The notes under the pieces: generated by a model | Databases searched by the model: none | The model's input: the letters and a program-made list of their open reading frames with translations, nothing else | Told to the model about the DNA's origin: nothing | Part shown: positions 1 to 64,000 of the stretch, in pieces | How positions within the stretch are numbered: position 1 is the first letter of the stretch | Layout: each line of letters opens with the position of its first letter | Translations under genes and position numbers: made by a program | Assembly: GCA_046758865.1 (NCBI GenBank) | Contig: JBHIBD010000001.1 | Coordinates: forward strand, 7,443-71,442 | DNA from: Candidatus Brocadiales bacterium | GTDB taxonomy: Bacteria; Planctomycetota; Brocadiia; Brocadiales; Bathyanammoxibiaceae | Length of the DNA stretch: 64,000 bases | Reading direction: 5' to 3'

Positions 1-174
1 CTTAACCTCAAAATCAGGCTTTAAACCGTGTTTCACCTTGTATTCCTGCAAGCGACCAGAAATCTCACGGCGTTTATCTAAAGGACACCATACTGCCCCC
101 AAGACCATTACCTTTTGTCGGTCATTCTCCAGGTGGCAGGATTCATCACAATAAATATTATAAATCTCGCTCAT
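1..174 (-). CDS. DUF3800-like protein, 5' end only (gene continues past the left window edge)
   Basis: Manual minus-strand translation from the ATG at 174..172 stays open to position 1: MSEIYNIYCDESCHLENDRQKVMVLGAVWCPLDKRREISGRLQEYKVKHGLKPDFEVK. The N-terminal IYxDES..H...LG pattern matches my memory of DUF3800 proteins. It is missing from the ORF track because it is open-ended and short. Confidence 0.45.
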   Translation of the reverse strand, partial: MSEIYNIYCDESCHLENDRQKVMVLGAVWCPLDKRREISGRLQEYKVKHGLKPDFEVK

Positions 175-340
175 TCCGTAAACTCTTTAGAAAGAAATTA
201 GGTCTGAATTTCGGATACTGTCTTAGAACACCTTCTAACGTATAGTGTAAAACCCATTTTTTAACCCCCCCTGCCTAAAGCATGCTTTTTGTATCGAGAC
301 TCCTGAGAAAACAAAAAAGAGACACATACCACATAAGCGC

Positions 341-368
341 TTGACATGGGGAAGGCATTTGGTAGTAT
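341..368 (+). promoter_or_regulatory. candidate sigma70-like promoter (TTGACA, 16-nt spacer, TAGTAT)
   Basis: TTGACA at 341..346 and TAGTAT at 363..368 lie in the non-coding gap between the DUF3800-like gene and the integrase 3' end. This is a sequence match only. Confidence 0.3.
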
Positions 369-415
369 ATGACAGAGTTATGCCTGAAAAGACATAGCGA
401 CTACCATCTTACCCT

Positions 416-458
416 GGCTGGGGAGACAAAGGGCCTTCGGGCAACCGTCTCCCTGGCC
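416..458 (+). other. long RNA hairpin enclosing a UUCG-tetraloop mini-hairpin
   Basis: GGCTGGGGAGAC (416..427) pairs with GTCTCCCTGGCC (447..458), giving 12 bp with two G-U pairs. Inside it, GCC-TTCG-GGC (433..442) forms a second hairpin. No U-tract follows on either strand. Confidence 0.5.
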
Positions 459-497
459 ATCCCCTTACTTCTTATGCGGCATTATATTCCTTTCATC

Positions 498-1088
498 TCA
501 AAAAGCAATGGCCTCATAAAATGACCTTGTGTCTTTAGCAAGTACCTGGCAGTATATCATGGTCCTGGCAATAGAGCTGTGGCCTAGCCATTTCTTGAGG
601 ACCGGTAGCGGGACCTGGTTCAAGACACAGTGTACAGCAAAACTATGTCTGAGTGTGTGCGGGTGTGCCCTGGCCTTGTCTATCCCTGCCTTATAGCAAG
701 CCTCACGTATGACCTGGAAGGCCCTCTGCCTGGTAATGGGGAATAGCCTAGCCTTACCCCTCAGGCCTTCCTGGGCAATGTAGGTCCCGAGGAGACCTGT
801 AAGGTGGCCGTTGATAGGTATTACCCTTATCTCCGGCCTCTGCTTCTTGAGGCTCTTGATCCTGATTACCTTACCGTAAAAATCCACGCCCTTGACCTCC
901 AGGGCCAGGGCCTCAGAAACCCTAATTCCTGTCTGCCACAACAGGGACAGAAGGAGCTTGTCTCTACCTTCCACCTGGGCCAATATCCTATCTACCTCAT
1001 CCCTGGTGAAGTAGGCCGGTAGTTCACCGTCACCCAGGGCTATGATGTCTCTATCCCTGGGCACCCTCACTACAGCATTTTTGCTCAT
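498..1088 (-). CDS. tyrosine recombinase / phage-type integrase (short, 196 aa)
   Basis: The catalytic signature is readable: TGIRVSEALAL (Arg), HPHTLRHSFA (H-x-x-R) and LGHSSIARTMIYCQV (His plus nucleophile Tyr). There is no long N-terminal arm-binding domain. Confidence 0.85.
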   Translation of the reverse strand: MSKNAVVRVPRDRDIIALGDGELPAYFTRDEVDRILAQVEGRDKLLLSLLWQTGIRVSEALALEVKGVDFYGKVIRIKSLKKQRPEIRVIPINGHLTGLLGTYIAQEGLRGKARLFPITRQRAFQVIREACYKAGIDKARAHPHTLRHSFAVHCVLNQVPLPVLKKWLGHSSIARTMIYCQVLAKDTRSFYEAIAF

Positions 1089-1216
1089 GGTTCCTACCCT
1101 CCCCTCTTTTACCTTACGCCTAAGCGTAATGTTAAATTTCCAGGCTTAGGTTAGGCCCTGAGATAAGGATTTACAGCTTACCCCAGGGTCTAGATTTGAC
1201 AAAATGTCTCCTTTTG

Positions 1217-1444
1217 TTAAGCATCCCAACGGGTGATTATCCACTCTAAGCCTTCATGGGCGGTAAAAAGGTGTGTAAGTCCCTCCTCGCATTTTTTCAG
1301 GTTGTGCGGCTGCCCCATCAGCTGGTCAAGGTATTTTATTGCCTTAGCAAGGGCCATTTCGATGAGGTTGAGAACGGCTAAATCTTCACCTATTACTTTT
1401 ACTGGGAATTCTTCTTCCTTCTTTTTCTTCTTCTGTTTCGCCAT
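1217..1444 (-). CDS. hypothetical small protein (75 aa, Lys-rich N-terminus)
   Basis: The ORF is on the same strand as its neighbours and tightly packed with them. It starts MAKQKKKKKEEE. I recognise no family. Confidence 0.35.
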   Translation of the reverse strand: MAKQKKKKKEEEFPVKVIGEDLAVLNLIEMALAKAIKYLDQLMGQPHNLKKCEEGLTHLFTAHEGLEWIITRWDA

Positions 1445-1465
1445 TGTAACCTCTCCTGTTAAAGG

Positions 1466-1756
1466 TTAAACCGTTGCCTTTTCTTCTTGCTCTAAATACT
1501 CAACACTACCAAAACGTGTGCGAATCTTATCAAGACTCCAAGGATGCCTTGACTTTTTCCTATACCTTCCGTTGTGATAGTACCAAGCAGATTTTTTCTT
1601 GGACCACTTAAATCCTAAAGCTTTTAATTCAGCTTTAATGGGGAAAGTCTCACCGGTGATCCACAACCAACTACCGCATAACTCAACGTGAATACTCGGT
1701 AGTTTAGTTACTAAGGGGATTAATTCTTGTAGGTCTCTTTTGACAGCTTTTTTCAT
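1466..1756 (-). CDS. hypothetical basic protein (96 aa)
   Basis: The motif CGSWLWITGETFPIKAELKALGFKWSKKKSAWYY resembles a small domain I associate with phage/plasmid proteins but cannot name. Confidence 0.45.
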   Translation of the reverse strand: MKKAVKRDLQELIPLVTKLPSIHVELCGSWLWITGETFPIKAELKALGFKWSKKKSAWYYHNGRYRKKSRHPWSLDKIRTRFGSVEYLEQEEKATV

Positions 1757-1857
1757 AGCCCTTGGCCTCTCTCTTTTGCTAAGTAAGAGAGATAGTCCAG
1801 GGGGTATACCACTTTTCAGCTTCCAAAGCCCGGACTACCCCTCTGTACCTTAGAGTT

Positions 1858-2178
1858 TTAAGTTATCTCTAATTTTTTGTAGACGGTAGGCTCAACGTCT
1901 GCCATGAGTCTATCAGTAGCAGCCCAGCCTACATGACGGATAAAGGCATCCTTCCACCTTACTATCCGCTTTGTAATAACCTTGACGGTGGCCGTCCTTT
2001 GTCCGTTGGCTATTCGGTAGCCGTCCTCGATGGACTTGACAACCTGGTCCTCGGCTGCCCTGAGTACAGCCTTTTCACTCGATAGGGCCTTCTCGAGCTC
2101 TACTACCTTTTGGCGTTGATTAAGGATACTGATGAGGACGGACTGTGATACTTCGTAGTTCTTCGTGAGGATTACCAT
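1858..2178 (-). CDS. hypothetical protein (106 aa)
   Basis: This is the only long ORF here, co-oriented with the element genes and helical or coiled in its N-terminal half. I recognise no family. Confidence 0.45.
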   Translation of the reverse strand: MVILTKNYEVSQSVLISILNQRQKVVELEKALSSEKAVLRAAEDQVVKSIEDGYRIANGQRTATVKVITKRIVRWKDAFIRHVGWAATDRLMADVEPTVYKKLEIT

Positions 2179-2308
2179 TTTGACTTGCCTTTCTAGGACA
2201 CAAACTTATACTGAGGATTAGGTGGTCTTGCGGGTTGCGTCCTCGTGACCGCAGGCCACTTAGGGGTGTTGGGTAGCCTTATACTACCTATCACCCCGCC
2301 TTTACTTC

Positions 2309-2494
2309 CTACTTCTTACAGACTTCCTGCCAGAGCTTGTCTAGAGCCTCTTTTACTATCTGCCCTATTTTAACCTTCTTGCCCTGGCGCAAGTAAGCCA
2401 GCTTGATTTCTTCCAGCTTAATAACTGCCTCTTGCTCAATGTTTATCCCTAGTTTCACCTTCTCCACCTTCCTTGTGGCCTTCTTTTCTTTCAT
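2309..2494 (-). CDS. possible ribbon-helix-helix DNA-binding protein (61 aa)
   Basis: KVKLGINIEQEAVIKLEEIKLAYLRQGKKVKIGQIVKEALDKL reads as strand-helix-helix. The protein is basic. This is a fold inference only. Confidence 0.35.
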   Translation of the reverse strand: MKEKKATRKVEKVKLGINIEQEAVIKLEEIKLAYLRQGKKVKIGQIVKEALDKLWQEVCKK

Positions 2495-2889
2495 TCTACT
2501 AAAGAAGATTTTACCACAAGATAATATTATGTCAAGGGGGAAAATAAAGAAATTTCTCTGAGGTCTTGGGAAGGAGTTAAACAGGGTTAGGTACTGCTTT
2601 GAGAATCCATTTTAAGCTCAAAATGAGTCTACAGGGTAGTGGTTTAGGGCACATTGGAGGGGCCAAGCCTACCTAGACCCCTTCCGAGGGATTTGAGGTC
2701 CCTGAAACCCCTATTCTCAGTACCTTTTTGGTCTCTCGGCTGTATCCCCACGTGACCTATCAGATTCGGGTAAAATAGAGGGCCAAAAACGCAGCATGGG
2801 GGCATTTTCAAGGCTGCCAGAAGCTAGGTTCAAACACGGAAATACTCCTAAGGAACTCGTATATACACACTGGCAAGGGTAAAAGGATG

Positions 2890-3354
2890 TTAGGTAGGCT
2901 TAGGGTCGTTATGCTGTGGTGCGTCTGTAGGCTTGGTTTTGTTGTCCTTCATCCAAGATACATTAACGATTATCAATGTCCTGTGCTCACCCTTATTACT
3001 ATCTGAGGACCGAGACGGGAATGCCCCTGTAAATTCTAATATCTGTTTAGCTGCACGTAGTTGAGTGTCTTGGTCGGGAAGCTCTACGCTTTCCCCTAAG
3101 CAGCCTTGATAAGGTGAGAATTTCTTTTGTGTAGCATTCAATAGTTCTTCACTCTTATTAATGGCTTTCCTAGCCAGTTGTCCTAAATCTTTAGTAGTAA
3201 TCCCTGCTGCCTCTAGTATCTTTTCCCTTAAAGTGTCTCCGAAAGGTATTGTAGGAGAGTGTCGCTTCCGTTTAGGCTTTACAGGTGGCTGTGAGCCGAC
3301 TATCTCTGCCTTGTGCACCTTTGTTTTTGGTACGGTAATCTCTTTCGATGACAT
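2890..3354 (-). CDS. hypothetical protein (154 aa)
   Basis: Long ORF with a basic N-terminus (PVKPKRKRH). Its first 83 nt overlap the 3' end of ORF 3272..3598. Confidence 0.45.
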   Translation of the reverse strand: MSSKEITVPKTKVHKAEIVGSQPPVKPKRKRHSPTIPFGDTLREKILEAAGITTKDLGQLARKAINKSEELLNATQKKFSPYQGCLGESVELPDQDTQLRAAKQILEFTGAFPSRSSDSNKGEHRTLIIVNVSWMKDNKTKPTDAPQHNDPKPT

Positions 3355-3598
3355 AATGGCTCCTTATCTTCTTTATCTCAGTGGCAGTAAGTAGCCTGAT
3401 AAGACTCCTGTAATAGGACGTTGACCGTCTGTATCGTGGTGGGAATTCTTCTTTGTGCCTATACAGGTACTTCCTCAGTGCGTCCACAGATACCATGGGA
3501 ATAAGCGCGCAAGCCGTCTTGAGGTCAAACAACGGCTCTGGCATTAGGCATGTCTGGCATGTTCTATTGTCCATATCTGTAGAGTCCTTCACTGCCAT
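3272..3598 (-). CDS. excisionase/AlpA-like HTH protein candidate (108 aa)
   Basis: LFDLKTACALIPMVSVDALRKYLYRHKEEFP looks like an Xis/MerR-type helix-turn-helix. The gene lies directly next to the iteron block and the tRNA. The 3' end is uncertain because of the 83-nt overlap. Confidence 0.4.
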   Translation of the reverse strand: MAVKDSTDMDNRTCQTCLMPEPLFDLKTACALIPMVSVDALRKYLYRHKEEFPPRYRRSTSYYRSLIRLLTATEIKKIRSHYVIERDYRTKNKGAQGRDSRLTATCKA

Positions 3599-3652
3599 TT
3601 TTATGCTACACCTGTATGCAGTCTCGATGTTACATTCCTACCGCTTAAAGGC

Positions 3653-3696
3653 TGGGCCTAAATTGGGACTATAGTGGGCCCAAAATGGGCCTTTTT
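3653..3696. repeat. four tandem 11-bp iteron-like repeats (TGGGMC core)
   Basis: TGGGCCTAAAT TGGGACTATAG TGGGCCCAAAA TGGGCCTTTTT begin at 3653, 3664, 3675 and 3686. The period is exactly 11 bp. Confidence 0.8.
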
Positions 3697-3751
3697 CAGT
3701 GTCCCCTTCTGTCCGCACCTGCCTTATTTATCCCTATTTGGCAATCACCTT

Positions 3752-3791
3752 AAAACAATAAAAGCCCTGGACTTAAGTCGTAAGTCCAAGG
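3752..3791 (-). terminator. rho-independent terminator downstream of the tRNA-Lys/tRNA-Glu pair
   Basis: The minus strand reads CCTTGGACTTA-cgact-TAAGTCCAGGG (one mismatch) followed by CTTTTATTGTTTT, immediately 3' of tRNA-Glu. Confidence 0.6.
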
Positions 3792-3801
3792 CTCTTAATG
3801 G

Positions 3802-3879
3802 TGGTGACCCCTACGGGATTCGAACCCGTGCTCTCAGATCGAAAATCTGATGTCCTAGACCGGACTAGACGAAGGGGCC
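3802..3879 (-). tRNA. tRNA-Glu(UUC): tRNA-Glu (anticodon UUC), CCA encoded
   Basis: The reverse complement folds by hand into a cloverleaf: acceptor GGCCCCT/AGGGGTC, anticodon stem TCAGA/TCTGA with loop TTTTCGA, T arm ACGGG-TTCGAAT-CCCGT, then ACCA. Confidence 0.9.
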
Positions 3880-3905
3880 AATTTGAGTCGGGTCTACAAT
3901 AGCAG

Positions 3906-3978
3906 TGAGGGCAGGAGGGATCGAACCTCCGACCTACGGCTTAAAAGGCCGTTGCTCTACCAACTGAGCTATGCCCCC
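3906..3978 (-). tRNA. tRNA-Lys(UUU): tRNA-Lys (anticodon UUU), CCA not encoded
   Basis: The reverse complement is GGGGGCATAGCTCAGTTGGTAGAGCAACGGCCTTTTAAGCCGTAGGTCGGAGGTTCGATCCCTCCTGCCCTCA. Anticodon stem is ACGGC/GCCGT with loop CTTTTAA, and the T arm is GGAGG-TTCGATC-CCTCC. Confidence 0.9.
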
Positions 3979-4051
3979 CTAATCAACTTAAGGCTTTAAT
4001 ATTTAGTCGCTTAGCATTATCGGGTTTTTCATGTACTCTCCCAGAAATCTT

Positions 4052-4339
4052 TCAGGTGGGCAAAAAGTGGGCGCTCCCACTCTTGCCCTGACCTGCAGTA
4101 ATAAAGCCATTTATACAGTCAACATTTTCCCAGGTCAAGTCCAGATTCTCTCTCAGGTGCATGTCTGTGTTGAGGGTAGTAAGGACTATGCCGTATGATG
4201 GGTCTTTACATTGGGCAAGGAGCCTTTTTCTCTCCTCTTCGCACAAAATCCGCTCTTTATGGGGTTCTTCTTTAAAGAATCTTGGGTAATCTAGACAAAA
4301 GAACAGCCCACAGACAATGATACCTGCGAATGGTGCCAT
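4052..4339 (-). pseudogene. truncated tyrosine-recombinase fragment
   Basis: ERILCEEERKRLLAQCKDPSYGIVLTTLNTDMHLRENLDLTWENVDCINGFITAGQGKSGSAHFLPT matches the integrase region around the first catalytic Arg (L.TG.R..E...L.W.DVD). The ORF then stops, so the His-x-x-Arg and Tyr regions are absent. Confidence 0.6.
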
Positions 4340-4414
4340 CAGATGGCTCCAAATGAATTCTTCGGGGTGGCATTTACCGACAAGAATGCTTCAAACGCTG
4401 GGGAGAAACAAGGG

Positions 4415-5050
4415 CTACAGCTTCTTCTCTCTGCTTTCCCATTTGCCCTTAAAAGTTATCCAGAAGGAAAGGAGGATCAATTTCAAATCGAGCAAGAACG
4501 ATTGTTTTTTAACATACAATAAGTCGTACCGAAACTTCTTCTGTCTGGGTGCGTCAGCAGGGATATAAATCTGGGCAATCCCTGTTAGTCCTGGCTGTAC
4601 ACGCACCCTTTCCTTATATCCAGGAATCGATTGGATGCTTAGATTTTGGGGGTTGCCCGCACTAACCTCAAGTTCCTCTGGCCTCAGGGCCCTGGGGCCA
4701 ACAAAGCTCATGTCCCCAATGAGGATATTCCAAAGTTGAGGGAGTTCATCCATAGCTGTAGCCCTTAAGAGTCTCCCAACTCTAGTGACTCGTGGGTCAT
4801 TTTCTTGCGCCTGAACTGGTCCTGCGTCTTTTTCTGCATTAGGAATCATAGAACGGAACTTGTAGACCTTGAAAATTTTGCCGTCTTTGCCTACCCTCTC
4901 TTGAAGATAGAAGACAGGCCCTCCGTCTGTCAGTTTTATAACTAAAGAAAACAGGGACCAAAGCGGTAAAGACCCGATAAGACCTGTAAAAGATAGAAGA
5001 ATGTCGAAGGACCTTTTTAAAAAAGGTTGTTTTTCTTCGTAAACAGGCAT
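4415..5050 (-). CDS. small monotopic phosphoglycosyl transferase (Bac_transf family, PglC/WbaP C-terminal type), initiating enzyme
   Basis: One N-terminal hydrophobic helix, then KFRSM...DELPQLWNILIGDMSFVGPRALRPEE and DLLYVKKQSFLLDLKLIL, which are hallmarks of bacterial sugar transferases. Confidence 0.9.
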   Translation of the reverse strand: MPVYEEKQPFLKRSFDILLSFTGLIGSLPLWSLFSLVIKLTDGGPVFYLQERVGKDGKIFKVYKFRSMIPNAEKDAGPVQAQENDPRVTRVGRLLRATAMDELPQLWNILIGDMSFVGPRALRPEELEVSAGNPQNLSIQSIPGYKERVRVQPGLTGIAQIYIPADAPRQKKFRYDLLYVKKQSFLLDLKLILLSFWITFKGKWESREKKL

Positions 5051-5198
5051 GGATGGTGTCTACGCGTTCAGTCTTCGGATTTTAGTTTCTCAGAAGCCTC
5101 AACCTGCGGGCGGCGCTTTATTTGCAGTTCATAATAGCAATATGTACTTAGCAAGAAACCTAAATGTGAGTAATTTCTGCGTGAGATGGTGTATTCGT

Positions 5199-6404
5199 TC
5201 AGATGAACTTATATGTCATATTGTCTTTCAGTATCACATGTTCATAAATCTGGTTGTGTGGTTGGTAAGTACAGCGGGGGCATTCCTGCTCAACCTTTAT
5301 GCTATTGAACATTTCCCAGTGTTTCTTGCTTCCCCAGAGCTTCTCAATTTCACAGGCAGAAACAATGTTTCTTGCTAATTCTAGCTTAGCATCGCCCCTT
5401 CTATCGCAACAAAGCCCAAAGGTAAAGGCATCTTTATCCTGGGATTCAGCCGTCCTGGGCATGAAGACCGCCGACATAAAAACAGCATAGCAGTTTGCAA
5501 AGTAATTCGCTGGGTTGAGCTTTTCATCAAACTTATGGGTTACACCATATATGGAAAAATTCTCGTCCTCTAACTCCCTTGCCATCTGCATCTGCTCAAC
5601 AAATATCTCTAAATCTTCTGAGGCAAAATTAACAAGCTCAGAACCCAACTTGTTCCACGGATTCGAGGCTGGCCTCAAATGGAAACCCCGACAACCGACA
5701 CTTTTCGCCAGCCTTGCAGCCTCATAGATTTCTCTAACATTCTCCGGGTGCAATAGATACTTATAGCTTACACCGTAACCCAGCCCTTCACTCGCCAGTA
5801 ATGTCTTATGGCGTTTTGAATAATTTACAAGACGAACTATATTATTGATTATCCTACTAAAGATATCTTCGGAAGCTACGCGCTTTAGCTTTTTAAAGGT
5901 CTCTGCCCTCCCGGCGTCTACGGAAACCCCAACCCACGTACATTTAGAGAGACTCTCAACAAATGAACCTATTAGTGTGCCATTGGTTACGACCCCCACC
6001 TCAATCCTATTAGAGGTGCACTTCTCAATAAAAAATCCTGTCTCTTTATTTAATAAAGGCTCTCCTCCACCTGCAATACACACAGCCTCAACTCCAGGTT
6101 CCCAAGTAGCACAGCCCCGCCATTTGGGAAGAAAGTCGGCAATCTCGCCAAGGGCCTTGTTGGACAACGCACGATTTCTTGTATCTAGAATAAACTCTGA
6201 GTTACACCATACACACCGGTTGTTGCATACGTTGATTGGGTCCACTGTCACCAGTGCCGGTTGCGGCACCCTTTTAAAGGGTCGAACCTTTCTCCAGCGG
6301 TACACCTGGGCAAGCAATTTATAACTGTTAAAAGGATTCCACCTCTTTGATGCTGCCCATTCCCGATGCTTCAGGGATTGTTGAGTCTCTTCGAGTATAT
6401 CCAT
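5199..6404 (-). CDS. radical SAM enzyme (non-B12, 401 aa), distant paralog of 47884..48951 and 52022..53107
   Basis: CX3CX2C motif in VDPINVCNNRCVWCNS. The glycine-rich IAGGGEPLL matches GEGEPLL/GEAEPLL in the other two. The C-terminus is Cys-containing (ECPRCTYQPHN). Confidence 0.8.
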   Translation of the reverse strand: MDILEETQQSLKHREWAASKRWNPFNSYKLLAQVYRWRKVRPFKRVPQPALVTVDPINVCNNRCVWCNSEFILDTRNRALSNKALGEIADFLPKWRGCATWEPGVEAVCIAGGGEPLLNKETGFFIEKCTSNRIEVGVVTNGTLIGSFVESLSKCTWVGVSVDAGRAETFKKLKRVASEDIFSRIINNIVRLVNYSKRHKTLLASEGLGYGVSYKYLLHPENVREIYEAARLAKSVGCRGFHLRPASNPWNKLGSELVNFASEDLEIFVEQMQMARELEDENFSIYGVTHKFDEKLNPANYFANCYAVFMSAVFMPRTAESQDKDAFTFGLCCDRRGDAKLELARNIVSACEIEKLWGSKKHWEMFNSIKVEQECPRCTYQPHNQIYEHVILKDNMTYKFI

Positions 6405-6444
6405 CTATTGCACCAGTAAATATGTACCTATTGTCTCGCTATTT

Positions 6445-7671
6445 TTAGCTAGACACCACTTCCTGGAACACTTCATTATACTTCTTCAAGGCATGGTCTT
6501 TCGTAAAGTTTTCTTCAAAACACCTTCGAGCGTTTTTCTTAAGAGTCTCCAACAGGTCCTTGTCTTTTTGTAACCGATTAATCGACTCTACAACTCCCCG
6601 TGTATCTCCCTGGTCTACTCTGAATCCACAAGAATAGGTCTTTATAATCTCGGCTATTTCGGAATTTTCACCCACAATCCCAAGGATGGCCTGACCTGCG
6701 GCCAGAGAGCTGTAAAGTTTACCGGGTACAAGCAAACCCTCTGTCCCCCTTTCCATCGTTATTACGGAGACATCACCGCAGGTCAAAGAAAAAGGGGTGT
6801 TTTCCCTGGGTTGATATGGGAGAAACAGTACGTTATCAATGTCATGTTGTTTTACAACATTTACTAATTGATGTTTTTTTGCGCCATCCCCTATAAATAC
6901 AAATCTGATGTCTTTCGAATGTCTTAACTCCCGTGCTGCCACTATAATCGTCTCCAGGTCATGTACTACCCCCATATTCCCGGAGTAGAGTACCACCGTC
7001 TTATCAACTAGGGCATACCTATTGCAAAACCAGTTTCTCTCCTTTTCCCTGGGGGTTATAAGGTCACCGTCTGCCCAGTTATGTATTACTGTGATACTCC
7101 CATTCCTGCCAGTCTCCCACTTCCTCTGCACCGTCTTTTTCATATGGTCTCCCAGCGTTATGACGTGCGTGGCGCCCCCGCAAATGAGGGCGTTTACCCA
7201 CTCCCACAGTCTCACAATGGGACTGTTAGGGCGCAGATAACCCACCTTCGTTGCCACATCCGGGTATATATCCTGGATCAGCAAGACATACCTCTGTCCC
7301 CGAAGTTTTTTAAGCATCCATCCGACAAGACCTAAAAAGGGTGGGTCCGTGCCAATAAACAATAACCCTTCCGCTTTTTTCCGGAACAGGAGATGAAAAA
7401 CTGCTGAGATAAAAAAGGTAAATGCATTAAATATCCTGCCCAGACGGACATTTTTATTTAGCTGTGTCTTAAATACGCGGTATATAATGACCCCCTGATA
7501 AACCTCTCTTCTGGGCATGCGTTTCCTGCCCAGATAGCTCGGCCGGCCAGTATACACGGTCACCTCCCAACCAAGGCGCCTTAGATTAATGGCCAAATCG
7601 GTCAGTTGCTGGGCTGAACCTGCCAGCTCAGGGTAAAAATATTGGTGAACTATGCAAAGCTTTCTCACCAT
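6445..7671 (-). CDS. glycosyltransferase family 4 (WcaI/WbuB-like)
   Basis: The N-terminus KLCIVHQYFYPELAGSAQQLTDLAINLRRLGWEVTVYT and C-terminal EGLLVPGKLYSSLAAGQAIL fit the GT-B/GT4 pattern. The first 44 nt overlap the upstream dehydrogenase. Confidence 0.8.
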   Translation of the reverse strand: MVRKLCIVHQYFYPELAGSAQQLTDLAINLRRLGWEVTVYTGRPSYLGRKRMPRREVYQGVIIYRVFKTQLNKNVRLGRIFNAFTFFISAVFHLLFRKKAEGLLFIGTDPPFLGLVGWMLKKLRGQRYVLLIQDIYPDVATKVGYLRPNSPIVRLWEWVNALICGGATHVITLGDHMKKTVQRKWETGRNGSITVIHNWADGDLITPREKERNWFCNRYALVDKTVVLYSGNMGVVHDLETIIVAARELRHSKDIRFVFIGDGAKKHQLVNVVKQHDIDNVLFLPYQPRENTPFSLTCGDVSVITMERGTEGLLVPGKLYSSLAAGQAILGIVGENSEIAEIIKTYSCGFRVDQGDTRGVVESINRLQKDKDLLETLKKNARRCFEENFTKDHALKKYNEVFQEVVSS

Positions 7672-9022
7672 ACCGTCGACCTATATTGTTAGCGAGCTGT
7701 CCATCCCCCAAACGTACATAGCCGTCCAAATCTTCAGCAAAAGAGTCAGCATCAAAAAGCCCCCATGGGTCAAACACAAGAGAGCGTTTCATCTGTGCCT
7801 TAAAATCTGCGCTTTTAAGCTCCTTAAACTCCTTCCACGGAGTAGTCAAGATACAGAGTTCTGCCCCTCTTAGGGCCTCTATTGCACTAGAGGCATAGAC
7901 GAAACCATTTCCCAGAACTTCTCGACAGTTTCGCATAGCCATGGGGTCGTAGACCCTAACACTTGCACCCTTTTCTTGTATCAGTTTAGTTAGCACCAAA
8001 GAGAAGGAATTTTCAATAATATCTACACCCGGCTTATATGCGAGACCCAGAATTGCTGTAACCCTGCCTTTGAGTTCTCCACTGCTTTCTTCGATTAATC
8101 TTATTATCTCATGGGTATGCCTTACATTGGACTCACCCACCGCACGTATCAGGGTAGGCCTATACCCCATAGTTTCCGAATAAGACAAGAAGAATTTTAA
8201 ATCCCGTGGGAAGCAGGGTCCGCCAAAGCCAAGTCCCGCTGTAAGGAATTTGCCGGCCCTTTCTCCACCATGCTGGAAAAACTTCGTTATTGCCCTTACA
8301 TCTGCCCCAGATAACCGTGAACATAGGACTCCTATCTCATTTATAAAAGCCATCTTGCATGTTGCGAAGGCGTTGTGGGTCATCTTAATTAACTCTGCCG
8401 TTAAGGGGGTTGTCCTTAATATTTGAGGCTTATTCTGGCATAGCCCAGCATAAAAATCTGCCATAGTTTTACCAACTCGTTCGTCACCTTCTCCGAGAAC
8501 CACAACAGGTGGATTCAGGAAGTCTCGAACTACTGTTGCTAGTGCTATGAACACGGGACTTGCACATACTCCAAAATCTTCTCCACACCTCTTGCCTGAG
8601 TACTGCTCTAAAGTGGGCCTAACTAAATCAGTGGTGGTGCCAGGTAAGATAGTGCTGCTTACTGCGACTATGTGGAAGTCTCTCTTGTTTCTTAGGGCAT
8701 TTCCTATAGCCTGAGAAGACTCACGTATTTGGCTCAGATCCATATTTCCGTCAGGGCCGTCAGGAGTGTTTACCGCAATGATGCTTATGCTGGAGTTACC
8801 TACCGCTGTTTGATAATCTGTAGTAATTTGAAACCTCCTGCTTGCAAGGGCTTCTTTAAGTAGGCCATCCATACCCGGTTCAGAGATAGGAGAAGTGCCC
8901 TTGGCAATCGATGCCACCCTTCTCTCATCAACATCAACGCCCACCACCTGATGGCCCATCTTTGCAATCGCAATCGCCATAGGAAGTCCCAACTTTCCCA
9001 ACCCTACCACCGAGATGTTCAT
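7628..9022 (-). CDS. nucleotide-sugar 6-dehydrogenase (UDP-glucose/GDP-mannose dehydrogenase family)
   Basis: Rossmann fold N-terminus ISVVGLGKLGLPMAIAIAKMGHQVVGVDVD and catalytic-Cys motif GFGGPCFPRDL. Substrate not determinable. Confidence 0.85.
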   Translation of the reverse strand: MNISVVGLGKLGLPMAIAIAKMGHQVVGVDVDERRVASIAKGTSPISEPGMDGLLKEALASRRFQITTDYQTAVGNSSISIIAVNTPDGPDGNMDLSQIRESSQAIGNALRNKRDFHIVAVSSTILPGTTTDLVRPTLEQYSGKRCGEDFGVCASPVFIALATVVRDFLNPPVVVLGEGDERVGKTMADFYAGLCQNKPQILRTTPLTAELIKMTHNAFATCKMAFINEIGVLCSRLSGADVRAITKFFQHGGERAGKFLTAGLGFGGPCFPRDLKFFLSYSETMGYRPTLIRAVGESNVRHTHEIIRLIEESSGELKGRVTAILGLAYKPGVDIIENSFSLVLTKLIQEKGASVRVYDPMAMRNCREVLGNGFVYASSAIEALRGAELCILTTPWKEFKELKSADFKAQMKRSLVFDPWGLFDADSFAEDLDGYVRLGDGQLANNIGRRYGEKALHSSPIFLP

Positions 9023-9039
9023 GACGGCTTCCTTATGTT

Positions 9040-10791
9040 TTACGCCCTTGCTTCAAGGACATATGGCCCAAGAACCAGAATATCCATTTTTGTTCGCAGC
9101 AGGCAATCTATTGCCTCTTCCGGGGTACACACGATAGGCTCATTATCATTAAAAGAGGTGTTGAGTAATACTGGGACACCTGTCAGCTTATAGAACTCAT
9201 TTATTAGCCTGGCATAGAGTGGATTGCTTTCAGAGGTCACCGTTTGTAGCCGTCCCGTGCCATCCACATGGGTAGTTGCTGGAATAACCCCACATTTTTC
9301 GGGTCTAACCTTATAGGCCATGAGCATATATGGTGATGGATATGTTTCTTCGAAGTACTCTCCCGTGCTCTCTTCCAAAATGGACGGTGCAAAGGGGCGA
9401 AAAGGCTCGCGGTGCTTTACTCTACTGTTTAAGATGTCTTTCATCTCTGCACGTCTTGGGTCTACCAATATGCTCCTGTTCCCCAGGGCCCTTGGTCCCC
9501 ATTCCATCCTCCCCTGGAACCAGCCCACAACTTTCCCATCCGAGATTGCTTGTGCTGCGTGCCGACATCGCTCACCCTCATCCTTTAACATTTTGACAGA
9601 GAGTGTCTTGGCTAACCGGGCATGTCTTGCATTGACGGCCGTTAACAGCACTTCGTCGGTGTATTCAGGTCCCCAGTAAGCATGTCTCATTTCAAAAACC
9701 CTCTCATTCCCAAGGACCTGGTTCCATACATAATAGGCGGCCCCTAACGCTGTCCCGCCGTCGTGAGCTGCAGGTTGTATATACACCTCGGTAAACGGTG
9801 TTTTCTCAAAAATCTTTCCGTTGACCACACAGTTAAGGGCCACTCCTCCTGCCAGGCAGAGGGTTTTCAACCCGGTTTTTCTGTAAAGTTTTCTTAGGAT
9901 TGAAAGCACCGCCCTTTCAAGGGCATCCTGGAGAGATGAGGCCACATCGTGGTGCCACTTTTCCAGGGCTTCGTCTGGATTCCTTTGTGGTCCCAGACTC
10001 TTTACAAGAGTACCAGAATATGCCTTCCCTATAACGGGGGTGCCACTAAGCCAAGTCATGTTAGACCCTGTCTTGTGGTGCACAAAATAGGAGAGGTTGA
10101 TCCTGTAAGATATGTCTTCAGAAAGATGCAGTATTTTATCAAACTCCGTTCGGTAAACAGCCTCTCCATAGGAGGCCAGGCCCATGACCTTATACTCGTC
10201 CCCATATTTGGGAAATCCCAGATATTGAGTAATCGCCGTATAGAGCTGGCCCAGGGAATGGGGATATTCTACCCAGTCCAAAACCCTAATCCTGTTCCCC
10301 TCACCAACCCCCCACATGGTGCTAACAAAGTCACCGAAACCGTCCATGGATAATACAGCGGCTTTATCAAAGGGTGAGACGAAGAAACTACTTGCCATAT
10401 GCGCCTTGTGATGCTCAACGTTGTGAAGCTGTGCAGTTATCTGGGAGGGTGGCACATCTAGGGCAGTGGCCACCTCTTCCCTCACATTTCCGATTCTCAC
10501 CCTGTTAGAAAGCCTATCGCGGACGAGGTCTATGCTCGGCCACGTGGAGAGTAAAAACCATATCTTTTTGTGCAAATGGGCGTTTGGGTCACGGGATATT
10601 GCTATGTGGCTGATCTCCTCAGGCCTTATCCCTGCTGCCTCTACGCAATACCCAACTGCTTGGTAAGGAAACCCGGCAGAGTTCTTCATCCTGTTAAACC
10701 TCTCCTCTTCCGCCGCGGCCAGCAATCTGCCGCTGTGTACGAGCACAGCCGAGGCATTGCCATGATAGGCATTAACTCCCAGGATATACAT
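9040..10791 (-). CDS. carbamoyltransferase (NodU/CmcH family)
   Basis: 583 aa. N-terminus ILGVNAYHGNASAVLV...AAEEERFNRMK and C-terminal LNTSFNDNEPIVCTPEEA are typical of the NodU/CmcH O-carbamoyltransferase family. Confidence 0.9.
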   Translation of the reverse strand: MYILGVNAYHGNASAVLVHSGRLLAAAEEERFNRMKNSAGFPYQAVGYCVEAAGIRPEEISHIAISRDPNAHLHKKIWFLLSTWPSIDLVRDRLSNRVRIGNVREEVATALDVPPSQITAQLHNVEHHKAHMASSFFVSPFDKAAVLSMDGFGDFVSTMWGVGEGNRIRVLDWVEYPHSLGQLYTAITQYLGFPKYGDEYKVMGLASYGEAVYRTEFDKILHLSEDISYRINLSYFVHHKTGSNMTWLSGTPVIGKAYSGTLVKSLGPQRNPDEALEKWHHDVASSLQDALERAVLSILRKLYRKTGLKTLCLAGGVALNCVVNGKIFEKTPFTEVYIQPAAHDGGTALGAAYYVWNQVLGNERVFEMRHAYWGPEYTDEVLLTAVNARHARLAKTLSVKMLKDEGERCRHAAQAISDGKVVGWFQGRMEWGPRALGNRSILVDPRRAEMKDILNSRVKHREPFRPFAPSILEESTGEYFEETYPSPYMLMAYKVRPEKCGVIPATTHVDGTGRLQTVTSESNPLYARLINEFYKLTGVPVLLNTSFNDNEPIVCTPEEAIDCLLRTKMDILVLGPYVLEARA

Positions 10792-10936
10792 TGTTACCCT
10801 TGACCTTCGGCCATTTCACGTAAGTCCTAGCTACACAAGAATCGGAGGTAAACACATCTAATAGTTCCATAAATAATACACCCAAGAAGCATATAAAAAA
10901 CATGATTACAACAGCAGCCAGAAACCTTCTTTGCAT
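10772..10936 (-). CDS. possible 54-aa single-TM mini-protein (not in ORF track)
   Basis: Manual translation: MQRRFLAAVVIMFFICFLGVLFMELLDVFTSDSCVARTYVKWPKVKGNNVYPGS. The ATG starts 2 nt after the stop of 10938..11858, and the ORF ends 20 nt inside the carbamoyltransferase gene. It fills an otherwise empty 146-bp gap. Confidence 0.3.
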   Translation of the reverse strand: MQRRFLAAVVIMFFICFLGVLFMELLDVFTSDSCVARTYVKWPKVKGNNVYPGS

Positions 10937-10937
10937 A

Positions 10938-11858
10938 TCAGGTTGGCTGGTAAAGCTGTAGAGTCAAGGCTACACCTTCTGAAAAACGTATTGATGGTTC
11001 CCATGCGAGTTGAGTCTCCGCCTTGTCGATATTTAAGCACACCCTGTCAGCTTCACCGGGTCTTTTGCTGCTAAAAATCGGCTCAATTCTAACCCCAAGG
11101 AGGTTTCTCACTGTGTTAAAGACCTCCAGGTCTGCAATCTCACTTCCTGAACCTAAATTAAAGATACCTCCGCTGTCAGGGTTGCGGATGGCTATTAAAT
11201 TGGCCTTTACCACATCGTCAATGTAAATGTAATCCCTTGTTTTGCTACCGTCTCCAAAAATGGTTGGTCTAATACCGGAGCGCATCTGCCCTATGAATAT
11301 AGCCACTACCCCATTTTCGCCGTGAGGGTCCTGTCGAGGCCCATAAACATTTCCATAACGGAAGGCAGTGTAACTGAGTCCATAGGTGTCGTAAAATAGC
11401 CGAAGATAAAGCTCTCCAATATATTTTGTTAAACCATAAACTGACACAGGGTCTCCTCCCTGGCTCTCGTGCAGAGGCAGGGGAATCTTGTCTGAGTAGA
11501 TGGCGCTGCTGGAGGCAAAGGTAACCTTTTTTACACCATATTTAATTGACAAGTTAAATATATTTAGTGAACCCATGACGTTCACCTGTGCATCAAAAAT
11601 AGGGTCGCTCATCGATCTTCTAACATCTGTTTGGGCAGCATGATGATTGACAATATCTGGGCGTTCCTTAGAAAACACCTCATCCAATTTTTCTGCATCT
11701 CTTATGTCTAGCTTGTAAAACCTGGCTTGAGCATTTAAGTTTCTCTCATGCCCGGTGGATAGGTTATCCACAATTATTACTTGGTGCCCGTCTTTGAGCA
11801 ATCCGCCAACAATATGGGAGCCGATAAAACCAGCCCCGCCTGTTACCAATATTTTCAT
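10938..11858 (-). CDS. NAD-dependent epimerase/dehydratase (GalE-like SDR)
   Basis: MKILVTGGAGFIGSHIV and the catalytic YGLTKYIGE (YxxxK). Confidence 0.85.
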   Translation of the reverse strand: MKILVTGGAGFIGSHIVGGLLKDGHQVIIVDNLSTGHERNLNAQARFYKLDIRDAEKLDEVFSKERPDIVNHHAAQTDVRRSMSDPIFDAQVNVMGSLNIFNLSIKYGVKKVTFASSSAIYSDKIPLPLHESQGGDPVSVYGLTKYIGELYLRLFYDTYGLSYTAFRYGNVYGPRQDPHGENGVVAIFIGQMRSGIRPTIFGDGSKTRDYIYIDDVVKANLIAIRNPDSGGIFNLGSGSEIADLEVFNTVRNLLGVRIEPIFSSKRPGEADRVCLNIDKAETQLAWEPSIRFSEGVALTLQLYQPT

Positions 11859-12766
11859 TTACCTGCTATTTCTCTCCTATACCACTCGATAGTTCGTCGG
11901 ATCCCCTCTTCCAGATCAATTCTGGGCTCCCATCCTAACTCTATGTAGGCCTTGTTATTAGAAAGCACCTTGCGAAAATACTGAAATTCCCCTACCCGAG
12001 TAGGTTCTTCCCGATAGATTATCTCAACACCATTGAGGAGTTTTGCAACCCGCTCAGCCAACTCTTTTATAGTAACAAAGCGCATGCCTTCGAGGTTATA
12101 GACCTGATTTTCTGCTACATCCTGTAAGGCCAGGACATGGGCCTGAGCCAGGTCCCCTACATAAACAAATTTCCTGGATGCGCTTCCATCCCCAAAAATA
12201 GTCAGGGGCTTGCCAGCAAAGGCACTATTAAGAAAGTTTTTCAAGACCAGGCCGTCCCACATCCCCGGTCCGTAGGGGATACCGTATCTGAGTATAGTAA
12301 AGGGTAGGCCATATAGCTTATTAAAATCGTGGGCCAGCATTTCACAAGCTATTTTGGCAGTAGTGTATGTGTGGCCCGCACCGGTGTGTAAAAATGGTTG
12401 CGTCTCATCAAGAACACCTGGGCCCATTGCATTAGCAACCCAGCAGGTACTGGCGATTATTACCCTTTTCACGGCGCTCTGGCGCGCGGCCTCAAGGACG
12501 CTGGCCGTTCCCCCTACATTAATATTTACAGCCTTCACGGGGTTGGCCAGGGCATCCCTGGCATCGGCCACAGCAGCAATATGAAATACCACACTGGGAC
12601 CGTATTCCTTAAATTCCTTTGTCAAGGATTCAACGTCACATATATCAATTTTCTTCGCATCATTGCTAACTTTATCTACCGGCAGTACATCGTGACCGTT
12701 GGTTCTTAACTCTCTGACCACGTGGCTTCCAATAAAACCGGAACTACCTGTAACTATGCACTTCAT
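11855..12766 (-). CDS. NAD-dependent epimerase/dehydratase (SDR)
   Basis: MKCIVTGSSGFIGSHVV and YTTAKIACE (YxxxK). ATGA overlap with the downstream gene. Confidence 0.85.
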   Translation of the reverse strand: MKCIVTGSSGFIGSHVVRELRTNGHDVLPVDKVSNDAKKIDICDVESLTKEFKEYGPSVVFHIAAVADARDALANPVKAVNINVGGTASVLEAARQSAVKRVIIASTCWVANAMGPGVLDETQPFLHTGAGHTYTTAKIACEMLAHDFNKLYGLPFTILRYGIPYGPGMWDGLVLKNFLNSAFAGKPLTIFGDGSASRKFVYVGDLAQAHVLALQDVAENQVYNLEGMRFVTIKELAERVAKLLNGVEIIYREEPTRVGEFQYFRKVLSNNKAYIELGWEPRIDLEEGIRRTIEWYRREIAGK

Positions 12767-12815
12767 AACTTTACCTTCTGTCGGGATTAGAAAAGGCTTG
12801 CTCTAATTCATAGGG

Positions 12816-13931
12816 TTAATTAATTGCCCTCTGATATAACACCTCAGTCAATGTCTCCACGGTGTAATGCATCTCTTCATCGGTTATGCCATAATATATG
12901 GGTAAACAGATATGGCGGTTGCATACATCATCAGCTAGAGGAAAATATGCATCAATACTCCCAAGGGCAGGTTGCTTGTGCAAGGGGATATCATAAACTC
13001 CCCCTGAGAGGCTGACACCGTCCCCCTTCATTGCTGTTTTTATTTTTTCCCTCTCGGTTCCTCTTGGAAGTAAGACTATGTATTTATACCAACTACTTTT
13101 CCCTTGGGGCAGCACTAGAGTAAGTCCTGATTTTTCCCTCAAAAGCCCTGAATAAATGTTGGCGGCCCTTTCGCGGGATGAAAGGAAGCTGTCAAGTTTC
13201 TCGAGTTGAACCAAACCTACTGCGGCAGCAAACTCGTTCATCCGCCAATTTGACCCTAAATGGGTGTGATAACTCACCCAGGGCTGGGGTTTGCCATGAT
13301 TGCGAAGCAGCCTGACCTTTTCAGCAAAGTCGTCATTATCGGTAACTACCATTCCTCCTTCACAGCTGGTCATTACCTTGGTGGCAAAGAAGGAGTAACT
13401 TCCGGCTATACCAAAGGTTCCTGCCTTCTTACCAAATATCTCGCTCCCGTGGGCGTGGGCAGCGTCCTCAAATAACCACAGCCCCCTGGCATCACACCAT
13501 GCCTTAATTTCCGCAATTTTGGGGGTTATAATTCCTCCAATATGAACAATGATTACACCCGCAGTATCTTTAGTAACCGCCTTTTCCAACCCTTTCAGGC
13601 TCACTGCAAAGGTATTAGGGTCAGTATCCACGAGTCTGACTTTTCCGCCGGCCAGGAGGACACTGGAGGCGGTGGATAGAAATGTGTTCGTTGGTACAAG
13701 TATCTCCCTATCCTTAACATCAAGTATCCTCATAGAAATCTCAATAGAGCTGGTACCGGAGCTCACTGCCACGGCATGTCTAGAACCTATAAATCTGGCG
13801 AATTCTCTCTCAAATTCCTCAACATTCTTTCCTTGAGCTATCTGGCCAGCGGATAGGCAGTTATCAATTCGCCTGAGGATCTTTTTTCTATCCTCTTCAG
13901 AGAAATATATCTTTACGGGCGGTATCTTCAT
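12816..13931 (-). CDS. DegT/DnrJ/EryC1/StrS-family sugar aminotransferase (PLP lysine present)
   Basis: EDAAHAHGS and SFFATKVMTSCEGGMVVT, with the Schiff-base Lys in ATK. Confidence 0.9.
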   Translation of the reverse strand: MKIPPVKIYFSEEDRKKILRRIDNCLSAGQIAQGKNVEEFEREFARFIGSRHAVAVSSGTSSIEISMRILDVKDREILVPTNTFLSTASSVLLAGGKVRLVDTDPNTFAVSLKGLEKAVTKDTAGVIIVHIGGIITPKIAEIKAWCDARGLWLFEDAAHAHGSEIFGKKAGTFGIAGSYSFFATKVMTSCEGGMVVTDNDDFAEKVRLLRNHGKPQPWVSYHTHLGSNWRMNEFAAAVGLVQLEKLDSFLSSRERAANIYSGLLREKSGLTLVLPQGKSSWYKYIVLLPRGTEREKIKTAMKGDGVSLSGGVYDIPLHKQPALGSIDAYFPLADDVCNRHICLPIYYGITDEEMHYTVETLTEVLYQRAIN

Positions 13932-13967
13932 ATTGCCACTTTTACTGTGCTTGCAACTACAGTCTTT

Positions 13968-14936
13968 TTATGTCCAGGGCTTGGAACCTGTATATTCTAT
14001 CGCTCTTTCGGCCTCGCTAATTCCAAACTTCTTTGCTTCATAAATCTTCGCATCCACATAGAAGCGATACCAGAAGCCCTGAAGGAAATGAAATGTGAGG
14101 CCTTCCTTGCCATCCAGGAAGCCGAGGAGGAAAAAATACCTGTAGCAAAAATACAAAAATGCCCGGAGAAACATGGGACAACGTGCATACACATTCACTT
14201 CAAGCCAGCGTTTATGTTTTTCCTGTGTGCCAAATAAGGATTGCTCAATAGTGCCCTCAGGAAGCTCCCCGTTTCCCATCATGCAAAGGGTATCCTTCAT
14301 TTTACCTATCGCCCAATGATTGTGTTTGTCTGTCCAGAAGGTAAGTCCTTTTCTGTTATAATCTATGAAATCATTTTTTAGCTTAATGGTTTCTCCATCG
14401 GATAGCACTATGTGTTCTTCAGTAATTTCTTCGTAGCGCCCCTTACCCTTTCGGAATGTCCTGAGGAACCAGGTTGGATAATAGCCTCCGTGTTTTATCC
14501 ACCTTCCAAGGAAATACACACGCCTTTTCATATAAATGCCGGTAACCTTTTTTGATAGTTTTGGTAACGTTTCACATATTTCACGGGCAAGCTCGGGGGT
14601 AACCATTTCATCCGCATCCAATCGTATTATCCAGTCATCAGCTATAGGTACATTATCCAGGGCCCAATTGAACTGCTTTGCTTGGTTCTCAAAGGGGTGT
14701 TGATATATCTTGTCCGTATATTTCTTGCAAATCTCCAGGGTCTTATCGGTACTGTAAGAGTCTATTATAATAGTCTCGCTCACCCAATCGTGTGTACTCT
14801 TGAGGCAGTGCTCGATGTTCTTTTCCTCATTGTATGTGAGTATCAGAAGGGATAAAGGACACTTGCCGTTCATCTCTTGTAAAAACCCTCCGTCTACAAC
14901 ATTTTGTGCACGAAGACCAAGCCCAAGGCCTTTCAC
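13968..14936 (-). CDS. glycosyltransferase family 2
   Basis: LSLLILTYNEEKNIEHCL, IIIDSYSTDKT and IRLDADE (DxD). The true start may be the internal Met (MNGKCPLSLL) near 14873. Confidence 0.85.
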   Translation of the reverse strand: MKGLGLGLRAQNVVDGGFLQEMNGKCPLSLLILTYNEEKNIEHCLKSTHDWVSETIIIDSYSTDKTLEICKKYTDKIYQHPFENQAKQFNWALDNVPIADDWIIRLDADEMVTPELAREICETLPKLSKKVTGIYMKRRVYFLGRWIKHGGYYPTWFLRTFRKGKGRYEEITEEHIVLSDGETIKLKNDFIDYNRKGLTFWTDKHNHWAIGKMKDTLCMMGNGELPEGTIEQSLFGTQEKHKRWLEVNVYARCPMFLRAFLYFCYRYFFLLGFLDGKEGLTFHFLQGFWYRFYVDAKIYEAKKFGISEAERAIEYTGSKPWT

Positions 14937-14944
14937 ACCTCAAG

Positions 14945-15655
14945 TTAACTCTTTCCCTGGCGTGCCTCTATGCCAATACAAGGAGACAGGAACCTGGTTC
15001 CCAGAAAGGGATACCTTGCATTGAAAAATCTGATTCTTACAGAAAACCCTGCCTCTTCAAACATGGGCACAAATCCCCGTGGCCAGAAGAGGTACTGGTT
15101 GGGGGAATGGTGTGCGAAGAAGTGTCTACATAATTGTTTAAGCCAGAAAGGGTTGGGCTCGATGCCTATATAAACACCTCCCCTTTTCAATACCCGTTTT
15201 ATCTCTATAAACACCTCCCGAAGGTCGGGGAGCTGGTGGAGTACTAGGGAGCCAAATACAGTACCAAAATAGTTCGATTTTACTGGTAAACGGAAGCAGT
15301 CCCCTACAATGGGCCTTAGTCTGGAATTTTTATTTGCCCTTATTGCAGGAACCATCCTTTCTAGAATCAGCTCAACTGGTACCACCACCTCTGGCCTAAA
15401 GAAGTCTGCAATGTATCTTGAGTGCTGGCACTCTCCTCCACCTATTTCGAGAACTTTCTTCCCCTTGAATGCAGCATCCACATCTAACCAGCTTTTGAAA
15501 TAAGGCCCAAGGTGCAGGTATGGAGCGGCGTCCTTTGGGGGATTCTTAAGATAATAACCTCTCTCTAGTACATAAGAGTAACGCAAGTTTTTCCGTCCAT
15601 ATTCGCTGGTATAAGATATCTCTCTTATGAATCTTTTTTCAAACACTCTACCCAT
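14945..15655 (-). CDS. class I SAM-dependent methyltransferase
   Basis: Motif I VLEIGGGECQH and a post-I/III region LKRGGVYIGIEPN. Confidence 0.8.
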   Translation of the reverse strand: MGRVFEKRFIREISYTSEYGRKNLRYSYVLERGYYLKNPPKDAAPYLHLGPYFKSWLDVDAAFKGKKVLEIGGGECQHSRYIADFFRPEVVVPVELILERMVPAIRANKNSRLRPIVGDCFRLPVKSNYFGTVFGSLVLHQLPDLREVFIEIKRVLKRGGVYIGIEPNPFWLKQLCRHFFAHHSPNQYLFWPRGFVPMFEEAGFSVRIRFFNARYPFLGTRFLSPCIGIEARQGKS

Positions 15656-16272
15656 AATGTAAGTGTCTTATAGCTCCCTTTATGTGTCATCTTAAGGTCT
15701 TCTTCATTAAGATAAGGAGAGTCTTCAAAGGCACACTCAACAATCCTGCTAAAACCGCAGTCCTCTAAAGTTTCCTTTAAGGATTCAAAGGTGAACATAA
15801 GCTTATGCTGACAATAACCAAGGATCCAATTAATGAATGTTCTTGAAATGGTTCTGCTATGAATACTAAATGCTGACCAATCACCCTTTTGACATGCCTC
15901 CCATCCTTTTTCAAAGGAAGGGACACCGATTCGCATTATTCCTCCCATCTTCAGCACCCGTTTACATTCTTTGAGCAAGAAATCCAGATCTTCCAGGTCT
16001 AAGTGTTCAAAAAAAGAGTGTGAGAAGATTGCCTTTACTGAATCATCCCTGAAAGGCAACCCATTCCTCAGGTCCAACCAACAATCTTTGCGCTTAAATG
16101 GGTTAGCTTCTATGTTGACCCAGCCCGGTAAATAGTGATTCCCCGAACCAAGGTGAAGTTTTAAGGGATTCTTGTTTAGTATAGGAGATAGCCATTTTAT
16201 TCTGAAATAGTTGGGAAAGGTAAGTACCCGGATGACTTCAAAGATATAGCTTTTGTAGTACCCTCTTATCAT
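15625..16272 (-). CDS. class I SAM-dependent methyltransferase (Methyltransf_11-like)
   Basis: LHLGSGNHYLPGWVNIE and FSHSFFEHL...LKMGGIMRIGVP. Confidence 0.75.
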   Translation of the reverse strand: MIRGYYKSYIFEVIRVLTFPNYFRIKWLSPILNKNPLKLHLGSGNHYLPGWVNIEANPFKRKDCWLDLRNGLPFRDDSVKAIFSHSFFEHLDLEDLDFLLKECKRVLKMGGIMRIGVPSFEKGWEACQKGDWSAFSIHSRTISRTFINWILGYCQHKLMFTFESLKETLEDCGFSRIVECAFEDSPYLNEEDLKMTHKGSYKTLTLWVECLKKDS

Positions 16273-16283
16273 ATTTAAGTATT

Positions 16284-17444
16284 TTATTGTCTTGGCAAGA
16301 TTGATTTATATAGTCCCACTAACCTGGCACCAATCTTTTCCCAAGAAAACTTTTCTCGCACCAACCTTCTACCATTCTCACCCATTTCTTTACGCAATGA
16401 ATCATCTTTCAAGAGTGTCTCAATCCCTTCTGCTATCTCCATGTGGTTGAGCCTCGTCACAATACCCGCCTCATAGGAGTTTATTTCCTTATGGATGTGA
16501 ACCTGGTCAGAGACCACCACTGGTAGCCTTGATGCCATGGCCTCTGTAACGGCTAGGCCAAAGTTTTCATCGTAAGAGGAAAGGACAAAGATGTCGGCAT
16601 CCCTTAACACACTCAACTTCCCTGCACCCGTAACAAACCCCGTGAATATAGTAATATCCGACAAACCGTGCTCTCTGACCCAGGACTTTACTTTGTGCTC
16701 AAAGGATTTATCTCCACTACCGGCTACAACAAACACAAAGTCTTTATAGCGGCTCCTAAGGGATGCAAGGGCTGGAATCAGGAGGTCCAGCCCCTTTTTG
16801 GGATCAATACGGGAGAGGAAAAGGATAATCTTCTTGTCCCCTGTAAGAGGATACTTTTCTCTGAATTTACCCGAAATCGGAAGCTGAGAGTAAATGTCAT
16901 CCACACCCAGGGGGATGACGACACCTCTCGTGTTATTTCCCAGATATGCCGCTTCACCTTTCTCCCTCTGGCTGGTGAAATGCATCGCTGCTGCACCTTC
17001 CACTAAACGTCTACTTAAAAAATACAGATGCAGTTTCTTTCTGAGAGGATTCCTCCTCAAAGAAAACTGGTTAAGTGCTCCCGCTGGTCGCAGAATGTAG
17101 GGCATTTTAATTTTACCAGCATAGTAAACGGTGGGTAAAATGGCATAACTAAAGAAAGCATCGATATGCACAAGGTCGTAAGAATGTAGGTTCTTTCTCA
17201 ACCACCAAGTAAGATCCCAGGAAAGAGCATACTTGTGGAGAAAAGGACTGTGCGTGTAATGCACCGGTACCCCATCTACATCCGTTGGCCCATACGGGAC
17301 GATAGTTGAACAGTCTTCTACATATGCATCAGTGGTAAGGATTTCTGCCTCGATTCCCTGCCTTCTGAGTTCTTTACATATACCAAGGGCTGCTAAGCCA
17401 CCTGAGGTGGGGACACAAGCAGAAACAAGATAAAGGACCCTCAT
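16284..17444 (-). CDS. glycosyltransferase family 4
   Basis: SSYDENFGLAVTEAMASRLPVVVSD, the GT4 E-x7-E region. Confidence 0.85.
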   Translation of the reverse strand: MRVLYLVSACVPTSGGLAALGICKELRRQGIEAEILTTDAYVEDCSTIVPYGPTDVDGVPVHYTHSPFLHKYALSWDLTWWLRKNLHSYDLVHIDAFFSYAILPTVYYAGKIKMPYILRPAGALNQFSLRRNPLRKKLHLYFLSRRLVEGAAAMHFTSQREKGEAAYLGNNTRGVVIPLGVDDIYSQLPISGKFREKYPLTGDKKIILFLSRIDPKKGLDLLIPALASLRSRYKDFVFVVAGSGDKSFEHKVKSWVREHGLSDITIFTGFVTGAGKLSVLRDADIFVLSSYDENFGLAVTEAMASRLPVVVSDQVHIHKEINSYEAGIVTRLNHMEIAEGIETLLKDDSLRKEMGENGRRLVREKFSWEKIGARLVGLYKSILPRQ

Positions 17445-17458
17445 GGGGCTATCTATGT

Positions 17459-18916
17459 TTATCTATGAATGTAGCTGAGCCTTAGGCCCAGGATTCCCTT
17501 TAACAGCACAGATATAAAGCCAGTGATACCGCCTGCACGTATCCGTCGGAGGACCTCCTTCCTGTAGAAAATAGGATTCAAGTAAAAGGTGGTGCCATAT
17601 CGCATCTTAATTTTAGACATGACAAAACTATTAATTACTTTGTAATAGGCCTCGACCAACTCCTCCTGTGACATGGACTCAGTTCTCATAACAGGTGGAA
17701 AATATCCAATATAGTGAGGGGTGGTATTGTATTTCTCCCAGTTAGTTTCCATTAGCCAGCCTCTTGCCTTCGCAATTTTATAAATTTCCGTGCCTGGGAA
17801 AGGTACTATGATAGAACAGGACACTGAGTCAGCGTCCAGTTCCTTCATAAAATCAATGGTGCGGTTAACTGTCTCCCAGGTCTCACCCAGGTTACCAACC
17901 ATGAAGAATCCATGGGCTATTATGCCGGCCTCTTTTGTTATGGTAACCGCCTTTTTGGCCTGCTCCAGAGAGATGTTCTTCTTGATAAGATTCAATATCT
18001 GAGGGTCACCAGATTCAATTCCGTAGGATATTAGATGGCATCCTGCGTCTTTCATGTATCGCAGTATCTCCGGATCAACAACATTCACACGAGAAGTGCC
18101 ACGCCACGTTATATTCATCCCCGAATCTATAATCATACGACATAAGTCTAAAACATTTTTTCTCTTCAGGGTTAATGTATCATCTACAAAGTTAAAATAG
18201 CGAGCTTCGTAGTTGTCATATAACCATTTGATCTCATTAAATACGTTCTCCGGGCTTCGAACCCTTAATTTTCTCTTAAATATTATATCTGAGGCACAAA
18301 AGTTGCATTGAAACGGACAACCCCTCCCAGTAATGATTGTAAAATAGCGCGTCTCTTTCTCATATCCCGTAGGGAATTCAATATATCTACCTTTGGCGAG
18401 ATCCTTCCAATAAGGCATGGGTAATTTGTCAATATCAGGAATCAATTCCCGAGGTGGATTTATATGTATCTTTCCATCTTTTTTATATCCCAGTCCCTTT
18501 ATATTGTTAAAATCAACTGCACATGATTCTATCGCATCAACCAATTCCACCAGGGTCAATTCACCTTCGCCGATTACTACGAAATCAACATCCTTTTCTG
18601 CTAAAAATTCCATAGGTAGTGCACTTACATGAGCCCCACCCGCAACAGTAATAATTCCGCGACCAAGCGACTTTGAGATCTCACAGCATCTCTTTGCAAG
18701 GTAGTATTGAGGAGTTATAAAGGATATACCCACCATCTCTGGGTCAAAGGCCTCAATTTCTGATTTTAGTTCATCAAGGTGCACATTAATGGCAGCCATA
18801 TCCATTGCGCGCACCTTATGCCCAAGCCCCTCGAGATAAGAGGCGAGATACCCTATACCCAAGGGTGGTTCCGGACTCTCACCTACTGCTGGCGGGTGAA
18901 TGAGCAGAACTCTTAT
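17459..18916 (-). CDS. B12-binding-domain radical SAM enzyme (N-terminus extended beyond the ORF-track start)
   Basis: TGRGCPFQCNFCAS (CX3CX2C) follows an N-terminal Rossmann-like B12-binding region. The reading frame stays open upstream of the track start (IRVLLIHPPAVGESPEPPL-GIGYL) back to an ATA at 18916..18914, which lies 6 nt after AAGGAGG. Confidence 0.8.
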   Translation of the reverse strand: MRVLLIHPPAVGESPEPPLGIGYLASYLEGLGHKVRAMDMAAINVHLDELKSEIEAFDPEMVGISFITPQYYLAKRCCEISKSLGRGIITVAGGAHVSALPMEFLAEKDVDFVVIGEGELTLVELVDAIESCAVDFNNIKGLGYKKDGKIHINPPRELIPDIDKLPMPYWKDLAKGRYIEFPTGYEKETRYFTIITGRGCPFQCNFCASDIIFKRKLRVRSPENVFNEIKWLYDNYEARYFNFVDDTLTLKRKNVLDLCRMIIDSGMNITWRGTSRVNVVDPEILRYMKDAGCHLISYGIESGDPQILNLIKKNISLEQAKKAVTITKEAGIIAHGFFMVGNLGETWETVNRTIDFMKELDADSVSCSIIVPFPGTEIYKIAKARGWLMETNWEKYNTTPHYIGYFPPVMRTESMSQEELVEAYYKVINSFVMSKIKMRYGTTFYLNPIFYRKEVLRRIRAGGITGFISVLLKGILGLRLSYIHR

Positions 18917-18995
18917 TGTTAGCCTCCTTTGTGTTAATGCTTAAGTAATTTTACTTTGGTTTATCTTTACAATGCCAAGAATGAAACGGGGTATT

Positions 18996-19214
18996 TTATA
19001 ATCTGCACCACACATAATACTTGTTACATTGGCTGCAGAGATGAGCAGATTCCTCTTGGCTTTTAAATACATCTCTGGAACCGTTGCACCTAGGGTAGCG
19101 ATTACTAACAAAACAATATGAAAAACACCACGTATTCCATCTTCCCAGCCATTGATTTCCTGCTATCACCGCCCAGTAGCTGTGTGTCTGCATTAAGGGG
19201 TAATAGGCCCTCAA
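18996..19214 (-). CDS. doubtful Cys/Trp-rich 72-aa ORF upstream of the B12 radical SAM gene
   Basis: TTG start with no clear SD. Contains WLG...CFSYC...CSQC..YVW, which loosely echoes the 61-aa zinc-ribbon ORF at 29805..29990. It lies in a region of decayed genes. Confidence 0.2.
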   Translation of the reverse strand: MRAYYPLMQTHSYWAVIAGNQWLGRWNTWCFSYCFVSNRYPRCNGSRDVFKSQEESAHLCSQCNKYYVWCRL

Positions 19215-19364
19215 CCTAAAGATTCTTTGTACTTAATATCATAAATGTAACCCAAATACATAAGAAAATCAAGCAATATCTGTAAAAATAATACATACGC
19301 AGCAACAGTGAAATGTCTATATAAACCAATAATTACGGGGTTGTAGATGCTGAAAGGGGATGCT

Positions 19365-19622
19365 ATATCTCTTTTGTCTTGAGCAGTTCCAGGGCCCTAT
19401 GGTAATCTTCGGGGGGTGTTGAAGTTCAGGAAGGCCTCGTTTTCCAACCTTCTATCCTGCCAATCTCTTCTTTTAATCCATCAAGGGATACGTCACAAGC
19501 CGCCGTATCTATAGCACGCACCGTATGGTCCTGGCTGTCTAAATAAGAGGTGAGATACCCAATGCCTAGAGGGGCGCTTCTGGGATATTGCCTATTGCTG
19601 CCGGGTGGATAAGTAAAATTCT
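19365..19622 (-). pseudogene. decayed N-terminal fragment of a B12-binding radical SAM gene
   Basis: Manual translation RILLIHPAAIGNIPEAPL*ALG / YLTSYLDSQDHTVRAIDTAACDVSLDGLKEEIG parallels RVLLIHPPAVGESPEPPLGIGYLASYLEGLGHKVRAMDMAAINVHLDELKSEIE of 17459..18916. It carries an in-frame TAG (19566..19568) and a frameshift, and the radical-SAM core is absent. Confidence 0.65.
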
Positions 19623-19807
19623 AACAGCGGAGCCCCCAATCTCTTTTTATTGCCTAGGTAAGCCGTTATTTTCATGGAAGAGGACAGAAATTTGTTTTGA
19701 ATACTCGGGAATCTTTCCCAGGGCCTGATTCTGCCAATATATTCTATCGTAGCGAAGCCCATTAAAATCCCTTTTTGCTTTAAGACCCTAATATTCCCTT
19801 ACGTAGT

Positions 19808-20545
19808 TTATATCGCACATTCATCTTTCTTCTTAAGCCTGCCAAAGATATTTGCTCGAAACCTAGACAAACTTTTAAAACGATTAACCGTCCTTTCATA
19901 CATGACACCCACTAAAAACGGAACAGGATGAAACACAAGATAGCTTGGTTCTGCTTCAACAAACCGTAATTCTATCTCTTGAAAACCTGCAGATTTCGAG
20001 TGTTTTAATATATCCTTCTTAGAATTTAATTTATAATAAGTTGGATAAACTTTGTGAACTGCACCTGAAAGACCTGTTACTTTATTTGCTATCAGTTTGT
20101 GGAACCAGTAAGGTGTTCCCCAGCCAATAAGCGAAACATAATGATATTTGTTTGGTGTGCGAAAAAAAAAGGATGCTCCTGGCTTCAAAACTCTGTAAAT
20201 CTCGTTCAAGAAAACTTCAGGTTTCTCAATATGTTCCAGAACATAATCTGTCCATGCCATGTCAAAAATATTGTCTGAAAATGGTAAAGTATCGTTCTCA
20301 ATGAGGAATGACTCATCCATGTCCTTATTATCTAAAACAACTGGATCTACATCAACCCCAACAACCTTTTGAACTTCCCCTCTAAGAGATAGTATCTTAT
20401 TATCGGATGTCGGCCCTGCTCCGATATTTAATACGACAAACTCACTCCGTATATAGGAACGTAACCAACGGTAGAAGATTAAGGTTCCACTCCTTGAGTC
20501 ATCAGGATAATACTTTTTGAATAATTGTAAACTAATCATGCACAA
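19808..20545 (-). CDS. class I SAM-dependent methyltransferase
   Basis: VLNIGAGPTS (motif I), AWTDYVLEHI and LKPGASFFFRTPN. Confidence 0.8.
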   Translation of the reverse strand: MCMISLQLFKKYYPDDSRSGTLIFYRWLRSYIRSEFVVLNIGAGPTSDNKILSLRGEVQKVVGVDVDPVVLDNKDMDESFLIENDTLPFSDNIFDMAWTDYVLEHIEKPEVFLNEIYRVLKPGASFFFRTPNKYHYVSLIGWGTPYWFHKLIANKVTGLSGAVHKVYPTYYKLNSKKDILKHSKSAGFQEIELRFVEAEPSYLVFHPVPFLVGVMYERTVNRFKSLSRFRANIFGRLKKKDECAI

Positions 20546-20675
20546 TGTTACAAGATTCTAAGCTTCCACTATTCCTGCACTTCTTATTTTCCTTGGCAAT
20601 TATTTCTCGAGATGTTTGTTGATTGAAATCAGACTCCCAACCATAAATACCCAGATGTAAAGAACTAGCCATAAC

Positions 20676-20924
20676 CTACCTCTGCAGGCTTATGAGCTGC
20701 TGGTCTTTTCTCTGCTGCGTTACTCGCCTTCTTAGCTCGAGATATTTCACATCAATCAAGAAGGGATACCACAGACCGTGGAGAAAATGATATATGGCCC
20801 CCCTCATTTCCGCCCAGGAAACCAAGCATAAGGAAATAACGATAAGATAAGTAAACAAAGGGCCTTAGAAGCAGCCTAAATCGAGATAAGCCGGAGTCGG
20901 TTAAATATATCCCCTAACAACCTC
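20676..20924 (-). pseudogene. C-terminal remnant of a family-2 glycosyltransferase, frameshifted in a G6 run
   Basis: Two frames together read RLLLRPFVYLSYRYFLMLGFLGGNEGG / IYHFLHGLWYPFLIDVKYLELRR, which matches PMFLRAFLYFCYRYFFLLGFLDGKEGLTFHFLQGFWYRFYVDAKIYEAKK at the end of GT2 13968..14936. The frame switch falls at the G-run 20798..20803. Confidence 0.6.
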
Positions 20925-22463
20925 TTAAGAAAGACCTTTCTTTTGTCTTCTACGCCCAACAATAGTAATAATGGAATTAAGTATAAATAGAAAAACAGTT
21001 ACCCTTATCAATATAGTAATTAATCCTGAAAGTGATCCATGTATTAATAGTAGAAACCATGGTAGGAAACAGCAACATATCATGAACCTATTGAATTTCC
21101 ACCGTCGCAAAAGAATTCTAAACATGAATAGGCAGAACATTCCGATGAGAGGTACTCCAACAAGTACACCAGGATATCCAAAGTTGATATAAAGTTCTCC
21201 CCACATTGTCCCTGCTGGGAGTGTGTGTGCCTGGGGTAAACCCATCTTTTCATACATTTCCCAGACAGATTTGTCCTGCAAATACTCCGGCAATGGCAAA
21301 AGATATGAAGGTAAAAGTCCTCCTATAACAGAGGTGTAAGTATACCCATGTAAGAAGTCCTCTTGTATTATTTGGCTAAGATAAAAATAATCATCTAATG
21401 CAAAACCTCTATGAGCCATAGCCTCGACAACCATCAACGGGTAACTTCTTTCTTCACTGAACCTCCTTGCCTGGGTCATTTTTGCTTCATCCAAACTTGC
21501 TGCAACGCCGTGGGTTCTATATTGACCATACATCGGGTAAAGTAAAAAGAATACTATAAGAAAAACAATAGCTTTTTTACTTATCTTTTGTTTTACCATC
21601 AGTCCCGAAAAAAGAACCGCCAGAACCGTTTGAAGCACACACTGCTTTGTCCCCACGGGGAGATAAAACATTATATCTAGTATCGTAAATATCGTCAGGA
21701 CTAGTTTATATTTTTTGTTCGATTTAAAGGCTGTGTGGCATAATATCCACAATGTAAACATTACAGGGAAATATAAGACAAAAATAAAGAGGTCGTAGCT
21801 CGGAACAAGAAGTGGATACGACCTTCTTATCCCTTCCATCTCCCACTCTGGAAGGTAACCGTAATAATGCCCGGTAAGCACAATTGATAAAATTCTCATA
21901 AGCCAACTCAACGCATAACACACGACCAAGATTGGCAGCCCCCGACGTAACACATTTATAATTTGATAAAATTCTTCTGTTTTTCTTAAATAACTTCTCA
22001 TACCCCTATCAATAGTTATGAATAGCACATTTAAAATAATCACTGAGGCACAAAAAATGGCTAATGGAAGTGAAATATTTCTTGGATCCTTCGTAATAAG
22101 AGAAGTATACCATAACTCCTCAAAAAACAGGTAGAATGTTAGTGGTAGAAAACAATAAAGTATCACCGACAAATTGATATAAAAAGCCGGGTGAATTAAA
22201 TAGGGATTCAGTTGCTTAAAAGTGTAAAGTCTCTTAATTCTTAACATAGTGAATAATTGAAAAAAGAAAGTTAGCAACATTAAACCTAATCTAAAACTAA
22301 TTGAATCGGGGTGAAATACGTTAAGAGAAACAACCACTAAAGACAGTAATAATAAAATAACTGCGGCTGTGAGTAGATTACCTTTTTGTAGATTGTACTT
22401 GACAGTGGCTGAATCTTTTGAAAAAGGTTCGAACTTCTTTTTATAGTAATGAGCCTCTCTCAT
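20925..22463 (-). CDS. polytopic membrane protein, candidate Wzy-type polymerase
   Basis: 512 aa with at least 10 hydrophobic segments and very low GC, next to Wzx. No diagnostic motif, so the function is assigned from context only. Confidence 0.5.
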   Translation of the reverse strand: MREAHYYKKKFEPFSKDSATVKYNLQKGNLLTAAVILLLLSLVVVSLNVFHPDSISFRLGLMLLTFFFQLFTMLRIKRLYTFKQLNPYLIHPAFYINLSVILYCFLPLTFYLFFEELWYTSLITKDPRNISLPLAIFCASVIILNVLFITIDRGMRSYLRKTEEFYQIINVLRRGLPILVVCYALSWLMRILSIVLTGHYYGYLPEWEMEGIRRSYPLLVPSYDLFIFVLYFPVMFTLWILCHTAFKSNKKYKLVLTIFTILDIMFYLPVGTKQCVLQTVLAVLFSGLMVKQKISKKAIVFLIVFFLLYPMYGQYRTHGVAASLDEAKMTQARRFSEERSYPLMVVEAMAHRGFALDDYFYLSQIIQEDFLHGYTYTSVIGGLLPSYLLPLPEYLQDKSVWEMYEKMGLPQAHTLPAGTMWGELYINFGYPGVLVGVPLIGMFCLFMFRILLRRWKFNRFMICCCFLPWFLLLIHGSLSGLITILIRVTVFLFILNSIITIVGRRRQKKGLS

Positions 22464-22514
22464 TTAATATCCTCTCAAACTCTTTCGGCCATCCGGTAAG
22501 TGTTCAGGTTGTGT

Positions 22515-23948
22515 TCATCTTCTTAGCAGTAATTTTGTGTTGCTACGCAAATCGCTAATCTCGAAGGGGATAAGCAACATCCCAAAAAGGACAGGGGCCG
22601 TCAACAGTTTAAACAAAGAAGGTGTATCTTGTAAGACCCCATCTAAGTTCATAAGTACCACTACAGTGATAAGTGAGGCCAGAATAGGCCTCAAGATATA
22701 CAATTGGGGCAAAAGCCCCTCTTTTCTGACAACATGTAGTAGCATTACAGAACCAATAGCAGTTGACACCACAAATGCCAGAGCCGCCCCCTCCAGGCCA
22801 TATACCCTGGCGAGGATAAAGAATAAAGGTATAAAGCTGATAAACCGGAGGGCCTCTGCCTTTATTACTGGGGTAATCTGTCCACAGGCCTGAAGGAGGA
22901 CCCTGAGATTCCAAAAAGGCGGAATAACGAAAATATATAAGGCAAACCATCTCAGCACATCAGCCGCAGGAACCCACTTCTCCCCGCCGAGCATCTTCAT
23001 AATATCTGTAGGGAACAAAAAAATGGTTACTAAAAACATGAGGGACATCCTTGTAAAGAAGAAATTGCTGGTGTTCAATCCCTTTTCTAATCTTCGAGGG
23101 TCGTTCTGAACCCTGGCAAAGGCCGGAAAGCCTATATTTACACTTAATGAAGTCATGCTGCTAGTGGACACTCTGCAAAGATATTGACTCCTTTCGTAAA
23201 ATCCTAGCCCCTTGCTGCCGAACATATAACCTACCAGCAGCTTGTCAATACTATATTGAAAGACTTCAAGACCGGACGAGACAAACATCTTTCCACTGAA
23301 GGCAAAGACCTTTTTTGCGGCCTCTGGATCAAACTTTAGACCATAAGGCCAGGAGGTAAAAAGCCTGAAACCAATATATAATACCCCCTGCAGGACTACC
23401 TCTCCAATAAATAGGCTCCACAGTCCGAACCCTGCAATCGCTGCGCCCAGGGCAGCGCCGGCCGAGAGTACTATTGCAAACCCTTGAATCAGAGACCAAG
23501 ATTTGAAATTAAACTCCCTCCGTAAAAGGGCCCCGTATATCCCACTGAGCAGGCCCATCCCTTTCACCACGACCAGCCCCAGGAAGAGCTTGGCCGTTAC
23601 TGCATCAAGGAGTCTGGCCAGGATTAGACCCCCCAGGAGCGCGAGGACAATAACCAAGGCGAAGGCGAACAGGGATAGAACAAGGATAGTTGACTCAAGA
23701 TTTTTGACACCCTTTATCTGGATAAGCGCAAGGGGGAAACTCCATGAACTTACAAAGAGGAGGATAGTATCAGCAATTGCCACAGTGAAGGCAAACTTAC
23801 CAAAATCCTCCGGGACAAGTATCCTGATTAGGGCAAGTTGACAGGCAAAATTAACAATAAATGTGCCGTATCTGCCGGTACTTACCCAAAGGATGCTTGA
23901 TAGTATACCCTGAGGAGAAGCCCCACCATTTCTAGGACCGATTGGCAT
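22515..23948 (-). CDS. Wzx-type flippase (MOP superfamily, polysaccharide biosynthesis protein)
   Basis: 477 aa and polytopic. The N-terminus IVNFACQLALIRILVPEDFGKFAFTVAI is typical of Wzx/RfbX-like proteins. Confidence 0.8.
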   Translation of the reverse strand: MPIGPRNGGASPQGILSSILWVSTGRYGTFIVNFACQLALIRILVPEDFGKFAFTVAIADTILLFVSSWSFPLALIQIKGVKNLESTILVLSLFAFALVIVLALLGGLILARLLDAVTAKLFLGLVVVKGMGLLSGIYGALLRREFNFKSWSLIQGFAIVLSAGAALGAAIAGFGLWSLFIGEVVLQGVLYIGFRLFTSWPYGLKFDPEAAKKVFAFSGKMFVSSGLEVFQYSIDKLLVGYMFGSKGLGFYERSQYLCRVSTSSMTSLSVNIGFPAFARVQNDPRRLEKGLNTSNFFFTRMSLMFLVTIFLFPTDIMKMLGGEKWVPAADVLRWFALYIFVIPPFWNLRVLLQACGQITPVIKAEALRFISFIPLFFILARVYGLEGAALAFVVSTAIGSVMLLHVVRKEGLLPQLYILRPILASLITVVVLMNLDGVLQDTPSLFKLLTAPVLFGMLLIPFEISDLRSNTKLLLRR

Positions 23949-23950
23949 CC

Positions 23951-24967
23951 TTAGTCTCGCAGCTCCTGGTATACCTCAAGAATCTTCTCTATACGATGCA
24001 AATATGTATACTCCTGAACTCTTTTCCATGCAGCCTCCAAAATCTTAAGTCGCAAGGCCCGCCTTTCCAAATAAAACTTGACCTTGTCTATTAACTCCTC
24101 TACCGTAGAGAAGTAGACCGCACATTCATCCTCTTCAAAGAATTCTAACTGCTCGTCCGTACGATTTGTAATCACGAATCCTCTACAGGCCGGAATCTCA
24201 AAAGTCTTCATGGAATGGGCACACCCATGATCGGCCCTTATAAAGTTAAACATAATAGATGAACCACCGCAGACCTTTGCCAGACTAGGGGCATATCCTT
24301 TCCAGCAGCCTCTCAATGGAGAGGAAAGGGGAAGGTGATTCCACTGATTCCCCCATATCTTCAGACCAAAAGGGACGAGGGCCTTAAACCAGTATTCATA
24401 AAACTCTAGCTGATACGTCCCCACATACCCTACAGGACTCTCGTAGTAATGATACTCACCATCAGACAAGGCGACTGGGTGGTGGATTTCTGGGTCGTGG
24501 GCAAGCGGGAGAACCTCCACCCTGCGGGCCCCGCTCAGATAAAATATGGGCAAGTGGGTTCGAGCAAAAGTAAAGATGCAATCGTAATGTTGGGTTGCCA
24601 ACCCGAAGCTAGAGTGGTGCAGCCCGGGTGCAACCAGAGGACCGTCACTGTAAAGGCAAAATAATAGGGCTGAGTTTTGTTCCTTAAATCTTTTTAGAAG
24701 TACCTCCTCATTAAAGTTGGTAAACAAAATTAAATCGGGCTGAAAGTGCTCTACGACCCTGCCCAGCGTTTCTGCCTCCTTTCTTAGCAGAGCCTGCCGT
24801 GATAGTCCGAATCTAGATATTGCCCTTAAGAGCAAATTATTCCGGTTCCCCCCAAAAAGGAGGTGTAAATGGGCCTCAAGCCCCCTGCGTGAAAAGGCCC
24901 TATAGTAGCAGGCCGCAAGGCTGCCCGGATAAGAGTCTGGTGTCACCAGAAGTATTCTGGGGTTCAT
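23951..24967 (-). CDS. CgeB-family / Glyco_trans_1_2-like glycosyltransferase
   Basis: SMKTFEIPACRGFVITNRTDEQLEFFEEDECAVYFSTVEELIDKVKFYL resembles the CgeB/DUF3880-type GT-B C-terminal half. Confidence 0.65.
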   Translation of the reverse strand: MNPRILLVTPDSYPGSLAACYYRAFSRRGLEAHLHLLFGGNRNNLLLRAISRFGLSRQALLRKEAETLGRVVEHFQPDLILFTNFNEEVLLKRFKEQNSALLFCLYSDGPLVAPGLHHSSFGLATQHYDCIFTFARTHLPIFYLSGARRVEVLPLAHDPEIHHPVALSDGEYHYYESPVGYVGTYQLEFYEYWFKALVPFGLKIWGNQWNHLPLSSPLRGCWKGYAPSLAKVCGGSSIMFNFIRADHGCAHSMKTFEIPACRGFVITNRTDEQLEFFEEDECAVYFSTVEELIDKVKFYLERRALRLKILEAAWKRVQEYTYLHRIEKILEVYQELRD

Positions 24968-25018
24968 ATTCCGCCGCGGACTTGGGAATGTTTCTTCCCT
25001 TTTTTCCTTAGCATCAGT

Positions 25019-27364
25019 TTAATATAATTTAAAAATAAAAATTTTCTTTAAATAATCTACTCTAATCTCTGTACTGCCTGAACTCTCTTCAAGGGCTCTA
25101 GCAAGACTACCTTCCACTTTATTATCGAAGGATAAAAGATTGTATTTACTCCCATTACTTTTAAGAGGATCTAAGTACTCAGACAATTTCTCTGGAGTCA
25201 TGTAGTCAACAATGAAATACCTGAAACCATTATTTAGTGCGCTATCTAATTCTTCAAAGTTTTTCACTCCATGGACATTATCTTTTCCAAAATAAAACAT
25301 CCATACAGGAAGATAACTATCGACAGCTACCTTATCGGTCTTACCCTTCAGATAACAGTATGCCTTATCATAACCTGTAGTTGCAACAGCAGCTTGCCGA
25401 GAGTTTGGAAATCCTATAAGTATAACCAGCGCTAATAAAAGGCCGAAATTTATATACTTTAACTTCACCTTACCTTGTAAGAAAGATGCCAGGTCGCTGA
25501 AGGATTTTCCCAACAAAAGGCTAACAAACACAAGGAGTATCGTCCAGACCCGCGGCACAACCATTCCTCCAGAACCGGCTTGTATTGACCACAGGATAAC
25601 GGGAAAGAGAATAGAGACGAGTACAATAAACGTTGCCAGTTGATAGCCCCGTCTTAACAGAATAAGAAAATATATGATGCCACCACAAAAAGCACTCAGC
25701 ATAATAAGGCCTTCAAAGGAAAGGAATATCTTAAACAAGTATAGAAAATCACCCGGAGGACGACCTGCATCTAGAAGCTTATTATTAGTGAATATGCTGT
25801 AAAGGCCTTTTAAGAAATCAACACTATATACAGTGGGCATGCTCACGGCCAGCTCCCTTATTTTGACCTTAATTTCTGTAGAAAAAGGAGAGAAGTTTGC
25901 AATGAGGTTAGAGAAGAGCTCGGTCAGGTAGGTTTTCTGTGGATTTTCGAAGAGTTGGCTATAGACAACTACGGCTTCGACAAAAACTATTGGAATACAA
26001 AGTCCTAAAGAGAAAACTGCGAAACGCCCTGTCACACCCGAGAAACTGCGCTTTAGTGTCCTCATAGAGTATACTTCATAAAACAGGATCAATAAGAGCT
26101 GTATGGCCATAATATAGTGAAAAGTGAACCCAAATCCTGAGGCTACACCCGCTAAGAAGAGCAGGTGCCAGCTCTTTACATTATTCAGACTCAGATAATA
26201 AAAGTAGATACTGAGCGTAAGAAAGAACATCATTTCAACATAGCCAGTGCCTGCCTTAGAGTAAAAGATGTGTAAGAATGAGGAACCAAGGATGGCCGAG
26301 GAATAAAGCGCCGTCTGAATGTCAAACAGTCTCCTCGCCAGTACAAACATCATGAGTACTGTTAAGACCCCAAACACACAATCAATATATGAAGCCAAGG
26401 AACTTTTTATCCCAAATAGCTTGTAACCCAAGAAGATAATAAAAGTGTATCCCGTCTTGGCCCCCGTGTGAAAAAACTGCCCGTCTGTTTGCAGGTCCCT
26501 TGCAGCACATGAATATGTAGCACTGTCATTGATAAGAAAGGTCTGTTCACTGACCCCATAAGCTCTAAAGAAGAGGCTGGTCGACAAGATAAATAGCAAT
26601 ATTATATGCTCTAAAGAGACACCTGAGGAAATAGGCATTAAGTTATAGTTTCTCCGACCTGTGCGTCCCTCTGAATGGATACAGAAATTCCTGCCGACCC
26701 GTAGTTCCCTCAATAAATACTTTAGAAAAAGTAGTCCAGCTGGGATAGATTTGGCTGTACTCTCCCCGCCGATTCTGTCGCCTTCTATTGTAGGGGTCTC
26801 CGCCACTTTCAACCCTAGCTTCATCGCTCTAATAGACACCTGGTACTCGATAACAAAGCCCGGAGCATCTGGGGCCATTCTCTGGAAAGCTGCTTTAGTA
26901 ATGGCCCGGTAACCGTTTATCGTATCAGTTATTTGGCCTCCCCATATGGAATTTGCAATGAAGGTGAAGGCCCTATTGGCCCAAGCCCGCCAGGGTAATA
27001 GAGCCTCATCTTCCTCATTCCTAGCATTAGCGAGAAAACGGGAGGCGATGGCCATATCAAAGCCCTCTTTCAAAAGCCCAGCAAGTCTGGGAATGTCTTT
27101 GGGGTCTTCGTTTCCATCAGGACTGAAAAACACCAAATGTTCACCCCTGGCCTCTCTCATAGCTATTCGAAAGGCCTCCCCCCTGCCCTTAACATCCTGA
27201 ATTATTACCTTCATACCTTTGCTACGAAAGAATTCCACCGTCCCGTCTACGGAGCCCCCATCAATTACGATGGTCTGGTCCACACTATCAAATGGAATTT
27301 GGTCGAACAGGGCCGTAATGCCCTCAATCTCATTAAGGGTTAAGATAACGAGTGTAGTGCTCAT
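25019..27364 (-). CDS. fusion protein: N-terminal GT2 (polyprenol-phosphate sugar synthase-like) plus C-terminal polytopic GT-C/PMT_2-like domain
   Basis: N-terminus LVILTLNEIEGI, VIDGGSVDGT, FFSPDGNEDP (GT2). From about residue 250 there are more than 10 hydrophobic helices and a soluble tail, as in ArnT/PMT-type transferases. Confidence 0.75.
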   Translation of the reverse strand: MSTTLVILTLNEIEGITALFDQIPFDSVDQTIVIDGGSVDGTVEFFRSKGMKVIIQDVKGRGEAFRIAMREARGEHLVFFSPDGNEDPKDIPRLAGLLKEGFDMAIASRFLANARNEEDEALLPWRAWANRAFTFIANSIWGGQITDTINGYRAITKAAFQRMAPDAPGFVIEYQVSIRAMKLGLKVAETPTIEGDRIGGESTAKSIPAGLLFLKYLLRELRVGRNFCIHSEGRTGRRNYNLMPISSGVSLEHIILLFILSTSLFFRAYGVSEQTFLINDSATYSCAARDLQTDGQFFHTGAKTGYTFIIFLGYKLFGIKSSLASYIDCVFGVLTVLMMFVLARRLFDIQTALYSSAILGSSFLHIFYSKAGTGYVEMMFFLTLSIYFYYLSLNNVKSWHLLFLAGVASGFGFTFHYIMAIQLLLILFYEVYSMRTLKRSFSGVTGRFAVFSLGLCIPIVFVEAVVVYSQLFENPQKTYLTELFSNLIANFSPFSTEIKVKIRELAVSMPTVYSVDFLKGLYSIFTNNKLLDAGRPPGDFLYLFKIFLSFEGLIMLSAFCGGIIYFLILLRRGYQLATFIVLVSILFPVILWSIQAGSGGMVVPRVWTILLVFVSLLLGKSFSDLASFLQGKVKLKYINFGLLLALVILIGFPNSRQAAVATTGYDKAYCYLKGKTDKVAVDSYLPVWMFYFGKDNVHGVKNFEELDSALNNGFRYFIVDYMTPEKLSEYLDPLKSNGSKYNLLSFDNKVEGSLARALEESSGSTEIRVDYLKKIFIFKLY

Positions 27365-28347
27365 AAGGTCTTCTGAGTTAGCGCTTCAGTCCTGTACCAT
27401 TCAATCTGTTTCCTAAGACCGTCCTTCAATCTCACCTGGGCCTCAAACCCTATTTTCTCTTTCGCCTTGCTGGTGTCGCAATTTCTTCTCGGTTGGCCTG
27501 AAGGCTTGGTGGTATCAAAATGTACAGTGGGGTTCTCCCCCGATAGACTAATTATCATCTCAACCAGGTCTTTCATTTTTATCTCTTCATCAGTCCCTAA
27601 GTTAAGTGCGTCTGCGCAGGGATACTTTTCGGTAGCCTCCACCATGCCTCTAGCCAAATCAGTTACATATAGAAACGCCCTAGTCTGCTCTCCATCACCC
27701 CATACCGTCAAAGGGTTCTCCCCGTCGTATATCCGCTTAATTAACGCAGGAATCACATGAGACCTTTCAGGTTCAAAGTGGTCTTTGGGACCGTAGGTAT
27801 TGTAGGGCCTGACTATAGCAATCTTCATCCCGAACTCCTTGGCATAGGCCTCTGCCTGGACTTCTCCCATCCTCTTTGCCCACCCGTACCCCATATTAGT
27901 ATCTTCTGGAACCCCCACAAACCCTTCTGTCTCTGGTGTTGGGACCTTACAGAATCTCTGATATACACAGGCACTGCTTACCATGAGGAACCTCTCTACA
28001 TTGTTAACCCTTGCCATCTCCAACACATTCGTGTTTATCAAGATATTGTCTCGAAACATGGTACCCGGATGTTTCATGTTATAGGTAATGCCTCCCACCT
28101 TGGCCGCAAGGTGCATTACGACCTTCGTCTCTCTAGACACCCTCTCACATTCATTCACGTTTCTCAGATCAGCGTTAACGAACTCAATCCTATCGCTAAC
28201 CTTATGAAGGTTTCTAAGAGTACCATTTTCAAGGTTATCGGTTACCCTAACGCGTGCGCCCTTCTCAATTAGAAGCTCTACTACGTGAGAACCTATGAAT
28301 CCAGCCCCACCAGTGACCAATACAATTTTGTCAGTCCAAAAAGACAC
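27361..28347 (-). CDS. NAD(P)-dependent epimerase/reductase (GDP-fucose-synthase/ColC-like SDR), start moved to a GTG
   Basis: KIVLVTGGAGFIGSHVV and YGWAKRMGE (YxxxK). The track ORF begins inside the upstream gene, whereas the GTG at 28347..28345 lies 1 nt after that gene's stop. Confidence 0.8.
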   Translation of the reverse strand: MSFWTDKIVLVTGGAGFIGSHVVELLIEKGARVRVTDNLENGTLRNLHKVSDRIEFVNADLRNVNECERVSRETKVVMHLAAKVGGITYNMKHPGTMFRDNILINTNVLEMARVNNVERFLMVSSACVYQRFCKVPTPETEGFVGVPEDTNMGYGWAKRMGEVQAEAYAKEFGMKIAIVRPYNTYGPKDHFEPERSHVIPALIKRIYDGENPLTVWGDGEQTRAFLYVTDLARGMVEATEKYPCADALNLGTDEEIKMKDLVEMIISLSGENPTVHFDTTKPSGQPRRNCDTSKAKEKIGFEAQVRLKDGLRKQIEWYRTEALTQKTL

Positions 28348-28348
28348 C

Positions 28349-29800
28349 CTATCTATCCAGTATCTTCTTATGCAAAGAGCCAAGCATGAAAAGTGACGTC
28401 TTTGCAATCCACAAGAATTCTGTAAGCGATTGCACAGAGAACAAAAGTTCAAGCATCTTGGAGGATCGGTAGTAAAAGTCTTGATAGGCCTTTTGGTAGT
28501 ATTTCGCTACATCTTCCTTGCTCAGGCTTCCCAACTCGTAGAACGCTTCACCGCTATAGAACCCCATATCTAGACCGGATGTAGTGTCAACCAAGAATCT
28601 GCCCTCTCTTTGGACCATTTCGAACAATCTAGTACCTGGAAATGGTACCGTAATCGTGAAATTTGCGATGGTGGGATTCATCTTTATGGCAAAATCTATC
28701 GTCTTTTGCATGGTCTGGGCATTATCCCCAGGAAGACCAAACATGAAAAACCCGTATACGATCATACCGCTGTCCTTCGCCAACCTGGTTGCTTCCAATA
28801 CCTTACTGAGGCTAATGCCTTTTCTACAATTCTTTAAAACCCTCTCATCGCCGGATTCGACACCAAACGCTATCTTAAAGACACCTGCCTTTTTCATTTT
28901 CTTGATAATATTCTCATCAAGAGAATCCACGCGAACGCCTAGCTGGAGATTTATGGCTAGATTGTAGTTCCGCTCGATTATCCCATCCAATATCTCCACT
29001 GTCCTTTTACGGATAAGGGAAAAATTATCGTCCAGGATATCTATCTGCTTTACATTTAATTCCTTTACTAGATAATCGATCTCGCTTAGTACGTTTTGGG
29101 GTGACCTTGCGGTAAAGTTTGATAAGAACACATCCTTACTGCAGTACACACACTGGCTGGGACAACCCCTGCTGGTAAGGATTGGGGCAACAGGCGTCTT
29201 CCTGGCCCTGCTCTTGTACAAGTTGAGGTCGGGAAGCATGTACCAGGCCGGAATGGGAAGGGAGTCTAGGTCCTTTATTCTTTTCCGCTGTTCAGTCCTT
29301 ATGATAGTTCCGTTCTCGGCATATGCTACCCCATTGATACCGCTGAAGTTATTGCACTGCCCACGCCTCAAGTTGTGCATTATCTCCAGCATGGTAAGCT
29401 CCCCCTCGCCAATTACAACAACATCTGCCTTTCCCTCCTGCAGGAATTTCTGCGGAAAGGAGGTTGGGAAGGGGCCGCCAACGATAATCTTGGGTGCCTC
29501 ATGACAGGCAGACTTGAGTTTTTCTGCAATTTCGATACATGCATTGCCAGTAAATAAATTTGCGGTAATCCCAACGGCCTTTGGCTTCGACCTCAGAATG
29601 TCCTCTACGACCATGTTAGCGTCTTTTTTCAGGACATTCGCATCAATGACACCACACCGAAACCCTTCATTCTCTAATACAGCGGCTATATAAGCTAGGC
29701 CTATGGGTGGCAATAAGGTTGTTTCACTAACCCCTTTTATATTTCCAGGGAATGGTGCGACCAAGATTATGTCCGGTTCATCCTGCAACATATAATTCAT
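28349..29800 (-). CDS. B12-binding-domain radical SAM enzyme (start moved to the internal ATG)
   Basis: TSRGCPSQCVYCSKD (CX3CX2C) after a B12-binding-like N-domain (IILVAPFPG...IGLAYIAAVLE). The ATG at 29800..29798 lies 5 nt after the zinc-ribbon ORF stop, with GGAAGTGAG upstream. Confidence 0.85.
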   Translation of the reverse strand: MNYMLQDEPDIILVAPFPGNIKGVSETTLLPPIGLAYIAAVLENEGFRCGVIDANVLKKDANMVVEDILRSKPKAVGITANLFTGNACIEIAEKLKSACHEAPKIIVGGPFPTSFPQKFLQEGKADVVVIGEGELTMLEIMHNLRRGQCNNFSGINGVAYAENGTIIRTEQRKRIKDLDSLPIPAWYMLPDLNLYKSRARKTPVAPILTSRGCPSQCVYCSKDVFLSNFTARSPQNVLSEIDYLVKELNVKQIDILDDNFSLIRKRTVEILDGIIERNYNLAINLQLGVRVDSLDENIIKKMKKAGVFKIAFGVESGDERVLKNCRKGISLSKVLEATRLAKDSGMIVYGFFMFGLPGDNAQTMQKTIDFAIKMNPTIANFTITVPFPGTRLFEMVQREGRFLVDTTSGLDMGFYSGEAFYELGSLSKEDVAKYYQKAYQDFYYRSSKMLELLFSVQSLTEFLWIAKTSLFMLGSLHKKILDR

Positions 29801-29804
29801 AAGC

Positions 29805-29990
29805 TCACTTCCAGAATTCCCAGACGTAACGCTCCTTCTTTTTGCCAAAGTCACAGTCTGAATTTGAGCACTTATACATCTCCCAACCGCTTGCGCTGGA
29901 AATAATAAGCTTACTTCCGCACTTGGGACACCTTTTAATCAGTCCCAGCCACCAGGCTAATTTTTTTACGTATGGCAGACTTTCTTTCAT
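29805..29990 (-). CDS. 61-aa zinc-ribbon mini-protein
   Basis: CPKCGS...YKCSNSDC gives two Cys pairs. ATGA start/stop overlap with the upstream dehydrase gene. The ORF ends 5 nt before the radical SAM start. Confidence 0.55.
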   Translation of the reverse strand: MKESLPYVKKLAWWLGLIKRCPKCGSKLIISSASGWEMYKCSNSDCDFGKKKERYVWEFWK

Positions 29991-31219
29991 TGTCTTTTTA
30001 CCGCTAATGGCTCATCCTTGAGAATATCACCGAAGACCTGAGCAATATAATTTAGGTCGTCTTTTTCAAGGTATTGATGGCATCCGATATAGAAGCCATT
30101 TCTTCCCACACGTTCGGCGTTGGGCAGTCTGCCCTTATATATCTCACACAATTGTGCATAGGCGCGTTGTTGGGTGGGTATACATCCAAATAGCGGCCTT
30201 GTTTCTACCCCCCGGTCCTCTAACGCCGCCCGTAAGGCCTTTCTTGTAATGACCCCGGCGTCTCTGATAACAATAGGATATGCCAAGTAACTCACTTGGT
30301 CTGAGTAGAGGGGTAGTTGTAGGAAGGAGGAATATTCTTCTAAGAGACCGTTGAGATATTTGACGTTTTCTTTGCGCCTGGCAAGTATCCACTCCACCTT
30401 TTCCACTTGAGTTACAGCAAGGGCTGCCTGGAATTCCATCGTCTTAAAATTGTATCCAATAAAGTCGTGGGCAAATTTTGGGTCAAAGTCATCCTCATCG
30501 GAGGGTCTGAGCAGGGGGCAATACCCTTTACTTCTGGTACAAACATGGCAGTCGCAGGCCCTTCCCTGGGCCTTTATCTGTCTTACCAGTCTAGCTATCT
30601 CTTCATCATTAGTGACCACGGCCCCCATCTCACCAGCCTGAATATTGTGGGCTATATAAAAAGAAAAGGTCGAAAGCAGTGACATAGTGCCCGTTTTCTT
30701 GCCTCCATAAAGGCTTCCGTGGGCCTGGGCGGAATCTTCAAAGGTCAAGAGGTTATACTCGGCCGATATGTCATTTATCTCGTCCATCCTGGCCGGGAAC
30801 CCCATTAAATGTACTGGCATAATAAGGGCGTAATCCTCTGGGCAGTTCGTATGTCCCAGGTGTTCTCTAATATTCTCGGGGGTTATGCAGAAGGTAACAG
30901 GATCAATGTCCACATACACCGGCTCAAAGCCCGTCACACTTATAGCACTACTGGTAGCTATATAGGTTATTGGTGTGGTAATTACCTTGGCACCGGGTTT
31001 CAGGCCTTTAGCGTATTTGAGCGCAGTCAACCCTGCTATGAGTGCACCCGCGCCAGAACTCGTAGCAACACAGTACTTTGTCCCTACATACTCAGCCCAC
31101 GCCTGTTCGAACCTGTGGACGTATTTCCCCTCAGATATACGACCGGAGTCGAGGACATCCATTACAGCCGAGCGTTCCACCTCTCCCAATCTGAAGTCTC
31201 CGACTGTAACCCGTCGCAT
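29987..31219 (-). CDS. PMP-dependent sugar 3-dehydrase (E1/RfbH- or ColD-like member of the DegT family; Lys replaced by His)
   Basis: EDSAQAHGS, and FSFYIAHNIQAGEMGAVVT aligns with SFFATKVMTSCEGGMVVT of the DegT paralog, placing His where the PLP Lys sits. An additional Cys cluster follows: RACDCHVCTRSKGYC. Confidence 0.7.
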   Translation of the reverse strand: MRRVTVGDFRLGEVERSAVMDVLDSGRISEGKYVHRFEQAWAEYVGTKYCVATSSGAGALIAGLTALKYAKGLKPGAKVITTPITYIATSSAISVTGFEPVYVDIDPVTFCITPENIREHLGHTNCPEDYALIMPVHLMGFPARMDEINDISAEYNLLTFEDSAQAHGSLYGGKKTGTMSLLSTFSFYIAHNIQAGEMGAVVTNDEEIARLVRQIKAQGRACDCHVCTRSKGYCPLLRPSDEDDFDPKFAHDFIGYNFKTMEFQAALAVTQVEKVEWILARRKENVKYLNGLLEEYSSFLQLPLYSDQVSYLAYPIVIRDAGVITRKALRAALEDRGVETRPLFGCIPTQQRAYAQLCEIYKGRLPNAERVGRNGFYIGCHQYLEKDDLNYIAQVFGDILKDEPLAVKRQ

Positions 31220-31373
31220 TTCCTACCCTCTCGAACTATTTATCTAACGAACCGGCGAGCTGAGAATTGGTCTGCCCCTGCAAAGGTAAGATACACACAA
31301 TCCCAATCATTCCTGACCCCAAGTACTGAGTAAAGTAATTGTCATGTGTATCCCGAAAACCCAATAGCTTCAT

Positions 31374-32384
31374 TTAATGATATTCGGCTTCTGGCCAACC
31401 CAGGGCTACTTTGGTTCTTCCTGCCATATCGGAGAGAAGTTTGATATCTTCTTCCACCATTATCTCTATCATTTCCCGGAAGGATGTCTTGGGTCTCCAC
31501 CCAAGTCGTTTATGGGTCTTTGTTGCGTCTCCTACCAGGCAGTCCACCTCGCAAGGCCTGATAAGACGTTGGTCAATATTCACATACTTGCGCCAATCGA
31601 GACCCACACAATTAAATGCTGCCTCTACTAACTCCTTTACGCTATGGGCCTCACCAGTAGCTATTACATAGTCTTCGGCCACTTCCTGCTGGAGCATAAG
31701 CCACATAGCCTCAACATAGTCTTTGGCGTACCCCCAGTCCCTCTTGGCGTCCAAATTGCCCAACATAAGCTCTTCTGAGAGACCTAACTTGATGCTTGCC
31801 ACGCCGTGGGTCACTTTTCTGCTCACAAATTCTAGTCCCCGCCTCGGTGATTCGTGGTTAAAACATATCCCACAAGAGGCGAAAATGTCATAGCTTTCCC
31901 TATAGTTAACGGTGATGTGGTGGCCATAGACCTTTGCCACACCGTAGGGGCTCCTCGGGTAAAATGGGGTGTTTTCGTTCTGGGAAGATTCCCTGACCTT
32001 ACCGAACATCTCACTGCTGGAGGCCTGATAGAATCTCGTGTCTAGCTTGTACTTCCGGATGGCCTCGAGTATGCGGACAACCCCCAGGGCTGTAACCTCA
32101 CCTGTGAATACTGGCTGTACCCAGGAGGTGGGAACAAATGACTGGGCAGCAAGGTTGTAAACCTCATCCGGTTGGATACTCTTAATAATCTCGTCCATAG
32201 AAGACTGATCCAACAAGTCGCCGTTAACTATATTCACCCTATCGAGTATATGCTCAATACGGTGGAAGTGATTCAGGCTCGCCCTTCTAGCCATCCCCGA
32301 TACCTTATAACCTTTGGCCAAGAGAAACTCTGCCAGATATGAACCATCCTGTCCTGTAATGCCTGTAATCAACGCCACTTTCAC
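31374..32384 (-). CDS. gmd: GDP-mannose 4,6-dehydratase
   Basis: [35 protein letters not shown] and NHESPRRG are hallmark Gmd sequences. Confidence 0.9.
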
Positions 32385-32484
32385 TAGTAAGCAACCCCCT
32401 TTCCATAACGCTTTTGAGAACTATCCTCGATGATCAAGTTAACTGTCTCAACAAGAGTCAATACATTAAACCTTACGTCAATGA

Positions 32485-33708
32485 CTAAAGTGCAGGAGAT
32501 ACACTTTGTCTTATAGAACCTCTTACTTTGTGGTTTGTGATGCTTTCAAGGGCCTCCATTATCCCTTTTATAGCCTGCTCATTGCTCCAGTGAGAAATAA
32601 TTTCGTGAGAGCGCCCACCCATCGTTTGTCGAAGCTGAGAGTCAGCAATTAACTTCTCCAGAAAATAAGTTAAGGCCTCCACATCATCCGCTGGGTAGAT
32701 ATATCCGTTTTCTCCATGCCTTACCAGGTCTCTCGCGCCCGCAACCCGATCGGTGGTGACGATGGGAAGACCAAAGCACATGGCCTCGTTAATTACTAGC
32801 CCCCAGGTCTCATAAGAAGAAGGGAGTACAAAGATATCTGCTGCAGCATAATATTTAGGTAGTTCGGTCTGATTTTTGAACCCAAGGAAGAAGACATTCT
32901 TCAATTTCTTTCCCCTTGCATATAGCTCTATAGAAGATTTGAGCTCTCCGTCTCCAACAAAGAGTAAGGCTGCCGGTGTATGGAGTCGCTCAAAAGCCAT
33001 GAGTAGATCAAAAGGCCGCTTCCGCCTGGTAAGCTTTGATACATAAAGAATTACAGGAAAATCCTTGACGATACCGACTTCCTTCCTGGTTTCAACAGCT
33101 CTTGTCCGCTCAATTTCTGCCTGTTTAAAGAAAAATTCATTATCCACTGTATAGGGCGTTAAGAACATCCGGTCTTCAGGGATACCGTAATGGAGATAAA
33201 ATTCTTTGCTCATAGTTCCTATGGGTAAAAAGGCTCTTATGTGCCAAAAGAGTAAAGAGAAAGTTATCCGTTTCAAACTCCTCTTCCATCTGGATCTGTT
33301 TTTTTGAAGGACTGTTTCCCCTCTGAAGATTATGGGCGTTTTTGATGTCAATCCCCCAAGGAGGGCAATCCAATTTGTCGCTACAGTATAGCCATGTATG
33401 AGAAGGGCATCGTATCTATGCCTTCTAAGTTCAGGTATAATCCCTGGATTTATCAAGCTAAAAGGTTCAACCAGAGAAGAGTTGGGGGAGAAGTTCTTCA
33501 GGAATTTATATGAATATCCTTCTAAAAGAGGAATATCCCATTTGTAGGCAATACCGAATCCATGGTCTACCCTCTCAGTTATCCCATAGTCAGTGCAGAA
33601 ATAGACCGTAATCTCGAGCTGGGGATGCTGGGCCAGCTTGCGGAATAGTGGGGCCTGGTACTGGATGGGATGTGTCGTTAGTATCGCAAGTCTATACTTC
33701 TTGCTCAT
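32485..33708 (-). CDS. glycosyltransferase family 4
   Basis: LPSSYETWGLVINEAMCFGLPIVTTD. Confidence 0.85.
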   Translation of the reverse strand: MSKKYRLAILTTHPIQYQAPLFRKLAQHPQLEITVYFCTDYGITERVDHGFGIAYKWDIPLLEGYSYKFLKNFSPNSSLVEPFSLINPGIIPELRRHRYDALLIHGYTVATNWIALLGGLTSKTPIIFRGETVLQKNRSRWKRSLKRITFSLLFWHIRAFLPIGTMSKEFYLHYGIPEDRMFLTPYTVDNEFFFKQAEIERTRAVETRKEVGIVKDFPVILYVSKLTRRKRPFDLLMAFERLHTPAALLFVGDGELKSSIELYARGKKLKNVFFLGFKNQTELPKYYAAADIFVLPSSYETWGLVINEAMCFGLPIVTTDRVAGARDLVRHGENGYIYPADDVEALTYFLEKLIADSQLRQTMGGRSHEIISHWSNEQAIKGIMEALESITNHKVRGSIRQSVSPAL

Positions 33709-34436
33709 TTCTTGGCCGCACAGATTATTGTTTGTGTATAAATCCCATCACTTGAACCTGTTTCAACCAGCATGTAAAATCCTACTATGGTCTCGATTAC
33801 CTTCCATAGTAGAAATCTCACAGCAGACTTTATTCCCTTAGGTACAGGACCCGTTGAATAAAAAGTAATCTCAGTAAAACCCACTATTCTTAACATCTGA
33901 CCCAGACTTTCTTTTGTAAAACTCACCTCGTGCGTTAAATCTCCGTACCGCAGACGGCTACCAAAAGGGGATTCGGCGTTTGGAGTATATATCACTACAC
34001 ATCCCCCTTCTTTCAGAGCGTTATAAAAAGTCTTCGTGGCTCTATATACCTCATCTTTTCCAAAATGCTCAATTGCATCCCTTGCAAAAATGAGGTCATA
34101 CAGTTCTTTCTTATCCTTCAGACACTCTAGAAAATCAGCCTCTTCAACTTTTTTTGCGCCAAGCCTCTTTGCGAGTTCAACCTGCTGAGAGCTTATATCT
34201 ACACCAGAGGCGTTTACATAATCCATCTCCTGAAGCCACAGAAGAAAACCACCATTGCCACACCCTGCATCCAGTATCTTTGCAGACTTATCCCGTGGTA
34301 GAAACCTCCCGTAGTACCACTTCCAGACCGGGAAATGAGTCTCCATCCCCTTAATGGTAGCCTCCCCGTATAAGTGGGATGTGTGGGTTGAAACATAATG
34401 GTTATATAATCTCCTGTGTAATTTATCCTCTAACAT
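33705..34436 (-). CDS. class I SAM-dependent methyltransferase
   Basis: ILDAGCGNGGFLLWL and LKEGGCVVIYTPN. ATGA-type overlaps on both sides. Confidence 0.85.
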   Translation of the reverse strand: MLEDKLHRRLYNHYVSTHTSHLYGEATIKGMETHFPVWKWYYGRFLPRDKSAKILDAGCGNGGFLLWLQEMDYVNASGVDISSQQVELAKRLGAKKVEEADFLECLKDKKELYDLIFARDAIEHFGKDEVYRATKTFYNALKEGGCVVIYTPNAESPFGSRLRYGDLTHEVSFTKESLGQMLRIVGFTEITFYSTGPVPKGIKSAVRFLLWKVIETIVGFYMLVETGSSDGIYTQTIICAAKK

Positions 34437-35526
34437 TTCTCATCAGATGGAGTAACTTCTGCTTATAAATATCAAAAGTAAACTCACTTACTAACCTCTT
34501 ATGCCCTTCTTCACTCATCCTTTTTCTGGTAGTCTCATCTCCAAGAAGGCTTACTATCGCATTACCAATTGCTTCCACATTACCATACTCCACCAATACC
34601 CCTGTCTCTCCATCTTTTACCACTTCAGGTATTCCCCCTGCCCTGGCTCCTATACATGGTTTTTTAAACCACATAGCCTCTAAAAGGACATAGCCAAATC
34701 CTTCCTTTTTGCTGGGAAGTAAAAATACTTCACAAGCCTTGTAATAGCGTGGAAGTTCTTCATTGGAAACATACCCAGTAAATATTACGTGGTTACTTAC
34801 TCCCATCACTCTGCACAGAGATTTTAGCCACTTTACATCATCCCCTTTACCGACGATCACGTAATAAACATCAGGTAAAATTGGAAGAATCTTAGGCATA
34901 GCCATGATAACATGGGCAATCCCTTTATATCTTTCAGAGGGGTCAAGTCGAGATACTGTAAGAAGGATTCTACCTTTTGGGAAGGAAGGATTTATTGTTG
35001 GAGCCCCCCTATTGTCAGCAAAAGATGGGTCCAGGCAATTTGGTAAAATATGAATTTTATCTTTTGTTACACCATTTACGTCCGCCAATCTCTTGGCTGT
35101 GAATCGGCTTACAGAGAAAATAAAATCGGCATTACAAACCGATACCCGCTTAGCAAATGGAAGCGCCTCCCATGCTTCTATCCCGTGTACTATAATTCCA
35201 TATTTCAGTGCCGGTCTGAATATCTTATAAAGAAGCCCAAGAGGGGCCAGGCTTACATGGCCCAAAATAACTACATCTGCCTTAATACTTCTCAAGAGGC
35301 TTAGTAACACCATTTTAAACTTACTTCTTGCCATCCCTCGAAACGAGATGTCTTTAAAAAAACGTTGTTGACCTCTTGGTTTTGCAGAATCGTTTAGAGA
35401 TATAGCCTCTACTCTCATTCCATCTTCATGGTTAAGCTCTGATAAGGCCTTTAAAAAGACCCTATTCCAGAGTTGTATACCACCTGTTGACTCAAAGACC
35501 TCAGGAGCAATAACTAGGAGCCGCAT
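34423..35526 (-). CDS. glycosyltransferase family 4 (first gene of the minus-strand block)
   Basis: LPSKKEGFGYVLLEAMWFKKPCIGARAGGIPEVV. Confidence 0.85.
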   Translation of the reverse strand: MRLLVIAPEVFESTGGIQLWNRVFLKALSELNHEDGMRVEAISLNDSAKPRGQQRFFKDISFRGMARSKFKMVLLSLLRSIKADVVILGHVSLAPLGLLYKIFRPALKYGIIVHGIEAWEALPFAKRVSVCNADFIFSVSRFTAKRLADVNGVTKDKIHILPNCLDPSFADNRGAPTINPSFPKGRILLTVSRLDPSERYKGIAHVIMAMPKILPILPDVYYVIVGKGDDVKWLKSLCRVMGVSNHVIFTGYVSNEELPRYYKACEVFLLPSKKEGFGYVLLEAMWFKKPCIGARAGGIPEVVKDGETGVLVEYGNVEAIGNAIVSLLGDETTRKRMSEEGHKRLVSEFTFDIYKQKLLHLMRNVRG

Positions 35527-35978
35527 GTTAAATACGAACCGTCCTGACCAGTGATTCCCGCAATTAGAGCCTTCTTCAATTCAAAGATCTTCCTAGCACT
35601 GTTAGGGCCCAGGGCTTGGGCCAATTAGCCCCCTGCTTAAGGGAATCTGCCAAGAACCGTCTTACAAAATGACGCTTGAAGATAGAAGAACCAAAAAGAG
35701 ATTCCTCTATAAACCTCTTAGTTCCCCTTTTAGCCACAGGTCAAAAGGGAGTGTAAGGGTCATCTGAAAGATTACGCAAAGAAGTATCTTTAAAGGCATC
35801 TTCTAACTGATAACAACGCTTTTTAGAGAAACCCATTGAGGATACTACTAGATAGTGTTCCTGCCCAAGGGAAGTAATCATCTTATAAATCGTCTTGGGT
35901 GGAGGTATGGAGCTGCAAAGTAGGTAAAGTACTACGGCCTGAAGGTCTTGGTTCCTAAGGCTAGTGAAACACAAATTC

Positions 35979-36542
35979 TTACCCTCTAAGCCTCCAGCTC
36001 TGAAACATCTTCCTGAAGTCGCCAAGGTAGCCCTTAAAATCTTGCTGTTGTGTAACCCCTGTAAAGGAGTAGGCCTTATCTTTGACTACCGTAAGGAGCT
36101 GGATGAACTGGAGGGTATAATCTCCATCCGTGTAGGCATATATCAGCTCCTGCCATTCCGCACCGGCCTGGCTGACCCATCTTTCCAGGAAGAATTTTGT
36201 ATCTGGATACCTTGACCTTATCTGATTTTTTAGCTCCTCTGTGAGGTCTCCCAGGTCCTTTTCTGTATCAGAGACAAGGGCTATAAGGGTGGCCTGGAAC
36301 CCGGAAGGAGGGGTATTTGTGAAGACTACAAGGTCTTCTGCCTCCTGGGGGCTGATTTCCCAGCCCCCGAGGAGGGTAAATCTGAAATACTTACCCCTGT
36401 ACTCCTTTTCCTGTTTTTCTCCCTGTTGGGTCCCAGACAGATTAAATTTGAAGTACTCACTTCTGTATTTCTCTTGGTATTCCTGTGAAAAGGCCTGGAC
36501 AGGAACAAGGAATAAAACAAAGAGGAAGATGAGTTTCTTCAT
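35979..36542 (-). CDS. secreted hypothetical protein (187 aa)
   Basis: Signal peptide MKKLIFLFVLFLVPVQAFS. Internal echo KYRSEYFKFNLSG / EYRGKYFRFTLLGGW. Lies downstream of the 163-aa CarboxypepD_reg-like gene. Confidence 0.6.
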   Translation of the reverse strand: MKKLIFLFVLFLVPVQAFSQEYQEKYRSEYFKFNLSGTQQGEKQEKEYRGKYFRFTLLGGWEISPQEAEDLVVFTNTPPSGFQATLIALVSDTEKDLGDLTEELKNQIRSRYPDTKFFLERWVSQAGAEWQELIYAYTDGDYTLQFIQLLTVVKDKAYSFTGVTQQQDFKGYLGDFRKMFQSWRLRG

Positions 36543-36581
36543 AGCTGTTTTTAAAAGCCGATAGGGATATAGTTTTATGGG

Positions 36582-37073
36582 TTATGGAGATGCGACCCTA
36601 TCCTTGCCGCCGCCTCCGATGGCCCCGGTAGCAGCCGCAGCCCCTAACCCTACACCAGCAGCCGCAAGCACCCCAACTACTACATACACCCATTGACCAG
36701 GATGAGGTGACAAGAAGCCCTTGGTCTTACTCAGCTTTAGGCTCGTCTGCTTGCCTGTGGGGCTTAGCTGTACGTACTCACTGGCCTTATCCAAGCCATG
36801 AGCGGCCTGAATTCTGTAGGTCTTTCCAGCCTCAAGGCCCTTGAACTGGAAGCTCCCGTCTGGCCTAGTAGTTGTAGAGGCCGCCACTACATCAGTAGCT
36901 ACATCCACTGCCTCCACCTTTATTCCCCGCAGGGGCTTACCATCAATGCCCACCACAGTCCCGGTAATCTCTCCAGTGGTCTGGGCAAACAGGCTACTCG
37001 TTTGCCCTGCTACAGGAAACACAGCTGCTAACAGGACCAGACACCACACCAATACCTTTTTTGGTTTGAACAT
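36582..37073 (-). CDS. CarboxypepD_reg-like protein with signal peptide and Gly/Ala-rich C-terminal TM segment (paralog A, 163 aa)
   Basis: GEITGTVVGIDGKPLRGIKVEAVD...RPDGSFQFKGLEAGKTYRIQA fits the carboxypeptidase-regulatory-like fold pattern. C-terminus VYVVVGVLAAAGVGLGAAAATGAIGGGG. SD GGAG upstream. Confidence 0.75.
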   Translation of the reverse strand: MFKPKKVLVWCLVLLAAVFPVAGQTSSLFAQTTGEITGTVVGIDGKPLRGIKVEAVDVATDVVAASTTTRPDGSFQFKGLEAGKTYRIQAAHGLDKASEYVQLSPTGKQTSLKLSKTKGFLSPHPGQWVYVVVGVLAAAGVGLGAAAATGAIGGGGKDRVASP

Positions 37074-37128
37074 TTTGTGATTTCTCCTTTAGTTTGGATT
37101 TCCATTTTTTATGTGTTTATAGCGCCAA

Positions 37129-37193
37129 AGTTTACAGAAAAGAGAAAGAATGTCAAGAAAAAACTTGACATTACTACAAAAAAGGTTTATTTT
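37129..37193. promoter_or_regulatory. back-to-back divergent promoters sharing the palindrome TGTCAAG-A6-CTTGACA (37151..37170)
   Basis: Plus strand: TTGACA 37165..37170, 17 nt, TATTTT 37188..37193, reading toward wza-like 37327. Minus strand: TTGACA (complement of 37151..37156), 16 nt, TAAACT (complement of 37129..37134), reading toward 37073. Confidence 0.5.
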
Positions 37194-37237
37194 CGGGAAG
37201 ATATTGTAGTTCTATTTTTGTGCTCTTATAACACCAA

Positions 37238-37302
37238 AGTTTACATGAAGAAGAAATATTGTCAAGAAAAAACTTGATTCTACCAGAGAGAAGGTTTATT
37301 TT
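37238..37302. promoter_or_regulatory. second, slightly degenerate copy of the divergent promoter cassette
   Basis: TGTCAAG-A6-CTTGATT at 37260..37279. Plus strand: TTGATT, 17 nt, TATTTT (37297..37302). Minus strand: TTGACA, 16 nt, TAAACT (37238..37243). Confidence 0.4.
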
Positions 37303-37326
37303 TGAGAAGATGTTAGGTAGCTCAAG

Positions 37327-38424
37327 ATGTTTCTAAGAAACGGTGTTCTTACAACTCTCATAATAGTTATCTTGGCCTCAGGCTGCGTAGAGGAGTCAAA
37401 GAAGCTGTCTCCCCCCAAGGCCCTGAATAACCCCTCTAAAAATCTTTCTACCCATCCACAATGGAGATATCTGTCTTCTCAATACATGGACAGTAATTAC
37501 ACTATCGGCCCGGAGGATCTCCTAAACATAACAGTCTTCGGGGCGGAGGAGTTTAACCGGGAGGTGAGGGTAAACCATAAGGGCAGCTTTACCTTCCCCC
37601 TAATAGGTTCCGTCTATGCCGAAGGCCGCACTGTGGAACAACTGGAGCAGGCCCTAGCCAGCATGCTCTCTGAGAAATACCTCAAGGACCCCCAGGTGAG
37701 CGTCTTTGTGGAGCAGTACAAGAGTAAGAAGGTGGCCATAGTAGGCCATGTGGTAAATCCACAGATAGTAAAGCTAACAAGGAACAGGAGCACCCTCTTT
37801 GAAGTACTGGGCATGGTGGGGGGACTAGGGGAAAAGGCGGGTAAGGTAATATATGTCATCAGGCCCGCAGAGGTGGTCATGTCCACCTTGAGGGAGGCCA
37901 GGGCTGGTCAGGACCTCGGTCAAGCGTTTCTTAACGGAGGACAGGATGAAGAAATAATAGCCAGAATCAGAGATGAGGTTATACCAATAAACGTAGTTGA
38001 GCTTATGGAATATAGAAATCCCATGAGCAATATGGAGATAATGCCTGGCGATATAATAAGCGTGCCCCAAGGGGAATATTTCTTTATCCTGGGGGAGGTG
38101 AATAAGCCTGGGGCCTACGCCACGAGGGAGGGGCTCACTGCCTTGCAGGCAATCTCCTTCGGGGGCAAATTCTCCCCCATTGCCAAGTACAAAGATGTGA
38201 GGCTCCTGCGGAGACAACCTGCCGGAGAGGTTCAAATAGCCTCTCTTAATATAAAGAAGATAGCAAAAGGGGAGGAGGAGGACATCCTTATTGAGCCTGG
38301 GGACGTCCTGCTGGTAGGCAAAAGCACCCTTAAGACAGTTGCATTGCAGGCCGCACAGGTAGCAAACGTGGCCCTGAACGCCTTCACCAACGCCTATGCC
38401 TGGGATTTTATAACAAAGGATTAA
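37327..38424 (+). CDS. outer-membrane polysaccharide export protein (Wza/OPX family: Poly_export + SLBB)
   Basis: Lipoprotein-like signal (ILASGC). YTIGPEDLLNITVFG and PLIGSVYAEGRTVEQLEQALASML...DPQVSVFV fit Poly_export. GDIISVP and GDVLLV are SLBB-like. Confidence 0.85.
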   Translation: MFLRNGVLTTLIIVILASGCVEESKKLSPPKALNNPSKNLSTHPQWRYLSSQYMDSNYTIGPEDLLNITVFGAEEFNREVRVNHKGSFTFPLIGSVYAEGRTVEQLEQALASMLSEKYLKDPQVSVFVEQYKSKKVAIVGHVVNPQIVKLTRNRSTLFEVLGMVGGLGEKAGKVIYVIRPAEVVMSTLREARAGQDLGQAFLNGGQDEEIIARIRDEVIPINVVELMEYRNPMSNMEIMPGDIISVPQGEYFFILGEVNKPGAYATREGLTALQAISFGGKFSPIAKYKDVRLLRRQPAGEVQIASLNIKKIAKGEEEDILIEPGDVLLVGKSTLKTVALQAAQVANVALNAFTNAYAWDFITKD

Positions 38425-38699
38425 GGGTGGAGTGGAGATTGGCTGTATGAAGTTGAGAGTGATCTACAATATGTCTGAAATGATCATAGAAAGTGAACAA
38501 CAGAAGGTTATCGTCACATACACCGATGAACCGATGAAAGGAGGAAAGAAAGGCTCGCCAGAACTGTAACCGTTAAGATATGAATACAGTGGGTATTGTT
38601 GGACCACAGCCAAGATTTGATGCCTGATTGCCGGAGGCAAGCCTTATCATCTAAACTAGAGTCCCCAATATATCCTTACTAAGCAGTGACTCTTTTCTT

Positions 38700-40187
38700 A
38701 TGGAATCCCAAGAGAAGTCCAAAGAAGGTTATTACCCAATAGCTCCACCCCCTCCTGCGGAAGAGGAGGAGATGCACCTGCTCGACTACTTGCGGGTGGT
38801 CCTTAGGAGGCTATGGATACTGGTCACCTTCTTCTGCGTCACGGTGGTTACCGCTACCATTTACACCTTCCTCCAGACCCCCATCTACCAGGCAGTCTGC
38901 ACCATCAGCATCTTTAGGGAGGAGCCGAAGATACTCACCAAGAAAATTGAAAAGATACTGCCCTTCAGGGCCTGGGGCCAGGAGGATTTAATAAGGACCG
39001 AGTGCGCGGTAATCAAGAGCCGGGCTGTAGCCACTAGAGTCATCAAGAGACTAAACCTCGACCTCCATCCGGAATTCGCTGAAGGGACCCCAAGCATACC
39101 CGGTAGAGAAATCAACCCCCCTAAGGAGGGTTCCTCTCCATACCATCCCCTGGCAATGGCCATCCTGGGTAGATTAGAGGTAGACCCTACCCGCCTGAGC
39201 CAAATTGTTAAGATAAAATTCCAGAGCAAGTACCCCCGGCTTTCGGCCCAGGTTGCTAACGCCTTTGCTGAGGAGTACATCCAGCAAGACCTGGAAAAGC
39301 AGGCGTTCCTCTCCGGAGATGTCTCCGTAGACCTCTCTCTGCAGCTAGTGGAATACAAAGACAAGCTGGAGAAATCTGAAAAAAAGCTCTACGCCTACGC
39401 CAAGGAGCATAATGTCGTGGACCTGGGGGAAAAGGAGAACCTTTTCACGAGGAAGATAATCGCGATGGACAACCAGCTTAGCAAGGCAGTGGCCGACCGC
39501 ATAAAGGCAGAGAGCCGCTACCTCCAGTCCCAGCGGGGCAATCCAGGCTTTCTGCCTGAGGCCCTCGAATCATCGGTCATAAGCAATCTTGAGCTCCGGT
39601 ATGCCGAGGCCAACTCAGAGTATCTGCGGGAACTTGAGAGGGTGAAGCCCCAACACCCCGAGGCCATCCAGCTCAAGGCCAAGCTGGAGACCATAAACAA
39701 GGCCCTGAGGAACGAGACGCAGAAGATTTCGGCCAGCATAAGGGACGAATATCAGGAGGCGGTGGAGAGGGAGAAAAATTTCAGGGAACAACTGAATGAC
39801 CTCTTCACCCAGAAGCAGGCCCTGGAAGGTAAGCTGGTGGAGTACAGGATGCTCAAAAGGGATGTCGACACCAACGCCCAGCTTTATAACCACTTACTCA
39901 AGAGGATGAAGGAGACTGCACTTTCTTCTGAGGTAACTTCTGGGACAAGGACTGCCAACATTCAGATTTTAGAGAAGGCAGAGGTACCCAAGACACCCTA
40001 CAGGCCCAGGAAGAAGCTGAATATCCTTCTCAGCGTGATAGTGGGCCTGACCATGGGCACCGGATTATGTTTCTTTATTGAGTATCTGGACAAGAGCGTC
40101 AAAACCCAGGAAGATATTGAGAGGCGCATAGGCCTGGTCTGCCTGGGCGCTATACCCAACATCAAACATGCCCCCAGTAAGAGATAA
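38700..40187 (+). CDS. polysaccharide co-polymerase / chain-length determinant (Wzz-GumC type, kinase on a separate polypeptide)
   Basis: N-terminal TM after LLDYLRVVLRRLW, a long coiled-coil periplasmic region, and a C-terminal PRKKLNILLSVIVGLTMGTGLCFFIEYLD segment. Confidence 0.85.
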   Translation: MESQEKSKEGYYPIAPPPPAEEEEMHLLDYLRVVLRRLWILVTFFCVTVVTATIYTFLQTPIYQAVCTISIFREEPKILTKKIEKILPFRAWGQEDLIRTECAVIKSRAVATRVIKRLNLDLHPEFAEGTPSIPGREINPPKEGSSPYHPLAMAILGRLEVDPTRLSQIVKIKFQSKYPRLSAQVANAFAEEYIQQDLEKQAFLSGDVSVDLSLQLVEYKDKLEKSEKKLYAYAKEHNVVDLGEKENLFTRKIIAMDNQLSKAVADRIKAESRYLQSQRGNPGFLPEALESSVISNLELRYAEANSEYLRELERVKPQHPEAIQLKAKLETINKALRNETQKISASIRDEYQEAVEREKNFREQLNDLFTQKQALEGKLVEYRMLKRDVDTNAQLYNHLLKRMKETALSSEVTSGTRTANIQILEKAEVPKTPYRPRKKLNILLSVIVGLTMGTGLCFFIEYLDKSVKTQEDIERRIGLVCLGAIPNIKHAPSKR

Positions 40188-40947
40188 TACTAATCCCTAC
40201 TTAATTGCCCAGCAAATGCCTAATTCGTTGGTGGCAGAATCCTTCCGTTCTATCCGCACCCATCTCCTTTTTTCTTCCCCAGACGTCCAGCTCCGTACCC
40301 TCATTATAACCGCCGCCCGCGCCGAAGAGGGGAAGACCTTCACCACCCTAAACCTGGGGACAGCGATCGCCCAGGCGGGAAAGAGTGTGCTCCTGGTAGA
40401 GGCAGATATGCGACGACCTAGTTTCTCAAAGCTCTTTTCCCTGGGGACGCCCGGGAAGACCTTTGGGCTCTCAAGCCTTGTAATGAAGAGGTGCCGGCCA
40501 GAGGAGGTGATAATAAAAATGCCTAAGAACGACCATATGGCCGTACTACCCTGCGGACCCAAGCCACCTAACCCCTCGGAGCTCCTAAGCTCAAAGAGCA
40601 TGGATGCAGTGATAGCTGAACTGAGGGAGAGGTTTGATATAGTATTGATGGATTGCCCTCCTGTGCTCGGCCTGGCCGATGCAAGGGTTCTCTCTACTAA
40701 GGTAGATGGTTGTTTGGTAGTTATTAGACACCACAAGACCTCCCTGAAGGACGTTACCAAGACAAAGGAGTCCATCCAGGCGATAGGGGGACGCATAGTG
40801 GGGGCCATATTAAACCGCGTAAAACCAGAGCCCTTTGGCTACTATTACGGCGGCTACCCCTACTATAGCTACCATCATGATGAGGCAAAGGAAGGAAAGA
40901 AAAAGGGGGTTAAGAAACGGTTCTGGCGGAAAAAGACGAAGTCATGA
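40168..40947 (+). CDS. BY-kinase (CpsD/CapB-type tyrosine autokinase) with C-terminal Tyr cluster
   Basis: Walker A ARAEEGKTFTTLNL, Walker A' LLVEADMRRP, Walker B IVLMDCPP, and a tail FGYYYGGYPYYSYHH. Confidence 0.85.
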   Translation: MPPVRDNTNPYLIAQQMPNSLVAESFRSIRTHLLFSSPDVQLRTLIITAARAEEGKTFTTLNLGTAIAQAGKSVLLVEADMRRPSFSKLFSLGTPGKTFGLSSLVMKRCRPEEVIIKMPKNDHMAVLPCGPKPPNPSELLSSKSMDAVIAELRERFDIVLMDCPPVLGLADARVLSTKVDGCLVVIRHHKTSLKDVTKTKESIQAIGGRIVGAILNRVKPEPFGYYYGGYPYYSYHHDEAKEGKKKGVKKRFWRKKTKS

Positions 40948-41300
40948 GGAAATCTACCATTAAATTTACCTATGAAGACTACCTGCACCCGCCGGCAGAT
41001 GGGAGGTATGAGCTCATAGAGGGGGAGCTTTTTACGGTACCTGCACCGGAGACTTACCATCAGAAGGTCCTAGGGGATTTAGAATTTATCCTCTGGAGTT
41101 ATGTGAGAGAAAAGGGTCCAGGTGGGATTTATGTTGCCCCAACTGACGTAGCCCTCTCTGAGGAGGACGTAGTACAGCCACATATCCTTTTTATCTGCAA
41201 GGGCAGGTAAAGAACATCAAGGGTGTTCCCAATCTGGCGGTGGAGAGAGTCTCGATCCCTTGTAGACTGCAAAGAAGGGAAAAACGTCTCCCCAGGCCTG
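40944..41300 (+). pseudogene. Uma2-family (DUF820) endonuclease pseudogene
   Basis: YELIEGELFTVPAPETYHQ...VAPTDVALSEEDVVQPHILFI matches the Uma2 N-terminal half. The 88-aa ORF stops early. The next conserved block (KGVPNLAVERVS, compare gaPDLvvEvlS) continues in another frame, and the C-terminus is degenerate. Confidence 0.6.
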
Positions 41301-41367
41301 AATCTCCTTAGTTCCCTATGGTGGAATTAAAACAGAGCCTGGCCAATCTTTCCGGGCAGCATAACTC

Positions 41368-42819
41368 ATGAAACAAAAGTTTACGGATTTATGTGAGTAC
41401 ATCATAACAGGGGGTGTCATTTTCCTTGTAATCTTTGCGCCCATATTTTATGGGGGTTTCCAGGTATGGGCCTACTCAGTGATTGAATTCGTTATTATAT
41501 TTCTCCTTCTAATATGGGTGGGCAAGCTGGTGGCGGGCTTGCTTAGTAAATCGCGCAGGGCAAGGTCTGAAGGTACGTCTTTAAATCCCTTGGGCCTGGT
41601 AAAGAATCCATTAAACCTCCCGATATGTATCTTTATAGGATTTATGCTCTTTCAAATGACGCCCCTTCCAGAAAGGATGCTAAAGAATATATCCCCTAAA
41701 ACATACGAACTCTACAGGGATTCCTTAATAGAAGGCCCTGCGGCCTATGATAATGGGGCCTCTGAGGCTCCCAGCCGACCTGCTATATGGAGGCCCCTCA
41801 GCCTTTACTCTCATGCTACGAGGACAGAGACCCTAAAGATTTTAAGCTGTATGGGTTTGTTCCTCCTTATTGTGAATAATTTTAGAAAGGTATGGCAGAT
41901 AAATCTCTTGGTGATCGCAATCGTTGCCCTGGGCTTCCTGGAGGCGGTCTTTGGGCTGGTTCAATATCTTGCAGGGGAGTCCCTGTGGATTTTCAGAAAC
42001 TCGGGAAGGGCCAATGGCACGTACATAAACCCCAACCACTTCTGTGGCTACCTGGAGATGGTTGTACCCCTGGGCCTGGGCCTCTGGGCCTATCAAACCT
42101 GGGGAGTCAGAGAAGCCCAGGGTACACCTCCACGGTGGAAAGACCCAAAGGGATTATTACTGGGTTATAGTATCATGGTCACCTCAGCCGCCCTCATAAT
42201 GTCGCAGTCCAGGACAGGTATTGGGGCCTTCCTGGCCGTTATTATAGGCTTCGCACTTTATGCCTCTCTTCGGGGTAGATTGAGGAAATGGAAGATCATC
42301 TCCATAGGGGCATGGTCGGGTCTTGCAACACTATTCTTTATATGGATAGGGCTCCAGCCCGTTATCCAACGTTTCCAGGGGAGTATATTTACAGATGAAC
42401 GCCCCTTGCTCTGGGCAGATACATGCAGGCTTTTCCTAGACTTTCCTGTTTTTGGGACGGGCCTGGCAACCTTTATAAACACCTTTCCCCAATATCAAAG
42501 TGTAGAGAAATACTATATTTACGATTATACGCACAATGATTATCTACAGCTCTTGGCGGAAGGTGGGACAATAGGGTTTTTAATAGTATTAACCGGGGCC
42601 GTGCTCTTCCTCCAAAAGACCCTCCGGGATTGGCTCCACAGCACTGGTCCTCTAGCCAGGTGGATAGGACTGGGGAGCCTGCTGGGCATACTTGCCCTCT
42701 TGTTACACAGTATTGCAGATTTTAATATGCATATCCCTTCAAATGCCATGTTATTCGCAACTTTACTGGCCATAGCATGGACAAGTGTACATCTCCCACA
42801 CGAAGGAGTTGCAGACTGA
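41368..42819 (+). CDS. O-antigen ligase/polymerase-family membrane protein (Wzy_C domain)
   Basis: SQSRTGIGAFLAV and YTHNDYLQLLAEGGTIGFLIVL are characteristic of Wzy_C. About 10-12 TM segments. Confidence 0.8.
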   Translation: MKQKFTDLCEYIITGGVIFLVIFAPIFYGGFQVWAYSVIEFVIIFLLLIWVGKLVAGLLSKSRRARSEGTSLNPLGLVKNPLNLPICIFIGFMLFQMTPLPERMLKNISPKTYELYRDSLIEGPAAYDNGASEAPSRPAIWRPLSLYSHATRTETLKILSCMGLFLLIVNNFRKVWQINLLVIAIVALGFLEAVFGLVQYLAGESLWIFRNSGRANGTYINPNHFCGYLEMVVPLGLGLWAYQTWGVREAQGTPPRWKDPKGLLLGYSIMVTSAALIMSQSRTGIGAFLAVIIGFALYASLRGRLRKWKIISIGAWSGLATLFFIWIGLQPVIQRFQGSIFTDERPLLWADTCRLFLDFPVFGTGLATFINTFPQYQSVEKYYIYDYTHNDYLQLLAEGGTIGFLIVLTGAVLFLQKTLRDWLHSTGPLARWIGLGSLLGILALLLHSIADFNMHIPSNAMLFATLLAIAWTSVHLPHEGVAD

Positions 42820-42848
42820 AGCAACCTTAAGAGGACGAAGTTTATGAT

Positions 42849-43508
42849 ATGCCGAGGACATCTCTCATCTACAGAAGAAAACGCTTAGCCAGGTGGCTAC
42901 TACCCGTGTTCTTATTCATAGGGACAATTCTTATGGGCATATGGGTGACAAAGCAGTTCCTGGGTAATCTCAGTTATCAAGGGTTTAGCAATAACGAAGA
43001 GGGAGATAACCCTCTCCAGCTAGATTGGCTCTTACTGGCTATTAGAAGGGATTCTACCAACGCCCTTTACCATCGAAGGCTGGCCGCGCACTCCGCACGC
43101 ATCCTCACAGACCCTTACAAGCTCAGGGCTTATGCAGAAAGGATGGGCTACTTAAATTCCCCTTACAAGAGTTACCCATTGTGGGAATATTTAGAGACTC
43201 CCGAGCGTCAGGCCCTATGGTTATTGATAGAGGTAATTATACCCCACTATAAACGAGCCCTGGAGCTAAGTCCTCTTGATGCAGAGGCGTGCATTGAACT
43301 AGGCTGGGCATATCACTCTCTTGCCACCCTGATGGAGGTGCATCCAGGGGGATACAGATTGTCCAGACACTATATAGATATGTCTAAGGCCTGTTTCCAG
43401 AGGGCCCTGGAGCTTGCCCCAAAAGATACCGTGATAAAGAAGTATGTTGAGGAATGGCAGAAAGAAACAAAGGTGGATGTCTCTGAGGTGCACATTTCAA
43501 GAGATTGA
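42849..43508 (+). CDS. membrane-anchored TPR-like protein
   Basis: N-terminal TM (WLLPVFLFIGTILMGIWV). YKRALELSPLDAEACIELGWAY and FQRALELAPKD are TPR-like. Confidence 0.6.
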   Translation: MPRTSLIYRRKRLARWLLPVFLFIGTILMGIWVTKQFLGNLSYQGFSNNEEGDNPLQLDWLLLAIRRDSTNALYHRRLAAHSARILTDPYKLRAYAERMGYLNSPYKSYPLWEYLETPERQALWLLIEVIIPHYKRALELSPLDAEACIELGWAYHSLATLMEVHPGGYRLSRHYIDMSKACFQRALELAPKDTVIKKYVEEWQKETKVDVSEVHISRD

Positions 43509-43589
43509 GGAAGCTACTAAAAGGCTCATTAAATCCTATGACCCTAGGAAGATGTCTTTGCGACACTCAGTCAGAAAGGTGATATTTAC

Positions 43590-44744
43590 ATGTATGATGT
43601 CATCACCGTAGGTGGAGGCCCTTCAGGGGCTTACACCTCGTATCTACTAGCCAAAGAAGGCCTTAAGGTGCTGCTGCTGGACAAGGGCCAGCCCGGCGGG
43701 AAGTTGTGCACAGGGGTGATAAGCGAAGAGGCCTTCCAGAGCTTCTCCTTGGATAGGAGGTGTATTCTGAGGGGGATACGTTCTATTGAGTTTGTGTCTC
43801 CTTTGGGAGGGGGCTTCATATACGAGCACCCAACACCTTTTGCCCACGCAGTGGATAGAAAGGCCTTTGATTCCCTGCTTCTAGACATGGCACAGGAGGC
43901 AGGGGTATCCTTCTTGGGGGAAGCGGTGGTTACCTCCCTGGAGGTGGCAAAGGAGGGGGTAAGGGTACGATACGGAAAAAATGGCCAATTTCAAACTACC
44001 GCACAGGCCTTGGCTTTAGCCACAGGGCTAAACCGGCGTCTTTTAAGAATGGTAGGATTAAAACCTCCAGATTATTTAAACGCTGTGCAGATAGAGACTG
44101 ACTTTGGCGGCGAAGACCAGGTTAAGGTCTTTCTTGGGAATAAGATTGCCCCGGGTTCTTTTGCCTGGGTGGTACCTCTAGGAGATGGTACGGCCAAGAT
44201 GGGCATGAGCACTAGAAGGCTCATTATGCCTAACTTCAGACGGTTTCTGAGATCGCTTGGGATAAAAGACGGAATTGCTGATATAAGGTCACGGTCCATC
44301 CCTTATGGAATGGCAGCTCGAACCTACACCAATAGGACTCTGGTGATAGGTGATGCCGCCGGCCATGCAAAGACCACTACCGGAGGCGGAATATACTATG
44401 GGCTTATCGGAGCTAGTATAGCCGCCGAGGTACTCAAAGAGGCCCTCTCAAAGGGAGATTTCAGCGAGGATTACCTCCAGGGCTATGAAGAAAGGTGGAA
44501 GGAGAGGCTGGCCCCAGAGATAGAGATGGGCATGAGGCTAAGAGGCGTCTTTTCCAGCTTTGATGATGAAAGAATAAACAAATTTATACAGTTTGCCAGG
44601 AACGATGGGATAGCCACCTTGATAAACCTACAGGCCAAATTTGACTGGCAGAGGCCCTTCTTCTCCTCTCTTTTACGAAGGCTCGACGTTAAAAGACTTC
44701 TGGGCAAAAACTTCTTTAAGCTTACACAACAGTTTTTTCCATGA
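43590..44744 (+). CDS. FAD-dependent oxidoreductase, geranylgeranyl-reductase family
   Basis: YDVITVGGGPSGAYTSYLLAKEGLKVLLLDK (FAD GxGxxG) and LVIGDAAGHAKTTTGGGIYYGLIGASIAAEV. Confidence 0.75.
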   Translation: MYDVITVGGGPSGAYTSYLLAKEGLKVLLLDKGQPGGKLCTGVISEEAFQSFSLDRRCILRGIRSIEFVSPLGGGFIYEHPTPFAHAVDRKAFDSLLLDMAQEAGVSFLGEAVVTSLEVAKEGVRVRYGKNGQFQTTAQALALATGLNRRLLRMVGLKPPDYLNAVQIETDFGGEDQVKVFLGNKIAPGSFAWVVPLGDGTAKMGMSTRRLIMPNFRRFLRSLGIKDGIADIRSRSIPYGMAARTYTNRTLVIGDAAGHAKTTTGGGIYYGLIGASIAAEVLKEALSKGDFSEDYLQGYEERWKERLAPEIEMGMRLRGVFSSFDDERINKFIQFARNDGIATLINLQAKFDWQRPFFSSLLRRLDVKRLLGKNFFKLTQQFFP

Positions 44745-45736
44745 AAGCACTAAGATATATAGTTACTGGCGGGGCTGGCTTTATAGGGAGCCATCTAGTT
44801 GATCACCTTGTAGCGGAAGGGCATGAGGTTACTGTCGTTGATAATTTTTCAACCGGAAGACCTGAAAATCTTGCCCATATCGGTAACCGCCTAAAGGTGC
44901 TTGAGGCGGATACTTCTGATTTTGAAAAAATTATGCCTTTCTTCAAGGATATTGATGTGGTTTTCCATCTCGCAGCCCTCGCTGACATTGTTCCATCTGT
45001 TTTAAGGCCGATGGACTACTATAAATCCAATGTCACCGGGACAGCACGTGTTGTTGAAGCGGCGCGTTTGGCAGGGGTAAAACGTTTAATATACGCTGCC
45101 TCGTCCTCTTGTTACGGAATTCCGGACATTTATCCCACACCTGAAACAGCAGAAATCCGTCCACAATACCCCTATGCATTGACAAAGTATTTAGGGGAAC
45201 AAATTGTTCTTCACTGGGGGAAAGTATATAAATTGCCAGTTGTGTCCCTCAGACTATTTAATGTATATGGGCCCCATTCTCGTACGTCGGGGGCATACGG
45301 TGCTGTGTTTGGTGTCTTCCTTGCACAGAAATTGAATAACATGCCATTCACAATAATAGGGGATGGAACACAAGTCAGGGATTTTACATTTGTAACCGAC
45401 ATTGTGAAGGCCTTTGTAATGTCTGCTAATTCAAATCTAAGAGGCGAAGTAATAAATGTGGGTTCTGGGAAAACACACAGCATTAATTACCTGGCTGAGT
45501 TATTGGGTTGTAATGGCAATATTGTATATATACCAAAACGCCCTGGAGAGCCAGAGTGTACTTGCGCTGACACAACCAAAATAAAGAGCCTCTTGAACTG
45601 GAAACCCACTGTATCTTTTGAGAATGGGGTAAAGATTATCCTTGAAAATATAGAATACTGGAGAAAAGCACCCGTCTGGACACCTGAGACAATTAAAGAG
45701 ACAACAAAAGAGTGGGTTCGGTATCTTTCGGAATAA
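44741..45736 (+). CDS. NAD-dependent epimerase/dehydratase (SDR)
   Basis: YIVTGGAGFIGSHLV and YALTKYLGE (YxxxK). Confidence 0.85.
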   Translation: MKALRYIVTGGAGFIGSHLVDHLVAEGHEVTVVDNFSTGRPENLAHIGNRLKVLEADTSDFEKIMPFFKDIDVVFHLAALADIVPSVLRPMDYYKSNVTGTARVVEAARLAGVKRLIYAASSSCYGIPDIYPTPETAEIRPQYPYALTKYLGEQIVLHWGKVYKLPVVSLRLFNVYGPHSRTSGAYGAVFGVFLAQKLNNMPFTIIGDGTQVRDFTFVTDIVKAFVMSANSNLRGEVINVGSGKTHSINYLAELLGCNGNIVYIPKRPGEPECTCADTTKIKSLLNWKPTVSFENGVKIILENIEYWRKAPVWTPETIKETTKEWVRYLSE

Positions 45737-45761
45737 ACTGTAAGGGAACTGATAGAGAATA

Positions 45762-47297
45762 ATGAAGGCATACAGAAAAGATGGGAAGATAAGAAGTCTC
45801 GATGAGTTAGAGAAAATAGTGCAAAGACTGAAAAAAAAGAATAAGACCGTAGTCCATTGTCATGGTGTTTTTGATCTTATGCATCCTGGTCACATTAAAC
45901 ACCTAGAGGCGGCGAAAAGAGAAGGTGATGTCCTGATTGTAACATTGACACAAGATAAATATGTTGGCAAAGGTCCGGGGAGGCCCGTATTTAACCAGCA
46001 TCTCAGGGCAGAATCTATAGTTGCACTCGAATGCGCTGATTATGTGGCAATAAATGAGTGGCAGACGGCGGTAGAAACTATCAAAAAGATAAAACCCGAT
46101 ATATATGCAAAGGGAAGTGATTACGCAGCCCCAGAGACAGACATAACGGGTGAGATATACCACGAAAAAGAAGCTATAGAGTCTATAGGTGGAAAGATTC
46201 ATTTCACAAATGAGACTACCTTTAGCTCATCACAGCTTTTAAATAAATTCTTTGATGTATATCCTGATGAGTCAAGAAAGTTTCTTCAAGATTTCCGTTC
46301 AAGATTTTCTTCATTCGATGTTATTGATAAATTGAAAGCCGTAAGGGATTTAAAGATACTTGTAATAGGAGATACTATTATTGATGAATACCACTACTGT
46401 GTACCAATGGGTAAGTCTCCTAAGGAGAGCATAATCTCAACAAAATACATCAGTGAAGAAAGATTTGCCGGAGGCGTGTTGGCATGTGCTAATCACATAG
46501 CAGGATTTTGCGATAATGTGCATTTAGTAACTTGTTTAGGAACTATGGATTCGAAAGAGGGCTATATCTTAGACCACTTAAAATCTCACATAGACTCTAA
46601 GTTCTTCTATCGCGATGATGCGTGTACTATTGTAAAGAGGAGATTTGTTGAATCTGCATTTCTAACCAAGATGTTTGAAATATCTTCCTTGGAAGACCGT
46701 CCGCTCCCTCAAGCCGTAAATCTTGCAGTTTGTGACTACCTGCACGCTGTAGCTGCGAATTATGACCTTGTTATTGTAGCCGATTTTGGGCACGGTTTTA
46801 TTGACCGGAATATTGTAAACGTTTTATGTGAGAAGGCGAGGTTTCTTGCCGTTAATACTCAGACTAACAGCGCAAACATCGGTTTTAACCTGGTAACTAA
46901 ATATCCGAGGGCAGATTTTGTGTGTATTGATGAGCCAGAAATAAGGCATGCCGCACATAGTAAGCATGGAGAAATTAAAGATATAATCCAAGAGATTGCA
47001 AAGAAACTAAAGAGCAAAAAGGTAGCTGTAACAAGGGGACACTTAGGATCGATTACTTACGATGAGACGGGCAGTTTTTATGAGATACCCGTTTTCTCAG
47101 GAAAAGTTGTTGACAGAGTAGGTGCAGGTGATGCCTTTCTTTCCCTAACATCACCGATAGTCACTTTGGGTTGCTCGATGGAACTGGCTGGTTTTGTAGG
47201 AAATGCTGTGGGGGCAATAGCGGTCGGTATTGTATGCAACAGGTCATCCGTTGAGCCTATTAGTCTATATAAATTTATTACCACCCTTCTTAAATGA
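45762..47297 (+). CDS. bifunctional nucleotidyltransferase (CTP_transf_like, N-terminal) / PfkB sugar kinase (C-terminal); HldE-like with reversed domain order
   Basis: N-terminus HCHGVFDLMHPGHIKHLEAAKREGDVLIV (HxGH). C-terminus DRVGAGDAFLS (PfkB signature 2). 511 aa. Confidence 0.8.
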   Translation: MKAYRKDGKIRSLDELEKIVQRLKKKNKTVVHCHGVFDLMHPGHIKHLEAAKREGDVLIVTLTQDKYVGKGPGRPVFNQHLRAESIVALECADYVAINEWQTAVETIKKIKPDIYAKGSDYAAPETDITGEIYHEKEAIESIGGKIHFTNETTFSSSQLLNKFFDVYPDESRKFLQDFRSRFSSFDVIDKLKAVRDLKILVIGDTIIDEYHYCVPMGKSPKESIISTKYISEERFAGGVLACANHIAGFCDNVHLVTCLGTMDSKEGYILDHLKSHIDSKFFYRDDACTIVKRRFVESAFLTKMFEISSLEDRPLPQAVNLAVCDYLHAVAANYDLVIVADFGHGFIDRNIVNVLCEKARFLAVNTQTNSANIGFNLVTKYPRADFVCIDEPEIRHAAHSKHGEIKDIIQEIAKKLKSKKVAVTRGHLGSITYDETGSFYEIPVFSGKVVDRVGAGDAFLSLTSPIVTLGCSMELAGFVGNAVGAIAVGIVCNRSSVEPISLYKFITTLLK

Positions 47298-47309
47298 AAC
47301 AGAAGCGTT

Positions 47310-47891
47310 ATGCAATTAGACCTTAAAAATTATCTTGACCAGCTTGAAAATACTTTATTAGAAATTCAGGTAACAAATTCTGATAATGCTAATATAGATT
47401 TGATTAATGGCATCGAGGAAGTTACAAAAATAATATCTGCTCAATCGGAGAAAGGCAACAAAGTTATAATGATTGGAAATGGCGGTAGCTCATCAATCGC
47501 AAGCCACATAACAGTCGATTTATGGAAAAACGGAGGAGTGAGGGCGATTACTTTTGGTGACCCAGCATTACTTACCTGTGTGAGTAATGACTTGGGTTAT
47601 GAGTGTGTCTTTGAAAAACCTATAAGGATGTTTGGTGATGCAGGGGATGTTCTTATTGCCATAAGCAGTTCTGGAAGATCAGAGAATATTCTAAATGGGG
47701 TTAGTGCAGCGGAGAAAAGATTGTGTAAAGTTATTACGATGTCTGGATTTGAACCAGATAATCCACTTCGCTCAGCTGGAGAGATAAACTTTTATGTCCC
47801 GTCCAATTCCTATGGATATGTGGAGATAGCCCATTTAGTTCTTTGTCATTATGTTGTGGATATAATAATAAACAAGAATTCACATGGATAG
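47310..47891 (+). CDS. gmhA: SIS-domain sedoheptulose-7-phosphate isomerase (GmhA-like)
   Basis: MIGNGGSSSIASHITVDL and LIAISSSGRSENIL. 193 aa. Confidence 0.8.
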   Translation: MQLDLKNYLDQLENTLLEIQVTNSDNANIDLINGIEEVTKIISAQSEKGNKVIMIGNGGSSSIASHITVDLWKNGGVRAITFGDPALLTCVSNDLGYECVFEKPIRMFGDAGDVLIAISSSGRSENILNGVSAAEKRLCKVITMSGFEPDNPLRSAGEINFYVPSNSYGYVEIAHLVLCHYVVDIIINKNSHG

Positions 47892-48951
47892 ATTCAGAAT
47901 AGATAGTCATAAGCTAATTTACCATGTGGGCAGGGTAAATGATTGGCTTGCAGGAATACCTGTCTATCCAATCTATACTGAGATAGCGACTTCAGGTGCA
48001 TGTAACCACCGATGTGCTTACTGTGCGCTTGACTATATGGGGTATCAGCAAAGGTTCCTGGACAAAAAGGTATTGATGGACAGGCTCTCTGAAATGGCGT
48101 CTCTTGGATTAAAGAGTGTTATGTATGCGGGGGAGGGTGAACCGCTTCTGCACAAGGATATTGTTGAGATAGTCAATCACACAAAGAAGGTCGGTATTGA
48201 TGTAGCCGTAACCACGAATGGGGTGCTGTTAAAGAAAGGTTTTGTTGACTCTGCGCTCAGTAATATTGCATGGATAAAGGTGAGCATAAATGGAGCAACA
48301 AAAGGAACCTATGCAAAGATTCACAGAGCAAGCCCTGATGATTTTGACAGGGTGATGGAAAACATGTCTTATGCAGCAAGGTTGAGAGATGAGAAGGGTT
48401 ATGACTGCGTTCTTGGTGTGCAGCTAATCCTCTTGCCAGAAAACTGCCCCGAGGTGACCCTTCTAGCACAAAAGGCCAAGGATATAGGCATGGATTATTT
48501 AGTTGTGAAGCCTTATTCACAGCATCCACTGAGTAAAACAACAAAGTATAAGGATATAAAATACAGTAAGTATCTTCATTTAGCAGACAGCCTAAATGGT
48601 CTTAACGATAGAAAGTTCAGCGTAATATTCCGCATTAACACAATGAAAAAGTGGGATGAAGGTATACGCAATTATAGACACTGCTATGCCCTTCCCTTCT
48701 GGTCATACATCGATGCTGGGGGCAATGTGTGGGGGTGTAGCGCTTATCTCTCCGACGAGCGTTTTCGATATGGCAACATTTATGAGAATACATTCAAGGA
48801 GATTTGGGAGGGCAAAAAAAGGATTCAGTCAGTTCGTTGGGCAGATGGGGAACTTGATACAAATCAGTGTAGGGTAAACTGCAGGATGGACGAAGTAAAC
48901 AAATATTTATGGGAATTAAAGCACCCCCCTGAACACGTAAATTTTATCTAG
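47884..48951 (+). CDS. radical SAM enzyme (non-B12), paralog 1 (355 aa)
   Basis: SGACNHRCAYC (CX3CX2C), YAGEGEPLL, a Cys-rich C-terminal part, and the tail WELKHPPEHVNFI. Confidence 0.85.
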   Translation: MDRFRIDSHKLIYHVGRVNDWLAGIPVYPIYTEIATSGACNHRCAYCALDYMGYQQRFLDKKVLMDRLSEMASLGLKSVMYAGEGEPLLHKDIVEIVNHTKKVGIDVAVTTNGVLLKKGFVDSALSNIAWIKVSINGATKGTYAKIHRASPDDFDRVMENMSYAARLRDEKGYDCVLGVQLILLPENCPEVTLLAQKAKDIGMDYLVVKPYSQHPLSKTTKYKDIKYSKYLHLADSLNGLNDRKFSVIFRINTMKKWDEGIRNYRHCYALPFWSYIDAGGNVWGCSAYLSDERFRYGNIYENTFKEIWEGKKRIQSVRWADGELDTNQCRVNCRMDEVNKYLWELKHPPEHVNFI

Positions 48952-48973
48952 GAATTGGGGCCGTAAATAAATA

Positions 48974-49417
48974 TTGGAAGCAAAGTACAGGGTAGCACTC
49001 ATTATTTTGTACGATCCCGGAAGAAGATTATTGCTTCAACACAGAACCAAAGATGCCAAAATACTACCCGATTATTGGGCGTTCTTTGGTGGTAGTGTTA
49101 GACAAGGAGAGACGCCACATGAAGCTGTTCGCAGAGAGGCACTTGAAGAGTTGAATTACAAACTCAAGGCACCTCAACTTTTTATTGAACAGGATTTCAA
49201 AATTGGCAGCACGGAAGGTTACATGTACGTATATATCGAAGCTTTTGATAGTGATAAGTCGTTGCTTAACTTACAGGAAGGACAAGGGTGGGGTTGGTAT
49301 AAAGCATCCGAGGTTGATGGCCTGAGAATGATCGACCATGATAGAAAGCTGGTAAAGTCAATAACACGCTATTTGGAAAATAGTACAAATACAAATTCTG
49401 AAAGGGCCGAGAGTTAA
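48974..49417 (+). CDS. NUDIX hydrolase
   Basis: Nudix box GGSVRQGETPHEAVRREALEELN. Confidence 0.85.
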   Translation: MEAKYRVALIILYDPGRRLLLQHRTKDAKILPDYWAFFGGSVRQGETPHEAVRREALEELNYKLKAPQLFIEQDFKIGSTEGYMYVYIEAFDSDKSLLNLQEGQGWGWYKASEVDGLRMIDHDRKLVKSITRYLENSTNTNSERAES

Positions 49418-49434
49418 AGATAAAGATGTAAAAG

Positions 49435-50265
49435 TTGCAAATGAGAATGAAAACAAAAGCAGAAGAAAAACTAAGTCTAATTGCAAAAGAGGTTAGAAAA
49501 TTAATTATAGAAGTTGCACACAGGTCAAAAAGCGCTCACGTAGGAACTTCATTGTCATGTGTTGATTTGATGGTTTCTCTTTATTTTCATGAACTACATA
49601 TCGATGAGAAGAGTTGGCACAATAGAGATATATTTGTGTTGAGCAAGGCACATGCGGCAATGGCCTTGTATGCCGTTTTAACGATTAAGGGTTTCATAGA
49701 CAAAGAAACTTTCTTAAATTATATGCAAGACGACGGAACATTACCAGCACATCTTGACCGGTTCACGGCTAAAGGTATAGAAGTTTCTGCCGGCTCGCTA
49801 GGGCATGGCTTCAATACGGCTTTAGGCATGGCTTATGGCTTTAAGACTAAAGGCGACAAGAGAAATGTTTTTGTATTGATAGGCGATGGAGAATCCGAAG
49901 AAGGGTCAATATGGGAGGGTGCTTTATTTGCACCGAAACTCGGTATCAACAATTTTACCGCAATTTTAGATTACAATAATTTGCAGGGATATGGCCGGCC
50001 CAATGAAATCTGTCACTACGAGCCTGTTGAGGACAAATGGAAGGCATTTGGATGGGAAGTTTGCAGGATAAACGGGCATAATTTCTCTGAAATTATTCAG
50101 GCTCTTAAAAGACCCAATAATGGAAGGCCCAAAATAATTATTGCTGATACCACAAAGGGAAAGGGCGTGTCCTTTATGGAGGATGAATTGAAGTGGCACT
50201 ATTTTATTGTTACTAAAGATTATAAGGAAAAGGCAATGCGGGACTTTAAGTCAGGGCAAGAATGA
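49435..50265 (+). CDS. transketolase, N-terminal (ThDP-binding) subunit
   Basis: AHVGTSLSCVDLM and GDGESEEGSIWEGALFA (GDG...EG ThDP motif). TTG start. Confidence 0.85.
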   Translation: MQMRMKTKAEEKLSLIAKEVRKLIIEVAHRSKSAHVGTSLSCVDLMVSLYFHELHIDEKSWHNRDIFVLSKAHAAMALYAVLTIKGFIDKETFLNYMQDDGTLPAHLDRFTAKGIEVSAGSLGHGFNTALGMAYGFKTKGDKRNVFVLIGDGESEEGSIWEGALFAPKLGINNFTAILDYNNLQGYGRPNEICHYEPVEDKWKAFGWEVCRINGHNFSEIIQALKRPNNGRPKIIIADTTKGKGVSFMEDELKWHYFIVTKDYKEKAMRDFKSGQE

Positions 50266-51173
50266 GGAATACCGTTATCAATAGAATTGCAAAATATGCA
50301 GAAGAGGATAAGAGCGTTTTTTTAGTAAGTGGCGATGCCGGCTTCGGCGTTCTTGATAAATATAAGAAATGTTTTCCGGACAAATATCTAAATCTAGGTG
50401 TTGCTGAGCAGAACATGATAAGCTTTGCTGCCGGACTGGGATTGGCTGGATATAACGTGTTTGTTTATAACATCATACCTTTTGTTCTTTATAGGTGTTA
50501 CGAGCAGGTGAGAAATGACATCTGTTATCAACGCTTACCAATAACATTAATAGGAATAGGAAGTGGTGTCACTTATGCACCACAGGGTATTACCCATTAC
50601 GGGGTAGAAGATATTGCAATAGCAAGGACTTTACCAAATTTAGTGATCCTTTCTCCATCCGACCCAGTGGAGGCAGAAAAGTGTGCAGAATTCGCATTTA
50701 AAAGCGATAGACCCGTTTATATAAGGGTAGCAAAAAGAGGAGAGCCTGCAATCCATAAAAATGGCATTGAAAGTATAACAGAACCCATAGTTATAAAAGA
50801 AGGTGAAGAAGTAGCCCTATTATTTCACGGCTCTATAAGCTATGAAGTAATTACGGCGCTAGGGAACTTGCAAAGCCTCCCCATGCTTATTTCCATTCCA
50901 ATGATCCAACCCTTGAATTTCACTTCACTCTTAAAAAAGCTGAAGAACGTTCACACCCTGATAACTGTTGAAGAACATTTCGTTGAGGGTGGCCTCGGCA
51001 GTGTTATATCAGAGTGGCTCACAAAGGAGAGACTGCCCTTCAGATTAAAAAGACTTGGAATAAAAAATGAATTTATTCATGCAATTCAAAGCAATAGCGG
51101 AATGAGGAGCATCTACGGCATCTCCAGTGCCAGTATTGGAAAAGCTGTTACGGAGGCCTTGGAGAGTGGCTAA
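50262..51173 (+). CDS. transketolase, C-terminal (pyrimidine-binding) subunit
   Basis: LNLGVAEQNMISFAAGLGLAG. ATGA overlap with the N-terminal subunit gene. Confidence 0.85.
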   Translation: MRNTVINRIAKYAEEDKSVFLVSGDAGFGVLDKYKKCFPDKYLNLGVAEQNMISFAAGLGLAGYNVFVYNIIPFVLYRCYEQVRNDICYQRLPITLIGIGSGVTYAPQGITHYGVEDIAIARTLPNLVILSPSDPVEAEKCAEFAFKSDRPVYIRVAKRGEPAIHKNGIESITEPIVIKEGEEVALLFHGSISYEVITALGNLQSLPMLISIPMIQPLNFTSLLKKLKNVHTLITVEEHFVEGGLGSVISEWLTKERLPFRLKRLGIKNEFIHAIQSNSGMRSIYGISSASIGKAVTEALESG

Positions 51174-52032
51174 AAAGGTTTTACTACTCGGCTCTACCGG
51201 CAAGATGGGGATGGCATTAAGAGAGGTCTTTGAGGACGGCTATACCGTTATCGGAAAAAACACCAGGGACTTTGACGCCCTCCGGCCGGAAAGCATTCGG
51301 AATCTGGTAGAGGAAAATAGACCGGACATGGTCATAAATACCGTCGCATTCTTAGGTATAGACCCGTGTGAAAGAGAGCCCGAAAAGGCCCTTAGGCTGA
51401 ATACACTTTATCCGAGAATGCTGGCAGAACTCTCAAACGAGAAAAGGTTTTTACTTATAAACTTTAGTACGGATGCCGTCTTTGACGATGGGGCGAGGGG
51501 GTTTTATACCGAAACCGACCGCCCGAGACCATTAAATTTGTATGGGTTTACAAAACACGGAGGGGATTGTTTTGTACAAACGATTTCAAAAAATTATTAT
51601 GTATTCAGACTCTCTGTCATATTTGGAAAGACTACCAAGAACACCCAGTTTGTAGAGAAGATGTTGCAAAAGGTGTGTGAGGGCCAGAAAGTCTTAAGGG
51701 TTGCAGACGACATTGTTTCTTCCCCCAGCTACAGTGTTGACATTGCCAAAGAAGTAAGGCGACTTACAGAGGCTTCATCAGAGTTCGGGCTTTACCATAT
51801 AGCGAATGAAGGGATGGCCACTCTATACGATTTAATGAATGAAATCGTCAAAAACCTCAATCTTGATGTCGAGGTGGAAAGGGCTTCCTACAAGGACTTC
51901 CCTTATTTAGGGAGAAAGAATACATTTACACCAATCAAATCAGAAAAAGTAGCCCCCCTGCGGCCATGGAGGGAGGCTGTTAAAGAGTATTGTGACGAAA
52001 AATTGAGAGGAGAAGTAACCCTTGCCAGATAA
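51127..52032 (+). CDS. RmlD-like NAD(P)H-dependent 4-keto-sugar reductase (RmlD_sub_bind family)
   Basis: KKVLLLGSTGKMG and YGFTKHGGD (YxxxK). The real start is probably the GTG (VAKKVLLLG) or ATG (MGMAL) 35-75 nt inside the track ORF. Confidence 0.75.
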   Translation: MPVLEKLLRRPWRVAKKVLLLGSTGKMGMALREVFEDGYTVIGKNTRDFDALRPESIRNLVEENRPDMVINTVAFLGIDPCEREPEKALRLNTLYPRMLAELSNEKRFLLINFSTDAVFDDGARGFYTETDRPRPLNLYGFTKHGGDCFVQTISKNYYVFRLSVIFGKTTKNTQFVEKMLQKVCEGQKVLRVADDIVSSPSYSVDIAKEVRRLTEASSEFGLYHIANEGMATLYDLMNEIVKNLNLDVEVERASYKDFPYLGRKNTFTPIKSEKVAPLRPWREAVKEYCDEKLRGEVTLAR

Positions 52033-53107
52033 ATACATAATGAATGGTCACAAGCTCTATTGGCACCTGGATAGAGTAATGGACTGGTTAAATGGGGAAA
52101 GGGTGGCGCCCATACATATTGATGTTGGTCTAAGTAAAGGATGCAATATCAGGTGCCAGTATTGCTTTGGTGTTATACAAGGCAACTTTTATAGAAAAGG
52201 TTCAGAGGTTTACTTCCCCCGCAAACCTTTATTGAGATATTTGAAAGAGGCAGGAAAAATAGGGGTGCGGTCTATGGCATTCGTTGGGGAGGCGGAACCA
52301 CTCTTGAATCCCTATGTCTATGAGGCAATCGCAGAAGGCAAGAGGGCTGGTGTTGATATTGCACTGGGGACGAACGGGATATTATTTGACACCGGAAAGA
52401 GGGGAGAAGAGGCGTTAGAACTTCTAAGCTGGATAAGGTTTAATATCAGTGCGGCTTCGGATGAGGCCTACAGAAGAATTCATGCCAGTAAGGAGTTCTC
52501 AACGGTTGTTGAGAAGATAAAGTTTTGCGTGGATTTGAAACGTCGAAAGGGCCTGAATGCCACAATCGGCCTCCAAATGGTTCTAACTCCAGCTAATGTT
52601 GACCAGGCCGTCCCCCTGGCCAAACTGGGAAGACAGCTGGGGGTAGACTACTGTGTTATAAAACAGTGCAGTGATACGGTTGAGAATGCTCTTGGGATAT
52701 ACGGTAGACTTCAGGAATACGACAATTTTGCAGACGTTCTCCAAGAGGCTGAAGGTATAAGCTCGAATGGTTACAACGTAATAGTAAAATGGGGAAAGAT
52801 TACAAACAAAGGAGAGAGGAGTTACGACCAGTGTATCGGTGTCCCGCTTCTGTTATATTCAAGCGGCGATGGAAGGTTGTACCCGTGTGGAGCATTTTTC
52901 GACTTCAAAGAGGAAGAATATAGAATGGGGGACCTTGTAAAACAATCTTTTAAAGAAATCTTTGAGAGTGACAGATACTGGGAGGTTGTGGAAAAGGTCA
53001 AGAGAATAGATGTTCACAAAGAGTGCTATTCAAACTGCAGGACGCATTGTATAAACAAATTTCTCTGGCAATTGACTCATCCACCGGAACACGTCAATTT
53101 TGTTTAG
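52022..53107 (+). CDS. radical SAM enzyme (non-B12), paralog 2 (361 aa)
   Basis: SKGCNIRCQYC (CX3CX2C), FVGEAEPLL, and the tail WQLTHPPEHVNFV. The N-terminus GHKLYWHLDRVMDWLNG parallels SHKLIYHVGRVNDWLAG of paralog 1. Confidence 0.85.
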   Translation: MPDKYIMNGHKLYWHLDRVMDWLNGERVAPIHIDVGLSKGCNIRCQYCFGVIQGNFYRKGSEVYFPRKPLLRYLKEAGKIGVRSMAFVGEAEPLLNPYVYEAIAEGKRAGVDIALGTNGILFDTGKRGEEALELLSWIRFNISAASDEAYRRIHASKEFSTVVEKIKFCVDLKRRKGLNATIGLQMVLTPANVDQAVPLAKLGRQLGVDYCVIKQCSDTVENALGIYGRLQEYDNFADVLQEAEGISSNGYNVIVKWGKITNKGERSYDQCIGVPLLLYSSGDGRLYPCGAFFDFKEEEYRMGDLVKQSFKEIFESDRYWEVVEKVKRIDVHKECYSNCRTHCINKFLWQLTHPPEHVNFV

Positions 53108-53112
53108 GCAAA

Positions 53113-53895
53113 ATGCAACCAACGGATAATAACAAAATCGATCTAACGGTTGTAATGCCAGCACTTAACGAGGGGGAAAATATCCTGGCTGCTGTTAACA
53201 ATACCTTGAGGGCCTTTGAAGATTTTAGCATTAATGGCGAGATTATTGTGATTAATGATGGGAGTACCGATGGGACAGAGGATGTAGTAAAGGATATAAT
53301 AAAAAAAGATAACCGTGTCAGGTTAATCAGGCATGACACCCCTAAAGGCATAGGCACATCGTTTTGGAATGGGGTCGATGCCGCGGATGGAGATATAGTG
53401 ACCTGGATCCCCGGCGATAATGAAAACGACCCGTGGGAAATTTTCCGTTATTACAAGTTACTCGAACAGGTAGATGTTGTTGTCCCCTTTGTCTATAATA
53501 GAGAAGTACGGCCACTCTTCAGGAATGCACTCTCATTTGTTTACCGCTTCATTGTCAACACCACCTTCTTGGTAAATTTTAATTATACAAACGGAACAGT
53601 CCTCTACCGTAGATCCATCTTAAAAGAACTGGATTATAGGAGTGAGGGCTTCTTCTTTCAAACCGACATTTTGATAAGAACCGTAAAAAAGGGCTATCTC
53701 TTTGCTGAAGTCCCCTATAGGCTTGGCTTGAGAAAAGAAGGGGTGTCTAATGCGGTATCCTTTCCTTCCCTGTTGCAAGTTATAAAGGGCTACCTGCGCC
53801 TAATGAAAGATCAGTATTTTGACAAAGACAGAGAGAGTAAACCGCATTTTTCGGATGATTCCTTAACAACAACCAGACGGCAAATTAAGCAATGA
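53113..53895 (+). CDS. GT2 polyprenol-phosphate sugar synthase-like transferase (Dpm1/GtrB/ArnC-like), start moved to the internal ATG
   Basis: LTVVMPALNEGENI, VINDGSTDGT and IPGDNENDP. The ATG at 53113 lies just after the stop of the upstream gene. Confidence 0.8.
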   Translation: MQPTDNNKIDLTVVMPALNEGENILAAVNNTLRAFEDFSINGEIIVINDGSTDGTEDVVKDIIKKDNRVRLIRHDTPKGIGTSFWNGVDAADGDIVTWIPGDNENDPWEIFRYYKLLEQVDVVVPFVYNREVRPLFRNALSFVYRFIVNTTFLVNFNYTNGTVLYRRSILKELDYRSEGFFFQTDILIRTVKKGYLFAEVPYRLGLRKEGVSNAVSFPSLLQVIKGYLRLMKDQYFDKDRESKPHFSDDSLTTTRRQIKQ

Positions 53896-53923
53896 CAGAG
53901 ATCATAATTGCAAAAAGAGTTAC

Positions 53924-54451
53924 TTGGTCATGAGGGTTCTATTTTGGGGCTCAGCCATTTTTTGCGCATCTTTCTTTTTACATCTGGTTATCTGGAAAGT
54001 ACGTCTGCCCAAAAGACAGTCAAAGGCTCTGTTCCAAATCTTTTTTGGAGTCTTAGTTGCAAGTATTTCTATTCTATGGGGCACATCGGCATTTCTTGCG
54101 AACCGTGAGTCTTCTGCTCCGGGAAGTCATTTAGAATACCTGCACATTTGCCTGTTTTTTACTTCACTTACACTAGCTTACATACTTACTTACGTTGCCG
54201 TTGAGGTGGACAGCCCTTCCCTCGTAATGGTAATGAGCATTGCCATGGCCGGTTCAGAAGGGTTAGATGAGAAACGATTCAACCAGAGAATGACTGACGA
54301 CCTGTTGATAAAACCAAGAATAAGAGACCTCGTTCATGATGAGCTAATCTATATGGAAGGAAACAAATATAAGCTAACTTCAAAAGGATTTCTGGTTGTA
54401 CGCATATTTAGCTTATATCGTAGATTGCTAAATGCAGAAATTGGTGGTTGA
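53924..54451 (+). CDS. small membrane protein (about 3-4 TM) with winged-helix-like C-terminal domain, paralog 1
   Basis: Hydrophobic N-terminal half, then C-terminal LIKPRIRDLVHDELIYMEGNKYKLTSKGFLVV. Confidence 0.6.
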   Translation: MVMRVLFWGSAIFCASFFLHLVIWKVRLPKRQSKALFQIFFGVLVASISILWGTSAFLANRESSAPGSHLEYLHICLFFTSLTLAYILTYVAVEVDSPSLVMVMSIAMAGSEGLDEKRFNQRMTDDLLIKPRIRDLVHDELIYMEGNKYKLTSKGFLVVRIFSLYRRLLNAEIGG

Positions 54452-54986
54452 GTTTCTTATGCCTTATAGCCTTTTGCATGTTCTAAACCCAATTTTAGGT
54501 CTAATTATTAATGTACTGATGCAGGTTGTCAGTTTCAGGTATATTCCCAGGTTGGGATTATTAAAGTCGATAATTTTAGGTTTTGCTACGGGTCTTACTG
54601 TCGTTTTGACACTTGAACTGTGTGTTTTCTCCACGCAGTCAACATCTACAGATGATTTTGTGCCTATTTTTATTGTCAACTTTATAATGTATTCTTCACT
54701 GGGATATTGTTATTTTCATTTCGCAAATCTTGGGGAGACAGCCCGCCGCATCAGGATATTGAGAGAATTATATGATTCAAAAGAGGGATTATCAATGCAG
54801 GAAATTCTGCAAAGATATAACGCCAGAAAAATTGTTGAAGTAAGAATAAATAGGCTTATTAACAACGGACAAATTATATACAAAAGTGGCAGATATTATA
54901 TTGGAAACCCCGTCATGCTGATAATAGCGAAGATTGTAGTAATGATGAAGCTAATCATTCTTGGGAAAAGAAGCGAATTTGATTGA
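54432..54986 (+). CDS. small membrane protein (about 3 TM) with winged-helix-like C-terminal domain, paralog 2
   Basis: RRIRILRELYDSKEGLSMQEILQRYNARKIVEVRINRLINNGQIIYKSGRYYIG. An alternative start is MPYSLL at 54459. Confidence 0.6.
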   Translation: MQKLVVEFLMPYSLLHVLNPILGLIINVLMQVVSFRYIPRLGLLKSIILGFATGLTVVLTLELCVFSTQSTSTDDFVPIFIVNFIMYSSLGYCYFHFANLGETARRIRILRELYDSKEGLSMQEILQRYNARKIVEVRINRLINNGQIIYKSGRYYIGNPVMLIIAKIVVMMKLIILGKRSEFD

Positions 54987-55017
54987 CACTGCACCATGAG
55001 TAATATTCTAAAAGACG

Positions 55018-55281
55018 GTGTACTATAAATCGCTCCTTGACGATGGTATGTTTAAGAAGGATTACTGGGCAGAGTTTATCAAGAAGCCCACAAAAGATTT
55101 TGAGTTACCTCTCCCGAGAAGCAAGGAGTTACAACTGGTAGATTCTTATCATCGTGTCTTCTTCTTGAACCCCACGTTCATATTACGAGAGCTACGTGGG
55201 TCTATTCTTACATGGAAAATGTTTTTTATCGCTTTTTTCACTGAAAGAACTATTGATAAAATCTTTGCTTCGAGGCCTTAG
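55018..55281 (+). pseudogene. C-terminal remnant of a B12-binding radical SAM gene
   Basis: GMFKKDYWAEFIKKPTKDFELPLP...SYHRVFFLNPTFILRELRG matches the usual tail of this family (compare TTFYLNPIFYRKEVLRRIR in 17459..18916). There is no catalytic core, and the ORF begins right after the upstream gene's stop. Confidence 0.6.
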
Positions 55282-55298
55282 GAAGGATGTAAAAAGAA

Positions 55299-56813
55299 AT
55301 GTATGATTTACTCCTAATCTCTCCACGAAACACACAGCTCGGACGTTTTAAGAGGTTTGTGCCGAGAAGTGTGCCTATTGGAATAGGCATCTTGGCCGGG
55401 TTTCTTAGAGGGAAGGGTATTTCCGCCAAGATACTTGACCAGGAGTTGACAGATATAAGTACGGAAACATTGCGGAGCTGCCTAGCGCAATGCAAAAAAC
55501 CTTGGATCGTTGGCATTAGCGTCATGACAGCGAATGTTGCCAGTGGATATCACATAGCTAAATTGGTGAAGTCTGTTAGTAAAGAAGCAGTTGTCGTATT
55601 CGGGGGCATTCACGCCACAGTAATGCCAGATGAGATTCTTCTGTCGGGTTGCGTTGACTTTGTTGTTCAAGGGGAGGCGGAATATACACTTTTGGAACTA
55701 ATCCGTCAGATTAAGGGTGGTAGAATTCAACGAGATACGCTTGAAAACATCAGTTACGTGGAAGACGGACAAATCATTTACACAAAGCCCTCAACAAAGA
55801 CGGTAGATGTAAATGAGGTTCCCATGTTTCCTTATGACATGTTTGACCCATCAAAATATAACCTTGGTTTCATCCTGACATCCAGGGGATGCCCGTTTGA
55901 TTGTATCTTTTGCAGTCAGAAGGCCATTACGAAGAGGGTTTATAGGTACGTTTCGTCAGAAAGAGTAGTCGAAGAGCTTGATTACATAATAAATGAGATG
56001 CACCAACCAAACATTACCTTTTTTGATGATTATTTTACCGGGAATAAAAAAAGGGTATTTGAGCTGTGCAACATGATTCAAGAAAGAGGGCTGCACAAAA
56101 AGGCCTCTTTTGGAGTCCAAACCCGTGGCGATAGCATTGACAAGGAACTTATGATAGCTATGAAAGCGGCTAACTTTGACAGTCTGATGTTCGGTGTCGA
56201 AACTGCTTCGGAAGATTTGATGAAGTTAATTAATAAGAATGAAACTGTCCAGGAAAATATCGATGCAATAAGATTAGCCAAGGAGATTGGTTTTACAGTA
56301 GAAGCTACATTCATCTACGGGTTTCCGACCGAGACCTTCAAGGACAGACTTGCAGCCCTCTCTCTTGCAGTGAGTATTGGGATAGACAGGGCCAGGTTTA
56401 ATAATGCCACACCGTACCCTGGCACACAAATGTATAAAATGGTTAGGGACAAGATTAATTTCGCACCTCAGTGGGTGAACTTTAGCTCTGCCGGTGCAGT
56501 TACAGCAGGTATTAGGAAGAAATACCCTCTTCCATATATTCCGGAAGGCTGCACAGAGAATGAACTTGAAGGAAGTGTTCTTTTGGCAAATCTTTTGTTT
56601 TATCTAAATCTCGTCAACTTAAAAAAACTTTTCAACCCCGGACAGAGAGGCAGTGGTAAATGGTTTGAAGTATCTAAGAATGACCTTCTATCACCAAGCG
56701 CGCTATTTGGACTATTGATACTGGGGGGAACAGTTTTATTAAGAACTCTTTATTATCTACTTTCGTGCGGCAATTGCCGCAGATTTTTCCTCAAGGGTCT
56801 CAGGGTAACGTAA
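55299..56813 (+). CDS. B12-binding-domain radical SAM enzyme
   Basis: TSRGCPFDCIFCSQ (CX3CX2C) after a B12-binding-like N-domain (LLLISPRN...PIGIGILAGFL). Confidence 0.85.
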   Translation: MYDLLLISPRNTQLGRFKRFVPRSVPIGIGILAGFLRGKGISAKILDQELTDISTETLRSCLAQCKKPWIVGISVMTANVASGYHIAKLVKSVSKEAVVVFGGIHATVMPDEILLSGCVDFVVQGEAEYTLLELIRQIKGGRIQRDTLENISYVEDGQIIYTKPSTKTVDVNEVPMFPYDMFDPSKYNLGFILTSRGCPFDCIFCSQKAITKRVYRYVSSERVVEELDYIINEMHQPNITFFDDYFTGNKKRVFELCNMIQERGLHKKASFGVQTRGDSIDKELMIAMKAANFDSLMFGVETASEDLMKLINKNETVQENIDAIRLAKEIGFTVEATFIYGFPTETFKDRLAALSLAVSIGIDRARFNNATPYPGTQMYKMVRDKINFAPQWVNFSSAGAVTAGIRKKYPLPYIPEGCTENELEGSVLLANLLFYLNLVNLKKLFNPGQRGSGKWFEVSKNDLLSPSALFGLLILGGTVLLRTLYYLLSCGNCRRFFLKGLRVT

Positions 56814-56846
56814 GACCTCTCATAGAAATCCGATGCGAGGTTTTGT

Positions 56847-58244
56847 TTGACTTCTAACATGGACGCAAGTGGGTTCGGTAAGAGTAGCCTTATCCTGACT
56901 GCTGTGCTGGTGGCGGCATTTACTCTAAGAGTACTTGTTGGACTTAGTCTTTACTCGGGTAATATGCCATTGTTCAAAGACTTTCAGGGCAGTTTTTGGG
57001 ATAGCGGGTATACCGCTTACGGTGTGCTAGCCATAAACGTTGTCGAAGGCAGGGGATTTCGTTTGCAGCACGGAGGTAAAAATGGCGTTTATTTCATGGG
57101 AGAGACGAGGGCTGAACGGATGCCCTTATATCCCTTATTCCTGTCAGTGTTATATGTTGGATTCGGTAAGAGCACCACGGCTCCAGTACTCGCTCAATCC
57201 ATTATAGGAACATTGACCGTTTTAATTACCTTTTTGATAGGACGGCAGCTTTTCAATGAGAAGGTAGGAATAGCAGCCTCTTCGTTGACAGCAATTTATC
57301 CCTATTATGTTGTCCATGACACAGCCCTCCAAGAAACGAGCCTTCTCACGTTGCTGACAGGTGTCAGCGTTCTATGCCTTATAAAATGTATCCGGTACAA
57401 TTCATTGCGCTACTATGTCCTAGCTGGCGTTTCCCTGGGAATTGGATCCCTCTGCAAAAATATTCTACTAGGTTTTGTACCTTTTGCAGTCTTTTGGATT
57501 CTCTTAAATCCCATAAAAGACAAGACTAGAAAGATTTCAATCCTGTTACTCAGTTTTGCCATAGTAATGTCTCCATGGGTAATTCGCAACACACTTGTTC
57601 TCGGTAAACCTATTATTGGTACCACCCAGACCGGCGGTGTTTTGTGGCAGGGGAACAATCCCTTCGTTTTATCTTACTACCCGTGGAAAAGTATCGATAA
57701 CAGTACAGGGAAGGCATTGGAGGCCCTCACAACAAAAGATAAAAAAGAGTTGCTTGGCCTGGATGAGTTAGGAAAACAGCGCTGGTACAGGCAAAAGGCG
57801 GTTAAGTTTATGAGAGAAAACCCAGTGCTTACCATAAAGGCTGCGTTTATCAAGGCCTTTGCCGGCATGGGTTGGATTCTTTCACCACAAAAAGATAGGC
57901 CAATTTTAAACTTTATCTACACAGCATCTTATCTCCCTTTGCTTATATTTGGAATTGCTGGTGCCATCCTTACCAGGAAGACCTGGAGAGAGATTTCCAT
58001 CATCTATTTTTTATTTGTTCCTTTTCTGCTGATAACGATGCTCTTCTTTGCTCATACCTCAAGCCGGGTGTATTTAGACATATACCTTATGGTTTTAGCT
58101 GCTTTCACGTTGGTGAAGGTTGGAGAATGGCTGTGGCTTAACTTGACTCAGACACCGTTACGGGCAAGTACGAAAACCGCCCCCCCAGCTCAAAACACGA
58201 ATTTTACTACAAAAAGAATTTTATCGCAAGAGAATAATTTATGA
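56847..58244 (+). CDS. GT-C fold polytopic glycosyltransferase (ArnT/PMT_2-like)
   Basis: 465 aa with more than 10 TM segments, TTG start and a loop-rich N-terminal third as in family-39/83 enzymes. Assignment is by architecture and context. Confidence 0.6.
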   Translation: MTSNMDASGFGKSSLILTAVLVAAFTLRVLVGLSLYSGNMPLFKDFQGSFWDSGYTAYGVLAINVVEGRGFRLQHGGKNGVYFMGETRAERMPLYPLFLSVLYVGFGKSTTAPVLAQSIIGTLTVLITFLIGRQLFNEKVGIAASSLTAIYPYYVVHDTALQETSLLTLLTGVSVLCLIKCIRYNSLRYYVLAGVSLGIGSLCKNILLGFVPFAVFWILLNPIKDKTRKISILLLSFAIVMSPWVIRNTLVLGKPIIGTTQTGGVLWQGNNPFVLSYYPWKSIDNSTGKALEALTTKDKKELLGLDELGKQRWYRQKAVKFMRENPVLTIKAAFIKAFAGMGWILSPQKDRPILNFIYTASYLPLLIFGIAGAILTRKTWREISIIYFLFVPFLLITMLFFAHTSSRVYLDIYLMVLAAFTLVKVGEWLWLNLTQTPLRASTKTAPPAQNTNFTTKRILSQENNL

Positions 58245-58282
58245 CAATTTAAAAATATTTTTACTTACAGAAGAAAAAAGTG

Positions 58283-58311
58283 TTGACAAGTTTAGAGAAA
58301 TAACGTACATT
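58283..58311 (+). promoter_or_regulatory. candidate sigma70-like promoter for paralog B
   Basis: TTGACA 58283..58288, 17-nt spacer, TACATT 58306..58311. About 50 nt upstream of the GTG at 58364, which has a GAGG SD. Confidence 0.4.
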
Positions 58312-58363
58312 GCTTTCTTGTTTGGAAGAATTTCCATATAGTTAGACTTGTAGAGGTACTTAA

Positions 58364-58855
58364 GTGCTGATAAAGTCAAGGCTTGTGACCTTCCTTCCTG
58401 TGTTCCTCTCTTTGGTGTTTCCCATTGCAGGCCATATGGGGGCAGTGCTGGCCCAGACACTAGGGGACATTTCTGGAACCGTGGTTGGTGTTGACGGCAG
58501 GCCTCTAATGGGGGTGGAAGCGAGACTTGTGGACATTAATACGGGAAACGCGGTAGCCTCCATAAAAACTGCCAAAGATGGTTCGTTTAGTTTTAGTGGG
58601 CTAAAGGCAGGAAATACATACAAGGTACAGGCCTTGCACGGTAAGGATGTGGATAGTGCCCTAGTAACCGTTTCATCTGGCCCCTCAAAACCTGTTGCCT
58701 TGAAGCTTAGCCAGACCAAAGGTTTCATGGCCTTGGCCGGTGCTGGTGGGGGCTTTCCCGTTTGGGGCTATGTCCTAATAGGTTTGGCCGTAGCTGGAGC
58801 AGCAGCAGGTGCCGCCGCCGCTTCTGGTCTGGTGGCGGGGGGGGCCTTGGGCTAG
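58364..58855 (+). CDS. CarboxypepD_reg-like protein with signal peptide and Gly/Ala-rich C-terminal TM segment (paralog B, 163 aa)
   Basis: GDISGTVVGVDGRPLMGVEARLVD...AKDGSFSFSGLKAGNTYKVQA. C-terminus VWGYVLIGLAVAGAAAGAAAASGLVAGGALG. Collinear with 36582..37073. Confidence 0.75.
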   Translation: MLIKSRLVTFLPVFLSLVFPIAGHMGAVLAQTLGDISGTVVGVDGRPLMGVEARLVDINTGNAVASIKTAKDGSFSFSGLKAGNTYKVQALHGKDVDSALVTVSSGPSKPVALKLSQTKGFMALAGAGGGFPVWGYVLIGLAVAGAAAGAAAASGLVAGGALG

Positions 58856-59113
58856 CTTATCCTTTGAGCCCATAGCATTCTCCTACGACAGTTCTGGATG
58901 GTCAGGCTTTGACGAGATTTATTTTGTCCGTTTTATCAGTAACATTATCCCTTTTGCAGAGTGAGACTGCCAATTCAGGTGCCTTTAAGGCTGAAACTTT
59001 CACTACAAAACTGTCGGGGAATTGGGACAGTAGTCCTCAGGAAAACAGATTTTCAGCATCTGGCAATTTAGATGAGTAATTCTTTCCTATCTACTTCCAA
59101 TGGAGGGTTTTTT

Positions 59114-61156
59114 ATGCAAGTCCGATTACTCCTTGGTTTAGTTTTACTTGTAGCTTTTTACTGTTTTAGCCTAGTTGGATGTCAGTCTACTGCCCTACAG
59201 CGAAAAGATACCCACTACGCAAAGCTTAGTTCATTACCGACTGACGTAAAATTCCCAGAAAATCTCAAAAGCAAGATACGCTACGACACGGATAATGAGC
59301 GCCTGGTTCTTAAGGGGGTTATGACTGAAGATGAAAGAGACAAATTGCTGAAGTTGTCCAAAAACGTTCCGTATACGGCAGCTATCGGAACACTTTACCA
59401 TAAACAGCAGAATAATACAAAAAGAAAACAACGGCCCTCCAGTGAAACTGATACTTCTAAAAGCATGACAGCACTAAAGGATACAACGAAGGAAGCTACA
59501 AAGGATATCCAAGAGAAGGAAATTTTGAAAGAACTTGCTGAAGAATCGCCAAAAGGACATAAAAAACCTCGTGCGAGTGCTACAGGCCTGGAAGAGCAAA
59601 AAGACATTGATCCGGTGGAAAAATGGGTTTCAGAGCCTCCAACCATCGAGGAGGGAAGCAAGGATTTCATAGAGGTTGCCGCCGCGCAAATAGTGCGTAA
59701 GTTTGAAGAGAGCTTTCCACCAACAAAGGGAAAGGACTTCACCGTCCTAGTGAAATCATTTACGACTCTTGACGGAAATCTGACTATGCTTTCGAGCCTT
59801 CTGGCAGAGGAACTTTTTACGCAACTCTCAAATAGCCCATGGGTGGGCGGTAGCCTGCGAATCTGTTGTAATCCCATAGATGGTGGCCTAGCACCTAATC
59901 GACTAGACGGGATAATAACGGGAAGCTTGGCAAAAATAGGAAAGGAAATAAAGATTAATGCTAGACTTGTCTCAGCAGATACTCACATATTAATATCCTC
60001 AATCTCAACAAGAATACCCGCGTCCGAAACCGCTGTGAGCCTTTTAGGGGCCGAAATAACCCCCAAAAGGCCCATAGAAAGTGAAGACCTGAATACGAGG
60101 CTGGACTCTCTGGCCTGGCAGGTGGAACAGATCTTGTACGACCTCCAGGGAGATAAGGAAGTTCCGCAAAGGCTATGTGTCCTGGATTTCCGCACGCTGG
60201 GAGGCAAGAAGAATTTCCTGGGGAAATTCTTGGCTGAAGAATGTAAACTAAGGCTTTCTAAGAATAAATTATGGAAGTTTGTTCCCACCGCTAGAGTTGA
60301 AAAACTTCTTGGCAGAGAGATCTCATCCATCTCAGATTTGACCATTACGGACCTTACAGAAGGACTGGCTGGAGGGTTGGGTATAGAGGCCATTATCGAA
60401 GGAACGGTCACAGACCTAGGCAACGGCGTTAAGGTGAACGTAAAGGTAGGTGATATAATGGAGGGTTTGACCTGGGGTACTGCTTCTGTGGATATACTAA
60501 GGGATAGAAGCGTCGAATTCCTTTTAAATAAAGACAATGGGCGAGTTCTAACCTCTGGCAGTTCCGTTAATGCGGGTGTGGTCAAGGAGGGTTTGAAGAC
60601 CGCTTACTCTGGGCAGAAAAGTGAGGTTTCTGTAGTAAACAGACTTGGAGAGGACTTTTTCCTGAGGGAAGATTTTTCCGACCCCGAGGTAGTACACCGC
60701 CTGCTCGAATGGGGTAATGATTTAATCATTACCAGTGAGGGAGAGAAGCGTTTCTTGGCATCACAAGAACCCAGATTCGTAAATGTGGGGAAGAAAATAG
60801 ATTTTCCAACAAACTTCACCCTGGGGTTTGAAGTGAAAGGAAGCAGCAAATATTGGAATACGTTGAAGTTTGCCGATGTTTCTGGTAATGAGTTTGGCTT
60901 AGATTTCCAACTCAACGAAGGCAACTGTTACATAGTGCTCCCCGGACCAAAGAGTGTAAGAGTAAGAGTAGACACCAACTCGGCTAATAAATTCAAGCTG
61001 GTCAGAAAGAATGGCTTTTATGAGGTATACGTAAATGATACCCTGGCATTAGCAGGGCCTTATTCCAAGTATACCCAGTTCAAGAGCTTCACTATAACAG
61101 CTCGATTAGACCAGATTCGTTTTACAGGTTTCCTGGGGAAGGTAATTAAGGGATAA
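59114..61156 (+). CDS. large lipoprotein (680 aa from the internal ATG), function unknown
   Basis: GGAGG lies 7 nt before the ATG at 59114. Lipobox LVGC. Lys/Glu-rich linker. Two copies of a hydrophobic-x-x-F..L.G...L...LAEE...LS motif. The beta-rich C-terminal domain looks like a lectin/LamG-type jelly roll. Confidence 0.7.
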   Translation: MQVRLLLGLVLLVAFYCFSLVGCQSTALQRKDTHYAKLSSLPTDVKFPENLKSKIRYDTDNERLVLKGVMTEDERDKLLKLSKNVPYTAAIGTLYHKQQNNTKRKQRPSSETDTSKSMTALKDTTKEATKDIQEKEILKELAEESPKGHKKPRASATGLEEQKDIDPVEKWVSEPPTIEEGSKDFIEVAAAQIVRKFEESFPPTKGKDFTVLVKSFTTLDGNLTMLSSLLAEELFTQLSNSPWVGGSLRICCNPIDGGLAPNRLDGIITGSLAKIGKEIKINARLVSADTHILISSISTRIPASETAVSLLGAEITPKRPIESEDLNTRLDSLAWQVEQILYDLQGDKEVPQRLCVLDFRTLGGKKNFLGKFLAEECKLRLSKNKLWKFVPTARVEKLLGREISSISDLTITDLTEGLAGGLGIEAIIEGTVTDLGNGVKVNVKVGDIMEGLTWGTASVDILRDRSVEFLLNKDNGRVLTSGSSVNAGVVKEGLKTAYSGQKSEVSVVNRLGEDFFLREDFSDPEVVHRLLEWGNDLIITSEGEKRFLASQEPRFVNVGKKIDFPTNFTLGFEVKGSSKYWNTLKFADVSGNEFGLDFQLNEGNCYIVLPGPKSVRVRVDTNSANKFKLVRKNGFYEVYVNDTLALAGPYSKYTQFKSFTITARLDQIRFTGFLGKVIKG

Positions 61157-61356
61157 CCTGTGAGCTTGCGATTCTTTTATTGTTTAACCCCTCCCTCACC
61201 TTTACAGAAGCCCCCCTTTTCGGGACCGTCTGCCCTTCCTTCTCATAAATCACACCCAATGTAGATAGAAAAAGCCTGCTTGCCGAGGTTCCCAAAGGTA
61301 TGTCATCGGATAATAGAGGGCTTTATTATTTTCCTATGTGAATATGACGTTATAAG

Positions 61357-62454
61357 ATGTATAGGGTTATGGAAAAGTCAATGTATGCAGTTATTCTCGC
61401 CGGTGGGTCAGGTACAAGACTGTGGCCGCTAAGCCGTCGAAACAAACCCAAGCACCAGATTAAGATGTCTTGCGGCCGATCACTACTTCAGCAGGCCTAT
61501 GACAGAATATATCCCACTATTGACCCAAGCAACATCCTTGTAGTGACTACCTTGGAACAGGAAAGCGATATAAGGGCACAACTGCCCACTCTTCCCGCCG
61601 AGAACCTCCTGGTGGAGCCACTTGGCAGAAATACTGCAGCCTGTGTAGGGCTCGCTGCTGTTGCCATCAATAAGAGGTCTGAAGACTCGGTTGTGGCGGT
61701 ACTCACTGCAGACCACCTCATAAAGCCAAAAGAGAGATTTATCGAAATCCTAAGGTTTGGTGCACTTATGGCTTCAAGTTGTGAATGCCCTATAATCTTT
61801 GGCATAAAACCATCTTTTCCGTCAACCAATTATGGTTATGTTAAAAGGGGTGAAATGTTGCTAAGGGAGAAAGGCTTCAGGGTCTTCCAGTGTGAAGCTT
61901 TTACGGAAAAACCGGACCAAGAACTAGCAAAGAAACTACTGGACACGAAGGAATATTACTGGAACAGTGGCATGTTTGTGTGGAGGGTGGATTCGGTCCT
62001 TGACACGTTGAATAAATTAATGCCGCCACTTGCAAAGGCATTGCAGAGGATCGAGAGCAGCTTGGGTACTCCTACCGAAGGCCCAACCTTACGTGAGGAA
62101 TATGAAAAGCTCGATAGTGTCTCTATAGACTGTGGTGTTATGGAGAAGGTGAAAAATATTAGGGTGATTGAAGCGAATTTCGAATGGGCGGATGTAGGGG
62201 ACTGGAGCATTTTCGGAGAATTCTATGGCAAAAAACACGGTACAAATATTGTCATTGGCAAGCATTATGGCATTGATACATCAAATTGTGCTAGTATTGG
62301 CAACTCAGATGGTCTCTTAGTGACAGTTGGTGTCAAAGACCTTATAGTAATTCACACCCACGATGTTACCCTGGTCTGCCATAGAGATAGGGCAGGAGAG
62401 GCTAAAAGGCTCGTAGAAGAGTTGAAGGGAAAAGGATTTGAAGCGTACATCTAA
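61357..62454 (+). CDS. manC: mannose-1-phosphate guanylyltransferase (NTP_transferase only, no PMI/cupin domain)
   Basis: AVILAGGSGTRLWPLSRRNKPK and GYVKRGE...YWNSGMFVW. The start may be an internal Met (MEKSMY or MYAV). Confidence 0.8.
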   Translation: MYRVMEKSMYAVILAGGSGTRLWPLSRRNKPKHQIKMSCGRSLLQQAYDRIYPTIDPSNILVVTTLEQESDIRAQLPTLPAENLLVEPLGRNTAACVGLAAVAINKRSEDSVVAVLTADHLIKPKERFIEILRFGALMASSCECPIIFGIKPSFPSTNYGYVKRGEMLLREKGFRVFQCEAFTEKPDQELAKKLLDTKEYYWNSGMFVWRVDSVLDTLNKLMPPLAKALQRIESSLGTPTEGPTLREEYEKLDSVSIDCGVMEKVKNIRVIEANFEWADVGDWSIFGEFYGKKHGTNIVIGKHYGIDTSNCASIGNSDGLLVTVGVKDLIVIHTHDVTLVCHRDRAGEAKRLVEELKGKGFEAYI

Positions 62455-62470
62455 ATATTTCCAAGTGTAC

Positions 62471-62516
62471 GTTTGATACAGTACCACAAGGTGGAGCAGA
62501 CGAGACTGTATCAAAC
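62471..62516. other. perfect 12-bp inverted repeat with 22-nt spacer
   Basis: GTTTGATACAGT (62471..62482) and ACTGTATCAAAC (62505..62516). An A-run follows on the plus strand. It does not have the form of a canonical terminator for either convergent gene. Confidence 0.6.
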
Positions 62517-62761
62517 AAAAATGGAAAAGCAAAAAAGGCGTGGGTTAAAAACTGACTATGCTGGTGAAACAACATCTTGCAAAGGGTTTTTAGCCAAGTT
62601 AGCTCATTTACTACGGCCTGCGAAGCCGGGAAGGGTCCTTACGCTGTTGCATTAGGCATCCCCCTAAAATATCTCTATATAATATTTATGTCTGCCGAGT
62701 TGGGAATCCAGGCCTGTTTGTCCTGTGCACTACATTATTACTATAGTTTGGAAGATAATGT

Positions 62762-63334
62762 TTATTTTTTCTCCTTTGGTCTGGCAGCTGGATATTTTGC
62801 GTAGAGTTTTTCCAGTTTATTCTCGAGTTTGGCTATCTTCTCTTTCATACTAGCCGCCGCCTTGGCGGCGGAACTGGCCTTTTTAGCAAGTTCCTTATTT
62901 TGTTCCAGTAAGAGCATGTGCAACCGTTTATTTTCATGGACGGTATCGTAGTATTCCAAACCCTGGCGCACTACCTTCTCAAGATGGTACCTATCCCACG
63001 GTTTAAGTATAAATTTAAATACGTCCACATTGTTTATTGCATCGGCCGCGGCCCGGATGTCTGCATAGCCAGTTATTGCTATCCTTACGGCATCGGGCGC
63101 AATCTCTTTGGTCTTCTCTAAGAATCCAACACCTGACATCACCGGCATCCTAATGTCCGAGATTATCAGCTCTACATTCTCATTGCGCAGGATATCCAGC
63201 CCTTCCTGGCCACTTCTCGCTGTAAGTACATTATAACCAAGCCTTGTAAAGGTCCTCTCCAATGAACCCAATACCTGTTCATCATCATCCACTATCATTA
63301 TTGTGTACTTTTTTTGCTTCATCGGCCGCAGCAC
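62762..63334 (-). CDS. response regulator: receiver domain plus coiled-coil tail, no recognisable output domain
   Basis: IMIVDDDEQVL...LIISDIRMPVMSG...AITGYAD...KPW, then a Lys/Ala-rich helical tail. Confidence 0.85.
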   Translation of the reverse strand: MLRPMKQKKYTIMIVDDDEQVLGSLERTFTRLGYNVLTARSGQEGLDILRNENVELIISDIRMPVMSGVGFLEKTKEIAPDAVRIAITGYADIRAAADAINNVDVFKFILKPWDRYHLEKVVRQGLEYYDTVHENKRLHMLLLEQNKELAKKASSAAKAAASMKEKIAKLENKLEKLYAKYPAARPKEKK

Positions 63335-63343
63335 CTATCTGCG

Positions 63344-64000
63344 TTATGTTGCAGAGATATCAGATTCTGTTCTAAGGGGAAGAGTTATCTTGAACGTCGT
63401 ACCTTTTCCGACGGTGCTCGTCACCTCTATGTTGCCTTCCACCTGTGTAACCAGATTGTAAACGATGCTCAATCCGAGTCCTGTGCCCTTACCTACATCT
63501 TTTGTAGTAAAAAACGGGTCAAAGACCCTCTTTAAATCTTCTTCTGGGATGCCCACACCCGTATCACTTATTTCGGCACAGACCGTTTGCCCTTGCTGGT
63601 AGGTTTTAATATGTATTTCTCCATACTCGGGGATTGCGTGGGTCGCATTTACAAGCAGGTTTGTAAATATCTGGGCAAGGTAGTGAGGATAACACAGTAT
63701 CCGTGGGAGTTCGGCATAATCCTTCGTTATCTTTGCCTTGTGTTTGAGTTCGTGCCATGCAATCCTTAGAGCAGCTTCCATTGTTTTGTTTATGTCAACG
63801 TAGTCAAGTCTATCCTGTCCGGGATGCGAAAACTCAGATACCGCAGAAATCGTCCTACGTATCTGCTCTGTTCCCACCTTGGAGTCTTCCAGACAGGCCT
63901 TCATTTCCTCTAATGTGGGAAGAAGCTTTTTCTTATCTATTTGCTGCTCCTTGATGGAAATAATGTCCATAATGTAATCCTTCATCAGTTCGGCGTTATT
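63344..64000 (-). CDS. sensor histidine kinase, C-terminal part (gene continues past the right window edge)
   Basis: HATPase_c boxes QIFTNLLVNATHAI (N), DTGVGIPEE (G1) and GKGTGLGLSIV (G2). The frame stays open upstream of the track Met to position 64000. Confidence 0.85.
   Translation of the reverse strand, partial: NNAELMKDYIMDIISIKEQQIDKKKLLPTLEEMKACLEDSKVGTEQIRRTISAVSEFSHPGQDRLDYVDINKTMEAALRIAWHELKHKAKITKDYAELPRILCYPHYLAQIFTNLLVNATHAIPEYGEIHIKTYQQGQTVCAEISDTGVGIPEEDLKRVFDPFFTTKDVGKGTGLGLSIVYNLVTQVEGNIEVTSTVGKGTTFKITLPLRTESDISAT

Follow-up and report, generated by a model that had tools for sequence, protein, structure and literature searches.

A diverged tandem duplication of a putative back-to-back promoter unit in a polysaccharide gene cluster of an uncultured Candidatus Brocadiales bacterium

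Results

Genes flanking the divergent intergenic region

The DNA analyzed in this study, hereafter called the window, is a 64-kb stretch of a metagenome-assembled genome of an uncultured Candidatus Brocadiales bacterium, an anammox planctomycete. A divergent intergenic region of 253 bp with a GC content of 30% is located at positions 37074–37326 of the window, between the two arms of a polysaccharide cluster. The first gene of the left arm (36582–37073, minus strand) encodes a secreted protein of 163 amino acids with a CarboxypepD_reg domain, and an AAGGAG motif is found 8 nt upstream of its ATG. The first gene of the right arm (37327–38424, plus strand) encodes a Wza-type polysaccharide export lipoprotein, with Poly_export and SLBB domains and a lipoprotein signal, and is followed in order by genes for Wzz/GumC, a tyrosine-kinase ATPase, and a Wzy_C polymerase. 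In the left arm, genes for two small secreted proteins come first and precede those for glycosyltransferases and a methyltransferase, while sugar-nucleotide enzymes, B12-radical-SAM and SPASM enzymes, and a flippase are encoded further along both arms. As seen in the ORF list, all large ORFs between 498 and 37073 are on the minus strand, and all those between 37327 and 62454 are on the plus strand. Because the two arms are fully opposite in strand on either side of it, the 253-bp gap is a single divergent control region at the center of a polysaccharide cluster of approximately 60 kb.

Tandem duplication in the gap

A repeat search identified one direct-repeat family in the gap, consisting of two copies (37106–37205 and 37215–37314) whose starts are 109 bp apart and which share 78% ungapped identity. 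The best 100-nt self-match of the 253-bp gap scored 78 at an offset of 109, as compared with a mean of 44.2 (sd 2.0) and a maximum of 52 in 300 dinucleotide-preserving shuffles of the same gap. On the basis of the repeat search and the shuffle test, the gap contains two adjacent head-to-tail units of 109 bp, designated U1 (37106–37214) and U2 (37215–37323), with a similarity far above chance. A gapped MAFFT alignment over the full 109 bp showed 80 of 109 positions to be identical; the divergence between U1 and U2 thus lies at 22–27%, which is similar to that of orthologous intergenic DNA. The blocks TTATA.C.CCAAAG and GAAGAT, which lie outside the promoter-type hexamers described below, are also conserved between the two units. 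Tandem Repeats Finder reported nothing at the gap, and no further copy of the 109-bp unit was found in the 64-kb window. The silence of Tandem Repeats Finder, together with the presence of only one family of two copies, indicates an old duplication, limited to two diverged copies, rather than a repeat array.

The same two copies were present in two independent Logan assemblies, L001 (SRR29324601) and L002 (SRR29324603), giving three assemblies in all, and the duplication is therefore not an assembly artefact. Between L002 and the window there are just two differences, a T-run indel and one SNP, both outside the core elements. An earlier note on this DNA had described a 109-bp tandem duplication lying between the 163-aa gene and the wza operon. 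Our data confirmed the duplication, and the ORF list and domain content agreed with its placement; the position given for it, 37117–37320, was correct as to location, with limits slightly too narrow for a repeat that spans 37106–37323.

Predicted promoters and the palindrome

We compared the gap with a sigma-70-type consensus, namely a TTGACA-like -35 box and a TAnnnT -10 box separated by 16–18 bp. Each unit is laid out as a leftward -10 box (TAAACT), a 16-bp spacer, a leftward TTGACA, the shared G-A6-C, a rightward TTGACA, a 17-bp spacer, and a rightward -10 box (TATTTT), with the rightward -35 box of U2 decayed to TTGATT. Four candidate promoters were predicted from this layout, and a start was assigned to each by placing it 7 nt after the -10 box. 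On the minus strand, P_L1 (37129–37156, TTGACA-16-TAAACT) adjoins the 163-aa gene, with a predicted start at about 37122 and a leader of 49 nt, and the more distal P_L2 (37238–37265, TTGACA-16-TAAACT) has a predicted start at about 37231 and a leader of 158 nt. On the plus strand, P_R1 (37165–37193, TTGACA-17-TATTTT) is distal to wza, with a predicted start at about 37200 and a leader of 127 nt, and P_R2 (37274–37302, TTGATT-17-TATTTT) adjoins wza, with a predicted start at about 37309 and a leader of only 18 nt. Three of these sites match the consensus at 10 of 12 positions, and P_R2 matches at 8 of 12, which is below the scan threshold.

The consensus scan called four sites in a 1.6-kb region, three of them inside the gap, versus 1.8 ± 1.3 in shuffles. 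When U1 and U2 were compared, the predicted elements and the shared core were identical at 30 of 32 positions, versus 48 of 68 in the rest of the unit (one-sided Fisher p = 0.006); the same test restricted to the four hexamers gave p = 0.05. Throughout the window, seven sites combined a perfect TTGACA with a TAnnnT -10 box (at least 4/6) at 16–18 bp. Six of the seven were intergenic, intergenic DNA making up 14% of the window, and three of these six lay outside the gap. Judged from sequence, a sigma-70-type promoter is plausible for the host genome. No mapped promoter consensus for anammox bacteria, Brocadiales, or Planctomycetes was found in the literature.

The -35 boxes at 37151–37156 (minus strand) and 37165–37170 (plus strand) face the 163-aa gene and wza, respectively, and so form a back-to-back divergent pair. 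The two predicted divergent starts of a unit are separated by about 78 bp, and its two -10 boxes by 54 bp. Across the junction of the two units, P_R1 and P_L2 point toward each other, with predicted starts approximately 31 bp apart (37200 and 37231), and their transcripts would overlap by about 32 nt.

The two -35 hexamers of U1, lying back to back with 8 bp between them and a common A6/T6 tract at the center, make up palindrome 1 (37149–37172), which reads AATGTCAAG-A6-CTTGACATT. The 20-bp palindrome TGTCAAGAAAAAACTTGACA is exact at 37151–37170, and the arms in U1 reach 9 nt (AATGTCAAG and CTTGACATT). Its counterpart in U2, palindrome 2 (37260–37279, TGTCAAGAAAAAACTTGATT), reads TGTCAAG-A6-CTTGATT, with a degraded right half and its symmetry lost. 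No other match to the palindrome within 3 mismatches was found in the 64 kb, where 0.01 was expected. Since an inverted repeat necessarily results when two TTGACA hexamers stand back to back at this distance, the palindrome is a geometric by-product of the two -35 hexamers.

The earlier note had proposed that the palindrome is built from -35 hexamers on opposite strands, exact in copy 1 and with CTTGATT as the right half of copy 2, and that each unit has correctly spaced -10 boxes and is built as a divergent promoter pair. Both proposals held as regards the layout, the spacers being 16 and 17 bp. Its description of two nested divergent pairs overlooked the convergent inner pair formed by P_R1 and P_L2.

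The unit in related loci

A protein search found no relatives of Wza and Wzz above 52–56% identity. Close relatives of the 163-aa protein were found on short contigs, with amino acid identities of 83% (P0026, locus L128) and 72% (P0027, locus L129), and the coding DNA of these two loci is 85–94% identical to that of the window. Upstream of the orthologous CarboxypepD_reg gene, both loci carry (A)GTTCAGA(G/A)-T6-7-CTTGACA-AATCC, followed by TG(n)TAA at the spacing seen in the window. The presence of T6-7-CTTGACA at this position in both loci indicates that the leftward -35 box and the T tract are conserved. The leftward -10 candidates, TAAAGA in L128 and TAAGCG in L129, were not called by the scan and lack the usually essential last T, so that the exact leftward -10 box and start site are uncertain.

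In L129, the CarboxypepD_reg gene is divergent from wzz, the leader of which is 88% identical to window positions 38470–38699. Upstream of this leader, what is left of the wza start reads GTGTCTCTAAGAAGC (against ATGTTTCTAAGAAAC in the window), suggesting that wza was deleted in the L129 lineage. A rightward candidate promoter, A6-CTTGACT-16-TAACAT, is located before the wza remnant, at a position that matches P_R2. The leftward and rightward promoters of L129 are 260 bp apart, and each has retained its half-palindrome. The intervening segment of 252 bp is flanked by the direct repeat AGAAAAAA, and L128 has the same right-hand junction, while the left junction of L129 is known from one 1.9-kb contig. 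The segment showed no terminal inverted repeats by BLAST and had no other copies in the loci compared. When it is removed from the sequence, the product is GGATTTGTCAAGAAAAAACTTGACTTT, which contains the 19-mer core of U1, TGTCAAGAAAAAACTTGAC, between flanks that are about 61% identical to U1/U2. The arms conserved between the window and L129 are GTCAAG/CTTGAC only, 6 nt each, and the core is the best-conserved stretch.

Because excision of the L129 segment rebuilds the exact core, the core appears to be older than the duplication. The simplest history starts from a single back-to-back unit, which received an insertion with an 8-bp target duplication in L128/L129 and underwent the 109-bp duplication in the lineage of the window. 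A two-copy ancestor whose inner promoters decayed within the L129 segment was considered and rejected, as the segment has no similarity to them above that of shuffles; the A tracts of L129 could nevertheless trace back to two ancestral copies with a later replacement of the inner part. Under either history, the sequences suggest that L128 and L129 retain one promoter per direction and that the half-palindromes survive apart.

Two more distant wza loci were also compared. L003 has T7-CTTGACT-18-TAAAAT at a distance from the start codon similar to that of P_R2, and L127 has T7-CTTGCAA-16-TAGAAT. The -35 box with its T/A tract is thus conserved in L128, L129, L003, and L127, and the rightward -10 box is conserved as TAACAT, TAAAAT, and TAGAAT in L129, L003, and L127, respectively. 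A structured leader RNA upstream of wzz was also considered and was rejected, since the conservation there is that of neighboring coding DNA and the folding z-score is -0.5. Scans of JGI metagenomes with a unit-specific pattern and with a 26-mer of the wzz leader gave no matches.

Occurrence of the 18-mer in other phyla

A scan of a genome collection found the exact 18-mer TGTCAAGAAAAAACTTGA in at least 120 loci from unrelated phyla, with no Brocadiales among the matches listed. In a non-redundant subset of 95 of these listed loci from other phyla, a TAnnnT box was present at 16–18 bp on the left in 31 and on the right in 23, and on both sides in 10. At control spacings, the same 95 loci gave about 10 (left) and 7 (right), corresponding to an approximately three-fold enrichment. 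The enrichment of -10 boxes at promoter spacing suggests that the palindrome is a recurrent way of making promoters, for which a lineage-specific regulator would not be needed.

Discussion

Interpretation of the duplicated unit

We propose, with a probability of roughly 0.58, that the gap contains a lineage-specific, diverged tandem duplication (2 × 109 bp) of a compact back-to-back sigma-70-type promoter unit. In each unit, two TTGACA hexamers would point apart across the shared 8-bp G-A6-C, each with a TAnnnT box 16–17 bp further out, and the A6/T6 tract would probably act as an AT-rich upstream element for both directions. The ancestral state would have been one unit in a gap of about 120–145 bp, from which the CarboxypepD_reg gene and the glycosyltransferase arm were read leftward and wza-wzz-kinase-wzy rightward. 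Duplication of such a unit would yield four candidate promoters: an outer pair, P_L1 and P_R2, each adjacent to its gene, and an inner pair, P_R1 and P_L2, whose members face each other. The 163-aa gene would be read mainly from P_L1. As the -35 box of P_R2 is weakened, wza would probably be read mainly from P_R1, with its 127-nt leader. The duplication, the geometry of its elements, the conserved core, and the single-copy candidate promoters of the relatives are read directly from the DNA, while the firing of these sites, their relative strengths, and any interference among them are predictions from it. P_L2 and P_R1 should interfere with each other, and interference between these inner promoters is as likely as additive expression.

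Alternative explanations

One alternative holds that a single promoter per direction matters, the outer or the inner partner adding little, and that the second copy decays slowly and neutrally as a relic, with no regulatory effect other than longer leaders. Two -35 positions have already been lost in P_R2, the relatives manage with one promoter per direction, the two units have diverged as much as orthologous intergenic DNA, and convergent inner promoters should obstruct each other, all as expected of a relic. Despite the 22% divergence, however, only one of the four -35 boxes has decayed and none of the four -10 boxes has, and conservation is significantly higher in the predicted elements than in the remainder of the unit; we therefore regard a neutral relic as possible but doubtful. 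At the other extreme, the duplication may not be neutral, with the convergent inner pair inside the divergent outer pair coupling the two 30-kb arms as a reciprocal or bistable switch between the export machinery and the glycan-building genes. Such coupling would operate through transcriptional interference or through a putative dimeric factor on the palindromes 109 bp apart, and it seems to us improbable.

A different possibility is that a dimeric transcription factor governs both arms by binding the palindromes as its operators, which would act either alone or in overlap with promoters; two operators 109 bp apart would permit cooperative binding or looping. The perfect inverted repeat with 9-nt arms in U1, its central position in the divergent control region, and the core as the stretch best conserved in L129 are what an operator would predict, and the cluster does encode a response regulator (a receiver-domain protein) and a histidine kinase. 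These are its only signalling genes, and they are located at the right edge, 25 kb from the gap. Against an operator, the two -35 hexamers fully account for the palindrome, the conserved arms shrink to 6 nt, U2 is asymmetric, and the 64 kb hold no further site. No recognisable DNA-binding or helix-turn-helix domain was found among the approximately 50 flanking proteins scanned, and no published operator of the sequence TGTCAAG/CTTGACA was found in the literature. The identical 18-mer, moreover, occurs across unrelated phyla together with promoter-spaced -10 boxes. The orthologous loci do not keep the inverted repeat as a symmetric unit: its halves lie 260 bp apart in L129, whose right-hand junction is shared by L128, and both halves were kept. 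This persistence of separated half-palindromes argues against an obligatory dimeric-regulator site. The palindrome had earlier been called an obvious dimeric-regulator site, a view that the split halves in L129, the asymmetric U2, and the lack of a nearby regulator gene do not bear out. A factor could bind over the -35 boxes, but operators as the explanation of the palindromes are unlikely.

Palindrome 1 may alternatively act in RNA, where the P_L2 transcript would fold as AAUGUCAAG-U6-CUUGACAUU followed by CUUUCUCUUUUCU, forming a weak intrinsic terminator or attenuator; the outcome would be a short RNA of about 80 nt from P_L2, or tuned read-through into the left arm. A terminator-like site was indeed called on the minus strand at 37172–37149, and the hairpin of palindrome 1 has a folding energy of -10.7 kcal/mol on either strand (z = -4.7). 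Such a hairpin is, however, unavoidable from the palindrome itself, and the stem preceding the U-rich tail on the minus strand has 9 bp with only 3 G-C pairs. Terminator-like sites occur at chance frequency (2 found, 2.3 expected), palindrome 2 folds no better than shuffles (-4.6 kcal/mol), and none of the Rfam 15 covariance models matched at the gathering score in the window or at E ≤ 1 in 37000–38750. We consider an attenuator very improbable.

We likewise give little credence to the idea that the AT-rich repeat is not a promoter region at all, but a replication origin, a mobile-element scar, a small gene, or a small RNA. The cumulative GC skew reaches its minimum exactly at the gap, where gene orientation also switches, as would suit a chromosomal replication origin. 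This candidate was rejected: no DnaA box lies within 1 kb, the nearest boxes with 1 mismatch being more than 1 kb away, and no DnaA-box cluster is present. Because of this, and because the skew changes sign once more over the minus-strand genes at 62.7–64 kb and so tracks gene orientation, we attribute the skew minimum to gene orientation rather than to an origin of replication. The Logan contigs carry a predicted 54-aa ORF that runs through the repeat, but a period of 109 bp, which is not divisible by 3, places the two copies in different frames of this ORF. A small ORF in the gap was rejected on this ground, and a known RNA for lack of an Rfam match. The absence of any other copy of the unit in the window also speaks against a non-promoter element.

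Significance and comparison with known systems

The preferred reading, a duplicated bidirectional promoter unit, bears on a group of organisms in which promoters are essentially unmapped, and anammox bacteria are without a genetic system. A conserved and compact core, consisting of a T/A tract and CTTGACA, is found at the head of a 60-kb extracellular-polysaccharide cluster and can reasonably be put forward as a candidate strong native promoter. Clusters of this kind matter for how granules and biofilms form in wastewater reactors. For promoter evolution, the locus also amounts to a small natural experiment: one lineage has duplicated the unit and in another a 252-bp segment divides it, which indicates that the palindrome need not stay in one piece.

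Tandem promoters (P1/P2, for example in rRNA operons) and tandem duplications of promoter regions place promoters of the same direction in series in front of one operon. The gap resembles them in having two same-direction promoters in series, with copies that arose by local duplication, and differs from ordinary tandem promoters in that the duplicated unit is bidirectional, which creates a convergent inner pair with predicted starts 31 bp apart. In TetR- or LysR-type systems, palindromic operators of dimeric regulators are located in divergent intergenic regions. As in those systems, an inverted repeat is centered between divergent genes and overlaps promoter elements; unlike them, the gap has no adjacent regulator gene, its symmetry is not conserved in relatives, and its sequence is that of the -35 consensus.

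Symmetry-driven bidirectional promoters have overlapping -10 elements and starts 7–25 bp apart, with a mode of 18 bp (Warman et al., bioRxiv 10.1101/2020.01.31.928960). The unit described here shares with this class a divergent transcription that would follow from the symmetry of core elements, with no dedicated regulator required. Its symmetry lies at the -35 elements instead, and with predicted starts about 78 bp apart and -10 boxes 54 bp apart it falls outside the class. The closest description is offered by the classical back-to-back divergent sigma-70 promoters, such as those of E. coli ilvY/ilvC (cited in PMC4469952). In both cases, promoters on opposite strands abut at their upstream ends, their transcripts do not overlap within a pair, and a short shared control region serves two operons. 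Unlike in the ilvY/ilvC class, the -35 hexamers in the gap are only 8 bp apart, share one A6/T6 tract, and form a perfect palindrome; furthermore, the whole pair is present twice, and the promoters here are predicted from sequence. The locus is otherwise ordinary gene-control DNA that leaves current understanding unchallenged, and its sole unusual feature is that the whole bidirectional unit has been duplicated, giving a convergent inner pair.

Polymorphism in the predicted promoter region and rearrangement in relatives

The sequence of the divergent gap between the 163-aa CarboxypepD_reg gene and wza was compared across three assemblies, and only two polymorphisms were observed, a T-run difference and a G/A difference. 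The former, T6 versus T7, falls on the left boundary of unit 1, the first of the two 109-bp copies (37105-37110; L002, a Logan assembly with the same two-copy gap, versus the window). The latter is a G to A change at 37312 (L002 versus the window), with which unit 2 reads GAAGATATT, as unit 1 does. Neither falls within a predicted -35 or -10 box.

In L129 (340-737), a relative's locus with an orthologue of the 163-aa gene, the palindrome halves are split by a 252-bp segment of higher G+C, with AGAAAAAA direct repeats on both sides and inverted GTCAYYCTGAG...CGAAG motifs inside; its right-hand junction is common to L128, another such locus. The wza gene is deleted in L129, where the first ~8 codons (GTGTCTCTAAGAAGC...) remain, joined to the wzz leader. 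This non-coding leader of ~230 nt, located 5' of wzz/GumC between wza and wzz (38470-38699), shares 88% identity with L129 85-330 (minus strand), a level of conservation similar to that of the neighbouring coding DNA (86-91%). The two leaders differ by indels of 8, 8, 11, and 3 nt, which rule out a long ORF. No Rfam match was found for the leader, and its folding energy was no more favourable than that of shuffles (z = -0.5).

The Candidatus Poribacteria MAG CAXXUA01 also has the 18-mer of the palindrome core, embedded (...gtgctaagtgcttgTGTCAAGAAAAAACTTGAtttttggtttaaaacatgagatactcattatacc...) in a dispersed repeat that is longer than 100 bp and is present in at least 15 near-identical copies (L006, L013, L018, L021, L029, L034, L046, L047, L064, L068, L071, L089, L090, L101, and L124). 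Related Poribacteria carry a variant of this repeat followed by TATAAT-like boxes, and the repeat may be a mobile element bearing a promoter.

Organization of the surrounding cluster

The cumulative GC skew of the window (1-64000) formed a clean V with its minimum near 36000-37000, at the divergent gap. The genes are all directed away from this minimum, no DnaA-box cluster was found there, and the skew turns back along the minus-strand genes at 62.7-64 kb. The minimum is thus most likely an effect of gene orientation, not a replication origin.

Where the cluster ends on the left (498-1088, 3802-3978), a phage-type integrase gene adjoins tRNA-Glu and tRNA-Lys, which may mark the edge of a genomic island bearing the polysaccharide locus. 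The window has no signalling genes other than those for a receiver-domain protein (62762-63334) and a histidine-kinase ATPase fragment (63344-63985), both at the right edge of the cluster on the minus strand, and neither showed a link to the promoter region.

The window also encodes a second 163-aa CarboxypepD_reg paralogue (58364-58855), which shares 46% identity with that of 36582-37073 and comes with a promoter-like site of its own (58283-58311), consisting of an A-tract and TTGACA-17-TACATT. A FlgO-like protein of 694 aa is encoded 3' of the paralogue (59072-61156), and this order at 58-61 kb matches the order 5' of wza in two other wza loci, L004 (Scalindua) and L125.

The cluster further contains three B12-binding radical-SAM enzymes (17459-18862, 28349-29854, and 55299-56813), two SPASM radical-SAM enzymes (47884-48951 and 52022-53107), and additional radical-SAM genes. 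Glycan clusters do not usually hold so many, which hints at unusual sugar modification.

Follow-up and report, generated by a model that had tools for sequence, protein, structure and literature searches.

A conserved gene cassette around two radical SAM paralogs that may make and deliver an unusual heptose-derived sugar in an anammox bacterium

Several biosynthetic strategies are known by which ordinary sugars are enlarged or remodelled. In the lincosamide octose pathway, formation of a C-C bond is followed by the successive action of an isomerase, a kinase, a phosphatase and a nucleotidyltransferase, and twitch-domain radical SAM enzymes such as NeoN, HygY and AprD4 are known as sugar epimerases and dehydratases. 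Elsewhere, a ThDP enzyme installs a branch that is then reduced, as described for YerE/YerF and ErwE/ErwF (PMC9306805), and the E1-like pairs AviB1/B2 and Pau11/12 have been described in the same context, with the ketoreductase Pau7 acting next (PMC4753412). Here we describe a locus of a Candidatus Brocadiales anammox bacterium (contig JBHIBD010000001.1), lying in a stretch of 64,000 nucleotides that was analysed as a whole and is called the window below. Its genes probably serve to build an activated heptose-like sugar, to remodel it and to hand it over to a lipid carrier from which surface glycosylation would proceed.

Gene order and extent of the cassette

Eight co-directional ORFs are tightly packed on the + strand between positions 45762 and 53107, separated by gaps of 12, 22 and 17 nt or overlapping by 8, 4, 47 and 11 nt, so that four of the seven junctions overlap. 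The ORF coordinates coincide exactly with those of the initial annotation, and Pfam supports every domain call made there for the eight proteins, which bears out its description of eight contiguous genes (Table 1). All eight score below the NCBIfam equivalog cut-offs, and substrates can therefore be assigned by nearest family only. Pfam scans of the neighbouring genes identify the surroundings in the window as a glycan locus.

Table 1. Features of the cassette in window coordinates
Feature	Coordinates	Strand	Size and basis
SDR1, epimerase-type extended SDR	44741..45736	+	Pfam Epimerase E 6e-61; conserved cassette member absent from the initial annotation
Bifunctional nucleotidyltransferase/PfkB kinase ('reversed HldE')	45762-47297	+	511 aa; CTP_transf_like E 5e-15, PfkB E 7e-18
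GmhA-like SIS sugar-phosphate isomerase	47310-47891	+	193 aa; SIS_2 E 1e-12
Radical SAM 1, signature gene of the cassette	47884-48951	+	355 aa; Radical_SAM + SPASM
Small MutT-like Nudix hydrolase, accessory	48974-49417	+	147 aa; NUDIX E 1e-16
TktN, ThDP-binding subunit, split transketolase-like	49435-50265	+	276 aa; Transketolase_N E 4e-34
TktC, pyrimidine-binding and C-terminal subunit, split transketolase-like	50262-51173	+	303 aa; Transket_pyr + Transketolase_C
RmlD-like NAD(P)H ketoreductase, accessory, subtype-specific	51127-52032	+	301 aa; RmlD_sub_bind E 2e-57
Radical SAM 2, paralog of radical SAM 1	52022-53107	+	361 aa; Radical_SAM + SPASM
GT2, polyprenyl-phosphate glycosyltransferase type	53113..53895	+	Glycos_transf_2 E 2e-24
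mem1, three transmembrane helices and C-terminal winged-helix-like domain	53924..54451	+	AF2 model pLDDT 78
mem2, distant mem1 paralog	54432..54986	+	Full-length alignment to mem1; C-terminal domain E 0.002
B12-binding radical SAM, accessory	55299..56813	+	B12-binding + Radical_SAM
GT-C fold glycosyltransferase, PMT_2/ArnT-like	56847..58244	+	PMT_2 E 4e-16

In 42 loci of other organisms, radical SAM 1 homologs are accompanied by these gene families with their order preserved, and the arrangement is therefore not a matter of chance. Comparison of these 42 neighbourhoods, together with gene fusions, reveals a different and larger conserved unit, which extends on both sides of the eight genes: it adds an SDR upstream and, downstream, a GT2 resembling ArnC and DPMS, a pair of novel membrane proteins and a GT-C transferase. 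The genome-neighbourhood check proposed for the eight-gene set returns a bigger unit in which the Nudix (3-4 of 42 loci) and RmlD-like genes (2-3 of 42) are rare. Given these counts and the omission of the conserved SDR and GT2 partners, the notion that the eight genes are self-sufficient does not hold. They lie instead at the core of an operon-like cassette spanning about 44741-58244.

Members of more than ten phyla carry the cassette, in glycan loci. Its carriers among the 42 loci include Omnitrophota, Elusimicrobia, Nitrospirae, Planctomycetota, Campylobacterales, Gallionella, Magnetococcales, Fibrobacter, Lachnospiraceae and Nanoarchaeia, and are mostly anaerobes or microaerophiles. The cultured organisms Solidesulfovibrio carbinolicus and Azospirillum oryzae and the anammox genus Scalindua carry it as well. 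In every locus examined it is surrounded by glycosyltransferases (GT2, GT9, GT-C), nonulosonic-acid genes, Wzx/ABC exporters or sugar aminotransferases.

Activation of a heptose-type sugar

How might the cassette generate an activated sugar? For the SIS protein and for both the kinase and nucleotidyltransferase domains, the ADP-heptose enzymes are the closest NCBIfam families, with the next-best families scoring far lower. The SIS protein reaches 100 bits against GmhA models (cut-off 265) and aligns over its full length to solved GmhA structures; among the equivalents of the GmhA residues, His61 and His180 are retained, while Glu65 is replaced by Asp and Gln172 by Glu. The bifunctional protein, whose HxGH motif reads HPGH, scores 107 bits against rfaE_dom_II and 97 bits against rfaE_dom_I, both below the equivalog cut-offs. 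Together with GT9 heptosyltransferase-like genes that adjoin radical SAM 1 homologs in six loci, these scores uphold the original GmhA-like and HldE-like assignment, with one correction: the nucleotidyltransferase domain (residues 34-154) is N-terminal and the kinase domain (198-489) C-terminal, whereas HldE has the opposite order. At least 7992 homologs share this architecture, all of them under generic names. The kinase/nucleotidyltransferase is present in 20 of the 42 loci and the SIS gene in 17.

SDR1, encoded beside radical SAM 1 in 19 loci at 59-65% identity, has GalE, LegB and TviC as its best NCBIfam matches, all under cut-off, and small GalE and UXS enzymes as its closest PDB relatives. 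Its motif AASSSCYG lacks the Asp/Glu pair typical of 4,6-dehydratases. SDR1 is nearer to UDP-hexose epimerases than to the heptose epimerase HldD, which counts against a heptose-type substrate.

A phosphatase of the GmhB or wider HAD type was found neither by HAD motif search of the window, in agreement with the initial annotation, nor by Pfam scans of the neighbours examined, and a HAD gene occurs in only 3 of the 42 loci. The idea that the Nudix hydrolase takes over the role of GmhB is unlikely. Nudix enzymes cleave pyrophosphate bonds rather than hydrolysing phosphomonoesters, the protein has generic MutT and NudI relatives only, and the gene is missing from about 90% of the kinase-bearing related loci. 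The Nudix protein may be an accessory factor that controls the NDP-sugar pool.

ThDP enzymes and the radical SAM pair

TktN matches the N chain of a split transketolase (6yak, E 3e-67) with conserved catalytic His and GDG...N motif, and resembles an authentic housekeeping enzyme of this type roughly as much as it does some of its cassette homologs. TktC matches 6yaj (E 2e-39), keeps the catalytic residues and the cofactor Glu (AEQN), and resembles DXS almost as much as it resembles transketolase. In its acceptor pocket, the canonical substrate-binding His and Asp are both absent: where genuine split transketolase reads ATHAG..GEDGASHQ, the window protein reads IGIGSG..APQGITHY. A ThDP enzyme directly follows radical SAM 1 in about two-thirds of the loci, the slot being filled by a Tkt pair in 16 loci and by a PDH-type E1 alpha/beta pair in about 12. 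P0298, a fusion protein seen on one metagenomic contig of 4.4 kb, joins an ALS/YerE-type ThDP domain to a radical SAM 1-type domain (39% identity with radical SAM 1, 30% with radical SAM 2), and in locus L007 E1-beta is fused to GT2.

The sharing of the slot with E1 pairs, the P0298 fusion and the missing TktC residues suggest, at the level of sequence, that the ThDP enzyme most likely performs a C2-transfer tailoring step of the YerE/YerF kind and does not supply sedoheptulose-7-P. Of the two roles first offered for the transketolase, C2 transfer is thus retained and sedoheptulose-7-P supply is not, which also accords with loci L014 and L021, where radical SAM 1, the ThDP enzyme, GT2 and radical SAM 2 are kept and SIS and kinase genes are missing within 10 kb. 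These observations bear on the original proposal of a self-contained pathway to a modified ADP-heptose, in which the transketolase provides sedoheptulose-7-P, the Nudix protein stands in for GmhB, and the reductase and radical SAM enzymes tailor the product. The GmhA-like and HldE-like assignments, the clear homology of TktN and TktC to genuine split transketolase and the window's want of a HAD phosphatase are in its favour. We nevertheless judge it very improbable, since the E1 pairs or ALS-type enzyme that fill this functional slot in other loci could not reach sedoheptulose-7-P, TktC lacks canonical acceptor and phosphate-binding residues, the Nudix protein has the wrong bond chemistry and a sparse distribution, and the conserved unit takes in further genes.

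Alternatively, the ThDP enzyme might act upstream and build an unusual ketose phosphate, for instance octulose-8-P if it is of transketolase type or a 1-deoxy-ketose phosphate if it is of E1/DXS type, which the SIS, kinase and nucleotidyltransferase activities would then activate with the chain length already set. Such a scheme would follow the logic of the lincosamide octose pathway, and it is in keeping with the DXS-like character of TktC and with an acceptor pocket altered to fit an unusual acceptor. GmhA-type enzymes, however, cannot isomerise a 1-deoxy-ketose to an aldose, L014 and L021 retain the ThDP enzyme without nearby SIS or kinase genes, the ThDP genes lie 3' of radical SAM 1 in most loci, and the ThDP-radical SAM and E1-beta-GT2 fusions place the ThDP step late in the pathway. 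An upstream role therefore appears distinctly doubtful.

Radical SAM 1 has the cluster motif CNHRCAYC and a C-terminal twitch/SPASM domain. Seven cysteines are invariant (C40, C44, C47, C267, C285, C329 and C333), and the four C-terminal ones imply one auxiliary cluster. The family comprises 463 50%-identity clusters at E<=1e-30. In a model of moderate confidence (pLDDT 75), its fold neighbours are DesII, SuiB, SkfB, anSME, BlsE and viperin; the TDP-sugar enzyme DesII is the best of them, BlsE and viperin act on nucleoside and nucleotide substrates, and the peptide-modifying enzymes in this list count against a sugar substrate. Radical SAM 1-type domains are fused to SIS, cytidylyltransferase-like, methyltransferase or ALS-type ThDP domains. 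Radical SAM 2, with homologs of 35-68% identity in about 25 loci, is indeed the full-length paralog it had been taken for (31% identity, E 5e-70; common C-terminal HPPEHVNF(I/V)).

Conceivably, both radical SAM enzymes epimerise or deoxygenate by an oxygen-independent route, the outcome being simply a stereoisomer or a deoxy form of heptose. The ThDP enzyme, the reductase and the Nudix protein would then be optional and have a separate role, and the core pathway would yield no nine-carbon sugar. NeoN, HygY and AprD4 provide twitch-domain precedents, the prevalence of anaerobic or microaerophilic carriers would fit, and loci L018 and L042 have both radical SAM enzymes and no ThDP enzyme; the radical SAM chemistry is therefore not strictly dependent on the latter. 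We consider this reading unlikely, because a ThDP enzyme so often stands right behind radical SAM 1 and because the recruitment of three unrelated ThDP classes, one of them by fusion, indicates a coupled reaction rather than an incidental neighbour.

Delivery to the surface and a proposed pathway

The longest GT2 ORF begins at 53023, the ATG at 53113 being the likelier start. Its product has ArnC, archaeal DPMS and GtrB as closest PDB relatives, and the gene adjoins radical SAM 2 in at least ten loci. mem1 has no match in Pfam or NCBIfam, its 179 homologs are all called 'hypothetical', and a Foldseek search with its model gave weak MarR-type winged-helix matches only (E>0.07); it comes after GT2 or radical SAM 2 in seven loci and in Scalindua, and may be a GT2 partner or a flippase. 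The mem1-mem2 pairing recurs in L021, L036 and Scalindua (L050). The B12-binding radical SAM enzyme, probably a methyltransferase, falls under all NCBIfam cut-offs and has homologs in several related loci and, at the same position, in Scalindua. GT-C genes (PMT_2, TPR-GT-C, YfhO) end the cassette in the window, in L007, L014, L021 and L042 and in Scalindua, and the enzyme of the window is a likely user of the lipid-linked sugar.

Could the product be a small molecule outside glycan metabolism, such as a cofactor, an antimetabolite or a lipid head group, placed in a glycan locus by accident? In a cyanobacterium, transketolase can form 7-deoxysedoheptulose from the radical SAM by-product 5-deoxyribose (PMC8102628), a precedent for such an antimetabolite, and many radical SAM genes of anammox bacteria are unassigned. 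With glycan-type genes around the cassette in every locus examined and GT2 as a conserved and sometimes fused member, we give this idea hardly any credence.

We tentatively favour a scheme, with a chance of being right that falls a little short of even, in which the cassette covers the synthesis, tailoring and delivery of an unusual sugar derived from a heptose. By homology, the GmhA-like isomerase and the reversed-HldE-like enzyme would turn a ketose phosphate, of which sedoheptulose-7-P is the likeliest, into an NDP-heptose, one stereocentre of which SDR1 would adjust. Fold, fusions and synteny suggest that radical SAM 1 then takes a hydrogen from the NDP-sugar and leaves a carbonyl, either by dehydrogenation in the manner of BtrN and anSME or by diol dehydration in the manner of AprD4 and viperin. 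The split transketolase-like enzyme might put a two-carbon glycolaldehyde unit on that carbonyl, and the RmlD-like reductase would reduce the new ketone; in sister loci, which have PDH-E1-type or ALS-type enzymes, the unit added would be an acetyl or hydroxyethyl group derived from pyruvate. Radical SAM 2 could perform a second radical step, possibly epimerisation, deoxygenation or ring closure. Homology and synteny further suggest that GT2 moves the sugar onto polyprenyl phosphate, that mem1 and mem2 may serve as GT2 anchors or as flippases for the lipid, and that, outside the cytoplasm, the GT-C enzyme links the sugar to a glycan or protein of the cell surface. Our best guess for the product, as judged from the encoded proteins, is a sugar of nine carbons in which a C2 unit branches or extends a heptose.

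Family databases and literature searches yielded no curated family and no paper describing the same combination, in line with the initial annotation, which knew of no such pathway. The reductase scores 190 bits against TIGR01214 (cut-off 224), and its best PDB relatives are all RmlD. Apart from the window, only L010 and L026 have its gene behind the Tkt pair. This order, Tkt pair and then RmlD-like reductase, mirrors the described sequence of a ThDP enzyme and then a ketoreductase in YerE/YerF, ErwE/ErwF and Pau11/12-Pau7.

Extent and genomic distribution of the cassette

The eight plus-strand genes of the initial annotation lie exactly where it had placed them, separated by 12-22 nt or overlapping by 4-47 nt (ORF listing), and Pfam bears out all domains claimed for them, including SIS, NUDIX, Transketolase_N, Transket_pyr with Transketolase_C, and RmlD_sub_bind. 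As a unit, the set did not survive neighbourhood comparison. Searching a single genome of each species with an alignment of homologs of its first radical SAM enzyme (radical SAM 1) yielded 42 true loci, on which window proteins were placed by tblastn and all locus ORFs clustered. Because the eight-gene set leaves out conserved members (the upstream epimerase-type SDR, SDR1, and the downstream GT2) and includes rare accessories (the Nudix and RmlD-like genes), it is not an evolutionary unit (see table). The loci are found in Omnitrophota, Elusimicrobia, Nitrospirae, Sedimentisphaerales and other Planctomycetota, Rokubacteria, Desulfuromonadales, Campylobacterales, Gallionella, Nitrosomonadales, Magnetococcales, Mariprofundaceae, Chlorobiaceae, Fibrobacter, Lachnospiraceae, Fretibacterium, Polyangium and one Nanoarchaeia MAG.

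Features of the window and of two related loci, with occurrence among the 42 loci
Feature	Position	Strand	Description	Related loci (of 42)
GT2-PMT_2 fusion	25019-27364	-	781 aa, GT2 and GT-C
B12-binding radical SAM	28349-29854		beside the GT2-PMT_2 fusion
163-aa paralog, first	36582-37073	-	CarboxypepD_reg-like
Divergent junction	~37000		between two glycan blocks
Partial Uma2 ORF	40944-41210	+	88 aa
Flavoprotein	43590-44744	+	geranylgeranyl-reductase family	0
SDR1	44741-45736		GalE/UXS-like	19; 59-65% identity, mostly adjoining radical SAM 1
Nucleotidyltransferase-kinase	45762-47297	+	511 aa	20
SIS protein	47310-47891	+	GmhA-like	17
Radical SAM 1	47884-48951	+	Radical_SAM and SPASM
Nudix	48974-49417	+	MutT/NudI-like	3-4
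TktN	49435-50265	+	transketolase N subunit
TktC	50262-51173	+	transketolase C subunit
RmlD-like reductase	51127-52032	+	RmlD_sub_bind	2-3
Radical SAM 2	52022-53107	+	Radical_SAM and SPASM	about 25
GT2	53113-53895		~260 aa	at least 10
mem1	53924-54451	+	small membrane protein	7
mem2	54432-54986	+	small membrane protein	3
163-aa paralog, second	58364-58855	+	CarboxypepD_reg-like
L007 fusion (Nitrospirae MAG)	12064-13806		E1 beta-GT2, 580 aa
L046 (plasmid pDCAR1)	67846-96907		cassette of a sulfate reducer

Two cultured organisms carry the cassette under generic gene names: Solidesulfovibrio carbinolicus DSM 3852, on plasmid pDCAR1 adjoining pseudaminic-acid genes, and Azospirillum oryzae KACC 14407, in a version with a pyruvate-dehydrogenase-type (E1) enzyme. 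The former locus, L046, places the cassette beside pseB, pseF, a NeuB-like synthase, a second transketolase pair and three further radical SAM genes, which suggests a flagellin or surface-glycan island. A phage or plasmid origin was considered and dismissed, the three plasmid matches being of value only as cultured examples. Scalindua, a second anammox genus, encodes radical SAM 1, TktN, a short beta subunit, GT2, radical SAM 2, a 170-aa protein, a B12 radical SAM, the GT-C protein YfhO, mem1 and mem2, and a DHS/ArgZ-like protein occurs in six other loci. A Streptomyces vietnamensis match (26% identity) was set aside as part of a different sugar cluster that has none of the cassette partners.

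The window is part of a metagenome-assembled contig from a Candidatus Brocadiales bacterium, an anammox member of the Planctomycetota; radical SAM 1 and the 511-aa protein are each 100% identical to a database protein of that name. In it, the eight genes belong to a long co-directional block of a large glycan island. Upstream, Pfam identifies Wza, Wzz/GNVR, a tyrosine-kinase-type ATPase, a Wzy_C protein, a TPR protein, a geranylgeranyl-reductase-family flavoprotein and SDR1; downstream lie GT2, two small membrane proteins that belong to no family (mem1 and mem2), a B12-binding radical SAM protein, a PMT_2 GT-C transferase and a ManC-like enzyme. A divergent minus-strand block encodes a Wzx flippase, GT1, GT2, GDP-mannose 4,6-dehydratase, a DegT aminotransferase and another B12 radical SAM protein; at the junction of the two blocks, gene orientation and GC skew change sign together (skew negative to the left, positive to the right). 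The GT2-PMT_2 fusion of the minus strand, with its neighbouring GDP-mannose 4,6-dehydratase, DegT aminotransferase, SDR and B12-binding radical SAM genes, may constitute a second self-contained lipid-relay glycosylation module. Flanking the plus-strand glycan operon are two paralogous 163-aa proteins (46% identity, E 9e-37) with signal-peptide-like N-termini, which might be glycosylation targets or matrix proteins. The 88-aa ORF between the tyrosine-kinase ATPase and Wzy_C genes aligns with the Uma2 family of putative endonucleases over the family's first half alone and is probably a gene remnant.

Two candidate functions were discarded: the Nudix protein shows generic MutT/NudI similarity only, rather than that of a specific ADP-sugar or GDP-mannose hydrolase, and a ladderane-lipid role of the B12 radical SAM protein was rejected on its score of 105 bits with the ladderane-associated family, whose cut-off is 360 (NCBIfam). 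No TPP, SAM or cobalamin riboswitch was found in the window, for which Rfam returned two tRNAs only. In consensus scans, internal promoter matches stayed at shuffle expectation with none convincing, and terminator-like sites fell mostly inside genes, none being prominent at cassette gene junctions.

Proposed heptose-type activation and lipid-linked delivery

How might the sugar be activated? The SIS protein has GmhA as its nearest family, with a score of 100 bits where the cut-off is 265 (NCBIfam). The 511-aa protein combines an N-terminal cytidylyltransferase-like domain (residues 34-154, motif HPGH) with a C-terminal PfkB domain (198-489; Pfam), and these score 107 bits on rfaE domain II (cut-off 181) and 97 bits on rfaE domain I (cut-off 345), the families that follow remaining below 40 bits; on the HldE model the protein reaches 146 bits against 521 (NCBIfam). 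Solved GmhA structures align with the SIS protein over its full length, and both histidines are retained, with Asp in place of Glu65 and Glu in place of Gln172; these GmhA residues have catalytic or metal-binding roles. Since GmhA is the nearest family of the SIS protein, and the rfaE domains are nearest to either half of the 511-aa protein, the best reading of the sequences is a heptose-type isomerase, kinase and nucleotidyltransferase route, although the proteins are not orthologs of the E. coli enzymes. To this extent the heptose pathway that had been proposed stands; its self-sufficiency as an eight-gene unit does not, and the supply of sedoheptulose-7-P by transketolase is improbable. SDR1 scores 123 bits on the heptose_epim model (cut-off 275) and higher on the GalE and LegB models (NCBIfam), has GalE and UXS as PDB neighbours and carries the motif AASSSCYG, which is of the epimerase and not the dehydratase type.

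The initial annotation was also right that a HAD-type GmhB is missing from the window: the D-x-D-G-T/V motif is absent from all frames of the 64 kb, which speaks against a hidden GmhB there, and Pfam detects no HAD domain among the 38 window ORFs scanned; a GmhB gene may lie elsewhere in the genome. Across the 42 related loci, only three carry a HAD gene. In L027, L030 and L040, a HAD-family hydrolase and an APH/choline-kinase-like phosphotransferase (the c30/c31 pair) directly follow radical SAM 1 and may provide an alternative phosphate-handling module in place of the missing GmhB.

The product would then have to be delivered. The best PDB relatives of GT2 are ArnC, archaeal dolichol-phosphate mannose synthase (DPMS) and GtrB, the match being weak (~41 bits), and GT-C genes stand at the cassette end, encoding PMT_2 in the window, a TPR-GT-C protein in L007, L014, L021 and L042, and YfhO in Scalindua. 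This arrangement of a predicted GT2 and a predicted GT-C enzyme resembles the architecture of a polyprenyl-phosphate sugar relay. GT9 heptosyltransferase-like genes adjoin radical SAM 1 in six loci, suggesting an alternative delivery route and supporting a heptose nucleotide as substrate.

The two small membrane proteins are distant paralogs, each with three transmembrane helices followed by a C-terminal winged-helix-like domain. They have at least 179 homologs annotated as 'hypothetical', and their position behind GT2 or radical SAM 2 is conserved in Scalindua and across several phyla. Neither belongs to a Pfam or NCBIfam family, nor did Foldseek return a significant structural match; a relationship of mem1 to GtrA, ArnE/F or DPM3 was rejected on the empty Pfam result and on Foldseek matches limited to weak winged-helix ones. 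That they serve as anchor or flippase is our guess. The flavoprotein directly upstream of the cassette (TIGR02032, 193 bits, above cut-off) might give a dolichol-like carrier by saturating the polyprenyl chain; no counterpart occurs among the 42 related loci.

Predicted radical SAM and thiamine-dependent chemistry

Radical SAM 1 and 2 are full-length paralogs (31% identity, E 5e-70) that each contain Radical_SAM and SPASM domains (Pfam) and share the C-terminal motif HPPEHVNF(I/V). An alignment of 13 diverse radical SAM 1 members shows invariant C40/C44/C47 (CX3CX2C) and C267/C285/C329/C333, and the four C-terminal cysteines imply one auxiliary cluster in a twitch-like domain. The best 120 database matches of radical SAM 1 are all at least 66% identical to it, and in 1.8 billion representative proteins, searched exhaustively, its family comprises 463 clusters (50% identity; E<=1e-30). 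By sequence, its best solved relative is BlsE; its AlphaFold model (pLDDT 75) retrieves DesII first, then SuiB, SkfB, anSME, BlsE, PqqE, viperin and MoaA. Curated models are far from reached, with 55 of 400 bits for BlsE, 43 of 450 for DesII and 59 of 180 for viperin (NCBIfam). Some family members are fused to SIS, cytidylyltransferase (three cases), methyltransferase and, in P0298, a thiamine diphosphate (ThDP) enzyme. Another member, P0285 (631 aa), harbours an intein with HNH endonuclease (Intein_splicing and HNH_3), inserted immediately ahead of the radical SAM core or inside it. The substrates of DesII, BlsE and viperin are nucleotide sugars, nucleosides or nucleotides. The place of these enzymes among the fold neighbours, together with the cytidylyltransferase fusions, argues that radical SAM 1 would act on an NDP-sugar.

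The slot after radical SAM 1 is filled in 16 of the 42 loci by a transketolase-type N subunit with a long or truncated beta subunit, and in 12 by an E1 alpha/beta pair (Pfam E1_dh) that comes without E2 or E3, so that 28 loci hold one type or the other; the alpha classes of the two types share only 17-21% identity. In L007 and L021, the E1 pair is flanked by radical SAM 1 and GT2, again with no E2 or E3 beside it. L007 also contains a single ORF in which E1 beta (Transket_pyr and Transketolase_C) is fused to GT2, physically linking the thiamine step to the lipid-carrier step. In P0298, the single ORF on its contig, an acetolactate-synthase (ALS)/YerE-type ThDP enzyme is joined to a radical SAM half of the radical SAM 1 type (39% identity, versus 30% to radical SAM 2). 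Thus, three unrelated ThDP enzyme classes have been recruited beside radical SAM 1, and one alone could make sedoheptulose-7-P.

The window enzyme itself looks specialized. TktN matches the N chain of 6yak (E 3e-67) and retains the ThDP/Mg motif GDG...N and the catalytic histidines, and TktC matches the C chain of 6yaj (E 2e-39) and retains the cofactor-activating Glu (AEQN). Where 6yaj has ATHAG..GEDGASHQ, however, TktC reads IGIGSG..APQGITHY, with Gly and Gln taking the place of the acceptor-pocket His and Asp, an alteration also present in the closest cassette homologs (L026, L036). The replaced residues correspond to His461 and Asp469 of E. coli TktA, which bind acceptor phosphate and C2-hydroxyl. 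On the 627-position transketolase model (cut-off 488), TktN scores 219 and TktC 130 bits, and TktC scores slightly higher on DXS than on the transketolase model (NCBIfam). Both the occurrence of E1-type and ALS-type enzymes in the same slot and the altered pocket speak against the original assignment of transketolase as sedoheptulose-7-P supplier. Given the recruitment of three ThDP classes and the altered TktC pocket, the ThDP enzyme would most likely be a C2-transfer tailoring enzyme, and from synteny and the fusion in P0298 we propose that it may carboligate a C2 donor onto a keto-sugar nucleotide.

Where would the acceptor carbonyl come from? Dehydrogenation is known from BtrN and anSME, and diol dehydration from AprD4 and viperin. 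By analogy, we favour carbonyl generation by radical SAM 1 through one of these reactions, because it would supply the electrophile for the ThDP carboligase; SDR1 is an unlikely source, since its motif is epimerase-type. A pure epimerase or deoxygenase role of the radical SAM enzymes stays a serious rival to carbonyl generation, because L018 and L042 each encode the two radical SAMs but no ThDP enzyme.

Proposed pathway and relation to known systems

We tentatively envision, at somewhat less than even probability, a cassette that works without oxygen: a heptose would be activated, converted by radical SAM and ThDP chemistry to a sugar with a C2 branch or C2 extension, and delivered by way of a lipid carrier. 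The SIS isomerase and the kinase/nucleotidyltransferase would convert the heptose to a nucleotide sugar; radical SAM 1 would introduce a carbonyl, the ThDP enzyme would attach a C2 unit and the RmlD-like reductase would act next; radical SAM 2 would perform a second radical step; and GT2 would transfer the product to the lipid carrier, with the GT-C enzyme participating in the relay. A bolder version, which we consider improbable, has radical SAM 1 and the ThDP enzyme as a coupled pair, one protein in some organisms, that would form a C-C bond on an NDP-heptose in the absence of oxygen: the sugar would either be oxidized by a radical mechanism and then carboligated, or the ThDP enamine would trap a sugar radical directly. 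It would create a new family of nine-carbon (heptose plus C2) sugars, with radical SAM 2 possibly closing carbocyclic, caryose-like structures, on the surfaces of anammox bacteria and more than 10 mostly uncultured phyla.

If the model holds, it describes how branched or higher-carbon sugars could be made without oxygen, with radical SAM and thiamine catalysis meeting on one nucleotide sugar. The cassette is not confined to one genome, the radical SAM 1 family extending from Nanoarchaeia to Campylobacterales and including two anammox genera; these are relevant to wastewater treatment, in which biofilms form under the influence of surface glycoproteins. Database entries now called 'PfkB family kinase' or 'radical SAM protein', several thousand in all, would gain names, new monosaccharides would become predictable from sequence, and new C-C bond-forming biocatalysts would be at hand. 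The cultured carriers DSM 3852 and KACC 14407 make the question directly testable.

The kind of cassette, nucleotide-sugar tailoring with ThDP branching, is already known, whereas this one is absent from the curated families and from the papers found: none of the eight proteins, GT2, mem1 or mem2 falls in an NCBIfam equivalog (June 2026), a full-text literature search returned no description of it, and a paper on the Kuenenia S-layer glycan mentions none of its genes. With the ADP-heptose pathway (GmhA, HldE or HldA plus HldC, GmhB, HldD), it shares an isomerase of the SIS type and, joined in one protein as in HldE, a kinase of the PfkB family and a nucleotidyltransferase with an HxGH motif. 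It differs in that every score is well under the equivalog cut-off, the window has no GmhB, residues aligned with catalytic Glu65 and Gln172 of GmhA are changed, SDR1 is not HldD-like, and the domain order of the fused protein is reversed (HldE has its kinase N-terminal and its adenylyltransferase C-terminal). The combination of GT2, small membrane proteins and a GT-C enzyme resembles ArnC/ArnE-F/ArnT, GtrB/GtrA/GtrC and CsbB/GtcA/YfhO, but the window GT2 is short and apparently devoid of the usual C-terminal membrane helices, and mem1 and mem2, with their winged-helix-like domain, are unrelated to GtrA and ArnE/F. Radical SAM 1 has the CX3CX2C core and single C-terminal auxiliary-cluster (twitch-like) domain of DesII, BlsE, BtrN, AprD4 and viperin, yet is only 12-18% identical in sequence and stands apart by a distinctive N-terminal region, the HPPEHVNF(I/V) motif and its occurrence as one of a paralog pair. 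The split-chain transketolase of Carboxydothermus hydrogenoformans (6yak/6yaj) has the same two-subunit architecture, whereas the window pair sits inside a glycan operon and is substituted elsewhere by pyruvate-dehydrogenase-type E1 pairs.

The closest parallel is offered by branched-sugar biosynthesis. The ALS-type enzyme YerE adds an acetyl branch from pyruvate onto CDP-4-keto-3,6-dideoxyglucose, YerF reduces the product afterwards, and a logic of ThDP branching followed by NAD(P)H reduction has been generalized from this pair (PMC9306805); for the E1-like pairs AviB1/B2 and Pau11/12, the same branching has been proposed, followed by the ketoreductase Pau7 (PMC4753412). As in YerE/YerF, ErwE/ErwF, AviB1/AviB2 and Pau11/Pau12 with Pau7, the window order TktN-TktC-RmlD-like places a lone ThDP enzyme, without E2 or E3, in a nucleotide-sugar cluster with a reductase immediately after it, and in sister loci the ThDP enzyme is an E1 alpha/beta pair, as with AviB1/B2, or belongs to the ALS type, as YerE does. 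Unlike the YerE type, the window enzyme is transketolase-type, so that glycolaldehyde would replace acetyl as the donor unit; the scaffold is probably a heptose and not a 3,6-dideoxyhexose, and the acceptor carbonyl would come from a radical SAM enzyme instead of a 4,6-dehydratase with an E1/E3 system.

Follow-up and report, generated by a model that had tools for sequence, protein, structure and literature searches.

The A-B gene pair and its surroundings

Two small genes, here designated A and B, lie side by side on the + strand of the window (the whole 64,000-nucleotide stretch of Candidatus Brocadiales DNA that was analysed), in an operon that also encodes sugar-nucleotide, radical SAM and glycosyltransferase enzymes. 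The features considered are listed below, with the basis of the assignments in brackets.

45762..52032, + strand: upstream sugar-nucleotide genes, same operon (profile matches)
52022..53107, + strand: radical SAM/SPASM enzyme, 361 aa, soluble (profile matches, hydropathy)
53113..53895, + strand: GT2 glycosyltransferase, about 260 aa from ATG 53113 (Pfam Glycos_transf_2, E 2e-24)
53930..54451, + strand: ORF A, small membrane protein, 173 aa from ATG 53930
53933..54205, + strand: three predicted TM helices of A, residues 2-24, 30-55 and 67-92 (DSSP on the AlphaFold2 model, hydropathy)
54212..54376, + strand: predicted cytoplasmic winged-helix domain of A (AlphaFold2 model, Foldseek)
54380..54427, + strand: predicted C-terminal basic amphipathic helix of A, residues 151-166 (AlphaFold2 model, hydropathy, charge)
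54459..54986, + strand: ORF B, 175 aa from ATG 54459, by sequence a distant paralogue of A
54462..54722, + strand: three predicted TM helices of B, residues 2-28, 34-59 and 64-88 (AlphaFold2 model)
54723..54902, + strand: predicted cytoplasmic winged-helix domain of B (AlphaFold2 model, Foldseek, conservation)
54909..54983, + strand: predicted very hydrophobic C-terminal helix of B, residues 151-168, plus tail (AlphaFold2 model, hydropathy, conservation)
55299..56813, + strand: B12-binding radical SAM enzyme, 504 aa (profile matches, hydropathy)
56847..58244, + strand: GT-C fold membrane glycosyltransferase, PMT_2, 465 aa (profile match, hydropathy)

Other start codons are available for both genes: the ORF list gives a TTG at 53924 for A, and the longest ORF for B opens at ATG 54432. 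Comparison with related proteins points to ATG 53930 as the likely true start of A, from which the product is 100% identical to a 173-aa database protein of a Ca. Brocadiales MAG, and to ATG 54459 as the likely true start of B, from which the product is 100% identical to P0001, most homologues being 175-177 aa long. The junction sequence then leaves 7 nt between the stop of A and the start of B.

The upstream region encodes an HldE-like kinase/nucleotidyltransferase, a SIS (GmhA-like) protein, a radical SAM/SPASM enzyme, a NUDIX protein, a split transketolase-like pair and an RmlD-like reductase. No hydrophobic or TM segment was found in the window GT2 by hydropathy. Its best PDB relatives, ArnC, DPMS and GtrB, are all 322-374 aa long, and residues 7-230 of the query align to residues 24-249 of 374 in P. 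furiosus DPMS; all three carry C-terminal TM helices. From its sequence, the GT2 is a candidate polyprenyl-phosphate sugar synthase and the proposed client of A and B. Downstream of the pair, the B12-binding radical SAM enzyme ends in a hydrophobic anchor (residues 462-490), and the GT-C enzyme is presumed to be the periplasmic user of the lipid-linked sugar. The DNA directly after B also holds the remnant of a second B12 radical SAM gene.

The position of A-B between the GT2 and GT-C genes gives this region the layout of a Gtr/Arn-like three-part module, in agreement with an earlier sequence-only reading of this DNA that had placed a tandem pair in the flippase slot of a Gtr-like module. No recognisable flippase gene was found in the + strand operon, the sole Wzx-like gene being about 30 kb away on the other strand, and a promoter/terminator scan of the operon gave results no better than those for shuffled sequence.

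Predicted fold, conservation and relatedness of A and B

Hydropathy identifies three hydrophobic helices in A and three in B, and the AlphaFold2 monomer models (pLDDT 78.4 for A and 85.1 for B, mostly 63-88 across the winged-helix region of each) share a common order of three TM helices, then helix-(short strand)-helix-helix-strand-strand, and a final helix. The predicted structures thus contain the winged-helix superfamily topology, an HTH followed by a beta-hairpin wing. In the model of A, DSSP places helices of this domain at residues 95-110, 114-120 and 124-136 and strands at 140-143 and 146-149; in that of B, TM3 and the first winged-helix helix form one helix (residues 64-106), followed by helices at 113-119 and 123-135 and strands at 139-142 and 145-148. 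When the PDB was searched with Foldseek, almost all of the top 50 matches listed for each model contained a winged helix, mainly in MarR, ArsR and DtxR regulators, and the best local matches had about 2-2.5 Å rmsd over 70-80 residues, with modest E-values (0.017-0.4). Matches for A include MexR, MepR, MotA, CggR, Sso10a and YodB, and those for B include ArsR/SmtB, CzrA, HlyU, DtxR, MarR and O-methyltransferase dimerisation domains.

The sequence-only reading had proposed that both proteins join about three TM helices to a winged-helix domain and had staked this on structure prediction; AlphaFold2, DSSP and Foldseek bear it out for A and B alike. Its likening of this domain to MarR/wHTH proteins holds for the predicted fold; in sequence, the best profile matches were not significant (HTH_45, E 0.02-0.046; MarR, E 0.13; HTH_24, E 0.28).

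Both proteins have the same predicted topology, with the N-terminus outside and the C-terminus in the cytoplasm. The family charge of loop 1 (+3.3 in A and +2.5 in B) argues for a cytoplasmic winged helix, and the break of 0-2 residues between TM3 and the first helix of this domain in the models suggests that it sits on the membrane surface, without a linker towards DNA. On these models, DNA binding by A or B appears sterically unlikely. The C-terminal helix of A probably rests flat on the cytoplasmic surface of the membrane. That of B, which carries lysines at 7-residue spacing and is followed by a conserved G-K-R-S-E-F-D tail, may likewise be in-plane or may cross the membrane as a fourth TM helix.

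Conservation reaches its maximum at the TM3/winged-helix junction, above the recognition helix and the wing. In A, the invariant columns Y84..T87-Y88-S89-A90..E92..D94-S95-P96 form this junction just upstream of the winged-helix domain; in B, the cytoplasmic end of TM3 carries a conserved G-Y-C-Y-F-H-F motif, and an invariant N-L-G-E-T-A-R-R-x-R in the winged-helix domain is the most conserved stretch of the protein. Within the membrane, the cytoplasmic halves of the TM helices are more conserved than the periplasmic halves in both families (3.46 versus 2.55 bits, p 2e-5, in A; 3.19 versus 2.34 bits, p 3e-4, in B), and the least conserved part is the periplasmic loop, at about 1.5 bits (loop 56-66 in A). 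Polar residues are kept in TM1 (N18 and Q22) and TM3 (N74 and Y78) of B. The family mean net charge of the winged helix is -2.2 in A (range -7 to +1) and +3.2 in B, and that of the C-terminal segment of A (residues 151-173) is +4.1.

By sequence comparison, A and B are distant paralogues, with a similarity that is weak yet above chance, so the likeness of their C-terminal halves noted in the earlier reading stands as a remote one. BLASTP aligns these halves with 12/40 identities (E 0.002), and profile-profile comparison with hhalign gives E 8.6e-5 over 88 columns, with a score of 35.1 against 13.8±2.8 (maximum 22.4) for 100 column shuffles and 15.5 for a reversed alignment. The C-terminal domains alone score 27.7 versus 11.6±2.7 in hhalign, and the similarity of the TM parts alone was not significant.

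Searches recovered 179 homologues of A, none of which has a Pfam domain, and 466 homologues of B, whose family comprises 1,738 clusters at 50% identity (E<=1e-3); the best 150 of these 1,738 representatives are all 101-218 aa long. Neither protein has a match above the curated cut-off in Pfam or NCBIfam (NCBIfam gave nothing), the family profiles of A and B have no match at E<=10 among all PDB chain sequences, and literature searches on winged helix/polyprenyl/radical SAM proteins, anammox S-layer glycosylation, and Omnitrophota and Nitrospirota clusters turned up no account of the family. A/B is an undescribed, conserved pair family without an entry in the searched Pfam and NCBIfam copies. 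A 170-aa membrane protein encoded upstream of the Scalindua B12 enzyme was considered as a third paralogue and rejected (hhalign probability <1%).

Linkage of the pair in other genomes

At least 64 species-level genomes carry the pair, and they belong mostly to uncultured Omnitrophota, Nitrospirota, Planctomycetota (anammox), Desulfobacterota and Elusimicrobiota. One carrier, Nitrospina sp. 32_T5 (locus L014), may be culturable, since its RefSeq-style record bears no MAG label. The tandem arrangement read from the window recurs in this co-occurrence survey: both genes are conserved together, with B immediately following A in 61 of 62 loci (64 species, about ten phyla) and A-B gaps of 3-93 nt among related loci.

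The cassette around A-B contains a TM-less GT2, several radical SAM enzymes, heptose-activation genes and GT-C transferases. A GT2 of at least 55% identity is encoded within 10 kb of the pair in 23 of the 30 loci with full flanks; in a 23-locus ORF-based subset, it is present in at least 20 of 23 once tblastn matches missed by the ORF caller are added. In most loci this GT2, which is 58-69% identical across phyla, is encoded upstream of A, and the immediate upstream neighbour of A in most related loci is a SPASM radical SAM gene. A radical SAM gene of some kind is found no more than 2.5 kb from the pair in 33 of 37 loci; with the limit set at 10 kb, 30 of 30 loci have one. A B12 radical SAM gene adjoins the pair in 15 of 37. 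In addition, large polytopic GT-C-like proteins (YfhO, PMT/TPR, DUF2079) are found in 21 of 23 related loci, and the upstream sugar-nucleotide gene families of the window recur in related loci. At a few loci (for example, L019 and L029), the neighbour of A-B is a B12 radical SAM gene, and no TM-less GT2 of the related kind is encoded within 10 kb.

A gene for an LPG_synthase_TM protein (MprF-type flippase domain) lies directly 3' of B in Scalindua and in a Latescibacterota genome; as a general feature of the cassette it was rejected, being found at 2 of 64 loci only. A role of A or B as a RiPP recognition element (RRE, PqqD-like) that partners the SPASM enzymes was likewise rejected: the RRE topology is a three-stranded sheet followed by three helices, A and B have helices first and then the hairpin, and no PqqD/RRE-containing protein is among the top 50 Foldseek matches listed for either model. 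It was also considered, as conjecture, that A or B might be a SPASM maturase substrate through the invariant Cys of the G-Y-C-Y-F-H-F motif of B.

A proposed membrane subunit, its alternatives and known systems

By analogy with known systems, the reading that is tentatively favoured is that A and B would form an obligate heterodimer, a non-catalytic membrane subunit that anchors or activates the GT2 and docks radical SAM enzymes. Obligate pairing is suggested by the fixed order of the two genes over about ten phyla. An adaptor role is favoured because the GT2 is without the TM helices of its closest solved relatives, conservation is concentrated at the cytoplasmic membrane face, and the pair is tightly linked to GT2 and radical SAM genes. 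We infer that A and B form a heterodimer, dock enzymes, bind lipid and do not bind DNA.

In the proposed mechanism, each protein would cross the membrane three times, lay its winged helix on the membrane surface and end in a membrane-associated helix. The cytoplasmic-leaflet half of the six-helix bundle, together with the TM3/winged-helix junctions, would bind polyprenyl phosphate or a polyprenyl-phosphate sugar by its phosphate head group, and the oppositely charged winged-helix domains of A and B would pair and offer docking surfaces for soluble enzymes. The first client would be the TM-less GT2, loading a heptose-derived sugar onto the lipid; further clients would probably be the neighbouring radical SAM enzymes, and the GT-C transferases would then use the lipid-linked sugar at the outer face. 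A/B would thereby serve a polyprenyl-phosphate sugar pathway as GacJ serves GacI, Rv3632 serves PpgS and DPM2/DPM3 serve DPM1. Several observations run against a subunit of this kind: homology with GacJ is not supported, the flippase role in the operon is vacant, the B residues N18 and Q22 of TM1 would also suit a transport path, a few A-B loci have no related TM-less GT2 within 10 kb, and no fusion of A or B to a GT2 or a radical SAM enzyme is present among the best 150 of the 1,738 representatives, though DUF2304-GacI fusions exist (bioRxiv 10.1101/180810).

It is possible, if unlikely, that A/B is instead a new heterodimeric flippase that moves the polyprenyl-phosphate sugar from the cytoplasmic to the periplasmic leaflet for the GT-C enzymes, as GtrA, ArnE/ArnF or the Wzx-like GacK do in three-part systems of a comparable kind. 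Since the operon has no recognisable flippase and the Wzx-like gene is remote and on the opposite strand, this role is vacant and A/B could fill it: the pair lies between GT2 and GT-C, consists of side-by-side genes for two small paralogous membrane proteins like ArnE/ArnF, would jointly supply 6 to 8 TM helices, and keeps the polar residues of TM1 and TM3 in B. However, no member matches GtrA (PF04138) or SMR/EamA among the Pfam families listed at E<=1 (all 19 for B, the top 25 of 42 for A), and the strongly cytoplasmic-sided conservation of the TM bundle, with periplasmic loops least conserved, is no sign of a path spanning the whole bilayer. Moreover, A and B share one predicted topology, it is not obvious why a flippase would need two winged-helix domains, and the MprF-type gene directly after B in Scalindua and the Latescibacterota genome means that a separate flippase candidate coexists with the pair there. 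It is likewise unlikely that A/B is mainly a docking platform for radical SAM enzymes that modify a membrane-embedded substrate (a lipid-linked sugar or lipid), with the GT2 link secondary. The most constant neighbour is indeed a radical SAM gene, several loci place a B12 radical SAM gene beside A-B with the conserved GT2 not nearby, the window has its B12 remnant directly after B, and the C-terminal anchor of the intact B12 enzyme suggests membrane-bound chemistry. Weak matches to HemN_C, the winged-helix-like C-terminal domain of the radical SAM protein HemN, occur in 7 of 42 A members, but these fall short of significance (best E 0.011). The radical SAM genes beside the pair also come from three different families (SPASM, B12 and a 289-aa type), which points to a link with a broad class and not with one partner, and, to judge from the HldE, GmhA, transketolase-like and RmlD-like genes of the operon, soluble sugar nucleotides may be what the SPASM enzymes act on.

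It is very improbable that A and B are membrane-tethered transcription regulators that adjust expression of the cluster to the state of the envelope or pathway. The DNA-binding domains of MarR, ArsR, DtxR and IclR proteins are the best matches to the predicted fold, the winged helix of B is basic, and weak HTH_45, HTH_24 and MarR profile matches exist; every such HTH-family sequence match is non-significant, however, and winged helices that make protein-protein contacts, those of the O-methyltransferase dimerisation domains, match about equally well. In addition, the domain runs on from TM3 with no linker to reach DNA, the winged helix of A is acidic on average, the TM3 junction is more conserved than the recognition helix or wing, and translationally coupled genes held in fixed order in an enzyme operon over about ten phyla would be unusual for regulators. 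Among the three roles that the sequence-only reading had offered, an adaptor is therefore favoured, a flippase is possible and a membrane-bound DNA-binding regulator is disfavoured.

An unlikely extension of the favoured membrane subunit is a new membrane hub, in which flat-lying winged helices would recruit both the radical SAM enzymes and the TM-less GT2, so that a heptose-derived sugar is built and radically remodelled on polyprenyl phosphate; such a hub might also hand its product across the membrane to the GT-C transferases. If true, lipid-linked sugar editing, of which decaprenyl-phospho-arabinose formation is an example, would have an anaerobic counterpart, and the winged-helix fold would have a use at the membrane surface that does not involve DNA. 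Three-part systems of GT2, flippase and GT-C decorate O-antigens, teichoic acids, lipid A, arabinogalactan and S-layers, and their small membrane components (GtrA, ArnE/F, GacJ, Rv3632) are the parts least understood. The A-B pair marks a conserved, radical-SAM-rich cassette for a presumed heptose-derived envelope modification. Its function, once known, would name a new family, test the winged helix as a membrane-surface docking module and provide a handle on an uncharted glycolipid pathway of environmentally important anaerobes.

Several known systems invite comparison with the proposed membrane subunit. DPM2 and DPM3 are small membrane proteins that tether and stabilise the TM-less GT2 of eukaryotic dolichol-phosphate-mannose synthase, which acts on a polyprenyl phosphate, one subunit docking cytoplasmically, and MsPpm2/MsPpm1 is a comparable split in mycobacteria. 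Both DPM2 and DPM3 have only two TM helices, and the docking element of DPM3 is a coiled coil, not a winged helix; a sequence relation to A/B was not detected, and the likeness is one of analogy only. GtrA and ArnE/ArnF occupy the same gene slot as A/B, from GT2 to GT-C, and ArnE/ArnF is also a small paralogous pair, but these proteins have four TM helices and lack a cytoplasmic domain, whereas A and B have three TM helices plus a cytoplasmic winged helix.

GacJ is a 113-aa, 3-TM protein encoded beside the GT2 GacI; it is non-catalytic, assembles with GacI into a complex and lowers its Km for Und-P, and Rv3632 of M. tuberculosis stimulates PpgS (bioRxiv 10.1101/180810). Like GacJ and Rv3632, A and B are small 3-TM proteins encoded next to a GT2 of candidate polyprenyl-phosphate-sugar type, with a GT-C in the cluster. 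Unlike GacJ and DUF2304 proteins, they are a fixed paralogue pair, each adds about 60 residues of winged helix plus a C-terminal helix, and they are linked to radical SAM genes. Of 42 A members, 7 give weak Pfam matches to DUF2304 (PF10066), at E>=0.009 and short of the 25.5-bit cut-off, and no B member gives one; in the A-family protein P0135, residues 9-108 match positions 6-106 of 106 in co-linear fashion (E 0.21). An hhalign comparison was made with a DUF2304 profile of 40 real PF10066 proteins, one close subgroup 60-87% identical to its first sequence, which had been retrieved with four made-up consensus-like sequences as a hook only. Its probabilities of 4% for A (non-colinear) and 0.3% for B led to rejection of DUF2304 membership and do not support homology with GacJ, which is kept as an analogy only.

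The C-terminal 60-80 residues of A and B share their predicted fold, H-strand-H-H-strand-strand, with MarR, ArsR-SmtB and DtxR proteins; unlike these, A and B have no significant sequence match, are joined to a polytopic membrane domain with no intervening linker, are acidic in the case of A and carry their conserved residues at the membrane junction. The O-methyltransferase dimerisation domains (Dimerisation2; DnrK, MpaG', LepI, SibL) differ from A/B in being soluble and N-terminal to a methyltransferase domain. They use the winged helix for protein-protein contact and not for DNA, they rank among the best Foldseek matches listed for both models, and weak Dimerisation2-like matches occur in 9 of 42 B members (best E 0.02).

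The A/B gene pair and its family

The adjacent genes A and B encode small membrane proteins. Together they make up a large two-member family that is not represented in the copies of Pfam and NCBIfam searched, where nothing scored above cut-off for either protein. Their likely starts were fixed by database matches, and their positions in the window are as follows.

53924-54451 (+), longest form of ORF A; likely start ATG 53930, 173 aa
54432-54986 (+), longest form of ORF B; likely start ATG 54459, 175 aa

Protein A is 100% identical to a hypothetical protein of a Candidatus Brocadiales (anammox) MAG and B to the database homologue P0001, with most B homologues being 175-177 aa long. Each contains three hydrophobic helices, and B has in addition a very hydrophobic C-terminal helix. 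The stop of A and the start of B are separated by 7 nt, which suggests translational coupling.

Within a set of 5.8 billion proteins, 179 clusters are homologous to A and 466 to B, and a Pfam domain was found in none of them. The B-family profile recovered 1,738 representatives (50% identity) at E<=1e-3, of which 1,130 reach E<=1e-10. No fusions are seen among the best 150 of the 1,738, which are all of 101-218 aa. When one genome was taken per GTDB species, 64 A/B loci were found, with hosts in Omnitrophota, Nitrospirota, Planctomycetota (including Scalindua), Desulfobacterota, Elusimicrobiota, Nitrospinota, Latescibacterota, Lentisphaeria and other lineages. Both genes are present in 62 loci, and in 61 of these B follows A immediately and in the same orientation, so the tandem is conserved elsewhere as a pair. 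The pair and its radical SAM neighbours also occur in a Woesearchaeota MAG (L012) and a Levybacteria (CPR) MAG (L007), where horizontal transfer or mis-binning could account for them.

Kinship, predicted fold and topology

The sequence-only reading had described paralogues alike in their C-terminal halves, each with about three TM helices and a winged-helix-like domain, and this description was borne out by comparison and modelling. The BLASTP match between A and B is weak (12/40 identities, E 0.002), and a profile-profile comparison of family alignments of 42 sequences each gave E 8.6e-5 and a probability of 60% for an 88-column stretch reaching from TM3 as far as the C-terminal helix. The hhalign score of 35.1 exceeded those of 100 column shuffles (13.8±2.8, maximum 22.4) and of a reversed alignment (15.5), which makes A and B distant paralogues at least from TM3 onward. 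The C-terminal domains alone scored 27.7 against 11.6±2.7, and the TM regions alone, compared by hhalign with a control, showed no significant similarity.

AlphaFold2 models from the 42-sequence alignments (mean pLDDT 78.4 for A and 85.1 for B) share an order of three long helices, helix, short strand, helix, helix, strand, strand and final helix; after the TM helices, the predicted order is the canonical one of a winged helix. TM3 and the first helix of the winged-helix domain are modelled in B as one unbroken helix (residues 64-106), and in A they are interrupted by only a two-residue break; the predicted architecture, in which a polytopic membrane domain passes into a winged helix without a linker, is unusual. 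Among the top 50 PDB matches listed by Foldseek for each model, almost all are winged-helix-containing proteins, including MexR, MepR, HucR, MotA, CggR, Sso10a, YodB, SmtB, CzrA, HlyU, DtxR, IclR and the winged-helix dimerisation domains of O-methyltransferases. Local superpositions reach ~2-2.5 A rmsd across 70-80 residues at best, E-values are only 0.017-0.4, and no listed match covers the membrane part. A search of PDB chains with the A and B family profiles gave no match at E<=10, and none of the sequence searches assigns A or B to a family already described.

Loop 1 is strongly positive family-wide (+3.3 in A, +2.5 in B) and loop 2 is neutral, a pattern that predicts an external N-terminus and a cytoplasmic winged-helix domain for both proteins. 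The mean charge of this domain is acidic in A (-2.2, range -7 to +1) and basic in B (+3.2), and the C-terminal helix of A is basic and amphipathic (segment 151-173, +4.1). Conservation is higher in the cytoplasmic TM halves (3.46 bits in A, 3.19 in B) than in the periplasmic halves (2.55 and 2.34 bits; p 2e-5 and 3e-4), is lowest in the periplasmic loop (~1.5 bits) and peaks in both families at the junction of TM3 and the winged helix (Y84..T87-Y88-S89-A90..E92..D94-S95-P96 in A, G-Y-C-Y-F-H-F-x-N-L-G-E-T-A-R-R-x-R in B). This skew places the probable functional site at the cytoplasmic membrane interface.

A radical-SAM-rich, heptose-related cassette

The pair sits in an uncharacterised, radical-SAM-rich and heptose-related envelope cassette whose hosts are mostly uncultured anaerobes. 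A typical locus begins with DUF2079 (GT-C-related), a GT9-like protein, a 355-aa radical SAM/SPASM enzyme and ThDP E1 alpha/beta or a split transketolase, continues with a GT2 glycosyltransferase (~257 aa), a 367-aa radical SAM/SPASM enzyme, sometimes a xylose-isomerase-like TIM barrel, A and B, and ends, in some cases after a 289-aa radical SAM or ~500-aa B12 radical SAM enzyme, with at least one large GT-C-type membrane protein (YfhO, PMT/TPR or of unknown type). Genes for heptose activation (HldE-like and GmhA-like) are often located further upstream, and the window has them too. Of 37 loci, 33 have a radical SAM gene within 2.5 kb of A/B, and in 30/30 there is one within 10 kb. The conserved GT2 lies within 10 kb in 23/30 loci, and in an ORF-based subset of 23 loci it is present in at least 20, counting tblastn matches missed by ORF calling; its 58-69% identity across ~10 phyla exceeds that of A and B, and it is more conserved than the genes around it. 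In the window (47884-53107, +) and in loci L006-L069, this TM-less GT2 is always accompanied by two radical SAM/SPASM enzymes and a ThDP-dependent E1 or transketolase-like pair, which points to a strongly constrained heptose-derived, possibly chain-extended, sugar.

No hydrophobic segment occurs in the window GT2 (ATG 53113, ~260 aa). Among proteins of solved structure it is closest to the polyprenyl-phosphate glycosyltransferases ArnC, P. furiosus dolichol-phosphate mannose synthase (residues 24-249 of 374, aligned with GT2 residues 7-230) and GtrB, all of which carry C-terminal TM helices and interface helices, so the window enzyme appears to lack the membrane part of its relatives. Both window SPASM enzymes are soluble, and the B12 radical SAM enzyme bears an anchor at its C-terminus. 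The gene for this enzyme starts 312 nt after B, and an 87-aa ORF in the gap (55018-55281, +) matches residues ~385-449 of B12 radical SAM proteins of 477-478 aa encoded beside A-B in loci L030 (55% identity, E 1e-18) and L018 (50%, E 2e-14). This ORF appears to be what is left of another gene of the B12 radical SAM type, most of which has been deleted.

In Scalindua and a Latescibacterota genome, a gene for LPG_synthase_TM (the MprF flippase domain) directly follows B, a placement not seen in the other loci.

L001, 11191-12174, LPG_synthase_TM gene after B
L016, 10582-11568, LPG_synthase_TM gene after B
L037, 4683-5654, LPG_synthase_TM gene after B

Other window features were also observed. 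An HldE-like bifunctional protein (45762-47294, +), of a 510-aa type also found ahead of the cassette in other phyla, has its cytidylyltransferase-like domain first and its PfkB kinase domain second, the reverse of E. coli HldE. In a 781-aa protein (25022-27364, -), a PMT_2 (GT-C) membrane domain follows an N-terminal GT2 domain, so that a lipid-sugar synthase and the enzyme that uses its product would be joined in a single chain, unlike the split arrangement near A/B. At ~36000-37300, a change of GC skew sign and a turn of gene orientation from - to + mark a divergent operon boundary between a - strand Wzx/GT cluster and + strand Wza, Wzc, Wzy and heptose cassette genes. The + strand polysaccharide/heptose cluster is bracketed by two 163-aa CarboxypepD_reg paralogues (36585-37073, -; 58364-58852, +; 46% identity, E 9e-37). 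Both are hydrophobic at the N-terminus, a second hydrophobic segment lies at the C-terminus of at least the downstream one, and the two may serve as secreted acceptors or as bookends of the cluster.

Possible roles of A/B and small-subunit precedents

Our best explanation, held tentatively, is that A and B act as an obligate heterodimer, which we infer from their paralogy, the constant pairing of their genes and the complementary winged-helix charges. The conserved cytoplasmic-leaflet half and TM3 junctions would bind a lipid phosphate head group. The winged-helix domains, lying against the membrane, would together with the C-terminal helices provide docking sites for the TM-less GT2 and probably also for the radical SAM enzymes; GT-C enzymes would then use the lipid-linked sugar on the outer side.

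The sequence-only reading had placed the pair in a flippase slot, and that slot is indeed vacant in the A/B operon, the sole Wzx-like gene lying ~30 kb away on the other strand; a flippase role nevertheless seems unlikely, given that conservation is one-sided, that A and B match no known flippase family among the Pfam families listed and that an MprF-type flippase-domain gene directly follows B in two lineages. A platform mainly for radical SAM enzymes would fit their genes being the most constant neighbours, and we consider this rather improbable as well. Membrane-tethered DNA-binding regulators are very improbable, since the linker between TM3 and the winged helix is missing, the winged-helix domain of A is acidic and the recognition helix is less conserved than the TM3 junction.

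The pathway logic of a GT2 lipid-sugar synthase, a small membrane component and a GT-C is already known, and the A/B components are not. A eukaryotic analogue is DPM1 with DPM2/DPM3. Direct precedent exists for lipid-sugar GT2 enzymes, TM-less or peripheral, that rely on small membrane partners: GacJ forms a complex with the GT2 GacI and lowers its Km for Und-P, Rv3632 stimulates PpgS, and the GT-C GacL uses the GT2 product (bioRxiv 10.1101/180810). Membership of A/B in DUF2304 (PF10066), the family of GacJ, was considered and is not supported. Weak DUF2304 matches occur in 7/42 A members (best E 0.009), and the A homologue P0135 (residues 9-108) aligns full-length and co-linearly with profile positions 6-106 of 106 at E 0.21. 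Against an alignment of 40 real PF10066 proteins, retrieved with made-up consensus-like sequences used only as a hook and representing a single closely related subgroup, hhalign gave probabilities of 4% for A (non-colinear) and 0.3% for B. Common ancestry with the small subunit GacJ is thus not demonstrable, but A and B are like it in position, size and likely role.
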